A DNA stretch of 58,535 bases, the filler included, from Sphacelaria rigidula (Eukaryota), in NCBI GenBank assembly GCA_964200075.2. It is 5 parts of 5 records of this genome, joined end to end, with 100 filler letters (N's around TTAATTAATTAA, not from the genome) between each part and the next. Parts side by side here need not be neighbours in the genome. Positions count along the whole stretch, not along the records: positions 23,459 to 35,085 come from CAXNAA020004687.1; 4 more parts are not named here. One strand, given 5' to 3'. Position numbers and translations under genes: made by a program. The notes under the pieces are model-generated. The model worked only from the letters and a program-made list of their open reading frames with translations, ran no database searches and had not been told where the DNA came from. Shown piece by piece: positions 1 to 58,535 of the stretch. Position 1 is the first letter of the stretch, and each line of letters starts with the position of its first letter.

Positions 1-126
1 GATTGTTCGGCCCGAAGCATACTTGTTATCTTGCATTTGGATGACAGCCAACAATGAGATGCTTTATTCTGTGAATGGCCACTTCCAGAGACAGCCAAGG
101 CCCATACACTGCCTCATGGGTGTCTA
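1..126 (-). repeat. Interspersed ~135-bp repeat family, copy 1 (contig start)
   Basis: Reverse complement reads agacacccatgaggcagtgtat...aataaagc...ggctgtcatccaaatgcaagat...gcttcgggccgaacaatc; matches 34950-35085 and 39355-39487. Confidence 0.85.
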
Positions 127-2558
127 ACCCTGTGTGGTGATGGGGGTGATATTCAGGTCTCTTCATGTGTAACTTATCTTCGGTCGTCAATGTTAGGGTC
201 GTCAACACCCCGTGTAAAGCTGCTGTCAAGGTCATTACCTCCACTGAGCACCTGCAGGGATCAAATCGTCGACTATACACCACCACGCGCGATCACAGGG
301 ACATCCATCAAATTCGAAAAATGAGTCACCCACGGTCCCTCTCCTCCACAGGTGAAACCGACAGATCTCACGGGACAAGGAAAAAAAATGATACCGTAGA
401 GCAAATGGTTCAATGACACACACGGCTTTTGCAGCGCACATAGCATGTGACGAAAAAAACATCAGTCAGAAACATCTCGACACCGTCACAGGAGTAAGGG
501 AGAGCTCCATAACTTGGGCTGGCATTCCTCCTAGCCGACACAGCATGTCAAACACAATAAAAAACGTGTTTTTAGTCAATCTTTACCCCTAATGATGGAC
601 TCGTGCGACGAATATACCCATAGGAATAGTTGCAGTAATGCTGGAGACTCATTACAGGGGTACCTCGGCTTCACGGTTAGATGATCCTATCATCATGGAG
701 AATAGGGGAGGGGGGGGGGCGGGGTCGAGCCAGTTCTTGCACGAAGGAACCAATGTGAAACGTCGATGCAGACAGGTGCAGACATGGACTGTCACTTGGA
801 TGCTGTTAGTGTCACACCAACACACATTTTCACGCTGCTTGACAAACGTGTCCATCCACAGTCTTGTTTCTTGTCCAACTGTCTCAAGTTCATCAATTCC
901 TCCCCTTTCCCGGGACCAATCCGCAAGTCTCAAGGGATCAATTCATGTCGCCCCCAGTGCATGCCTGGCATCCGGTATCCCCGAATCAATCAGCTCTCCA
1001 GCATCGCGTCGACTCTTGTCAATTTTGTTTCAGCTGCCCAAGTACATGCAATTTTCACCCCAGAATTCAAATACTCATCCAAGGGCAGGTGGGAAAGACA
1101 TCCCTGGACCCCCCTTCCCCCCCCAGCAGCTTCTGATTTTATTTTATATTTCTCAAACGAGACAAGTGTTCATCAGCCTTTGGGGCGTCAGTTGGTCTGG
1201 AAGACGTTGTCGAAACAATGCATACGAGCCGTGCGTGCTTCGTTCGTGTGTTTCATTAATAAAATTGGATGGTGTGCAGTGGTTTGAGCAGTGTTGAGTG
1301 TTGTTTCCAATTAATTTATCAATAATAGTTCCTTCATTATTCAAGATGATTCAAGCAAGCAAGTAAAAATGATTACGCCAAATAAATTACGTAGATCCTC
1401 CGCCTACACCCCCTCAGCCACACTAGTGCGGCCGTTGCAGTGGTTGCTGCGGTCACAGACGGGTGAAGGGTTTGTGGTTTGTCGCAACTGCCCCCCTCTC
1501 CCGCCTCGATCTTTTGCCCCAACTAATTAGTCTCACCGCGTTTTTGCGAAAAAAACTTGGCTCTGCTTGTTCTGGTGTTAGGGTGCCGAACTCTAGCCAT
1601 CTGACTCACTTGGGTTTGCTAGAATTCACGATCAGGTTGCATCAAGCAATGTATCGAGCGGTTCATGTTCGCTGACATGGCGTACTTCAAGCCCAACACA
1701 AAACCAAGACTTGCCGAGACGGCGACTGTTTTGTTTTTTGCTGCTTGTGCTTGAGTCTGCTCTGCAAGTGAGGTGACTCTTGTCCCCCGTTCAACTCATT
1801 TTAAAACCAAGTAACTTGTGGTTGAGCTTGGTTGCATTGAGTATAGTACCGGAACCTGCCAGCCCGGACACGGTCCCAACAGTGCTAACCCCCCCCCCTC
1901 CCCCCCAATCGGCCCCAAATGGAAAAAAGTGAGTGTGGGTCCAGGGATATTTTTTTCACCCGCCCTTGACTCATCAGACAAAAAACGGATTTGCCGTGAC
2001 TCGAACTCTCAACCTGCCGCCTCAACCGGCTGAAGATGTACTAGTTATCCCAGCACAAGCCCACAACGACCGCGTGAGGTTGCACAACACTCTCGAGCGT
2101 CATTGTTACGTGGATAAGACTGGATAAATTTGTAGTTGCCCACAAATACCCCTCCGGTCGAATGTCGAGCAACTAGCCATCTTTCAACAACTATTGCAAC
2201 ACTTGTGCAACTATAACGGTGCCCCGACGACTTCTGGGCGAGACACCCGTGCGACTAGTAGACTGGAGACAATTTGCGGTTTCGCGTCACTAGTTGAATG
2301 TTAATAGCTTCCGGCCGTATGTAATCCTGGGATGAGAAACCCGTGCAACAACATGTGTAACAGCAAGTACAGCCACATAACTACCGAAATTAGACAACTG
2401 CCAACTACAGTTACTAGTTGTACAGCGTGGGGGGTGCCCACGCAGATGCCACAGACGACGGCGTGGTAAGTAATGTACCAACGGGACTGCCGCGGTACTC
2501 TTCAAGTTTTCCCTCCTCATCGAGCCTATACTAGTCTGCAATCGGTGAAACCTCCTGG

Positions 2559-2769
2559 CTACAGACCCAGCCTACCTCCAGATGCCCCTGGGACGCCGTC
2601 CCTTCCATCTCTCCCACTCAACGATGCTAATCCACCCGAGCCCTCCCCGGCGCCGGTCCCGCCGCTACCCCACAAAACGCCTCGCCCGGCCGCGCTGCCT
2701 TCCCCGGCTATCCCGCCTCCTCTCACATTGTCCACCCGTCCGCTGGTCGTCATATCACGATTGGCGCTG
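2559..2769 (-). CDS. Candidate terminal CK2-beta extension exon (Gly-rich)
   Basis: Acceptor gaaacag| at 2770 is phase-matched to the donor at 3212; reads SANRDMTTSGRVDNVRGGGIAGEG...GGRLGL* and is GC-rich like the other exons. Confidence 0.5.
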
Positions 2770-3212
2770 CTGTTTCGTGTTCCAAATAAAATTATGCAGA
2801 TCAGGTATCAACCAACAAACGTCGAGGGCGACGACATTCCAAACGTCAATTTTCCAACCGCCTCTTGACTCCCCTCGACCGTGACCGTTGGTCCACTCAT
2901 GTACATCTGCCGCCGACTCTTCGCCGTCGCTTTTATCGGCCCATGCTCACCATGTGAGGATGGTATCACACGCGACTCTTACCGCCAAACATCATCGGGC
3001 ACAATTGTGCCGATCCAGTCACCGACGGGGGAGCATGACAACTAAAGGAAACCACGAAGATTTTCATCCAGGTCCCCATGCCCATGCTCTTCGTGTAGTA
3101 TAGCCTCGTCATAGGCCTCTTTCCGCCGCCCTCAAAACCCGGGCGCCGCCACGTATGTGTATCTATAAGTTCATTTTGGCATGTGTGTAGTCTCTCAAAT
3201 CGTATCACTCAC

Positions 3213-3467
3213 ATGCCACCGCCCCCCCAGTTGCTATTGTTGCTATTCAGGTCGCCCCCTCTGCTCCCTGCAGCGGCTGCCGCAGATGACGCCGCTCCCC
3301 CACCTCCTGAAGCACCCCCACCTCGTGATTCACGAGAGCGGGGTTTAAGATGTGCGGGTGCCGCCGAAGATGACGCGGACGACACACTAGCCACAGCGGC
3401 AGCATTTGCGGCGGCCGCGTTCATCACGCCGGCGCCGGCAACGGTGTATGCCGTCGCCGCGGCAGGA
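3213..3467 (-). CDS. Candidate CK2-beta extension exon (Ala/Gly/Ser-rich)
   Basis: Acceptor ctcacag| at 3468 is phase-matched to the donor AA|GTGAGA at 4924; open frame PAAATAYTVAGAGVMNAAAA...WGGGG; donor AT|GTGAGT at 3212. Confidence 0.6.
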
Positions 3468-4924
3468 CTGTGAGGTAGTCTACGCTGCATGCATTTGGCA
3501 GACCTGTGTGTGGTTTCGGTGTACAAAAAAACACCATAAAAAACCAAGAGCCATTGTTGTAAAGGCGGGGAACGGGAAATGGGGAGCGAAGCTTGAGCCT
3601 ACAGGGTGGCAAGGTAGCTACGCTGCTATGGGACTATGGATGTTCTTCCAAATATGAAAAGAGTGACACCACGTCGCCTGACCGATGCGTGCGGAAACTG
3701 GTGAGGACCACCATGTCACAGATCTCGTCATGAACACAAACTTCCGTCCATTTACACGCTGCCGACACTGCTCATGCCACTAGGGTAAGAGCAAATGCCC
3801 CAGTGGTACGAGCGGGAGTACCTCAAGTGCTATTGCCCACTCCGTGAAGGCCATGTACCCCGCCTGACCGACAACCGAAGGAGTCAGGGTGAGCAGCTCA
3901 CGACAAGCATCTCTCCCCGGACCGGTGCCCCTTCTGACACGCTATGATGTTTGCTATTGTAGTTAAAGTAGACAAAGCACGCTATCGCCGACAGGTTTTC
4001 ATGCCATCTTCATTTCAGCCATGAAGGCCTGAGAGAAAATTATACAACTTATATTCGCGGTGACTACAGCGCGCGCGTACCGATCCACCGTCAATCCTTG
4101 CCCACATGCCCACAGGAGGACGATACGCCTCCTTTCACATCGACGTTTGGCGAACAGCACCACGACAGCACCCGTCAGCAGGGACAAGCTCGAAACCTAC
4201 ATTCTCCAGCAGCAGACACGGGCTGTCCTTTACCGTAGGCACACACGAGGGGAGCACCTACACTTCACTCGTGGTATCTTGAAGCCAAACAATAAAATTG
4301 GAACCAAAATGTAATTTTCAACAATGGCAAGCACAATCACCGTAAAGTACGTGGACCTCAGGTGGAGCACCGAAAACAATAAAAAAGCAAATTATTCGGT
4401 CGAACGATTAGGTGTCCGAGATATGGAGAACCCTGCGGTACGCACACCATACATTCCGTCATTGAGGTGGGGAATGCTCACAAGCAACATGAGCTGCCCA
4501 GCTGTAGCAGCTACTACCCTTGGCGCAGCGAGAATGCGCCGCTGCAGTACTGACGGCAAACAAACATCGGACTCCTTGGTGGGCATGTATGCCTATCGAT
4601 GACAAGCCTGCTTTGGCTGCCTACTCAGACATGGACAGCATTTTCTCCTTCCTTCAAGGGAACAGAAGGCAATACACGCTCCTGTAACCACGGTTCAAGT
4701 TATGGGTGTGACCCGTCAGCCGGTGACACTGTGTCTGTGAAGAGGTATGACGCCCAAGGGGTTCAAATTCGAGTTCATGACATAAAACAAGGCCTCAGCT
4801 ATGCTTCTCAGAGCTGAAGAACACGAAAGAAATCAAGTACATATTTATGAGATGACCAACCCGTTCAGCCTTTCAAGCCCGACACAAAAATACACAGATG
4901 TAGCTTTCGGAAGACATGTCTCAC

Positions 4925-6724
4925 TTGTGTATCTTGAACCCAAAAATGAGGGGGGTATAGGTCTCCCGGGCCGGCTCCGGCACAAGCTTGTCGAAGGTGA
5001 TGAAGAACAGATGCGCGAATGAGGTACCGAAGAACGCCCCGTCCAGAGCTGCACCACGTGTTGGTACCCGTCACAAAATGCAAGACACATGGAGGATGAA
5101 GGATGATAGACAAAATACAAGAGACACGGGAGCCCGGAAAAACAAGGGTAGGTTATTTATTGTCGGAGTAAAACTTGTTCATCTTGGAGCCGGCAACGAG
5201 GAGCGCGTAGGTCTCTCGCGCCAGCTGTGGCAAGACCTCGTCGAGGGTGATGAAGAACGGATGCGCGAATGAAGATCCAACGAACGCCGAGTCCTGAGCT
5301 ACGACAATATTGATATCAGTCGGAGAATACGACAGACATGGAAACGAAACACGAAAAATAAATGTAGGTTATTCCTCAACTCTACTCTACTCTACTCTAC
5401 TCTAGCAGCAAAACATCACGTGGCTATACATGTGCCTGCAGCTACGAGCCGTTTCGAGAAGTTTCACGGCGAGCACCAGCGGGAACATAGGGTTCGGACG
5501 TGGCCCATAATGTCAACCCGGGGGTGTATTGGAGAGGGTGGAACCCCTGGAGAAAGGGCGACGCTCACATGTATACAGTACAGTATGCACGTTTACTCTC
5601 ATCAAAAACGAATATGAATATAGTAGCTTTCAGCTGCAGTCGGGGATTTATATAATATTTCGGTGGTAGGCGATTTTCGATAATTTTTTTCGCGAGCCAC
5701 CGCTCATCCCAGTGAACGCTTGATCCCAAAGTTGAGGGATCGGGAGATAGTATAATAGGCATCCATATCCTCCACTACTGGGCACCCACTCCACATTCCG
5801 AACCAACAACAAGTCATCTCGGCGCTCAATACTGAACGACTTCCGGGCTGAATTGGCCGGGTGTTGCTGACCTTTGTCGTCCAAGACACATTTCTTTTCG
5901 GCTCCAGCGCAACGAATAGGAAAGTATCTAAAAATAAGGATAACATTATCAACAGAAGAGATCAGCATTGGTTCTCCCCTCCCCCCCCTCCCCCGCCCCG
6001 TTCTTTTCAGAGCTCAATTGCGCAATTTCCGTAGTTTCGTACTTTTCTGAACGTTCTCGTCTCCTTCCTTAGCACTCGAAAGTCCTGTCGTCTATAGATA
6101 TTAGGAAAAGAAGCAAGCCATGCTCAGGACACAATCCTCAAGCTGGGGATAATATCAACCGTCCCTGGTCGAAAAAACACAGTTTCTCGGCTCTAGCGCA
6201 CTGAATACCAAAGGCACAAACTGAGAAAAATACATCCCTTCACATTTGCTCACGAGAACGGTCGGGATTGCTTCAATCGAGCAAATATACGCAAGGGTCA
6301 TAACCTGGGGCTGGGTAGTCGCAAGACCCCCGAAAACCGGTCAGCCCGTAGGTCGGTTGTTCAATGTATTGAGTGCAGAGATAATATTTTTTCGGAATAC
6401 GGAGCGGATACCCTGTACCTTCTGATTTCCGAACTTTGGGATCAAACGTTCACTGGGATGAACGGTGGCACGCGAATTAATCTACCGAATATACAAAATT
6501 CCCTACTTCAGCTGAAAACCAGTGTACGAGAGAATACCGCGAAATACCCGAACGACTGGGCTTGTGCCGCATTTGAAGTTGAACAGGCGAACATTCCGAG
6601 CGCCATCTCTTCAACCGTTTCATCTCATGTTCATGAAATGTTTTGCCTCATCCCGGCACATATCATCAATATTCAATATTTCAAATGAGGGTCTGGACGA
6701 TACGATGGACAATGATGCCAACTC

Positions 6725-6780
<56 letters not shown>

Positions 6781-9700
6781 CATGTACGCACGACACTTAC
6801 GCTCTCCGCCGTAGGGACTGACGGTGTTGTAAACATCGCCGCAGCGAGGGCAGTACAGCTTCACGGCCTCCTTCTTGGGTTCGTCATAAATCCCCACCTG
6901 ACCAGCGGGTCACATGCAGCAGTCAACAGCAAACGCTTACACGAAGGCTGCACAAACATGTACTGGGGGAGTCGGCGGCACAAAACCCTCCTTGTCTGTG
7001 GTGCATTCATGATCGTCACACATCTAGCGACCCACTTCGGACCCACACGTGGTCACGACATAGGGATGCGTCTAGGGCCGAGACTCTTGAGAGCATCGCG
7101 GCGCGCACAATGCGCCAAGTTGATCAGGGTTTTGGTGGGTCCGCCCCCCACGCTGCATTGGGCAAATCTTGCGAACGCTCGAGATACCTACCCCACATGA
7201 TTGCCGCGAGGCAGATTTGCCGAGCCTCCGGGTAATCGGCATACGAATCCGCTCGTGGGGTGAGTGTTGGATCAGGTTCCCTCCTTCATTCGAGATAACC
7301 AAAAGAGATAGACATGCGTACACGGTACGTACGTTCGTATGTCGTATTTCGTATGCGGCTGCAAAGAAAGGGTTCACGTTATGTCATGATCCAGTGCTTC
7401 TTGGGAATATTTTTGACGGGGTTTTTGGTTCTCAGGACAGATCTCCCAAAATTTGTGGAGAGTTTCTACTTTTACTCAAGCATGTGAGAGCAGATTTCTT
7501 CACCAGGTCGGGCAATAGATCAATCCAAGAATGACTATAGATTACTCGAAAACTCTGTTGTCGGATGTTTTTTCCACAACATTCTATTTGTTTTTGAGAA
7601 GTAAACAAAATATTTCGATTCCTCCCAGAATACGAAAAAACTGAGTTCCGTGTAAGAACATCCCTTCTTGCAATAGCAGACCGCTTCTGAAAGGACTTAT
7701 CCCTTTGTGAGGACCGGATCAGCTAACGAGTAGTCTGATGGTGGGGGAAGACTAACCTTGGAAGGGGCTTAGGAAACTCACGTTGCAAAAGCTCAGGAAC
7801 GTGATCTTCATACAATGACCGATTTCGTCAATATATATACATTATGTATTGAAACTAAAATGGGGCTGCTTGCGCGTTCCTACAAAGGTGATAAACAGTA
7901 CTATAACAGGGACGTGTATTAGAGTCCACAACCAGCCTCGTATGATATTCAATATCGTGGTATATTGATCAATCACGATACATCAAAAGTCATGCCCAAA
8001 CTCCTAAACGATGAGCGCCAGAGTTGGCCTGGTATGGAACATGATCTATGAATGTATCGATATAGGTTGACGACCGATGCCGCGATAGCCCGCACTCAGG
8101 AAAGGGACTATTATAAGGAGGCAAAGTTCAAATGCAAATCAAACTAACAAAAGCCGAGCACATCGAGCAGTTGGCAACTCCCAGGCTTGAGATTGTTCTT
8201 GCCAGTGTCGCTCTTTGAGGCGCTTCATGCTTCTGAAACAGCTATTATGCGCTACATGGTCAAATTCTTCGTGACAGTTGTGGGGCTGGTTTGAGTGGGG
8301 GGGGGGCTTGACCATTGACCACGCATCCCTTTCGAGACAGAGCACCGTTCCTACTCCTAATAGAGACACCTCCAACATTCCGGTGCTCATTACGTTTCTT
8401 CCGTACATAAAACCTTCTACATATCATATCCCCGTCTCGCTTCGCCGTCTGTGGCCACCATCTCCTAGCATAGCCATCGTTTTCTCCCTATTGTTTAATG
8501 CATCCAACGATTTCATGCCACCTCCATTCACGTGCCGTATTTCCCCCTTTAGCACGTGACTCTTCCTACGATAATCCCCCCAAACCAGCCCAAAACTGTC
8601 ACCAAGAAAACAGTCATACAGCGCCTCATGTTTGGTTTCAGGCTGCATGAAGCGCCTCATATGGGCGACATTGGCGAAATGAGCCCAAGGGTTGGAATTC
8701 CCAGCTGCTCGTTGTGCCCAGCTTTTTTCATGTCGACTCATGTGTAGATTTTGCCTTGCCAAACCCAGCCACTTTTTGTAGGAGGCTATCGTAGAAAGTG
8801 TCACGTCCCGTTTTTCCTTGTATAGTTCACCTTCTGCCACTATATAACTTCTGCTCTCTATAGTATTGCTTTGCCACAGAGGCAATTCTGTGCATCTACT
8901 TCCTCCTCCTCTCGACTACTGGTTGAGGGGGGGGGGGGCGTACTCGTTTGTTGCTTGCCCTAGTCGTGTGACCATTGACCACGCATCCCTTTCGAGACGG
9001 AGCACTGGGGCGGGGAGGCTAGAATAGCATCACTCTGATGACCGATGCACCTTGTTACCCGATACACCTGGGTACAATGGGGTGGGTGTAGGCATTGGAC
9101 ACGTTGAGGAAAAGAAACTGGCTACAAGTATTTGGGAGAGACGTACGAAGAAATGAATACCCTACAGGCAACATAAACGCCGGTTCTCGAGAAATCGCAA
9201 CACGGATGCTTCCAAAGGAAAACACGCAGGTAAACAAACAACAAAACAGGAGCAACTGATAGCATCTGGGCGCACGCATCAATGAAACGCGAACGCATTA
9301 AAAAGGATACGGCCAAGACAGCCAAGTACCGTCACACCACACCCAAAACGAAAAAGACGGTACCGAATCAAGTGGCCACACCAAGTGTAGGTCAGTCCTC
9401 CCGCCCCCACCTTTGTCGGCTTGGACGCTCTCGCCGACTTCAAAAGTGCGCCACAATTCCTGTCGCTACAATAAGATTATCGCCATTTTATATGGTATGC
9501 GGGAGAAGTGGTGGTTGATCCCTCCATACCGCTAGACGACAGACTCGTCCTGAGGAAGGGGAGGAGTTAGCAGTGATGACTAAAAATAACAATGAGTGGA
9601 GGGGGGGGGGGGTATCCCGCCATTTCGAAGTGCGTGTACCACCCCCTCCCTCAGGCCTCGCTCATATGAACAAACAAACTCTGGCCTCGAAGGGGTGGGT

Positions 9701-11256
9701 ACTAGCCTGTAGTTGGCACGACCTTTTGAATCCCATGATCGTTTACAACGACGAAAATCGACAACGATAACGGTGACGATAAAAAACGTGTTTGAAAATG
9801 GACTGGATGGAACTGGCGTAAAATTTTCTTCCTCACCGGCACTACAGGCTGCTGCTTGCACATCGTCCTGGGGCATCGACCGAATTCAGCAAGCCTGTAC
9901 TTCTTATACTGAGGAGCGGACAAACAGAGGTCGGCGAAAAAAACATGAACAAGTCCGACAGTCGGGTGGGGCACCGCGGGGTTAGATTAGATTGGATCGG
10001 ATTGCGATGCGGCAGATGGTCCCATAAGCTCTCGGGAGGTTCGCGGTTGAAGAGAAGGGTGAGCAGGCAACTCCGATGCGGTCTAAGGTTTGGATCACTC
10101 TACCAGTAAGAACTCGACAGGTTGAAGATGAGCCGCAAGAGAGAACCCTAAGGAAATGGGAAAACAAAGAGCGAATGATATTCATGTGAATATCACGGGC
10201 TTATATAGCCGATGGCAAAACCGGTTTACGAGCGACCAGGCAACGCAACATCCATTTGATATTCCGATTTGCCAACGACCGGACAGTCCGCGTTATGCGG
10301 TCGACCGCTGCCTCGACAGAATGAAGGTTGTGAAGATTGAAGATTTAATCACCGGATCGGAGGCCTTGAGGCAGGCAATAATCAACAAAACATCACTGAT
10401 TCGTCGATTGATCCCATCTAGTCACATATCAGTACTATGCGATTTGCTGCAACTGAAGCCTTGCTCGCAACGGACTTTCAGTTTTCGGGGTGAAGAAACG
10501 GGGGAAACTCGCCGGGAAAACTGGAGATACGAGAAAGGTCGGGGGGAAAGGAGAAAACGAACACAGTGAAGACAATGAGCAACAACAAGGGCAGCTCAAC
10601 ATGAAAATCTAATTTGAGACGGCAAGCGAACAAGAACAGCAAAAATGAGGGTAATATTTGCATGTGTATGATGACCGCCACCAGAAAGCGGCATTTTAAT
10701 TGCCCACAGTGTACCTCAAAGTGTCCACCCACTCAGGAGTTCAAGCAAAAAACAACCAGCAGATACCAGTATTTCGTCGGCTATATCCAAGACGGCAAGG
10801 GACTGAGGCGTTTGATGAGTAAGCAATAGATTATCCGTAGCTGGGTATTCTTCATAACTTTTCATCATACGCCAGTGGAAGAGGGAGAGGACACCACCCC
10901 TACTTGTATAGCCTTTTGCGCGCGACAGACATGAGCTTGCGGAACGTCGGGCACGGTATGGTTACTACTTTACATTAGAACTAGGGTGCGGCGTGGAAGT
11001 GAGCCCCCCCTTTGCAACAGCTAAATTTCTTCATTTTATATTTTTCTCAAAAGCAAGACTTCGATTCTTTTCCCACACGTTTCTCCGGGGCAGGTCTCGC
11101 CTCTGTGTTTTACGCGAAAAAAGAGAAGCACCAGGCAAACGAGTGGTCTCACCATGGCCTCCAGTCCTCTAGCCGTCACGATGAATCGTGCATGGATCAT
11201 CCCATAGAGCATGAACGCCGATTGGGCAACGACAGGGTCCTGCGGCTCATCCGCCA
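4925..11256 (-). CDS. CKB: Casein kinase II regulatory beta subunit, 5'-truncated by contig end; core exons 11153-11256, 9837-9908, 6801-6897, 4925-5048
   Basis: Phase-compatible GT-AG exons splice to ...ADEPQDPVVAQSAFMLYGMIHARFIVTARGLEAM|YKKYRLAEFGRCPRTMCKQQPVVP|VGIYDEPKKEAVKLYCPRCGDVYNTVSPYGGEP|LDGAFFGTSFAHLFFITFDKLVPEPARETYTPLIFGFKIH. This contains the CK2-beta motifs LYGxIHARF, the zinc ribbon CPx3Cx22CPxC, DGAxFG and FGFKIH. Confidence 0.95.
5175..5298 (-). other. Tandem diverged duplicate of CK2-beta exon 4925-5048 (pseudo-exon or mutually exclusive exon)
   Basis: Same length (124 bp), offset exactly 250 bp, AG and GT retained, open frame QDSAFVGSSFAHPFFITLDEVLPQLARETYALLVAGSKMN. Confidence 0.85.
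5380..5404. repeat. (CTCTA)n microsatellite
   Basis: Five tandem units. Confidence 0.9.
5621..6524. mobile_element. Tc1/mariner-like MITE in a CK2-beta intron
   Basis: Long imperfect terminal inverted repeats (e.g. 5691-5733 cgcgagccaccgctcatcccagtgaacgcttgatcccaaagtt vs reverse complement at 6432-6474); TA on both flanks (5619-20, 6525-26). Confidence 0.8.
6729..6779. repeat. (CA)n microsatellite
   Basis: Direct reading; similar tracts at 25298-25327 and 30213-30269. Confidence 0.95.
8297..8347 (-). repeat. Poly-C-tailed short structured element, partial copy
   Basis: gaccattgaccacgcatccctttcgagacagagcac matches 8927-9010. Confidence 0.8.
8927..9010 (-). repeat. Poly-C-tailed short structured element
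   Basis: G-run + tactcgtttgttgcttgccctagtcgtgtgaccattgaccacgcatccctttcgagacggagcac + G-run on the + strand. Confidence 0.85.
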
Positions 11257-11541
11257 CTGAGACGACACCAAGGTACAGCAGCAGCAGCAGCGGCAGCGGA
11301 AGCAGCTATGATGAGGTGGCATAGCCGGCGGAAGTACATACGGTACAGGATACCCCTGGCGGGTGTAACAGTCGTGTTATCGTGAGGCTTCGGTGTGAGG
11401 ACAGAACTGCTGGTAAATGACCTTCACGTATCGGGTTCTTCATCAAGAGGAGGGCGCGTAACTCCCCTTCAGACGGCTATACCCTCCACCCCTCGACCCC
11501 CCACACACACGGCTGATGGTGTGTACCCATGATCTTGCACA

Positions 11542-11630
11542 GGGGGGGGGGGGGGTACTCATTTGTTGCTTGCCTTAGTCGTTTGACCATTGACCCCGCA
11601 CCCCTTTCGAGAACGAGCAAGCACAGGGGG
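11542..11630 (-). repeat. Poly-C-tailed short structured element at contig end
   Basis: Homologous to 8927-9010. Confidence 0.85.
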
Positions 11631-11730
11631 NNNNNNNNNNNNNNNNNNNNNNNNNNNNNNNNNNNNNNNNNNNNTTAATTAATTAANNNNNNNNNNNNNN
11701 NNNNNNNNNNNNNNNNNNNNNNNNNNNNNN
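11631..11730. other. Artificial contig-joining linker 1
   Basis: 44 N + TTAATTAATTAA (stops in all six frames) + 44 N; identical to the three other linkers. Confidence 0.97.
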
Positions 11731-12333
11731 AACAAGCGAACGCCCCCCCCCCCCCCCCCCCCATCCCCCCTCCCCCCACACATACCCGATGTATATCGTG
11801 TAAAAATTTCGTGGGAAACAACTTCAAATTGAGCATTGAAATCGCGTTCTTCTGTCGAGAACTGGTTCACTTGCTTTCAGCCTACAAAAGCCTCGGCCGG
11901 GACTTCGACGTTTTCTACAAGCGCGACGCCTTGGCGCGCTGGAGGTCTCGTCTGCGTGCCATCTCAGACACTGCGCGCCTACAGTACATGCCTCGTGTAC
12001 AACCCCAACGAGTGCAGCACCATCACTTTGCGGCCGCGGCACAACTGACTGTAACAGTAAATGCGATTTCAGCCTTTTCTTTCCCTAATCCCGCCGCACA
12101 TGCCACCCTCAACTCTTTACACTTCGCAGCTGACTGCAGTTAGGTATTTCGTTTGATGGGAACTTGTCAGATCACAGTCCTATGTGAAGCGAAGGACGCG
12201 CGTTGATTTGTCGATGACCACGACGTGTCACAGTAGGCACAACTCGCGACAGATCGTCAGTTAGAACCGGGAGGCGGCCCAGCCTGTAGGGCATGAAAAA
12301 AATGACGTCGACACCGGAATGCTTTTTTCATGA

Positions 12334-13101
12334 AGGCGTGTCTCGGCACTTTTTTTTTCGATCGAAAACGTGCGATCGAAGTTTTTCCTGCCGATCTTAT
12401 AGGTGCACCGCATTTATTTTCCTCGAGGGCTACCACTCAAAATTATAATTAGCGGCGCGCGGAGAGAATGCAACGAGTGAAAAAACATTCTTTCACGATC
12501 GAAAACATGCAGTCGAAAGGCACGAAGCGGCACTTGACTTTTGTCTTTCAGACCACGCCAAATAACACCCGTGAACAGGACCATGCAAACTACATCCAAC
12601 TCATTCTCAGCCACGACCGCAACCCTGCAGCATAGAGCGCGAGTTGAGCACAGGGTTAGATACACGAAAGTAGTTGGGTAGTGTGCATCTTCTCCCATGG
12701 TAGTCACCAGGGACGGAACTGCGTGCAGTACGGTGGGCAAACGAGTTGTGTGCACGCTCATGGGCAATGCAGGCAGTACAAAGCTGCACGTTGCTGAAGT
12801 TATTTTCAGGTTGCATTGTAAGCAGACAGAACTGATTGTCTCGGGCTGAATGCACAGCACATTGTCCGCTTCTCTTCCATACCCTCCTGAACGAAACACG
12901 CACACACGCACCCAAGACACCCTACTTGCAAGCAGTACAAACAGTACAGACCATGTGCCGTTTCATGAATTTCACCGTCTTTTTTCGATGAAAAGCTCGA
13001 AAATCCATCAGCGCCCAACTGCATCAAAATAAGATTTTTTCACTCGACTCAATTCCACCGCTCGTTTTTCGATCGAAAAAAAAAAATGCCAAGACACGCC
13101 C
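12334..13101. mobile_element. Non-autonomous TIR element, possibly PIF/Harbinger-like
   Basis: ~40-bp TIRs GGCGTGTCTYGGCA-poly(T)-CGATCGAAAA at both ends, flanked by TGA/TCA; sits inside a second weaker inverted pair (agggcatgaa ~12288 / ttcatgccctg ~13178-13188). Confidence 0.7.
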
Positions 13102-14224
13102 TCAGTCAAGGGCATCAACAGTAACATGCTCTCAACTCATAAACAAAAGCCTTTCGGTGCTTCGGTGACTCTGAATCTTCATGCCCTGTGCACTGTCCGT
13201 ACCAAATTTTACGCCCCAAATCTCAATATTGGCCGGCGCATGGGCCTTCAAACTTCAAATCCGCCTCTAGGCTGGCCCAGCTTGTACTTGTAGAGTGCAG
13301 ATTATAAAAGAGAGCGCCATAAAACTGTAGTAGTTTCGTGTGGGTTAATGGTTGGTCGCAGATTGACAGTCCCGCCGAGATCAGGGAGGCACGGACTTTT
13401 TTTTGGTGGAAGGGTTTCTGAAATCAAGATGCGTCACACAGGCACACTTCACTCTGTTTTATGGAGAGACATGAATTTAGTTGAGAACGGGATTCGACAC
13501 ACGGATTTGAGGTCAGTTTTCGTCACTTTTGACCGGCCCCTGGTGCGGGGAGTCACTCCACCAGTGGCTGTGGGTGCGGATACGACCCAATGCGCTGATT
13601 GTAGACGAGAGCGTCATAAAACCAGTCTTGCACCCTTTTATACCTACGCCAGGGCGTTTCCAACACTCGGATAGCAGGCGCCTTAGGAAGCAAAAACTCC
13701 AGCCCTTCGTGTACAGATGATCTACCATGCTCCTAATTTGTGGCATCGCATGCCGAACAGGTCAAGGCTATACCAGTTCTTGGCCCAAAAGTACCCCGGT
13801 ATACCTGATTCGATCTATTTTTCTGCTTCATCTTGCTCGCCGTCATTGGGTGAACTGCTTGTACTCATGGTCTGTGTACAGGTATCACCACACTACATAT
13901 CAAAGTGGTGATGTCTGTGAACGCCACGCGTTCAACAACTAGGGCGTGGAGACGAAGCGAGTTGAAGTGATTCTCGGTATTTTCGAGGCAAGATCATGCA
14001 CAACAGCTCTCACCTGTCTACCGCACAGACATTGACGCGGATTTTCGGTGAGAGGCGAGATAAGAGGCGGGACCGCCGCTGGCTCTGCCGACCTGAACCA
14101 TTTGCTGCCTTTTATGAACCACACCCCGTAGATGTACTCGCATGTATTGTGATTTTATCAACGAGGTCTACCGTTCCTATACTACAATCTATACAGGAAA
14201 CACACAAGCAAACGAATCCCTCAC

Positions 14225-15583
14225 ATCTTCACCATCCTCCACTGGCCGATGGTGCAGCTGGTACTGGGTGTTCGTACCCGTAACGAACCACAGCGTATCC
14301 ACCCCACATCGCTTGAACCCGGCACCCGCTAGGCACTGACCTGCAAGGTAGTCCCGAGAGCAAAGAAAAGCCGGAACGAGTGCGATATCCCGTATATAGA
14401 GGAAACAAGTGACGCTAAAATGTGGCACGTACACGACAATAGTATTTCTTGTGGCCGAGTTTGAAGTTGTTATGCGAACGGTGGACTCATGTAAAATATG
14501 ATCAATCGATTCGAGTGGTATCGCACGGGATCAAAAGGAGCAAACCTACCTGGATGTACAGCATGGTGGACATTTACGGTGTCTAGGGAACGCTAGGTGG
14601 GGGCGGGCAAGTTTGTAGCTCACATGACGGAGGAAAGTCTGGATTGAAATGATCCAGCAGGCCAAGCGCAAATAATATAGAACAACTACAAACTGTATCA
14701 GACTGCAGCACTCTTGTAGTGAAAGATAGCGGTGGCGTCATCCGGTTGAGACGAGTACCCGCAGGATGACGGAAGGATAACCAAGCTCTGTTCGGCCCAC
14801 CCGGAAGCAGTAAAACGGATTGAGGTCAGGTCACACAAACACAGAGCATCGCGCGTGCAATTGTAGCATGCACCCGAATCCGCTGTTATCTCGGTGCTAC
14901 TGCTGTAGATATAAGGCAACGTGTGTAAGGCACGACCATGCTCAGGTAGTGTTGCAATTTAGCATCGTCCTGCTCCCTGTACGGTGTTCGACACGAGTCC
15001 TACACTTGAACACAGATGAACACAGCCGGCGTACTCGTACGGTGTAGTGATGGCAGCTACTGAGGTTGACAACTTTCACGATCGCAATCGACGCCTCTGA
15101 GCGAGGACTAGGAACAAGCTGGTACCGAAGGAATGCATAAACAGACATAGGTGTCCCATCGACACTTGCTAGGACCAGAGTTACCCGCTCGCCCCCCGTC
15201 TGGAACATACGTGACACAGGCAGATGAAATTCAACATGCACCGTATGATCCATGAAACACCTAGATCGTGACATATGCATGATACATGGCCATTCAACAT
15301 ATGACACGCGTCCCCCATATACTTCTATAGAAGCAAGATCAGATGTACGGCAGAGTTGAGTTTGCAGCTGGGCCGCAACTCCAAAGGCTAGATTGAATGA
15401 GATAACGTGATACTTATAGAAGAAGCTCGTATCAGAGAGGCGAACACACTTACCGTCGGTTGGGTCTTGCAAGAAGAAGGATGGCTGCGTATTGGATGTG
15501 CTGGCAGCTGCTGCTCGAACAGCCGCCGCCACACCCAGTAACCCCAACCCTAAACTCTTGGAAGAGAGGACAAAAGCCCTCAT
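14225..15583 (-). CDS. Putative secreted protein, first two exons (15454-15583, 14225-14340), 3'-incomplete; possibly beta-trefoil/ricin-B-like
   Basis: Signal-peptide-like start MRAFVLSSKSLGLGLLGVAAAVRAAAAS; donor G|GTAAGT joins acceptor ttgcag|GT in phase to give FFLQDPTDGQCLAGAGFKRCGVDTLWFVTG...; the G-x-C-L...C...W spacing resembles trefoil repeats (inference). Confidence 0.7.
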
Positions 15584-17174
15584 CTTTAATTTATCACAAT
15601 CCCTCCTCTTCTGTTCAGTAATATGACTCTATCGGGCTCGCCCTGGTTAAGCACCAATGACAAGCCGCCAAGGTTGGCAGAGACTAGTCAGCAATGACTT
15701 GCTCAAGAGCTGGACACCCACGGCTACCCTCTATTTGCCTCGGTGCAATCCTGGGGATCTAGGACTCGATCTGTGAGTGGGTCTCGTGTCCTGTGTCCAT
15801 CTGTGATGAAAGCCATGATATTCTTGGGTCGAATGTGATGATTGATAAATATGGAAACCCCGGGAGAGTCATTGAATTCATCCCCTAGTAACCCCCCTAA
15901 CTCACTAAATAAGGTACCCCTGGTAATCATCCAAAATTTACCTCCCGGTTGCTGTATATGGGTTCTCGTGTTCTCTTGCAAGGCATCACCATAACGCTTC
16001 ACCTGTATAGAAGGGCTTCTGGTGCTAGCTTTGGTCGAGGAGGTAGCTGACTGTGAGTATCACGAAAGGTATCGATGGTGCTTCTTTCATTGTCAGTTCC
16101 CAGCTTTGACAGCTTTTGTGTAAGAAATGTGGCTAGCATCGCTAGCGCGTGTGTATGATGAGCAGGGTTCAAAAATAGCTGGCGCTCTTTTTTTTCTGTA
16201 CGTGTGAGAGGCTAGGCTATTCCTCTCCGCAGCACTACCTCATTCGTTTGAAAGATCTACTGCACTATCCTTGTACCCACCTCACGCTACCGTGAACAGT
16301 TCGATCAGGACACTGCTTTTCGCCAGGCTGAGAATTCGTTGAGTAAAGCATCACCGATGCGATACTTAGATACACTGGTGTCACCACTGGTTACTGTAAA
16401 GTTACGTTTCCCCCCCCCCCCTGCCTTCCTAGTTCATCCTGCCAGGAAATGTTGGCGTGATGATTGTGGCAGATGTGCCTTCCTGTGACCCCGTCCACCT
16501 GCCTGTTATCCTGCGTGTTGGGGGCCTCTTGAGCTTGGTTTGCGATACGTACTCATGCTCAAGTAAGAATGCCCGCGCTATGCAGTCCGCTGTGCACTGC
16601 GCTAGCTTGATGAATGCATCCACTCAATCCTGCTTGCATGTATGCATCCCTGTAGTAGAGACGAATAGTCGTGCTTGCTGTTCAAACCGCGGTACAGTTC
16701 ATGTGTTTCACCAGCAGTTGTACAGGTACTAGTTGTGTTCGGTGAGAGAGGCAGTGATGACTGAATTAAAAAGCACCAACGATCAACGACTTCGCGTACA
16801 AAAATACTGTACCGGACGACCACGCTCATGATCTATCTCGCATATCTCCACACCCGCCGAAGCAGGAGTGCAGCGCAGGAGGTGTGTAACCATAACCTCC
16901 TGCTTCAGTTCGCAAGTGGTTGAAGGGTCATTTGTGCGGTCTGGGCAATGCACTCTTGAGAGGGTGTGACACGCGGCGCGCGGAGAGCAGTCCAGGGACA
17001 AGCACAAGCTTTAGTGATATCCAAGCCGCTTCAGTACGAAGTGCATCACTCTTCAGCGCTCGTTGCACAGCAGCAACGCGCACATTGTAGCAAACACCAA
17101 TAACAATATACAGGAGGGAGGGAGAGCAGCGGCAAAACGCTCACAGACGAGAGTGATTATCGGAGTGACTGAGG

Positions 17175-18268
17175 ATGCACTTGGAGCAAAACCACAGGCG
17201 TCCCGCGCCGCGGCAGCATTCCTCCACGATTACCTCAACCATCTTCGCCCCTACTCGTAGCAGGCGGCTGCATGCATCCGCCACCGCGCTGCTGGCACTA
17301 GCACCGGTGGGAATGACCACCGGCTTTGTGCCCCCCGCGACTACCACCGTCCGCCCGACATCTTCATCATCGTTGTCACCATCGAGCAGCCTACTACCGA
17401 GCGGCGTCCGATCTCTCGCCGGCGGTGGCGGCGGGAGCTACCGGAGTACGACTGACAACAACCGGCCAGCAGTGCCATCTATCGCCGCATCGTTGGCCAG
17501 CTCAGGCTTAGCGCGCGTCCTAGCACGAGAAGGGAGAAGCGGCAGTGGCGACAGCACTCGACGTGTTCGCGCAAGCGGTGTCGCTCTCGCCGCATCCGCC
17601 GGTGGCGGCGGAGGAAGCCGCGGTAACGGTAACGGTAGCGGTGAGCGCATGGACGCGAAGAACTCAAACAGGAGCCGGAAAGTCCCGACCGGCGCCAATG
17701 GTTATTCGGTCGCCGGAAGGACAGGGGGAGCAGCCGCGGGCGGTGGCAAGTCAAACGTCGGGGGCAGGCAAGCAACACGTCGAGAAGGTGAGAGTAGGCC
17801 GTGGAGGACATCGGGGGATATACCAGGGCTTGTGGTGGGTGTCGGAATTCTAGCGACACGGCATCGGCGTGAGTTTCGCGCGGAGCAGGAGCAACAGGCA
17901 GTATCCAACGCGCCCTCGGCGGCGGCAGCCGCGGCGGATAGAGATGAAAGGGAACACACGCCTATGGTGGAGATTGGTTTGGCGGGCGCGGGCGCCGGGG
18001 CGGGGTTGGGGTCAACGCGCGCGATGATGATGGTGGCACGACGTAGCGGTGGCGAGCGGGGGGATGGTGGGCGGGAGGGCAGCGGCAGCGCCTGTGTGGA
18101 GGGTGATGATAAATTTGGGGAGGCGGAGGAGGAGGAAGGAGCGCGGACGGAGGTGGAGGAGGAGACCGGGGTAGAGCAGGAGGACTCCCGGTACCGCCGG
18201 GCTGACGTGGTGAGCTCAGCATTGGGGCATTTCTTGTCTTGTCATGGTGTGGATGATGGAATCGTAGG
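17175..18268 (+). CDS. First exon of a putative plastid-targeted protein (bipartite presequence), function unknown
   Basis: 365-codon GC-rich ORF; hydrophobic ATALLALAPVGMTTG followed by FVPP (resembles the ASAFAP-type cleavage motif) and a Ser/Thr-rich transit-like region; ends at donor GG|GTGAGC. A phase-compatible candidate next exon starts at 21786 (CPATVCSYLDSSYMRGAGKQ). Confidence 0.65.
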
Positions 18269-19699
18269 GTGAGCGCGGGGGCGGGGCGTCGACTGCTTGC
18301 AGTGTTCGATCCGTTGGCATCATGCGTTCGCTTAAAATACGCTGAATCTGAATTGCAGTTGCTTCTCAAGAGGACAGGGGTGTGCTTTCCGGTACTGCGC
18401 GGTACTGTGCTATGCTGTATGGACATAAGTTTGTATTCTGATCCTTCTCAATAGCACTGCAATTCATCTCTTGGTCACAGTAGTGCACACCTCTTCGCCA
18501 CGTTTACTACTGTAGACCAATTGAGCCATTACATGGGCTGCATGCAAGCCCCACCTATTAACATCCGATGAACTCCCCCTTCCTTTCGAGGGCGCCGTGC
18601 GTTTCAGGCAGATGCGTATTGTTCATCCTCCGGTGGCATATCGTATGTTGGAAATGGTGCTAGCATGAAAAAAAACATTGAAGAATACCCTCGAAATATC
18701 TCTGGAGAAAAAAATCCGAATTTTGTTTTGATGACCACCATTACTACCACCATCACCTGCATATTGGTGTGCCAGCGGGGGGCAGATTCTGCGCGGTGCA
18801 TAGCAAGGGGTTTATCGTGATACCGCAGCTGTTGCACGTAGAAACAACGACGGGACAAATGTATTCATTCCTTGACCATCGCATCGGCCCTTCATTTCAG
18901 ACCCGCTATCGAAAAACGACAAAATCGTGCTGTGGAGTGCCGAGTCTGAGAGCCTACTTTTGACGTTCGAAATAAAAGTCTTGCTCGTCACGGAGGGAAC
19001 GTGGGTGGAGTCTTGTACACCAGCGAAATGTAGTGCTGGGGGAATGCATACTTTGTTTGGTATCCTTACCTTGAAAGCAACGCGGAGCACCAACGGGCTA
19101 ATTCCCCCTCGGGCGAGAGTCCTATGGGCGCCCGTCTTCCGAAGATCCTGCAGACGGGCCGGTTGCAAACGAGCAGAGGCACTTCTTGATATGACAATCA
19201 TTACATGTAGATACAGTTGGCACCGACTAATTCAAATGCAAAGAGTACTATTTCTTGTATGGGTGATTGTTTATGACAAGATACGAGCTGGGCCAACTGA
19301 CAGTGATTTTATGAAGGAAGAACGGCGATGCGATTGGTAGTTCGAAGAGTCAGGCGGTGAAATTTTGACACGACATTTTTATCAACCGGTGCAACCCTAT
19401 TGAGGGTGCAAAGGAAAGAAAAAAACATGAAGTTGTAGCGAGTTGAAGCTTCAGGAAAAACAGGGAAAATGCTATAACTCCGTGAAAAATTGATAGGAAC
19501 ACCTGCACCCCAACCAACATTTTGGGCACTGGCGTCCAGGACATTCTGGTCAATTTTCGGCCCTGAATACCTCAAATTGGGCGTCGCATTGCGCTTTTCG
19601 TTTGACATGGCTGCGCTGCTTCAATCCAAGTGATACAGGAGACTCCAGTTATGGAGATCATGAGATGCAGATTCTCCTTTTTTTTTCGTCCGTCGTTAA

Positions 19700-20596
19700 C
19701 CCTTGGGGAACCCTCCCCTCCCGTCCCCTGTCCAAACTCTGACAAAGAAGAAAAATATGGAAAAAGAAAATACCGACAACAACCATTTTTACGTTGGAAG
19801 GCCACGGAAGAATCCACCGACATACGTCATGCTCGCACCACAAATGTCGCTCCGGTGCGGTCGGGTTAGTTTTATCGAATGAGGGGACGTAACGGGTCAA
19901 GCATGTTCAACTTTGTGCACACGGCAAAAATCAGCACCGCGGCCTCTGAATTTCATGCAACAAGAATCAGTACCACCTGTATATTTTCTATCTATTTCTC
20001 AGTTCGGACGAATCATCGCCGGTTCGAATAAGCAAATCCACGATTTTTCGGGCCTGATTGCTCGAAAGAGACGAAAACAGTCGACCGCTGGTCAAGCAGA
20101 TCTCCACGCAGCTTTTGCGCCATTCCACGTGCCTGGACTGCGCGTACCTGGGTTGCGACGCTGAAAAACCAAGCCCAAGGATTGATTCGTACGGTACGAA
20201 TCAGTTACACGAAAATCAAGTAATTTTCGGACGAATCATTAATTCGTCCGACCCTTGCTATGTTTAGTCCCGTGTGGCACTGCGGCACATATTTATACAG
20301 GTGACGCATCCCACCGGAGTATTGTGCTGCAGTCCGGAGGCCGGAGGCCGTACCCGCCCAACACATTGGCAAGCGTGCTAAGCCACATCACAGAAACAAA
20401 GTAGTATGGCCGTGGAAGGTTTGAGGTGGGATACAATATTTACGCGATTCACCGCAAGTTTGAAGCGGTCGTGGGTCTGAAAAACACGCCTTGGGCAAAA
20501 TATTGGTCCTTGAAAGCTGCAAACGATCAACCATATGTTGTTGAAAAAGCAGCACCTCGAAATCAGCACATTTTTACAGTGCCAGTACCAAAAGAG
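19700..20596. mobile_element. piggyBac-like non-autonomous element
   Basis: TTAA duplication at 19696-99 and 20597-600; ends CCCTT.../...AAGAG; the homologous position in copy 2 of the host MITE is an empty site (tccgtcg-TTCA-ggtcatata). Confidence 0.8.
19998..20257. mobile_element. hAT-like MITE family copy nested in the piggyBac-like element
   Basis: Reverse-complement homologue of 41692-41949 over the full length. Confidence 0.8.
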
Positions 20597-21324
20597 TTAA
20601 GGTCATATATTGTGCAGTTTTTTTTCTTTCTTTCATTCAGTGGCGGTGCCGTGTTTTACCAGGTTTGGTCTGCTGTTCACAGTGATATGCTCAAGTCGCG
20701 CTGATTTGGGAAAATTGGGAGGTGTGGCGTGGAAAGCGAACACGGGATTCACTGCTGGCCCAGCCTGTAGTGTAGTGTACTTGTTTTGGTCCGTGTCCAC
20801 TCTATTCGCGTAGTTATCACTTGACACCCAAACCTCGATATGTCATCATTTCTTCCCGAGAGAGAGTAACGGCCACAAACAAACGTAGCGGGGGGCATGT
20901 GTCGGGACGGGGGAAAATGTGTAACGGGCGAACGCTCGGCACACACACAGCTATCGCAAGCTCCCTGAATCTACGTGAGCCCCATCCTTCCACCTTTGCT
21001 TTTTTCCTCGCACATTGAACCCCTCCCCTTCCTCGGGATGACTTCATGGTCTATCCCTCCATTAAAAAAGTAAAAAGTAAAATTCCGAATCCCTACCAAG
21101 GCCCCGTCCAACCGGTGTTCAACTAGGCCCCGGGGGAGGCCAGGACGTTATTCCATTGATTGCGCTCCCCGCTTACAGGATCAGGGAGGGCTGAGTGCGA
21201 CAGCAGCAGGAAGGCTGCGGCTTTTCTGCTTGTGCACGTACTCCGCACCACCGCAGGCTCCCTGCATTCCCTAGTGCAGCTCCGCCTACTGTTGATATTG
21301 CAGATGACTTCTTACAGTTGCCGT

Positions 21325-21496
21325 GTACGCCCAGCTTCTCGTATTCATCCCTAGTCGGGTACGAAGCGGACCATTTTCTCTCCGTCGTTTCCATCTTTGG
21401 TTATAATTATGTATGCCCAGCTTCTCGTATTCATCCCTAGTCGGGTACGAAGCGGGCCATTTTCTCTCCGTCGTTTCCATCTTTGGTTATATATAT
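21325..21496. repeat. Recent 86-bp tandem duplication
   Basis: Two near-identical units starting at 21325 and 21411. Confidence 0.95.
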
Positions 21497-22453
21497 ATGT
21501 ATACATATATGTCCGCTTACGTAGTCCTCCCTCTCTATGCTTTTTCGTTCTCGATACATTCGAGGCAGTACTGGCACGCTTTCCGAGCACGTTTTGATGC
21601 TGTTGTGCTGCATGTTACATGATCTCAACTCCGCTGTGCTCTGCCGCTGCTGCATTGCTGCTGTAGTGCCGTGCAACCATAATGTCTTTTCTCATCAGCG
21701 GCTGGACAGAGCAGTACCAAACAAAAAAAACTTGGTTCACGGTATCTTGCGCACAAGGTCTACGTTGTCTCTCATCTCTGCGCAGGTGTCCGGCGACGGT
21801 ATGCAGCTATCTTGACAGTTCATATATGAGAGGGGCAGGCAAGCAGGTCGCCAAGACTACGAAAAAAAAGGCGAAGATTTACCTCTTTTTTTATGTGTTC
21901 AATGAGCTCAGTTGTCGATATAGTATAGCTTTGGTCAGACAAAACCTGATTGCGGGGTGGGCGATCAACAACGATATGCGCGGGAACATATGCGAACAAC
22001 TGACCGATCAAAGCTATCAAAACTGTGTTTGAAACTCTCGGCCGCTGTAGGCCCGCCTACCGCTCAACCTAGGATTTTACGGGAGACACGCCTATTTCAA
22101 ATCCGGGAGACATTGCGATAAAACTGGGAACCCGCAACCCACTTTCCCCGTAATGCCCGAGACCTGTCAACCCGCGATATTGTTCCGAGATTACGTTCGC
22201 AGTCGAGAAGGTTTACCGTAGACGACCGCCAAGCGTTGCAGGGGCCTTTGTTTGTTTGTTGAGAACCTGTTTCTCAAGTATAGTGGACAATAGTTTACAC
22301 GCCGGACAGCTCGTGAGCTACGTGAAACAACGACGTAATCAAAGAGGACTCTCCGATCCGATGGTCCAAAAGCACGAGGTACCTGACCGCGGGGTCAGAG
22401 AAGCCGAAGCGCAAGCTTTGTGCTGCTCGGCCTGCTCGGCGTCCGGCGCTGTA

Positions 22454-23075
22454 CGAGCTGGGCCAGCAGTAAATCCTGCATTCGCTTTCCACACCACAAC
22501 TTCTCGAGTTTTCCAAATCAGCGCTACTTGAGCATATCGCTGTAAAGTGCAGACCAACCTGGTAACACACAGCACCGCTGCTGAATGAAGAATAATGATG
22601 AAAACAAATGTACTGCACGATATATGACCTGAACGACGGACGGCAAAAAAAAAAAGAGAATCTGTCGGGATTCGATCTCGAAACCTCCGTATTTGAAGTC
22701 TCTTCTACATCACTTGAATTAAACAGGCGCAGCCGTGTCACAGGAAAAGTGCGGCGCAAAGCCCAATTTAAGGTATTTTTGGCCGAAACTTTACCAGGAT
22801 GTCGTTGACGCGAGTGCCCGCATGTGTTGGGGCCTTGTCGTCGTTTTCATCAATTTTCAAGGAAGTCATAGCATTTTTCCTCCTTCTGCTGAAACTTCAA
22901 CTCGCTCTAACTTCATGTTTTTTTCCCTCTCCACCACTAATAGGGTTGCGCGGGTTGCTGACAAAACTGTCGTGTCAGAATTTCAGCGCCCAACTCTTCG
23001 AATTACCAGCGGCATCTCCACTCTTCGTTCAAAAATGGAAAAAATATTTACACAGAGTCCACATGAGCTAACTCG
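22454..23075. mobile_element. Tc1/mariner-like MITE (copy 2, uninterrupted, inverted relative to copy 1)
   Basis: Starts TA-CGAGCTGGGCCAGCAG; colinear reverse complement of 19284-19699 plus 20601-20767; the right terminus is degenerate. Confidence 0.75.
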
Positions 23076-23260
23076 TGATCCGGATCAATACACTAATAAT
23101 AAGTTATATTTAGGTAGGCTCATGAGTTGTCCAACGTGTGCAACAGCTGCACTGTACTGTGGGAGGTGGATGCTTTCATATTTTAACCATAGTATTGTGG
23201 TACCAGCTGGCCTCGGGTGGATACATATGGACATATTTGTGATTTTTTTCCCGAAGATTG

Positions 23261-23358
23261 CAAGGATCGGACAAATCAATGATTCGTCTGGAAATTACCC
23301 GGCTCTAGTGTAATTGATTCGAATCGTACGAATCAATCCCTAGGCTTTGTTTTCAGCG
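23261..23358. mobile_element. hAT-like MITE family copy truncated by contig end
   Basis: caaggatcggacaaatcaatgattcgtc...gtacgaatcaatccctaggctttgttttcagcg matches the start of 41692-41949. Confidence 0.7.
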
Positions 23359-23458
23359 NNNNNNNNNNNNNNNNNNNNNNNNNNNNNNNNNNNNNNNNNN
23401 NNTTAATTAATTAANNNNNNNNNNNNNNNNNNNNNNNNNNNNNNNNNNNNNNNNNNNN
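23359..23458. other. Artificial contig-joining linker 2
   Basis: 44 N + TTAATTAATTAA + 44 N. Confidence 0.97.
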
Positions 23459-23942
23459 GGTATGTGGGAGCGGGGCAGGGGAGCGGCCGGGGGGGCGGGG
23501 GAGGGTCGGGGGGGCGGGGGTGGGGGTGGGCGGGGGGCTGTGAGGGCATTCATCGGCCCCGTTAAGACGAAGAAAATGTCACAGATATCCACGTTTCGGA
23601 TAATGATCCTTTTGGACGAACTTTTGCCGTCGTGATCACGCGCGAAGTGAGTACTCGTACGGAAATCAAATCACTCGAGTTCAGCGTGGTATATATCACG
23701 TTCGCTTGACTAGAGTGTGTTTTATGAATCTAAATGGTCTCTTGATTCTAGTGTATCTAAAAAACTACTTGGTTGTAGTGTCGACTAGAAATAGATTTGT
23801 CGTGGATGACACCAACCACAACTACCTGGAATATGTGGTCGGATCAATCAAGTAATAGGTGCAGCGTGGAGCGGTTGAGTCGTTTTTTTTTCTTGACGCA
23901 CAGTGCACAGTTTTCTTCTTCAGGTGTCCGACCACAACTTTT

Positions 23943-24462
23943 CACACCGTGGATAATGGCAATATGTGGTCCATAGACGCAATAGACAAGAAATGTACTG
24001 GGTAAAGTATAATCCTATTGCAAGCAAGGTTACGGTTTGCTGTACTCATCATGGGGTTACCCGCGCCTGTGTCTAATTGCATACTTATTTCTCTCTCGCA
24101 ACTGCAATATATGCCGTGATCGAGGTATCGATGTCCATACACGAAGTGATGGGTCGAGACATGTCGATCGCCCACAAGGTAGTCGATATCTCAACCCAGA
24201 ACAGCGTGCCTCGTATCACGGGGGAAACTACCCTCCCCACGTGACCACCATACAAACAACTCTCATCACTCCAACAATCCTCACCCTCATCACTCCAGCG
24301 ACTCTCGCCATTCCAGGACCTCTCACCCTCGTGCGAACTTTGTACAGCGGAATGAGAGTCTTTTGACGGCCGACACAATAGTTGCAATGTGTCTATACTT
24401 TACCCAGTACACTTTTTGTCCACTGCATCTATTATCCATATATTGTCATTTTCCGGAGAGTG
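23943..24462. mobile_element. MITE with ~70-bp TIRs, hAT-like (CA...TG, 8-bp near-TSD)
   Basis: 23943-24011 is an imperfect inverted repeat of 24395-24462 (core tgtactgggtaaagtata); flanks caactttt / caattttt. Confidence 0.7.
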
Positions 24463-24470
24463 CAATTTTT

Positions 24471-24716
24471 CAAGGGTGGGACAAATCATCGAATCGTGGC
24501 TAGTTTGAATCACAAAATCTACAATCACTCTAGAGATAAATAGATGACAGTTGACGGCGGGTGAAAAACGTCTTCATGCATTTTTTTCGCTCTTCCACGT
24601 GGCTGGGGTGCGCGTACCTGAAAACAAAGGCCAAGGATTGATTGATTCGTACGGTACGAATCGGTTACATAAAAGCAAGTGATTTTCAGACGAATCATTG
24701 CTTCATTTGACTGTTG
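24471..24716. mobile_element. hAT-like MITE family copy
   Basis: caagggtgggacaaatca ... gattcgtacggtacgaatc ... ; flanks caattttt / catttttt (7/8 TSD match). Confidence 0.75.
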
Positions 24717-24812
24717 CATTTTTTCAACGCACGAGTGCAGTACGCGGTAGAGTAAAACGTTTCTCGACCGTCTTTCATTTTACATGATTGAATCGAATTG
24801 CTTCCCTTCCTT

Positions 24813-24905
24813 CCCCCCCCCCGGCGCTCCGTCTCGAAAGGGATGCGAGGTCAATGGTCTTATGACTATGGCATGCATGATCATGAGTACACCCCCCCCG
24901 CCCCC
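24813..24905 (+). repeat. Poly-C-tailed short structured element
   Basis: C-run + gcgctccgtctcgaaagggatgcgaggtcaatggtcttatgactatggcatgcatgatcatgagtac + C-run. Confidence 0.85.
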
Positions 24906-25294
24906 TTGCTGATTGCTTCGCCCGCATTCTTCAGTGCTGCGTTTTTTCTTTTTCCAGCCAATTTCTTCGTTTGGAAAACAAAACCGTCGCCGGATGCGGT
25001 AGTAGTCACTCGCGTGTTCCCAGGGATGTGGGTAGGGCATCAGGACGGATGTTCTGATGCGTGGGAATTGAAGAAGGCATACCTTGAGACTGAGAAAGAG
25101 TGCGGTTGTAGTGAGCCATATCCATCGTCAGAGTATGACGGTATTCCTGTGACGGAATGAACGGCGACCCGAGGTGACGGAGTATCGATTCCTCAAATAA
25201 TGTTCCGGGAATCGTTCGGAGGGAATGGTGGGTACCTTGACGTGGCTTTGTGACCGTGTTTTTGGACAAGAAATACTATTTCTTGGTGCTCGTG

Positions 25295-25330
<36 letters not shown>

Positions 25331-25336
25331 ACACAC

Positions 25337-25477
25337 CATCCCGCCCGGAAGAGTTGGTCGTGGACACACGCGTCCCGCCCGGAAGACATTGCACAATTAC
25401 GGAAGCATCCCGCCCGGAAGGGTTGGCCATGGACACACGCATCCCGCTCGGAAGACGTTGCACATCCACGGAAGCAT
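25337..25477. repeat. Higher-order minisatellite (A-B-A-B, 34/35-bp units)
   Basis: c(a/g)tcccgc(c/t)cggaag at 25337, 25371, 25406, 25440; intervening segments alternate; flanked by (CA)n. Confidence 0.9.
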
Positions 25478-25575
25478 ACACACACACACACTTTTTCTGT
25501 TCTGTTTTTTTTCCTTCATCTACTTGTTATTTTTGCCTTCCTGTCTTGTGTCTGTGGCGATCATTTATCGTGCAG

Positions 25576-28500
25576 GAATGGGTGGAGTACAACACACGAC
25601 AAATGTCTCGCATTTACCCCGGTGGAGCGAGATTAGATTCCTCCAACTACGACCCGCAACCAAGCTGGAACGTGGGCAGCCAGGTACACTGTGCAAGGAT
25701 GTACGTAAGCAGTCGATAAATCGATACTCCGATGTTCACTCGGCAGTAATGCATGCTCTATTGTCGCATCTTCTTTATTTCTTAATTTTTTCATATTACT
25801 TGTTCAACTTTTGGTTCAGTGCGAGTGAGTTTCAGCGATCAACCATGGACAAGAAGGAACGGACTTATACGCTTTTTGACTTGAGGCGTCGATAACTGTA
25901 CCGTTAAGATTATTGCTCGATTGTGACGTCATGGGAAAATGAGCACATGTGCATACAGTACATTGTTCTCGACGCCCACCCCCGCTTGTGCACTGTTCTG
26001 CTATGTTTTATTCCGTTCGATTTGGCTCTACTCATTTTCTATCGTGAACTCGGGTCGTGTTTGTTTCTCTTCTTCGGTATGGTGTACAATATAGTGTCAT
26101 TCCACTGTATCCGCCAGCGGGACATAATCACTGTCGAGGTGGATATCGATAGCATCACCGAATGAACACAGTCCCCGATAATCAAGCTTCGATCTTTAAC
26201 GACGAGGCATGGATGGAACCAAACATCACGAATACCATTACTCTCTAACGCAAGTTGCCTGTTCTTCGCTTTTCCCAGTAAACGCGTCCTGGAAATTACC
26301 GAAACACTATGTAGCCGGGATGTACAGTATACACGATCCCCATTTCCCCTCTCCCTACTCTTGCTGTACCCCCACTCGTTGAAGGTGCCCCCGCCCATTC
26401 ATTGTTTCATAGGCTGCTTGCTCGCCAACCTGTTGCGCATCACCCTCGTGCTCTGTGCTCGGGCTACTCCCTCTTGGGTGTTGAGGAGAGGGATATGGGC
26501 ATGATGAAAACGGGAGGTTGGGAGACTGCAAGAGGTAAAATATAGACCACACATCCCGGATTATGACGCATACACTGGCTTACGACCCACGGGACTATGA
26601 CACATGTACACTGGATTATGACACACACAACCGAGTATGACACATGTGCACCGGATTATAACACACGCACACTGCCCTCCTCTCTGCAACCCTCGCCCTC
26701 CCTGTCCCCCGGCCCCCGGTCCCCGGCCCCGCAACCATTTTTTGCGCAGATCGTGTCTTTGAATTACCAGACGGCGGGCAGTGCCATGCGTCTCAACGAT
26801 GGCAAGTTCAGAGACAATGGCGGGTGCGGATACCTGCTTAAGCCAGAAGTGCTTCGAAGACCCGAGGTCGGGTTCAACCCTGAGGTCGGGCCTTTTTCTT
26901 CTTCGCCCGTCACGCTGACTGTTCAGGTAATGATAACATCAAGCTGTCGGGAAACAATGTGGATGATAAATATAGTATACATTGGCTTTTTTGCGGTAGG
27001 CGAGAACAAAGCATAAAGTGTTTCTGTTTGCTCTTTTATTCCCCTTGCCAGCCAAACACCAATCTTGCTTGGGATGCAAGGTCAATTATCTTATGACTAC
27101 GGCATGCAAGGTCATGAGTCCCCCCCCCCCAACAGTGATGATTTGGTGCTGCCGTTGGAGGGAGTTATTCTTGCTTCCAGCCTTTCGTATTTATTTTAGT
27201 CATCTCCCAGTGTTTCGTTTTCGTATGTATTTAGGCATGCCACTGCGACCTCGATGGTCTACCTGGTGCACTAGCGACTGGTTAGGGGGAAAATTTGCGG
27301 AGTTGAATCCACGACGTATCCGGTATTTTCAGCAGAATCTAGTGTGCGCCGTTCAGGCCGCTTCTTTCTGCCAGCGGAAGTATGAGAGCTGAAAAAATTA
27401 CCTTTTCGGACCTTCTGCGTAGTCTTGCGCCTTAAAAAGAGGCCTAGGCGGGTTTTGACTTGGAATGCCTTGCTATACTTGTTGAGACGGTAAGTGTTTC
27501 TGAACTTGACCGGCCTCCGAGAGAGATGATCGGTCTACGAGAAAAATCAAGTTTGGCCAAAAAAGATACTGCTGCCACCGGTAAACGCGAACTTGTCCGA
27601 GAACCGTCTCAAGGAGTATAGAAATGTCTTGCTATACCCGTTGAAACGGGAAAGTTAATCTGGGTCTGACCGTTCGCAGAGAAAAATGATCGGTTTCCGA
27701 GAGAAACGCAAGTTTGGGCTAAAAATGCAAGTTTTGGCATCCTAGAACCGTCTGGAGGAGTACAGCAAGGCTTTCCCATGTGTCCAAATCCCCCCAGCGC
27801 TTTTGTAGGGCGTAAAACGAAGCAGCACCAGAGAAGGTCCAAAAAGGCAGTTTTGCAGCTTTGAAAATATATATTTTTGCCTGCGAATAGAACCGGCCTG
27901 AAAAAAAGCACGAACTCGCGGGTGGCAGATAATTAAAATCGACGCCGGAGTGAGTGCTGATCTGACCCGCGATACTAGCATGTCAGGGAAGGACAGGGAC
28001 AGGGAGGGATCGTGAATTGCTCCCTCGACACTACAAACACGGGATTTTACAAATTGGGGATGGGTTATTTTTATTGGGGATGAGAACCCGGAGAATTAAA
28101 ATCTTCGTATCCACACCAAATCTTCGAAGTATGCTTCCATTTCTTCACTTGCTGGTAGCTATTGACAACTACTGCACGCCACACAAATTTGGATTTCAAT
28201 AACCGAAATGTCGGGATCCTAGGTGAAAAACCAATTTTGGCGTCCGATCGGATCACCTAAATCCCCCCAAAATGGTTTTTCACCTGGGACCCTGACATTT
28301 CGATGATCGAAATCAAATTTGTATGGCGTATGGTAGTTGTCAATAGTTACCTGCAAGTGAAGAAATGGAACCATGTTTCCAAGATTTGGTGTGGACACGA
28401 AGAATTTTGAATTCTCCGGGTTTTCATCCCCAATAAATAATCCATCCCCAATTTGTAAAATCTCATGTTTACAGATACTCATCCAAAGGAGGGGGAGGTG

Positions 28501-30211
28501 GGGTGGGTTGAAAGCATGACGGAAATAGGTATTGCAAAAGGAAGGGAAAACCCCCGTTTCTTCCAGTGTGTGTGCGCGCGTGTGTTTCCACGTGTTCCTT
28601 TTTTTCTGGCCCGGGTTATTGTTGTGTTTGTCATCATCCAGCGCGGTTTTACATGTTCATGCACATGCTGGTCGGTGCTTTTGGCTGACTTCGTCTTGAA
28701 CCCTCACAAATGCCCATCCTCACTGCTTCCATCTCGGAAGGGATGCGTGGTCAACGATTAAATTACTTACGGTAAACAAAAAATAAGTACCCCCCCCCGC
28801 ACCCCCGAACCTCCTGCACCCCCGCACCCCCTCACGTCTTCCAATTTATGGACTACAATTTAAAATGTGAAATGTAGGTGATCAGCGCTAGGCAGTTGCC
28901 GAAGCCGGGTGGCGCACAAAAGGGGGAGATCATCGATCCTTACGTCATGCTCCAGCTGCACGGAGTACCGAAGGACTGCAAGAAGGCGAAGAGCACGAAG
29001 TACATCGATGACAACGGATTTAACCCGATCTGGAATACCACCAGCACTTTTGACGTGAGCAAATAGAATCGCACAAAGTGGTATCATTTTTTTTCTTCCT
29101 CTCGTTCTCATGGACACGTGAAGAAAAATTGTCTCATCCAGGTATAGACCTGAGCACTCGGAGAGACAGTTTCAGGTATAGCTCCGGTAGCAATATCAAC
29201 TGCCCCAAATGCGGCCGTCTGATTAGTCGAGGCGGCAAAGTACCTGATCATGAGTCTCAACCCAGCAGGTGTACCCGACTTTGTCTACTTTCCCCACTAG
29301 CTGTACCTGAACCTCGTGAAGTTCCGGAGAGTGGCGAGCGGAAAGTACCGGGAGTATGCCCAACAAATGTGACGATGAAGTCCGCACATACAGATGTCAT
29401 TTATTTTTGACCGAGCCTGTTTTCCGCAAGCGTTCCGTAGTATCTAAATGTGACGCCTACGGAGATTCGATTCAGTGCCCTTGTCGGCAACGAACTCCGT
29501 AGATACAAAAGAAGCAGCAGAGGCGGCTCTTTACCGCGCACTCTTCATCCACCTCGAATGCAAAGAACCACTTTTCTTCTCATTGCCTCTCGGTTGGTCG
29601 TGCCCGATTTGATTGGGCGATGGCGATGCGTTCACTGCGAGGGTTCGTGAGCGATCGATGGGATCGTCATCCGCTGCACTTGAAAAGCCGATTCAAGATG
29701 TCACCTACCCTCGTGGTGAAAGGGTTAACCCTCAGCCTGCGAGGGTAGTCCATCTGGATCATATACACCTTTTTCAAGTGAATACTGATGTCGACACAAC
29801 AGATGGCCTACTATCGCCGTTTATGGGTTAAGGTGTGTAATATTAGCAAAACCGTTTCTACTCGAGAAAGTGCGGTGGAAAAGAAAAGAAAAACATGTAA
29901 CAGATGGTCATTTTAGCAGGAATGACGTGGACATGAGGTACGACCTATTAGATCGGATTTTTTTTTTCCGTCACCCTTTTGCGATATATATATATATATA
30001 TATTTTAAAAGGCATGGCCTTCGACAGTACGTAAAGTTGACAACCTCAAATTGGTGGCAACCGAATATCATGTGACGCTTCCCCACTGTACCGTGCTGTG
30101 ATATGCTGTGATATGCTGTGCTGTACTGTACTGTATTGCACTATACTATGCTGCGCATGGCACTGTATGTGTGTTGAGATCGTGACGTGCAAAGTACGCC
30201 AATAGCGGTTC

Positions 30212-30271
<60 letters not shown>

Positions 30272-31393
30272 TTCCCTTTACCTCAAGACTCGTGAAATTT
30301 TCACGAAAGTTCGCCTGCGCGTCGTTAATGTGTCCTTTTTACACTTTTTAACGCAGCCACAGTGGGGGTGGTGCGGAAGCATGGGGCTATCACGAGCTTC
30401 CCCAATGCAGCTAGCATAAAACATATAGCAGCAGCGGAGTCCACGAGGAATTCGATTTTGAATCTTTTGCATCTGGAATATTGCCCCACTGGAGTCCTAG
30501 ATGTGAGGTTGTCCGATCAAGAGAGTCCTTCCGAATATTGAATTCTGGATTTGTTTCGTAGGGATGCGTTGGGGCTGGTAGACCGGGGTCTTGCAGCTTG
30601 GAGCTTGCCGGTGGTCATATACCTTGTTGGAGCACGTGCATCGCCCTTGTACGTGTGGTGGTCTTGCATGAGACGTTGGTTGACCTGTCCAGTGTGACTG
30701 GCGCTGTGGTTTGTGTGAGTAGGTCATGGGTGCCGTCACAATGGCCATTTGTGTACTGCACTCTACCTTCTTGCTTACTACAGCCACCACTCGCCACATG
30801 AACCAAGCGACTTCCAACAGGAAGACTAACCGTTTGATTTCATGAGTTGATGGGTTGATGAGAGTACATGATGAAGCATCAAATAGCTACAGCATGAAAT
30901 TTCGAAGGAGGATCGAGTGACGCCCAGTGACCAATATACACGATCTCTGTGAGGAATAGTTGGCGGTGACATATTCCACTTAAAATAGGGCGGCGGCAGG
31001 GTGTGAAGTGCGGGGGGAGGGCTACCACCATCAAGCGTCTAAACAAAAACATAACGAAAATGAAGATGCCTGGACGAAAATACTCGTACGAAATTCTGGA
31101 CTAAACTACGTGTACCGCTCATGGCCGGGTACGGGGGTACGTACGAAACGCGAGTACTGAAACAGACCTGAGTCCAAACCGCTGTCTTGGCCAGGGATAG
31201 GTTACATGAGGTCACAGTTCCGTATGGGTTCTACGAGAAACCTTTGGTCATGGTGAGCACGTGCGGTTTCTGTATCGTTGTGAAGCCGGAATAAATAACG
31301 CCAGCACTATCGAGGGTAGAAGAGTACAGCGGCAGCGTTTCCCCCCTTGTGTGCGGGTGACTAAATCCAGCAGACGTTTGAGCCACGAGCTTC

Positions 31394-31430
<37 letters not shown>

Positions 31431-31809
31431 CCGTCTCCTCGCCCCCCCCCCCCNNNNNNNNNNGACGTCCACTCGGCAGTGCTTCCCGCCTTTTGTGGGG
31501 TTCACTACTACCCCCAGTGCTTCTGGCTCTGTTTCTCTCTCCCCCCCCCCCCCCCCCCTCCGCTCGAAATGTGAACAGGTGGCGATGCCCGACCTCGCTT
31601 TGCTGTCTCTGACAGTCATGGATAAGGATGTCAATGCTGACGACTTCGTGGGCCACGCTGTACTACCCGTTCCGTCCCTTCGACAGGGCTATAGGTCTGT
31701 GAGGGTGTACAGTAAGAGCAGCACTACACACGGCGATTTCGAACACGCTTCGTTGCTCTGCCACTTCGCGGTAGAACCAAAGGCTCGTGCGAATCCCCCC
31801 GTTGGGTAG
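25576..31809 (+). CDS. PLC: Phosphoinositide-specific phospholipase C (Y-box end + C2 domain), 5'-truncated; exons 25576-25683, 26750-26926, 28878-29054, 31579-31809
   Basis: Four phase-0 GT-AG exons: [40 protein letters not shown]...[17 protein letters not shown] (PI-PLC Y box), VISARQLPK...DPYV...[10 protein letters not shown] (C2), [14 protein letters not shown]...[21 protein letters not shown]; stop TAG at 31807-31809. Confidence 0.95.
26555..26672. repeat. Degenerate ~20-bp minisatellite
   Basis: Repeated ggattatgacaca(tgt)acac-like units. Confidence 0.75.
27071..27130 (+). repeat. Poly-C-tailed short structured element, 5'-truncated
   Basis: gggatgcaaggtcaattatcttatgactacggcatgcaaggtcatgagt + C11. 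Confidence 0.8.
28029..28475. mobile_element. Fold-back MITE (~205-bp arms, ~27-nt loop), CACTA/CACTG-like left end, in a PLC intron
   Basis: 28034-28240 is a high-identity reverse complement of 28268-28470; the left end begins CACTACAAAC. Confidence 0.85.
28721..28798 (+). repeat. Poly-C-tailed short structured element, diverged
   Basis: tgcttccatctcggaagggatgcgtggtcaa...aagtac + C-run. Confidence 0.7.
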
Positions 31810-34800
31810 GGGGAGCAACATTAATTGAAATGAAATCCGTTAAGCGTTCGGTAAGACCTTCTGCAGAACGTTCCGCGTGCGGAGTGTCATCGGCCGTGAG
31901 TTCGAAAGGAGCTCTCCGCCCGAAGCACGTTTTTTTTTCAACTGTACTTTTTCGAGCAACGAATACGCGATGGGACAAGCTCGAGATCCTGGGGCGTAAA
32001 TTTCCAGCGGGGGTATGTCGATGTGGCTTGGGTCTTTTTCGTGGGTGTATGTAAATGACGTCAAATATATTTCAACATGTATCACAAACAGTCAGTGTCT
32101 GGCTCATACATAATTGAAGGCGGACTATTTTTTAATTTCGCTATTCTGACCGGTGACTCAAGTCGACAAAGCTTGGGGTGGTTAGCCAGCAGTTCTGTCT
32201 CTCTCCTCTCTCCTCTATCTTTTTCTTGTCTCCCTTTTCTGTCTTTGGTGATTTGAGACGGTAATTAAATGATGCATTCCACTCGTTTTATTTTATTTTA
32301 TATCGTAATCCTGGGGCGGTCATCTGCGTTTTCATGTTTAGTTGATGACCGTGTGTGTCAGTGGTCGCGAGTGTGTGCGATGTTTTTTTTTTTTTGTCGT
32401 GGTGTGAGGTGCGATGTTTTGTTGCGCCGACTTTTTTGGCGGAGTAGTAGTAGGGTATAGACCGTACCCTTAGCGACAAAAAAAATAAATAACAGTCGTT
32501 GTTTTAGGATGTAAACGTGCTGTGAGAGAGAGGTGGAAGGGAGAAATAGTGGGCATACTAATGATGAAAACATGTTGATGAAATCATTTTGTTGTGTGCG
32601 GTACTTGGTCCCAGGGTCCTGGTTCTTTTTCTTTCTTTTTTTTTCCTGTTGTTCGAAGAACGTTCTTCGTCAGCAACCTTACTTTCCTGGCGAGAGAGGA
32701 GTGGTGACCATCAGACGGTTTGGCTGAACCTCCTTAGCGAGTCTTTTATATATGTCGAGGATCGGGGAGGATAGCATACGTAATGCAGTCGTGCGGAGAT
32801 CGCGCGCAAGGACCGTCCGTGTGTGGTTATGCGCTTTTCTTTTCATGTACCGAGAGCAAATGCGGTGAATATTGCGACGGTTCGTAGTGGTCTGTCGTGG
32901 AAATGTATGTGCTTGTTCGGCGCCAGATGATCGTTTCATTTACGGTGGAGGTGGTGGGAGAAACGGATGGGCCACCATGCCAGAAGAGGGTGGCCGATTG
33001 TGTGATATATCGTGGCTGGCGGGGGTTATATGGCATGTGTGTATGCGCGGGCGGGGGGGTGGGAGCAGAGAATGTGATGCGTCCTGGAAAAAATTGCTTG
33101 CAGTCATGTCTCGTTTTTCTCATTTTTTTTTTTCTTTTACAGAATTTTGGTACGGATCGCGTTCCAGTCTTGGACGTACAGGAGTTTTGTCCTATTGAGT
33201 GAAGTGCCCATGCATTGGGCATTCGCTCCTGGCATGATGCCACAACGGGTAGACCGTTGTTGGATGTGTCCGACCGTAGTAGATGGCATGCATGCCTCGT
33301 GTTCGTCCATATTTCCGTATTTTTTTCTTTTCAATGTTCCTTCTCTTGTGTGATGAAAAATGTGCTTTTTGTGTTTCGATTTGAGTCGTCACCCTCTCCC
33401 CACCTACTTGTACCGCCGCTTGGGATCTTCGTTGAGCGTAACGTTTTTCTACTGCTCCGATATCCTTGCTCAGCTGTTGCTTGGTTGGGTGATTCAGGGT
33501 TCTTGCCGGCGGTCACGTTTTATTCGAAGGGATGCGGTGATAAAGACACCGAAGCGTAGGGAAGGCTGGAGGTAGTGGAGGGAGTGCAGCGATAAATATT
33601 TTTTTAGGAACGTTTCCTTAATAGTTTCTATATCGTTTCGTGCCCGCGATATGCGGCGCATTTGTATCACAATAGTTAACACAGCAGGAAGATAGAGATC
33701 ATACAAGTGCAAGATGCGCTTGGTTTCTTTTGCGTGGGGTACATAGAAAAGTGTCATCATCTACGAGAACTGCCTGGTGACCCGTGCCTCGATTAGCTGT
33801 TATCCCTTAGTGCTGTACCCCCAGCCCCCCCTCCTTGAGTTAAGGCACAACCGCGAGGACGCTACACATTGTGTTTGAAATGGATATTTGGGTTGGCTGG
33901 CCACATACAACCAAACAACGTTAGGAATGCCTGCAGGGTGCCTCCCCACATGCATAATGTAGTGTTTCATTGAACTGTATCCTCTTTTGGTAAGTTCTCC
34001 AACCGTTACGCGGAAAGATAGGTGACTTACAGTCAAGACAGTTGTGTATTTTGCAGGAGGGTAGAGAACCTGAAGTTGGTCAGATCGGGTGGGGGGGGGG
34101 GAGAGACACATTGTAGTGTGGTGTGTGCTCATCAGTGAACCTCTAGCGCGTATTGTTTCAGGTCGAAGAATCGCTTCCAAAGAGGGATTGATGGCCGGAA
34201 CCAATGGAGGGGGACGGGGGAGGGGAGGTAGGCTTCCCCCTTCAAAAGTACTGTATGTAGTATGAACGTCCGAAGGTGTTGACTATGTGCCTACGCGATT
34301 GTTCCATTTATTTTTTTCTCCTTTTTCTCCTTTTTTTGTTCTTCCTTGTTCTTAGACCGTGCACTGTTCTCATGCGGCATATATATTATATGGAGGTAGT
34401 GGGTGGGCCGACCTCACTTCCCGCCTCGCCCCGCCTCGCCCCGCCCCCGCCCCCACCGCCCCCCCCCTCTGTGTTTTTAAGTCATACGGGTGAAGAAAAA
34501 TCATCGTAAATACGATATTTACTCACATGACCGATGTGTATTTTGCGCAAACGCCAAAACCAAGAGATGGAGCGGCGAGGAGGCGTTTTCGCGTTTTTTC
34601 TGTGCCTCGGGTTGTATCGGGGCGCGTTCACATGATGCTGGTTTATATCTGCTGACATGTACGAACGCGAAGTTCAGGGCAAGAAGGTGCCGACTGTACT
34701 GTTGTGACCGGGTCATGATGACGCTATTGTGAATATAATACGGCAGCTGGGCACGTTACGGCCAGAACCGGCACAGGCTTTTCTTATCAGAGCTACTGTA

Positions 34801-34949
34801 TTCTGTGTTCCGCCCAAAACTCGGCCGCTTATTTTCGTGGAGGCAGCCTGCTAATAGCCCGTGGATATGATCGTGTCGTGGCGGCGACAACACTCAAAGG
34901 GAGGACTCATACCTGGATCAGTCTTCCCCCCACCTCTCACCCAATGGTG

Positions 34950-35085
34950 AGACACCCATGAGGTAGTATATAAGCCGTTGCTGTCTTTGGAAGTGGCGAT
35001 ACCAGATAATAAAGCAACTCATTGGAGGCTGTCATCCGTATGCAAGATGATCAGTAGGCTTCGGGTCGAACAATCTTAGCAGGGT
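34950..35085 (+). repeat. Interspersed ~135-bp repeat family, copy 2 (contig end)
   Basis: Homologous to 1-126 and 39355-39487. Confidence 0.85.
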
Positions 35086-35185
35086 NNNNNNNNNNNNNNN
35101 NNNNNNNNNNNNNNNNNNNNNNNNNNNNNTTAATTAATTAANNNNNNNNNNNNNNNNNNNNNNNNNNNNNNNNNNNNNNNNNNNN
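35086..35185. other. Artificial contig-joining linker 3
   Basis: 44 N + TTAATTAATTAA + 44 N. Confidence 0.97.
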
Positions 35186-35428
35186 TGTATGATACACGTT
35201 TGTATATTTCTCGTTACCAAAGAAACAACCCCCCCTCCCCCCTCCCCCCGAAAAAATCGTAAAAATCGTAAAAATCGAAGAATTGAACATGAAAAACATC
35301 CAGCGCCTTATCAAACCATCAGAAGCAATGTATAGTCATCGTTTGAACCCATGGCGTGCGGGTGGTTATGTAGTATATCCATTGTATTTGTCTGCTTTTG
35401 ACTGAAAATAAAACGACATGATACACAG

Positions 35429-38400
35429 GTGTCGACCGAAGCCATTGATGCCACGGTCAACCTGGACGGCCCGAAGCGATCGAACTACGATCCCGATGAG
35501 ATGATGGAGGAGCAGCGGGAGCGACAGCTGAGGAAGCGCCTGAACAAAACATTCAAGGAATTTGCATCAAAGGTGAAGTACGAAACATGGTTTATCAATG
35601 GGTATTCTGACGACTCGTGCTGTGTCGCCCAGCAGCGGGGGATAAGATGCGATGCACCACCGTCCTGTCCCCGTCGTCCACGATCCGTCCTCATTTTTTG
35701 TGTGTTAGATGCAGTTATCTGCAGCTTCGCAGACGTCAATTTTGTCAATAAGCTATCGATTTCGGTGGGCCCCTCGCCTGCTCCCACTTCCACTCAACCA
35801 TCTGCTGTCGTGGGGGTGTCGTGTCCACCACCTCCATCCAATACCAAACGAGCGTGTTTGTCCTGACGCTTGTGGTAGTAGCTGGACCTCCCCCCCCCCC
35901 GCCTCCGTTGAAGGGGATGGTGCTGTGGTCAAAGTCACCCATTCAGACTTGATTTTTTTCGCTGTGATTTGTCAAGCATACCAGAATTTCGTGCGTGAAA
36001 AACTTACTTGCATTTTTCACGCTGGTTGGGTTGAGTGCTGCTGCGTTTTGATTCATTGTGCACTTACTATTTTGTCGAACATACCTGTATCAAAGGGTTT
36101 TTTACACAATGGGACGTTGTGTTGACTGTATCTCGACTGCACCCCTCCCCCCCACCCGCCGCTCCCCAGTCTCCTCAGTTCCTCAAAGTAGCGATAATGG
36201 CCAACTTGACGTGTCCTGTGAGGGCGGGTGTTTCGAAAATGCTCACACAAAATGTTCTTTCTTTTCTTTTTTTAGGTAACTCGGGCAGCTCGAAGCGACG
36301 GACACCACTTGGAGTTCGACATTCCGTTCGAGCAGCTTGGCTTCCAGGGGACACCTTTCAAGGAGGCAAGCCTCTCCGTTGTCGTCAGTGTTGCAAGTTG
36401 ACTCACGAATGGCTTGCCAACCAGAAAGGCTCTTCCTCCTCGTGCGCAGCAAGTCGATACGAAGGAACAGACCAACCGTTTCTGTTACGAAACGTCGTCC
36501 ACCATGGGCATACCGACGCCCCGTGTGTTGGTTGTTATGTTGCATTATGTTATACTGATGTCGTACTCGACGTGAGTTTTGTAGCTTCATCTTGAGGGGG
36601 GGGGAGGGGAGTAAAACCATTAGCTCATCCCCTAAAATATTACGGAGAACGTGATGGTTGACTGACGACCGCGCTGAAGCGCGAGGTGGCCTCTCGGAGT
36701 AGAAAATTGTCGGGCGACCTTCAACGCCGTCAACCCCGATGCTGTAGCTTGGGCAATGTTTTTTCCCCTTCTTTTGTCGGTCTGTACGAACCACCAATTC
36801 AAGTATGCCGTGTATGCCCTGTGTGATGTCAAGCTCTGATGGTGTAATTGTGCCGAAACCGAAGTGGTTGTGCTTCAGTGATCAGTCGTGCTTCTGAGTT
36901 GTGTTTTTGCGTAGGTATTGCGACCCAAGGAGATGATGTGCTTCGCGTTTGGTCCATTCGGCGATACAGCTATTCATGTGTGCATGTGTGTGTTGGGTGT
37001 GTCTGGTGACCCATCATGTACTCGGTGGTGATGTGCCGTGTGTTCAATGGCTGAAAGGTGTACTTCGAAGTACAGTTCATGGTGAACCGCGTACATATGG
37101 ATTCTGATGTACCTATTATGGCCGTTGTTTCGTGACTAGCTTGTACAAAAAAAATCTGTCCGAGTGACTTTCATAGGAAGCAAAGGTTGCGAAAATTCAA
37201 GCGTAGCTGTGGGTGTGTCGTCGTGTGAAACGGCTTGGATATCTTTTGGCGTGTGTGAGGGAAAGGGTGTATCAGTGTGTGCAGCAGGGTGTTTTTTCAG
37301 TCGCTCATCAACAGTGCTGTGGTTTCATGCTCCTTTGCGCTCGACTTTGTTTACGTTGCAGGCTGCCATTGTCGGTGTCTTTTTTCTTTTTTTCGTGTAC
37401 CGGTGAAGTCGAACATAGAGTGTTGGTTTTTTGCTCTGTATTTTTCTCCGTCCTTTCGTTCTTCCGCGATTAATTTTGTTCAATCCACCTTGTTCCGCAG
37501 ATGGTGTTCATCCAGCCGACGACATACGCGCTGATCAACATCACTGACTTCCCGTTCTTCGTGGTACCCCTCAACGAGATCGAGCACGTGCACTTCGAGC
37601 GTGTGTTCTCCAGCTCGAAGACATGCGACATGAAAATTGTCATGAAGGTGCGAAAAAAAAATAGAGAAATTGTCATGAAGGTACGAACAGGTGCGTTGCT
37701 TCTTGAGCAGCCGGAGCTTCCCCCATAAACACCTGTTCGAAGTTTGATCGTTCAGCGTGTTATCGGCTAATGATGACGAAAACATCCAGGGGGACAAGAC
37801 GGGTTAGGTGGCGCATGAGAGGAGTAGGGATTGAGTTGGTTTGTCATGATCTTTCAAGCATCGAGCATCGAAGACATATATTGCAAGCGCAGGCGCAAAT
37901 CACTTCCCTGAAAAAACGTGAACCCCTGTAACCGTTTTGCATGGAAGCGTTAACGAAAAGTAAAATGTATGTCCGTGATCCTCGCCCCGAAGTTATGGTG
38001 GCCTAAAAATGGTCTGTCATAAAAAATCACAACTATTTTTCTTCAGGCGTGCTGGGGATGAGAGGAGTCTCAATACGAGTTTCGAGCTCCATACATCGCG
38101 TGCTCTAATGCGTTGCAGACGGGTTAGCCGGGAACAAGCACCGACAATTCGCTGGTATATCGGAGCATATTACCTTCCATATGCGTTTGGCCATCATTTC
38201 ATATCCCGACATGCGTGCTAAGCGTGTCGTTACGTCTCACAGCAGGAACTATGTACAGAAAATACAGCTGAATTGGATGATGACAAAGCACAACCGACAC
38301 TCTCATCTTATTTGGTTTGGTAGACCGTGTGGAGAGACGAATCGCAGCATGAGTCAGGTATTTTTTAAAGCCTGCTCACGAGACTTCTCCAGGACGCCCG

Positions 38401-41400
38401 AGCTGTGGGTGCATTGGTGGGTGGTGCCGAAAAAAGTGAAAAAAGAGAAAAAAGAAGGGAATATAGTTCCGAAATCGTGTTACTTCGTGTTTCCAACACG
38501 CCTGTAACTCACGACTGCACCGACAGAAGTGCCCACGTCGGGAAAAGCCCTTCACGAGAGTTTTCATTCAATAGTAGTCAACATTAATTTGCACGTGGGT
38601 ATTGTTGTCTCACCACCGAAGATGAAATGCAAAAAGCCCCTGCACAGTGACGTGACTTCCCCCCAAGTTTATTTGCTTGGAAAATTTGGCTTCTCAAATC
38701 CAGGCGAGAAGAGTACACTGCTTTAGTGGAGGTTTTGTCATCAGAACGTCGACGTTGTCTCGGATCGTTATCGTTCTTATCTTAGGGCAGCTTGCAGATG
38801 CCGCTGCTGGCTTTGCCATGAGCACATGATGGAGCACACACAGGGTTGGAGGTCGCTCTGGTGTTGGAAGGGGTGGTGTGGGTTCGTCTATGCTCTCCAC
38901 GTAACCAAACGCAGCTTACATGCCGCTAACTATATTTTTGTTGTTTTTCGGGTACATGTTTCTGTTCTATTGGTGGGAATGATTAATCCTTTTCGTATCG
39001 ATGCGCTATTTCTTGCTCGACTTGTACGTATGGCGGACGTGTGTAACATATATTAACAACACTGACGATGGCAACAGTATGTAGTACTATTAAAGACCAT
39101 GAGGCAAGCATATATCGATCAGGCACATTAATCATACGCAGTTCGTCATCGAGGATTTTTTTTCAGCCTATATATGGTACTGTATGTACGCACTGTGAGC
39201 ATTCTTTTTTCATAGTTAGAAAGTGTTTCCATTTGAAGTGCTCATCCCCTACACTGTAACTACTGTCGCAAGACCCGTGAGAGCCCTCTTTTATTTGTTT
39301 CCTCGCAGTGTCAGTGCGTATGTGGATCCTGGTCACTGTACGCTCGACCCCCCCAGACACCCATGAGGCAGTGTGTAACCCATGGCTGTCCCTGGAAGCG
39401 GCGATACCAGAGAATAAAGCACTCGTTGAAGGCTGTCATCCAAATGCAAGATGATCAGTAGGCTTCGGACCCAACAATGTTGGCAGGATGCAGCTCACCC
39501 TTCATGCGACTCGCCGAACACACCACGGCGCTTGGCGCTTGATGATGGATTGCGAGCCTGGCACGGCGAAAACACGGCGTGCTCCGTCCCGGCTTTGTAG
39601 GGATGCGAGGTCAATGATCATGTGCTTATGGTAGCAAGGTCATGAGTACACCGCCTCCCATTCCACCCCATTCAACTTTTTTTTTGTTCTCTCTGCTTGC
39701 TCATATATGGCGGTGTTGATGTTGCTCTTGTTGTCGCGATTTGCTGTTGTGCTGTCAGGACAACATGTTGGAAAACGGAGGAGAGCCGAGGACCATAAAC
39801 ATGATTGATCAGGTGGGTCGAATCAAACAATAACAACAAGGGTGGCCATGGTATATATGCATGATTCCGGAACGTTCTCCCCAAAGATGGTTCACAGTAT
39901 ATGCGCGCTTGTTTTCAAATGAATTGTTGTTTGCTTATTTCGACTGCATTTGTACGTTGCTATGTACGTGTATGTTACATAACAAAAGCTTTGTGACTGT
40001 GCGAAACAAAGGCTTTACTGCCGTAAAGATCGCGTTCCCCGTAACATGGCGGAGAGATGACCGTAGAGACATGAGTACTTTGTAGCTGGGTGACCGCGGG
40101 AGCTTTGTGGGGAAATGAAAATTGAATTTCGAATGGAGAATTCTCGGTTGAAAGCTATTTTTTTGCGAGTTCTTTGGTTGTCATCACTCATCACAGTGAA
40201 AGGGTTCAAGGGTTTGACGCCGATTCGTGCGGAAGTATCAGTCTCAGAAGAATGTTTTCGAATAGAAAAATTGCTCCAGCGATAAATCATGGATGATTTC
40301 AGGAGCGAACCGGTCGCCCGGGGTCAGACGAGTATACAACCAAGTTCTGGCTCTCTGTTGTCTTCGCTTGATCGAATCACTCCCGATCGCTGTGGTCCAC
40401 AATCTCGTCCATGCCCACTTTTTGTGAGGGTTGGCCACTTACTGTCTGGCAGCCGAACACTTGTGTTCTTGGATCAAAATACGGATAATAACACCCCTCC
40501 CCCCCGCGCTATCGAAGGGATTCTCACGCTACATTGTGTCGACAACGCGAAACGGACGAATGGCCGCCGTAAACGACCCGTTTCTTGCACCGATATTCAT
40601 CGGTTTTGAAACTCTCGAGTGACAGTGGCAAGTCATCTGCGAAAAACCGTCATTGAAATAATCCTCCGTTTGAACGTCGACTACTGTACTGGACATTCAT
40701 GTGCCGTTACCTTCGGCGCTGCCACCATTCAGTCAGGCTGCCGGCGTGTGGGGCTGTTTTTTTCATTTAGGTGGTGCACACAAAGTTTCTTTCTTCAGAT
40801 TGTGATGGAAGTTGCTTCTCTGCAGACATCCTGGGCATACGTCTGTGTCTTTTGTCTTCGCCTCCAGTACGATGTTCATTTGTTCTTGCTTTTTTCTTGT
40901 TTCTGGACAATACTCCGGGCCGGTTGCTGGCTGAGTGCTCCCGGCCGGTTTCGACGTGAAGATGATTCAGATGCTGTTGGTTGTCATATTTCCTCCATGC
41001 CCTGAACCGTCGTAGTAATTGTGCATGATGTGATGTGCGTTGCTCTTCCTAGTTCAGTGTAGGGCCATTTTTCGGCAGGAATGCTAGTTTGACAATGCGC
41101 ATGAGTACGTCTGTCTAATGGTATGCTCATGTGAGGAACCAGCCGATTAATATATCAAAGCCCAAGTCGTTTTTACTGTTACAGTATTCGGTTGCTGTTT
41201 TTTTGGTAGCCCCAGGATGACTGATCGAGCAAAGGTCCTGCTCTTTCAGTGTACATGTGTAACACTGTTGTTGTTGGTGGTGGTGCGTCGTACAGAACAA
41301 ATTCCTGAACAAGATCATGTCGTGGCTTGAGGAGTGCGAGGTAACGTACACACAGACGGCCAAGCCGTGGAACTGGAAGGCCATGATGGCGGACATCCGC

Positions 41401-44400
41401 TCAGACAACCGCTTCTACCTGGACACCGACGAGGACGGCGAGAGGAAGCCGGCCGGATGGTGCGTATCCACCCAAAGAGCGTTGGCGCGAAACGTATTCC
41501 ATGCTTCTTTTTTTCCCTTCTGTTTTTCGTTTTTTGTGTACCTACTACTTACTGTTGGGTTGAGAGAGCTCACCATTCCGGAGCCCAACGTGCAGATACG
41601 AACCGACACCGCCAAATCATATTTTGATTCCGAAAATATAGGAGATCAAGCCGAGAGTAGCATGACTTCAGTACATCGAATTGAAGAGTTGCAAGGGTGG
41701 GGCGAATGAATGATTCGTCCAGAAATTACTTGATTTTAGTGTAAATGATTCGTACCGTACGAATCAAACCTTGGGCTTTGTTTTCAGCGTTGCAACCCAG
41801 GTACACGCAGCCCAGGCATGTGGAATGACGCAAACATTGCGTGGAGATCTTTTTGTCCAGCGGTAAATCTTTTTCTCCTTGTTGAGCAATCAGGCCTGAA
41901 AATTCGTGGATTTGGTGATTCGAACCGGCGATGATTCGTCCGAACCGTGAAGAGTTGCGACATTCCCAAGCATACCCACGCGAAAGCGTATTCCGCGTTA
42001 CTACGAGTAGGTGTCGACTTACTGTGGGTCCAGAGCAGAATTGTATGTGTATTTATGCTGAATCAAGTGTACCTGCGTTGTTGTTTTCCAGTGTATCCGA
42101 CAAGGCGTGAAGCAGCCGTGGGCCAATCGGCGTTTCGGCCAGGGCTGCCATTCGGCTATACTGTAGCGGCCACGCACGCCTGTAGGTGTCGCACAGCCGA
42201 CCTACCCCGCAATCCGATAATTTTTCATGTAGGTAACTAGATTTGGCAGGGAGAAAAGAGAAATATAAAAGCATCGTACCCTCATTGTGTGTGGTGCGAG
42301 TGACACGCCTGCTGTAGACACGGGGTGCTCTTTCGCGAAACCCACGCACCGGGCCTCTCCCCGCCCCAAACACTCCAATCCTCGCAGAGATGAGAAAGCA
42401 ACAAGAAAGTTCTTCGGCCGTTGCGCACGCTTTCGACGTTCGTCAACTGGCTTCACCAGCCCTTGTTATATATGCATGGCGGTAGTGTCACGTGCTCTTT
42501 GTTCGCTGCAGCTTGTGCTTGATGCCCTACTTCCATTCAACGCTTGAGTAGTTTAGCGTGTTCCTTCCCTTGCCAGCATACATACGTGTTGAGATCTATC
42601 TGTCTTTTTCAACACCACACGCGTGTCCATGATTGTTTCGTGTGTCCTTGTTTTTTTCTCGTTTTTCTTCCTTGTTAAACGCCCCCGCCCACACACACCC
42701 ACACCCCATTCCTCCAGGGCTCGGCTGCGAGAAGATGATAGCGAGGATGAAGAGGATGATGGGGACGGGGAGAGCGACTTCGAGGCAGAGAGCGAGAGCG
42801 AGAGCTCGGACGACGACGATGATGATTCGGATGTGGATTCAGACGATGATGATGACAGCGACGAGGATGTGAGTTTTTTGTGTATAATCTTTCAGTGGTG
42901 TGCGTGTGTGTCCTGGGCGCTTGGTGGAATTGCTTTGAAGCTAAAAGAAAAGTGTTGTTGATTGGGATTACCGTGTTGCTTTATTTTCTTACTTGCGGTG
43001 GGTCGAGCAGATGTTGCTCCGGTGACGACTAAGTGCTAGACATGTGTGTGTGTGTATATATATTTTTTTTTTTCACGCGGCAGGCGGTTCAATCGTTCCA
43101 CCGCGGAGCAGTCCATGTCACTCCACGTTGCGCCGTCGCACCCACTTTGTTCATTGGTTTTTGTGTATGCTTGCTTCTGCAGCGAAGATTCCAACATCGT
43201 TGCATGTTGAAATATGAACGTCCGTCCCCCAATTTGGTTTTGTCGTTTCAGCGTTCTTCCTCTTCGATAATATGAAGACGTTATTTTGGAAGGTTAAGCA
43301 TACAAACACAGCGCACTTGGCGTCTGATGATGCTGAAACTTCCACGGATGTGTAGGTTGAGGGCGCAGGTAGGTGTTGACGCAACAGTGTCGGCGACACG
43401 AGGCGTTTCGTGCGCTGAGTGGGTTGACGGGGTGATTATGCACGACGTTTCGACTCCTTTCGCAACATCTTTCATTTTTCGATGACAAGTATAGAGCAAG
43501 AGATATCGTATCGACGCGGAGGCAGCAGCGCAGCAGCAGATGTTGCCAGCATAGTCGTTTAAGTCGGCCAGCTTATCGGTTGACACGCGCAGTAACAGAA
43601 ATAACCACCACTCAGGCTTCGTCATATCTTTGAGCTTGCTGCCCTTGGGGTTTATACACCGTTTCGCGCAAGTCATGGCCGTATAGCCGAGTCACAGAGA
43701 ATGGTGTATTTTGCCAAGCATCGCTGTGAAGCTGTTCTATGAGAGGGCAACGTCCCCTTACAGACAGTACGAGCACTTGAGTGGGCGACATCACTAGAGA
43801 CTGACCACGACAGGGGCGATTGCTCTTGTCTTCAGAATTAAGCTGCAGTTTTTGTGGGGCGGGCTACCCCGTGTAGATCTTGAGCTTTCTTCGACATGCA
43901 CCTGATTGACCTTTTGCAGACTTTCCCCATTTTACTTGCTCTCAGAGTGCGACAGAGGGCAACTTTCAATTTTCACGGATGCATCACGGGTATTCCAGCC
44001 CTGCCGAGGCGTCGTTCGCGCCGTACAGTCAGTACGGTACTGCCGGCTCGAAGGACATAGTGCTAATTTCGTCGTGAAATCATGTGGAATGATACATTTC
44101 GCGTATCTAGCGCTTCCTCCCTACGCAATGACATGTACCCTTTGTCACCGATGCGCCTCAGCCTTCGGTCTTGTCGGTTGCGCCACCTCGTCTTGCTGAT
44201 GTGGATCTGTGCTCCTCTATCCTCAGCACATTTCACGCCGTGGAGCATGGCCGTTTGTAATGTAGCCCGCGCCTTGAGGTCAAAAATCCAGCAAAACGCC
44301 TCCATGTTACTGGGAAGAACACTTTTTTACACTATAGTTCAGATTTGAAAGACTTTAGCTCACGTGGCTTAACGTATAAAAGAAAAACACGACCCAAATG

Positions 44401-44628
44401 CTATGTGCGCGACCGCACCCTATACGCCCATTCTTGCTTCTCCTCTTACTTACACTACGACTTACACTATCACTGCTACATTTATTCCACCAGGGGGACG
44501 ACGACCTAGAAGAGGAGGGCATGTCCTGGGATGAGTTGGAGAAGCAAGCAAAGCGTGATGACACCAACAAACGAGACTGGGATGGAGGGGGAGATCCGTC
44601 GGCCGCACCCAAGCGGCGGCGACGTTGA
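35429..44628 (+). CDS. SPT16: FACT complex subunit SPT16, 5'-truncated; exons 35429-35572, 36276-36365, 37501-37647, 39759-39812, 41296-41459, 42718-42868, 44494-44628
   Basis: Phase-consistent splice gives YDPDEMMEEQRERQLRKRLNKTFKEF..LEFDIPFEQLGFQGTPFKEMVFIQPT..PFFVVPLNEIEHVHFERV..INMID..IMSWLEECEVTY..WNWKAMM..AGW, a long acidic tract, EEEGMSWDELEKQAKRDD and a terminal basic PKRRRR. These are hallmark SPT16 middle and C-terminal motifs. The 54-bp exon at 39759 is the least certain. Confidence 0.95.
39355..39487 (+). repeat. Interspersed ~135-bp repeat family, copy 3 (SPT16 intron)
   Basis: Homologous to 1-126 and 34950-35085. Confidence 0.85.
39579..39659 (+). repeat. Poly-C-tailed short structured element, diverged
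   Basis: gtgctccgtcccggctttgtagggatgcgaggtcaatgatc...catgagtacaccgcctccc. Confidence 0.75.
41692..41949. mobile_element. hAT-like MITE (258 bp) in an SPT16 intron
   Basis: Perfect 8-bp TSD AAGAGTTG (41684-91, 41950-57); TIRs caagggtggggcgaat / attcgtccgaaccgtg; internal palindrome gattcgtaccgtacgaatc. Confidence 0.9.
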
Positions 44629-46431
44629 GAGGAGGACGGCAACGTTAAAAACACGATGGATATTCTACGGGTGGTGTTTGCCATCACATGACTGTACCTT
44701 TTGGGGTCTCAAGTAGCATCCACCACGGTGGACTAGACGAGGGCTTTGCGGTGACAATTTTCCTCGATTTTTCACGACCGTGGGACCTCTGATTCGTTGG
44801 TTCTCTTGTTGTCCTCGTGATTTATTTTGTTTGCGGTTGGGGGAGGAGGGAGGGGAGGGGAGAGAGGGTACCCCGGAAGGGGAGCGTGGTTCCGCTACTG
44901 AACTGTACTGTATCGTACTGTGCAGTTCGGAGCTGTGTGTGTTTTTGTTGTTTCGGCTATTATAGCGTGCGTTGGGATGATGACACTTCTGATGCCTGTG
45001 GTACGGCTTTTTCGTTGAGCAAAGAGGTATATTATGTTGAATATAAGCTGGGCTCAAGCGTCCTTTATTTGTCTGGTGTTTGATGAACACGCACTGGATT
45101 GGTATGGACTGCACGATCCGCGTTATGGCTACATGATGTGGGATTTGTTGGGTTCCACCCTTTTTCGTGACTGACCGCTGTTTTCTTTTTGTTTCGTTAC
45201 CGTTTCTTGCGCCTTCGGTAAATACTCTTGAAATAATATTTTCACGTGTATTCGTTCATCGGCAGATCCGGTCATGAGATGCGGGTTTCATATATATTAT
45301 ATTGCCGTTCGCTCAAGACTTTTTTTCATCTTCTCCTGAAATGTAGTACTTGTTTATGTCTGGGTTCGATCATGAGAGGCGGGTGCATTGCCGTGAGGGA
45401 CAGTCAGTGTATATTCCTGGGGTATGGGAGAGGAAGCGCTGGATACAGTAGCAAGAGACCGGCCCGAGTGGTGAATATCCCTCGGACTAGCTGCGTCCTC
45501 CTTGATTGGTCTTGTGGACCGTAACTCTTTGCGCTATGTACATGGTGTACACATTTGTCCGGTGCAGCTTTGCACACAAATGCATTTTGCCTCGAGAAAA
45601 CAGCGGTTGCAGGAGGGCTCCCAGGGTCCTGATACGTGGAAAAACACGGAAATGATTAGGGGGAGTGATTGGTGCTCCCTTCTAGTGCCAAGTATACACC
45701 CATGCATGATTTTGAACATGGAACTGCGTTGTGCTGCATCTCTCGTCCATGAGGAAGCGGGTATTGTCTTCGGCACTAAAATATCATATATGTGCGTGTG
45801 TATCGGCACTTCACTGGTGTTCCCATATCAGCAACCGACGGATCTACGAAGAGCAACGCAGCCAACGGTCTTCGATATTTTGCGAGTGAGATCGTTTGGG
45901 GAGGTGTGGCTATCTCAAAACGAGAAATTCCATTTCGCGAGCAGTGGCTGACGACACCATTTCTCTGTGGTCACTCTTGGGTCACATGAAGCGGACTGCT
46001 GTAAACACGGAAGCAAATCTGAACCGAAGGCGATCCAAAACAAGAAGGGATTAGATGAGCCAACGGTACAAGATTTCACTTTGTTTCACAGCACCTCCCC
46101 CTCCCTCCGCTGCGCTTGGTTGCCGATTTTGCGGCAGGAGACGAGTAGTATGTATGTACAGTATGTGACGTGCGCACGGGAGTGTTGTATTCAGCAGACT
46201 CGACATATTATAAAGTGCGGAAACGTTATGTTGTCTCGAATTATCGTGGGAGCTGAGCACGCCAGGTTTGTTTTGTGCTGGAGGGAGATGGTGGAAACAA
46301 CGAAAAACGCCGCACTACTGGTGGAAGTTCGGTCGGGGTCATCCCACAGGGGTGCGAATGAATTTTCCCGGCTGATATCTCGACAGCGGTGGTGCGTGGA
46401 AGTTGGTCGGCCAATTTTATTAAAAGCCTCA

Positions 46432-46700
46432 GTGAAATCTTCACACGTCGGACGAGTCATCACTCGTCGAAACGAGTGCACGCGTTGATATTCTTTGAAA
46501 ACACAACGAGCATGACTCGAGTACTCGCCCTATTATTTTTTCCACAACGGGCACTGACCCGGGCGCTCGCCCTCTTAATTTTTCCACAAACAACGAGCAA
46601 TGACTCGAGTGTTCGATTACCTCCAAAAACGGCCAACAACTCAACGGGCGTGAGTGCCACGAGTCACACTCGTGCTCGTCCGACGGATGGAGGTCTTCCC
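46432..46700. mobile_element. Small MITE with internal tandem repeats
   Basis: Inverted ends cgtcggacgag / ctcgtccgacg; internal repeat acaacgagca(a)tgactcgagt twice. Confidence 0.55.
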
Positions 46701-46812
46701 AACGGAGTCATACTCCGGTAGGGGTTGCATTTGGGCCCAAAATATTTCATCCGGGGGCTCCCAAAGTTGGGATTTACACAGGAACATGAATTAACAGCCG
46801 ATTCTCGAAAAT

Positions 46813-46912
46813 NNNNNNNNNNNNNNNNNNNNNNNNNNNNNNNNNNNNNNNNNNNNTTAATTAATTAANNNNNNNNNNNNNNNNNNNNNNNNNNNNNNNN
46901 NNNNNNNNNNNN
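46813..46912. other. Artificial contig-joining linker 4
   Basis: 44 N + TTAATTAATTAA + 44 N. Confidence 0.97.
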
Positions 46913-47119
46913 ATTGCAAATAGCATGTTGGGCCTCGTGGAAGTGCATTTATTTCGGAACTGAAACGATTCATTCACTGATTGACCGCTTTTCCCTCTCA
47001 ATCGTATCATCTACTCTAAATATCACGAAAACACTTCTATCTATCGGCGAATTGCTTATCCAGAGTGATATTTTCATACTTCGAATTCTGAGTTATCCGG
47101 CATTCGGAACAAATTCATC

Positions 47120-47647
47120 CGTGAAAATCCGTATCTTTTTAGCGGTTCGATCCGTAAGTTATGCCGCGGAGGACGCACAGACTACCTACGGAGTGGATAA
47201 AACTGCACCGTAAAAAACTGTGTTTCACGGTTCCAACCGCGCAGCTGCAATCTATACGGAGCGGAGCGGTTTTTTTAAATGACCACGGAGCGGAGAGGAG
47301 CGGATATCCGCTAACGAAAATGTCACGGTGCGGAGCGGATTTTTCGAATATGTTACGGAGAGGAGCGGAGCGGATATCAGCCAGTGGAAGAAATCACGGA
47401 TTGTCACGGTGCGGATATCCGCCCCGTACAAATGCCACGGAGCGGTTCGGATTGACAAACCGCCCCGTGATAATCCGTACGGCGCAGCGGATTGTCCTCC
47501 GTACACATCCCTGGTAATAACCACAATTATTACTGATATGTCTACTCACTGTATTAATACGGATGTATTAATACGGATATCCGCTCCCTGAGGGTTCAAG
47601 AAAAAAATCCGCACCGCGGAGCGGATTGTCCTCCGTACACATCCCTG
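47120..47647. mobile_element. hAT-like element remnant with many CGGAGCGGA subterminal motifs and a duplicated terminus
   Basis: gcggattgtcctccgtacacatccctg occurs twice (ending 47513 and 47647); dense (A)CGGAGCGG / TCCG motifs. Confidence 0.6.
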
Positions 47648-49787
47648 AATAATCTCTTTGATAATTGCCCCGCAATTCAACTGATCAGAGATTATAATTC
47701 CGCAGGGATCCAGCCATAATACGTGGTCGTATCTGTCCTTGTCTGTAAATACGCCGACTGTTGTGTTCATGTTCAGGCTTTGCAGTTTGTGACGATATGC
47801 CATACAACTTCAACAACACTCTCTTCTTCCGGTGCATACCACCTACCTACTGTATCGAAAATATGAATAGCAAGCACGATACACGGTACAGATGAGGTGG
47901 GATTTTGTTGTTCTGGGGGGTTTGAACAAGGTGACGACAACATTATTATGGAAAATTACCCAATTTAAAACCTAGATCCTGAAGCTATACTCGTACAGTG
48001 TCAAGAGACTATAAACACGCATACACACACCAGAAGGACCAGTCTCTACTTACAATATGCATGCTTCCATTTATTTCCGATTGGCAACTCCGATTAGGAT
48101 GTGGGTACCCTCGAGAGACGGTGCTCACCCTTTCATCGTAAGAATAGTTGACGGAGCGATCTCGGTAATAACTTATGATTATGCATTAACGCTAACCATT
48201 ACAAGCCCTAATCCTGACCCCGTCTAAAGCATACGAGAACCATCGGGCAAGGTTGGTGTAAAGGTTGCCCTAAGAGAAGCGTACGTTGGCAGACCTCAAG
48301 TCGGCGCCTGTGGATAAAAACACGTTTTGGGCACTCCAAGATCACTTGAGACTGTCAGCCACTCTAAAGATCCAAATACCGATGTTCACTCTTTTAATCA
48401 AGCCGTCAACCATTATTACGTCCAATGCGTGAGCTCCACTGAACTTGAACGCCAGTATCGGCGTACTGGTGCATTTTTAATGCAGTTTGGCGCACACACA
48501 TCCCAAATATTGCAACACATACGTGCGGCCACACACCACCGCTACGCACTGCAATAGTGTTGAGATGAGCTCCTCCTGCGTTACACTGCAGAGCAAAAGA
48601 TAATGTACGGCAATATTATGAATAACAGGCGGAAGCAGCATGCTCTTGTAGAGGAAACGTCTTCGGGATAAAACTAACTACGCCTACTACATACAATCGT
48701 CGTAACTACTACTGCTCACGTACTGGCAACCGAAGTTGGAGTTTCATGCGCAGACAACGGCAGTTGTAGTGTCGAAGAAACAGCAGTGCACGCGCCAAAA
48801 AATGTAGAAAATGCACCGGACAACAGGCAACCGTGAAAGACGGTCCATTAATAGCGTGGCGCTCAAGAAGGTGCTATCGAATACGGCGTAGATACATATT
48901 CCATGAGATGACTTGCATGCCCTTTCAGTGCTGAAGACTGTACTGCGCCGATAAGACAAAACTGGCTGGCTGGCTGCACTCAGTCGACAATCACGCATAA
49001 CAGTACAAAATTCTTCAAAGTACATCTGCTACACATGTATCTCTACTGTACAGCCCTCGCCGGCCCATTGTTCCAAGTTCGATGTCAGATCACTGTTATT
49101 ACCGCTCAATGCGGGGTACATGGACTGCACGGTTCTGTTTGCCGCAACCCCCGCCCGCACTAAAGACCCTTTGTAGGACCAGACTATCATCGATATATGC
49201 ATTTTTCACACGATTCGAAGTTCTCAGCGTCGATTCGACAAACAACTACCCCGGTAGGTATTTCACCGAGATGGTCGCGAGTCAGGGTCTGTGAGATGAA
49301 TTGGGGTCCGGATAGCGCTTTGATCGAGAGCTGAGACGCTTACAAACGACAATGTTATACACAGTACGCCGACGTTCCGTTCCGTCGAATTTTGAGTTTA
49401 TGGATATTTAGAGTCCGACCCGAACCGACCGTCAAGTCAAGAATTTAAAAATTCAAAAACGTGAACATATCTCAGAAATTGCGCCGCCCCGCCACCGTTC
49501 GAGGCCCTTGATGGGTGTCGTGACGTTGTGATTCAAAAACATGAATTCCTGCATGTACTACTACTTTACTACACACGGCCACGCTTTATCCCGGGGTTCC
49601 GCAGCAGAAGCAGTAGCCAGCCCATGAATGCATACATGCGCATGCGCTGAGTGGGAGGGTTGGCCAGCGCCCGAACACCGGAGGCCTCCTGCACAGCGGA
49701 GGGGTCCGCACAGACCCGGGGGGTACGTGCTGGGTGCGGCTTTATTATCTCAGAGCACATCAAAACCGCGACGGTTGGTTTCTGTTT

Positions 49788-49829
49788 CACACACACACAC
49801 ACACACTGTGTGTGTGTGTGTGTGTGTGT
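49788..49829. repeat. Self-complementary (CA)n-(TG)n microsatellite
   Basis: CA tract directly followed by a TG tract, forming an inverted repeat. Confidence 0.9.
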
Positions 49830-50093
49830 TTGTACTGTCGTACCGCATGCTGTGTAGTGGACTGCACGTTAGTTTCACGCGCTGAAATACACCGAGAGGG
49901 GTGTGGCGGCTGACCGTTTTGCCCCGCGAACAGATCCTCTGCGTGAGCGTGCTGCCCCACTTCAAAGCCGACGTTACTCCCCCGGCGTGCTCGAGCATTA
50001 CAACGTTGCTTTGCGTAACGGCCGTTGGGTTGACCTCCCGAGAAGATCGGTCCTTTACCTGCAGCAGGAATCGCAGAGCCGCTGGCCCTTGCC

Positions 50094-52499
50094 ATGGACA
50101 GGAGCACTCGCACTCAGGCCTTACTTGAAGAGTCGTGGACGATGCCATGGTTAGACGACGGCACCTTCCCGTACTGGCCCGAGGCCGCGCGTATGGGCGA
50201 CCTCGATGACTTCATGAGCTGGCTCGAGGTACAGGACGAAGAAACCGCGGCGCTCGTTGTCAGACACGCGCGCGAGTTCGCGCAGGTGCATCGCCTTGTG
50301 ACCCGCGAACTGATGGGAACGAAACAGCAACAACATGAGCGGCGCGTCGGCGGCAGCATTTTGGGAACAAACGGCAGCAGCAGCAGCAGCAGTGGCAAAG
50401 CTGGCCGTATCCTGCACGCACGGGGAGAAAACTCCGGTGGTGGTCGTCATACTACAGCTGCAGTTGCGGCAACACCCGCCACAGCCGCGGCGACCAGTGG
50501 ATTTTTGGGTCAGGGTGCCGATCGCCGTAGAGGGAAGCATCGCCAACAGCAGCAAGCAGATTCCACACTTCGCCCCCACCCGCGAAATCATAGTGTTACT
50601 GTAGATTGTGGGCGGCCCGTTGTGGGACCACCACTTGACCATCGGCGCACATCTACCAGGAGGGATGGCAGACGAGGCGGCGGCATTGCCCCAGAAAGAA
50701 TGTCACAGCAGCAACAGCAGCGGCCACACAGAAGCGCCCAAGACTGCCCCCAAGTAGGCCGGATCCTGTCCTGGTCGCCCCCATGTTCAGCCGGCGGGGA
50801 GACTCGAAGACGAAGCGGCAGCAGCGGCTCGTATGAAAAACTGACATTTGCAGCTGCAGCAAGAAGACAGAGTACGCAATCCATATCTTCATCTTCGCAA
50901 CTTTTGGATGAAGTTCGTCTCGCCACCTCGTCCGTGCGCAGTGCGCCCGATGCGTCATCCCTTAGTGGTCTAGGACCCAACCGGGCAACCTCCTTCCGTC
51001 GCAGCCGCTCCGGCAGTACCCACTCCGTAGCAGCTAGCGCTAACAAGAGAAGAAGTGCGCCAGACTCGGGCCACCGCGATGGCGTTATCGACAACCGACC
51101 TGGCGTGCACGACCCTCGGATGCCTACGGGAGTCTCGTCACGAATTACACCAGCGCCAACAAACATGCGCGGCACGAGGTCGACAGCACGACGACATTTG
51201 GCTTGGACAGCTGGTGAACCCCGTGCCGTGGAAACAGCGCCGGCGGGGGTGGCAACCATGAATGGCCAAGTGCCCGGCCGAGGGCAGAGCCGACACCGCC
51301 GTAGCGCCGACCCTGAACAGCATGATTCCAGGAGCGCGGTATCCGAAGGTGAAGTGTCGCGATCGATCTTGATCGTTCCGGGCGACCCAAGCATATTGAG
51401 TAGTAGCGCTGGTATCTCAAGATCGCGCGTCGAGCGGCAACGTGCAGGAGGGGGGGGCAAAAATGGTGACGGTGACGGCAGCAGCAGCCGCCGTAGCGAC
51501 GGTGACTGCGACGAGAGACACGGAGGTGGCAAGCCACGAAGGCAGACCAGAGCTGGAAGCGTTGACGGGGTGTCGTCCTCTGGTATGTCCGACTTCTTCA
51601 CGCACACCGTACCGCCTCCTCATCATGAGAGGACTTTCGGCCGTGGCTTCTTGTCGGCTCAGCGACAACGCCACTCAGAATCCTTGCCATTTTCGCCGGC
51701 CTCGTCCGTTGACCATCGGCTGTCGCCCAAGCCGACAGGCTCGCGACCGGCCCCGCGTCTGTCTCCCTGGCAACAAAACAGGATTCCCAGCGCCCTCCCT
51801 TCCTTCAGCAATTTCGATTACGCAAACGGTGTGACTGGCCAGGAAAAGGACGCGAGACGGGGAAGAGCCGCAAAAGAAGACTTCGATATCAGCGCTCGGC
51901 CTGGCAGTAGCATTCGATCTTGGTCGTCTGCGGGGGAACGGGGTGGCATCAGCGTTAGTGAGAACGGAAGGAGCGCCAAGAATCTGCCGAAATACAACGG
52001 GCGGCGTTCCACGAGGGCTGATAGTGGCGGCAGAAAGTCATTGGGTGTGGCGTCACGGCGATCCCCCTCCGTAGCAGTAGCGGGGGCGGCGGCAGCAGCT
52101 GTACCCCCGCCTCCCCCGGTGGGCGAACGTTGGCTCCGTATGCGAGACCCTGTTTCGCAGCGGCAGTTCTACTTCGATCCGGAAACTCGCGCCGCGGAGT
52201 GGGAAGATGGGGGAGCGGTATGCACGCCCGGGGGATTAGGGTTGGGCCTTTTGTCGGCGGAGGAGAGGGAGAAACTCAGGCGTAAATTCGAGCGGAGGCA
52301 GCGCAGGGGACCGAGAGGTGGGGGGAGGGTGGGATCGCAGCAGCCGGGGCTTCGGGAGAGAGTGCTGCGAAAAATGACTCGTGAGGGGAATGGTGGGGGC
52401 AGCGGCGGTGTGGGTGGGATGGGACAGGTGGGAGAGGGGGAGTTGCAGTCGCTTCCTGAGGACGCGGTCTCTGTCGTGGATTCAAGGCGGAGCGCGTGA
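50094..52499 (+). CDS. 801-aa largely low-complexity Ser/Arg/Gly-rich protein with a C-terminal WW-like domain
   Basis: 2.4-kb uninterrupted GC-rich ORF, ATG in gccATGG context, in-frame upstream stop at ~50031; PPPPPVGERWLRMRDPVSQRQFYFDPETRAAEWED (~52104-52208) fits the WW pattern (W...aromatic triplet...W). Confidence 0.75.
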   Translation: MDRSTRTQALLEESWTMPWLDDGTFPYWPEAARMGDLDDFMSWLEVQDEETAALVVRHAREFAQVHRLVTRELMGTKQQQHERRVGGSILGTNGSSSSSSGKAGRILHARGENSGGGRHTTAAVAATPATAAATSGFLGQGADRRRGKHRQQQQADSTLRPHPRNHSVTVDCGRPVVGPPLDHRRTSTRRDGRRGGGIAPERMSQQQQQRPHRSAQDCPQVGRILSWSPPCSAGGETRRRSGSSGSYEKLTFAAAARRQSTQSISSSSQLLDEVRLATSSVRSAPDASSLSGLGPNRATSFRRSRSGSTHSVAASANKRRSAPDSGHRDGVIDNRPGVHDPRMPTGVSSRITPAPTNMRGTRSTARRHLAWTAGEPRAVETAPAGVATMNGQVPGRGQSRHRRSADPEQHDSRSAVSEGEVSRSILIVPGDPSILSSSAGISRSRVERQRAGGGGKNGDGDGSSSRRSDGDCDERHGGGKPRRQTRAGSVDGVSSSGMSDFFTHTVPPPHHERTFGRGFLSAQRQRHSESLPFSPASSVDHRLSPKPTGSRPAPRLSPWQQNRIPSALPSFSNFDYANGVTGQEKDARRGRAAKEDFDISARPGSSIRSWSSAGERGGISVSENGRSAKNLPKYNGRRSTRADSGGRKSLGVASRRSPSVAVAGAAAAAVPPPPPVGERWLRMRDPVSQRQFYFDPETRAAEWEDGGAVCTPGGLGLGLLSAEEREKLRRKFERRQRRGPRGGGRVGSQQPGLRERVLRKMTREGNGGGSGGVGGMGQVGEGELQSLPEDAVSVVDSRRSA

Positions 52500-55215
52500 T
52501 GAATGGAGTGAGTTACTCATTTTCGAGTGGGAATGAATGAGTGTCATGCGTTGGGTAGAGAAGAGAAGGCGCTTTGAGTGAATCGATACGGGATGAGCAA
52601 TGCACTCGCTGTCATGATGCACGATAGGATGTCAATTTCTCCCTTCCCCACTACAGGATGAGGGGTACGTGTGAGAGTAGCGAGCGAGCGAAACAGGGGT
52701 CTGCAGTACCTTCCAATTACGTTCCCTCCGTTGGTGCGAGGTTCTTGGAACGAGAGGGCATACAGGGTTATTGCATCCACACAAGCATCATCAGATGTTA
52801 TTGCGCAGGCCTTAAACATCGTCTTGGATGGCGTTTGTTGTCCCCGTGCGGCAATCGTCCGGTTCCCCCGAGGCCCTCCGTCAGTCCCACGAGTATCTGG
52901 ATTCCCAAGTTGTTCGATGGTCCTGCTCACCGCCAGCAGTTTGGTCAACCATGTCGTCTGCTTGCGTGGGTCTGTGCGTGATTGATTGAATGGTTCAGAA
53001 GGAGTGTTGCATGCGATAGATACATGGTGCGTGAAGTATGCAGTATATTGCCTGTTTGCAATAGGCAACAGGCTCGATACTTCACACAGGGTACATTTCC
53101 CCCATTGCAACTCAGTTGATTGTTCATTTTCCAGCGTTTGGCACCCACCTTATCATGGCACCCCGCCAATTTCCTTCATGAAAGATCCTAAATGTATCCC
53201 TTGCAAGATGTATGAAAACGTCACAAGATTTTAGTCATTCATGGTATTGTGTCCACCCTTCCTTTCTTGTTGTTTTAATTGCATCGTGTTCTGTTGGATC
53301 CTCGATACAGGTCCCTGTCAAGTCAGATTTTTTTTTTTTTTCTTGTGTCCTGTGCCGTGGCGTGTGGTTAGCTAGCTTTCTCGTGTAAAATAGCTAATTT
53401 TCGTTTTGTGAGTGCGTGCGTGTGCGGGTACGTTTTGTCTGTCTGCCTCTCTGTATGGTTCACGTGTGCCATGCCCAATGATGTCATACTGTCCGATCCC
53501 ACTCTTCCAACACCTCAACTACAATGGTTGTGGTGGTTGTAGGGTGCTGCATCATGGGACCGGCGGTACGGCAGTGTGTCGGGTGTATTTGCGAAAGTAT
53601 ATGCACCTGCCCCTGTGCCTGTTTTGCCGTTTGATGTCGAGCGCCCCTTCCCCCATCCTTCCTCTGGGCTTGATTTTCTGCGGATAAAAATACGTTGTAA
53701 AGTAGCAGTCCGCGCAATTATCGCACGGGGAACGTGGACATCACGCAAGCCGCTTTTAGTTACCACAGGAGTATTTTAAGCACTTTATCTCTCCCCCATC
53801 TTATTATCGTGGGAAATGTAGTAGCACGGGCGGGCTACATGATGGCAGTGTTTTGCCATTCATTCCACTCCTCCCCCCCGATCCCACACACCCTCACACC
53901 CCGCCCGCTGAGGTGCTTTCGTTGTGTCGAGCAAAATAAAACCATATTCCGATCCCCCCTCCCCCCGCCTCTCTCTGCGGTCAGATATGTCAACAGTGGC
54001 GACAGCTTCGGAGCACAAGAACCAGTCTTCGTGTGCATTTGTTGGTGGCATGGTGGTATAATAGTCGTTGTTAGTGATGATAATTTTCTCAACCGTGTGC
54101 ATTTGTGGTGGTGTGTCTGTGTGTGAGTCTGTGTGTGAGTCTGTGTGTTCGTGTGTGTTTGTGGAGTAGGCCGGCGACTTACTCAACGTTACCCCAGAGG
54201 TGCCCCGATCAGGGTTGTTGTGCTCAGGCTCTTGCCATTATGATGACCCCATGACGAAAAACAGGGACAAGAACGGGGTGGAAGGGAAAATGTTTGTGTG
54301 GAGTTCCATGTAAGGACAGGGGTAACCATGGTGTAGTGAGCAAGCACTCTACGTCAAAAGTGAGCGTCAATTGTGTCCAGGGTAGGGGGGAGTAGGAGGG
54401 GGGAAATTAGTTGCAGTAATCGGGGGAACTATCCGTGAAAATCAGGTGTTGCAGCGTGTTAAAACCGTGGAGGTGGTACAAATTACGCTATGCAAGCGTC
54501 AACAAGCGGGACACCCGTTTTTTCTTACGCGCTTCAGCTGCGAGATCTCGCTTTTTTGCGCTTGTCCCGGTTTTTTCCGTTGTGGGTGCATATAGTATGA
54601 AAATAGCAAATTATTAGCTTTTAATTAGTTTCTTTTTTTATACAGAGGGTTTGAGATTTATCTACTATTTTCTTTGTCTCGGTACAATTTCGATAGGGAT
54701 AGTACAATGGTTCATTAGTTGGTGAGTGTACGTATTTCTTAGGGTTAGCTCGCAAGATTTATCTTTACTCTTTCATGTGTATGTGTGGTGTCTTCATGGA
54801 TGTCTCGCACCCGCGTTTTTATGCTTGTATGTGTGCATGCGTGAGGTACGTGGAATGTTTTTCCGGGTTTATCGGAGACACGTTGCGCCCGGTGCGGTCC
54901 GTTTTCAGATATTGGCTCTCCACCCCACTGTACGACACTGGAGGAGACAGGGGGTAGTATGAGCACACCCCATTCACACTCATTTCAGCCTTGTCTACAA
55001 AAAAGGGGGGGCAGAACTGCCCCCCTCCGCTCACAAGTTTTGCTTCTCGCCGACGCGCGTGAGCATTGGGAAGTTTTCGGTTCACACTGCAGTAGCGCCT
55101 TTTTCGTACGGGCAGTTAGAGACATGGAGAGAGAGATCCCCCCCTCCCCCCCGNNNNNNNNNTCCTGCCGCGCTAGTGTGCTTCTCTGGCGCCGCGTCGA
55201 GAAAGGGGGGGGAGC

Positions 55216-55246
<31 letters not shown>

Positions 55247-58200
55247 TTTTACAGGAGAAGGCGGTATATAGGTACGAGTCTACATTGTTGAGGGAACGAG
55301 GATCATGATCCATATCACGGTTGCTTTGGCGGCAAGGAGTTTCAAGGGAGTAATTGTACACCATGGCTTGTGCGATGGAGGAGGAAAGCCCATAGTTCGT
55401 GCATCTGATTTCGTCATTATCCGAGTATGCCCCCCACCCCCCCCCCCTCCCTTCCCACTCCTACAGGTAAGGGTTAGATATGAGAGTAGTGAAACAAACC
55501 AGGATCATGATCCAAATCACAGTCTCGTGGCGTGTGCACCGCCCGTGCCCCTCTCCCCGAGCCTTTTTATACGAACCGGATGGGAGCGGGGAGGGGGAGG
55601 GGGGGGGGACCCGCCCGCTTCCCATGGGCCTTTGAAGGGGGGTACAACTTCCTCCCACCTTGCGGCCCGCGTCAGGTACGAGTTGTTGTCTCACTACTCG
55701 TTTTCTCATACTGGTGGATCCTGGGACCCGCGAATATCGGTGAAACGAGGGGGGGGACGGTGGAGGAAGTTGACCGATTCAGTTTCTGGTATTCTCTTCG
55801 CAGTAGTAGATATGTAGCAATATACTGACTCGTTGAAACATGCGGGGGGAAAACTTAGTTCGTTCGTGCTCTCCACAAGTTTAGCTGTGAAGGGGTCAGC
55901 GGGGAGGCGAGAGATTGCACGGCATTAAGAGGTTTTGATGGTATTTAAGCACAGGGACGGGGCCAAACACCTCCGGAAGATCAGATTAGACTCGATGCTG
56001 CTGGCCAAGACTTCTTCCCCATAAGAAGAAAATAGCTGGCTTTTTTTTCGTCTCCCCTCGCCCAAATTGTTTTTCATCAAACAAACACTGTTTGGCGTTG
56101 GCAGGGTATTATTGGCATTTTTTTTACAAGCGTTCACAAAGTTACGCGTAGCGTTCGTTTCATTCAATTAATTTGCTGCATCCCACTTTTGTACCTAATG
56201 TCGTGGGGTCAAGTAGATATCACAGTCCTGGTGGGAAGCGGGCAAAGACATTTCGGTGTTGAAGCTCGTTTTCCCTTGGAGTTGGCTCTTTTTTTGTTAC
56301 TCCGAGAGTATAAATGGTTGCGTCCGTCCCTGAGAAGAGAAGAAGGTTATTCTATTTTACTTGCATACCCTTTTCGCGGTAGATATTTTGTACTTCATTA
56401 AACAGGTCGTGTGTATATACATGGTTTTCATCTCGCCCTCGCCCGGGGGTAAGATTTGATTTTTTTTCAGTGTACTACAACGATTTCGTTTAGCTTTGGA
56501 GTTATCCTTGTCGTCGTCGTCGTGTGTGTGTGTGCATGTGCACTTACTGTACGTGCGTGCATAATTTTTCTTTAAAAGTGGAACAACTTCACAGTAAGCT
56601 AAGACTGGGTTCAACTAGAGAGGAGGGCCGTTCCTAACAAAAATGTGCTTTTCCTCATCGCTCCCCACCCATCCACCCACCAGCTCCGGTGATTGTATGA
56701 ACGAAAAAAAAGTACGAGTACATGCATCCTCTTTTATTCTGTTTTTTTTTACTTCGTTCGGAAAAGCCGCCCTTGTCTTCTTTTTTCTGTAGCAAAATTT
56801 CCTCCAGAATGGCGACCCTTTGGACCCTGTTAGACGGTTGGTGTCAATTCCACTCTCGACGCATTGCGTGGTATCTAGGTAGGGCGTGGGGAGTAAATAG
56901 TTCGCATCGTGCTGATCAATCGGGGCTGTCGGGAAGTACAGTTAGAATTCCTGTAGACGCTGGGACTGGGTTGTCACCGGGGTTGAAGTAATATCTATAT
57001 ATATAAATGTGGACATGTATGTGTAGATCACTGTTGACTCTGTTGATTTTCAGGAGAATATCAACATGTAGCGACATCCTCATGCTTTGGGGGCCCATCC
57101 ACTGTATTACAAATATGTGCATGGTATTTTCGAGGAGACTTTTTTTTTCTGGAGTTTTCGGATGGATGGGTGGGTGAGTGGGAAGGGGGCGGGGGAGACT
57201 TGGGCGGAGCGGAGAACGCTTACTTTTTGAGGTAAAAAGAAGCAATGAAGTACAAGAAAAGAAATGCAGGAGGAGGTGAAGAATTGTTTTCAGCCAAATT
57301 GCTGTAAATGCGATGGGAGAATAGGGGTTGTATGAGCAGATGATCCATGGCGAGGGAAGGGAAGGGGTTGTACTCATTTGTTACTTGCGCCCTCCCCTAT
57401 CCCCTCGAGGGGGGGAGGTGGATTTGAAAGTCGTCTTGCCTTTTGTGTCTTCTTTAGCGTGTGATGTTTTGTGCTGTCTTTTTCGATTGATTTGCCCCGC
57501 GAGTTTTTGTACGTCTTTGACGCCCACCTAAACGCGCTCGTCGTTCTTCACCTTGAGAATATACGGGCATTTTTCCTTGTATGCGTTTTGTTTTATTGTA
57601 AACCAATAATAGCATATTTATTTTCAGGCACTGCAGGGAGGCATTTGCATTTGAAAAGTCGCTTGTTCAAGCATGGTGAGATGGATGAACTTACTTTTTT
57701 TCCCGCCAGGTTTCGGTGGGTGATACATGAGCGATTCGTTCGCTCCGATGTGCACGGATTGTGTTCCAGTGAAATGGCACATGACGCGAGGATCTTCCAC
57801 ATGACCGGGAGTGAGCTGTTCGCTCACATGCCCATCATCTTAGGAGCCTGTCGACAAAATGGTGCGATGAAGACGTCTCGTGCATGACCGTCGTGTTTAC
57901 CTCGGGCTACAAATCTCACAACACATGCGTCGTATTTTTTCTCCTCTATGCACACCTCCCACACTACGATACTCGTGGACGTCCTTGAAAGGGTCGAGGG
58001 AATTAATTTTTTCCGGCCGTTTCCGGTCCGTCCTTGTTGTAGGGGGATGAACCATGGATTGTATTTTCTTCAGCGGAGCAGCCTCGAAAAGCAATTACCA
58101 ACAACATACGTCCACGTGTTTTTTTTCGTTCTGCCCACTTGATGGTTCACACCGTTTGAGTCGCCTCCAGCAAAGAGACAAGCCGAGTCAAAAATTGTCT

Positions 58201-58535
58201 CTTCCCGAACTCTTCCTGTTGTGTGCTTATGGACTTTGCCAAATGATAACATCAAACACTTCGGTCCAGAGGAAGACTAGCTATACCGCGTGTGCTGTAT
58301 CTGTGTCCTAAAATAATAGCTACCACCGCACCCCGGTGTTCAAATAATGGTGCAGCAACTGCAGAGTCTAGGTCCGTTCGTGGCTGGCTGTAGTGTGTTG
58401 TCGTCCCATCTATTCTGGTCTACACCTTTCGGTACATGTGGGCGCACCAGGCGGGATCACACAGGAGAGTGATGCTACGGTAGGGGTACACAAATATTTT
58501 CTGAGGTTAGAATTGTTAGGAGCCCTTTATCTCGT

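Follow-up and report, generated by a model that had tools for sequence, protein, structure and literature searches.

A high-copy, poly-C-tailed module in genes of Sphacelaria rigidula, most likely spread as a LINE-dependent retroposon

The module, its copies and their host genes

The stretch of DNA analysed here (the window) comprises 58,535 bases of Sphacelaria rigidula and consists of five contigs joined by N44-TTAATTAATTAA-N44 spacers. The contigs and the features of the repeat family located on them are given below.

Contig A: 1-11630
Contig B: 11731-23358
Contig C: 23459-35085
Contig D: 35186-46812
Contig E: 46913-58535
1..150, - strand: third copy of the long-form head, which follows a C-rich stretch and is interrupted at the contig start
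8297..8345, - strand: partial module of 39 nt that ends GGTCAAG and is joined directly to a C10 tail; CK2-beta intron, sense
8927..9016, - strand: whole copy in a CK2-beta intron, with the module at 8939-9005 (67 nt), a C12 tail at 8927-8938 and the 5' tract TCCCCGCCCCA at 9006-9016; sense
11542..11630, - strand: copy at the end of contig A, with the module at 11556-11620 and a C14 tail at 11542-11555
24813..24822, + strand: 5' C10 tract of the copy to which the earlier note was attached
24823..24891, + strand: short-form module of 69 nt, GGCGCTCC...GAGTACA, the copy closest to the genomic majority
24892..24905, + strand: C8-G-C5 tail of the 24823 module; public contigs diverge to unique sequence after the C run
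27058..27130, + strand: module of 62 nt whose 5' part is diverged or truncated, with a C11 tail; PLC intron 26927-28877, sense
28721..28798, + strand: module (69 nt, GGAA loop) with a C9 tail continued by C-rich (GCACCCCC)n-like sequence as far as ~28840; PLC intron 26927-28877, sense
34925..35085, + strand: second copy of the long-form head, which follows a C6 run and is interrupted at the contig end
39348..39672, + strand: long form, with a C7 run at 39348-39354, a 297-nt element at 39355-39651 and a decayed C-rich tail; SPT16 intron, sense
57355..57393, - strand: last ~27 nt of the module (GCGCAAGTAACAAATGAGTAC) with a C-rich tail; covariance model 8.9 bits, E 2.9

The full short copies consist of a module of 62-69 nt, (G)TGCTC ... 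GAGTAC(A/G), with a tail of 8-14 C, and a C tract lies directly 5' of the module in 3-4 of the seven copies. Pairwise identity among the copies is 62-88% (differences of 12-38%). The earlier note had placed seven copies on three unrelated contigs, and both points were borne out: nhmmer with a six-copy profile gave exactly seven hits in the window (E <= 1.5e-9), at 24825-24890 (+), 8940-9004 (-), 11555-11619 (-), 27058-27121 (+), 39586-39649 (+), 28726-28790 (+) and, for the partial copy, 8307-8343 (-), while three of the five separately joined contigs carry the seven. The next-best match in the window beyond these copies had E = 1.8. The same seven, and nothing else convincing, were obtained when a covariance model of the copies was run on the window with filters off, the six full copies scoring 69-91 bits and the partial copy 27 bits. 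Furthermore, the 30-mer core of the module, allowing up to 3 mismatches, matched the window 3 times as against 0 in 100 shuffles, and a 16-mer matched it 8 times, where shuffles averaged 0.92 matches and reached 5 at most; such counts, far above those of the shuffles, exclude chance for the module copies, though one of the eight 16-mer matches (26542, - strand) is a chance partial. The fragment that had been noticed near 57364-57393 was likewise recovered as a ~27-nt 3' end with a C-rich tail on the - strand. Ten ORFs around two long-form heads and the 57355 fragment gave no Pfam hit. In a metagenome scan, a 16-letter module motif was matched at 118 loci, none of which was a true copy by nhmmer; one of them, L040, was rejected as an unrelated repeated coding sequence. 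A scan of viral contigs for the module gave one match, by chance only.

The copies are associated with genes for PLC, CK2-beta and SPT16. PLC lies on the + strand, where Pfam PI-PLC-Y and C2 hits were obtained in + exons and full-length brown-algal PLCs were aligned to 25573-25686, 26744-26932, 28878-29060 and 31576-31806. Contigs of four public runs were mapped to contig C, namely X3, X4 and X5 (DNA) and X6 (spliced RNA). One X6 contig joins 26747-26924, 28876-29054 and 31579-32611 with GT...AG borders on the + strand, which indicates that this run holds spliced RNA. The copies at 27058 and 28721 are located inside the PLC GT-AG intron 26927-28877, far from both splice sites, and they are removed with this intron, as it is absent from the spliced contig. 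The first PLC exon located (25573) comes 670 nt downstream of the copy at 24823, and no exon upstream of 25573 was detected with four full-length brown-algal PLCs. Since ~640 PLC residues are still to be encoded upstream, this copy presumably also falls inside the PLC transcription unit. CK2-beta lies on the - strand, with profile positions 56-90 at ~11147-11251, 89-114 at ~9831-9908 and 113-139 at ~6817-6897, and the copies at 8939 and 8307 are located in the 2.9-kb intron between the latter two exons. The copy at 11556 lies on the same strand at the contig end, precedes by ~300 nt the first CK2-beta exon that was recovered, and is either intronic or 5' of the gene. For SPT16, exons were located on the + strand at 35405-35575, 36225-36365, 37498-37647, 39756-39812, 41293-41463 and 44491-44625, which places the copy at 39579 in intron 37648-39755. 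The sense orientation reported earlier was hence confirmed for all seven copies, five of which (8307 and 8939 in CK2-beta, 27058 and 28721 in PLC, 39579 in SPT16) lie in introns between located exons.

Other features of the window were also recorded. A separate repeat family of ~170 bp (72-79% identity) occurs at 24547-24717, 20077-20258, 41709-41867 (-) and 23274-23356 (-); its first copy lies ~100 nt upstream of the 24813 module, and its other copies are without the module. Tandem repeats are present at 21324-21502 (86-bp unit x2.1, 95% matches) and at 25330-25477 (34/69-bp unit), the latter just upstream of PLC exon 25573. An 821-codon open frame at 50034-52496 (+), in a stretch of 61% G+C and with R/S/G = 108/104/100 residues, matches no Pfam family and is probably a gene for a low-complexity protein.

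Abundance, boundaries and the two forms

The 388-base bin that holds the 24813-24905 copy had a summed contig depth of 1,405,506 in X3, 570,209 in X4, 136,298 in X5 and 93,371 in X6, values that are sums over contigs and not copy numbers. Nearby single-copy bins had depths of ~31-38 (X3), 11-16 (X4) and 3-7 (X5), and X6 had ~60-130 on PLC exons. This excess of ~10^4-fold over single-copy depth, together with seven copies in 58 kb, identifies the module as a very high-copy repeat, and it is among the most abundant sequences of the genome. At the joints 24899 and 24905, 275 and 225 X3 contigs, respectively, pass through the C run into unrelated sequence (agreement 0.36-0.41). Such departure of hundreds of contigs into mutually unrelated sequence establishes the C run as the 3' limit of the repeat. 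Again, the 3' flanks of the seven window copies have nothing in common (pairs z <= 1.3 versus shuffles); a 3' flank shared by the 24823 and 27058 copies was rejected at this same value, and a second partial unit behind the tails was rejected because no flank matches the 5' part of the module.

Variation among the genomic copies was observed at internal joints. At 24859, 136 X3 contigs switch to another variant of the 3' half, which is seen in the copies at 8939 and 11556, and at 24839, 387, 386, 138 and 83 contigs (X3 to X6) switch to an expanded-loop 5' variant like that at 39579. Head-to-tail dimers, detected as joints that go back by 72, were found in 16 (X3), 17 (X4) and 2 (X6) contigs. 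Moreover, a joint from 24899 to 34946 (depth 1691, X3) represents places elsewhere in the genome where the C tail is followed by ~10 letters and then the start of the long-form head, so that new copies often lie directly behind the tails of older ones. No empty site was present among the 15 joints listed, and the three sites on the PLC contig look occupied in the X3 and X4 samples, as their contigs end or start inside copies.

The long form was delimited by alignment of its three heads. The segment 39355-39487 matches 34950-35083 at 85% and 125-2 (reverse strand) at 83%, and all three aligned heads begin ...AGACACCCATGAGG after a C-rich run. On contig D, the head continues to a total of 297 nt (39355-39651), and the module, here with loop 1 expanded, makes up the final 73 nt (39579-39651). 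A continuation behind 35083 was found in 95, 97, 58 and 24 contigs (X3 to X6), and its consensus and that of the sequence before 24839 both match the copy on the SPT16 contig. The bin of the long-form head (34711-35085) reached a depth of 1,226,324 in X3. The module is therefore the 3' end of an abundant long form of ~300 nt, and it is also abundant as a short form of 65-69 nt. The idea that the long-form head is itself a diverged module was rejected, as no significant similarity was detected (z 0.3 to 2.1). The earlier note had named, as an outcome that would count against it, identification of the module as the terminus of a known larger DNA transposon; a terminus of a larger repeat of ~300 bp it is, but this repeat is no known DNA transposon.

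The module also appears to be carried inside another repeat. The partial copy at 8307-8345 sits between inverted arms of ~145 bp, 8149-8293 and 8581-8726 (74% identity), and the 5' flank of this copy (8297..8345) also recurs across the genome (23 X5 contigs, joint 24822). The composite of these inverted arms and the partial module appears to be repeated in the genome as well.

Mode of spread

The absence of MITE, Helitron and classical SINE hallmarks, which had been claimed from the sequence, was substantiated. The only terminal inverted repeat is GTGCTC versus GAGTAC of the short form (6 bp, one mismatch), and the long form has none, so that neither form qualifies as a MITE or a TIR DNA transposon. 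A true MITE-like element of ~410 bp with inverted ends of ~90 bp is located at 28044-28452, within the PLC intron that also holds two module copies, and likewise has a high copy number (depth 270,480 and 305,913 in X3), with opposite-strand joints 28085/28424 in the public contigs. Helitrons are characterized by a 5' TC, a 3' CTRR, a 3' subterminal hairpin and insertion between A and T; the ends observed here are GTGCTC or AGACACCC and GAGTAC(C)n, with C runs as flanks. As for SINEs, the family is short, non-coding, very high-copy and dispersed with unique flanks. A strict SINE head was not found: ARAGORN detected no tRNA anywhere in the window, no tRNA-, 5S- or 7SL-like match was obtained for the long form, and the short form has no head. 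Within the element, neither an ORF nor a match to a known RNA family was found.

The family anatomy agrees with the dispersed, mobile-type repeat with a 3' C run, and often a 5' C tract, that had been described. A constant 3' module with a homopolymer, unique flanks, differing bodies, a copy of only ~27 nt, a C-rich upstream junction, a candidate duplication, dimers, and the lack of inverted termini and of coding capacity together point to a non-autonomous retroposon that is copied from its 3' end. The tail is present in seven of the seven copies (C8-C14, decayed in the long form). At the 11556 copy, the 5' flank CCCCCTGTGC (11621-11630) recurs right after the tail and forms a candidate target-site duplication, which is the clear case among the seven; a second is possible at the 27058 copy, and the remaining ones are ambiguous because both flanks are C runs. 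The CCCCCTGTGC duplication could alternatively be the stub of a tandem unit, as the element itself begins GTGC.

On balance, we favor retroposition in trans by a LINE reverse transcriptase, at slightly better than an even chance, and the family would then consist of SINE-like retroposons that depend on a LINE and carry a poly-C tail. The reverse transcriptase, of the non-LTR (LINE) type, would recognize the 3' module in trans. Target-primed reverse transcription would start at a (C)n:(G)n target, where the C tail would pair with the G run of the bottom strand after this run had been nicked. Such priming on G runs is proposed by analogy with poly-A tails and T-rich nicks, and it would leave C-rich sequence on both sides of a copy with occasional 5' truncation. 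Here we infer an RNA intermediate, a partner LINE, the G-run priming and the cause of the orientation bias described below. No reverse transcriptase, and no LINE carrying the 3' module, was seen in the window, where the 40 ORFs and the larger ORFs that were scanned gave no reverse-transcriptase domain.

The 5' extent varies while the 3' end stays the same (~27, 62, 65-69 in four copies, and 297 nt), which speaks for retroposition. Other features count against it. The four copies of 65-69 nt share nearly the same 5' end and represent a discrete short form, whereas LINE copying typically yields a graded series of truncations. Furthermore, a promoter would not fit into an element of 68 nt, and the long form offers no tRNA-, 5S- or 7SL-like head to supply one. 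The discrete 68-nt form, the lack of a promoter-like head and the scarcity of clear duplications led us to keep in play a repeat that moves, or spreads by recombination, at the DNA level with no RNA intermediate. This would be an unconventional non-autonomous DNA element or a minisatellite-like unit scattered out of tandem arrays, targeted to or bounded by (C)n:(G)n. The discrete 5' end of the short form fits such a unit, as do the C tracts on both sides of 3-4 of the seven short copies and of all three long-form heads, the existence of head-to-tail dimers, and the travel of the module inside other repeats, exemplified by the partial 8307 copy between inverted arms. Nevertheless, the imperfect 6-mer of the short form would be its sole terminal inverted repeat, and the element is asymmetric, with a constant 3' end bearing a homopolymer as against a variable 5' extent. 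No tandem array of the unit was found in the window (long arrays are not visible in short contigs), and no duplication of fixed length occurs at the flanks of the copies. Spread at the DNA level is accordingly judged unlikely, though it is the rival that survives best.

Less probable still is the explanation that the short copies are solo 3' ends that remained after deletions in the ~300-bp long form or in an even longer element, with no independent short form. Such an origin is suggested by the module forming the last 73 nt of the long form, and by the abundance of the head, which is very roughly half that of the module (a crude depth comparison of bins 24623-25010 and 34711-35085). However, the 5' ends of the four best short copies all fall within 4 nt, and the sequences upstream of these copies bear no relation to the body of the long form. 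In addition, the short copies have a GAAA or GGAA loop as against the expanded loop of the long form and its 387 X3 relatives, which indicates that the short copies and the long form are different lineages.

Retroposition of the module was also compared with known systems. In stringent-type SINE/LINE pairs, such as eel UnaL2/UnaSINE1 and those with CR1/L2/RTE-type tails, the LINE reverse transcriptase recognizes a 3' stem-loop and a short repeat tail. The present family resembles the UnaL2/UnaSINE1-type pairs in that a conserved 3' module of ~70 nt with predicted hairpins and a simple tail is common to differing 5' bodies, and it differs in its tail, which is (C)n and not a short microsatellite or poly-A. 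L1 and Alu spread by target-primed reverse transcription with a homopolymer tail into a homopolymer-rich target, and an antisense intron bias has been reported for L1. Similar to these, the module has a 3' homopolymer with which its upstream flank or candidate duplication also starts, and 5'-truncated copies and dimers occur. Unlike L1/Alu, its homopolymer is C and not A, its duplications are unclear in six of seven copies, and its intron bias is sense. Introner elements are high-copy short elements in the genes of algae and other protists. The module family is likewise high-copy, short and on the gene sense strand in an aquatic protist; unlike introners, its copies have no splice sites and are not whole introns, as two copies and the MITE share a 1.95-kb GT-AG intron that is spliced as a unit.

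The closest description is found in another brown alga. According to the accessible part of PMC12477816, the families found in greatest numbers in Ectocarpus are LINEs together with short non-autonomous elements whose 3' end is shared with RTE-X LINEs, and the introns are rich in the short non-autonomous elements. As described in that part (PMC12477816), those LINE-dependent elements are, like the module family, short, non-coding, intronic and of the most abundant repeat class, with a conserved 3' end and no pol III head identified. The tails and orientation of the Ectocarpus families are not described there. Distinctive of the module family are a C homopolymer tail, a short form of only ~68 nt and no partner LINE in sight; the likeness is one of description and not of compared sequences. 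Neither the module repeat nor poly-C tails are mentioned in the portions of the Phaeoexplorer preprint and PMC12477816 that were accessible, and literature searches for poly-C-tailed retrotransposons and for brown-algal SINEs returned nothing relevant. The family may already be catalogued in the repeat libraries that supplement the brown-alga papers.

Orientation, predicted fold and implications

The occurrence of seven of seven copies in the sense orientation has a two-sided p of 0.016 against a 50:50 null. Its background was estimated from nine verified introns, of which 14,369 nt were left after element copies had been masked. On the sense strand of this sequence C (3383) is not commoner than G (3498), while C runs outnumber G runs by 64:32 at lengths of at least 4, by 12:5 at lengths of at least 6 and by 5:1 at lengths of at least 8. 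Insertion at C tracts in a fixed orientation would thereby yield 67-83% sense copies, and the probability of seven out of seven would be roughly 0.06-0.27. Because element-free C homopolymers are 2-5 times commoner on the sense strand of introns, the seven sense copies are inseparable from a C-tract target preference, and the sense bias is real in this sample yet indistinguishable from such a C-tract effect. The earlier note had reserved the case that C-richness accounts for the bias; C homopolymers may indeed explain it, whereas plain C content is not raised. Sense-biased intron C tracts and a preference for them as targets would by themselves produce sense copies. Conversely, the decayed tails of old copies could be the source of many C tracts.

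Homopolymers of at least 7 in the window number 43 of C or G and 66 of A or T, and most of the long C/G ones have no module alongside. Long C homopolymers without the module include C33 at 31395-31427, C12 at 31442-31453, C18 at 31541-31558, C29 at 55217-45 and C20 at 11743-62. The C18 at 31541 precedes the acceptor site of the last PLC exon by 20 nt.

The details of stems and loops were found to be as first described, with loop 1 being GAAA in four copies, GGAA at 28740 and expanded at 39600, and loop 2 varying as ACAC, AAAC and TTAT. The RNA-like conserved fold that had been proposed from them was not supported. The terminal stem, hairpin 1 and hairpin 2 were evaluated in six copies, in which 76.0% of the cells pair as against 75.4 +/- 0.9% after shuffling, a value equalled or exceeded in 205 of 500 shuffles. 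One pair showed a double change as against 0.7 expected, and the covariation score was 0.125 as against 0.131 in shuffles, six related sequences giving this comparison low power and MAFFT misaligning the expanded loop of one copy. RNAalifold gave -4.57 kcal/mol for the six copies with a covariation term of +0.61, which is penalizing. The z-values of folding energy were +0.6, -0.3, -1.6, +0.9, -1.2 and -0.5 for the sense strand and +1.0, +0.1, +1.0, +0.8 and -1.6 for the antisense strand. An Rfam search of the whole window, as the note had advised, gave no match at the gathering score. A permissive Rfam search gave mir-878 as the best hit of two short copies (18.8 bits versus a threshold of 80, E 0.086) and two chance-level snoRNA hits for the long form at 39320-39690 (E 2.3 and 8.6). 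These results represent an absence of support for a structured RNA and not its disproof. The stem of hairpin 1 is kept in the expanded-loop lineage, where a U-G pair is replaced by C-G, which is a small point in favor of constraint.

A functional structured RNA or a cis-acting intronic element with selected orientation, such as a processing or splicing signal, a GNRA hairpin with a poly-C protein site or an intron small RNA, is thus very improbable: the placement of all copies on the host sense strand, the predicted hairpin 1 in most copies, the retention of its stem in the abundant variant with a loop of 8-9 nt, and several G-U pairs that are workable on the sense strand only would suit it, but covariation is no better than in shuffles, folding is ordinary and alike on both strands, no Rfam family, snoRNA box or ribozyme is matched, the copies differ by 12-38% and lie at arbitrary spots in large introns beside other transposons, the two PLC copies leave with their intron in the spliced contig, and the implied copy number is that of a transposon and not of a gene-specific signal. 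The family accordingly gives no evidence of a new functional RNA.

For work on genomes, the family has practical consequences. Together with C tracts, it breaks short-read assembly, as contig A starts in a long-form head (1) and ends just 5' of a module (11630), contig C ends in a long-form head (35085) and contig B starts at a C20 (11731). Since it occupies many introns, it belongs in the repeat library used for masking and annotating Sphacelariales genomes.

For the biology of brown algae, retroposition of the module permits a broader proposal, which we advance tentatively and regard as possible. A brown-algal retroposon family and its implied LINE partner would home to (C)n tracts by means of a poly-C tail primed on nicked G runs; as these tracts are sense-biased in introns, copies in genes would be almost only in the sense orientation, and the decaying tails would possibly be a source of the abundant C/G homopolymers. 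If the poly-C tail primes insertion, its tail and target specificity would be ones undescribed for non-LTR retroposons in the literature searched. For LINEs, an antisense bias in introns is usually discussed, which is the opposite of what is seen in this family. If the proposal is true, it would provide a simple mechanical reason for a strong sense bias of a transposon in introns.
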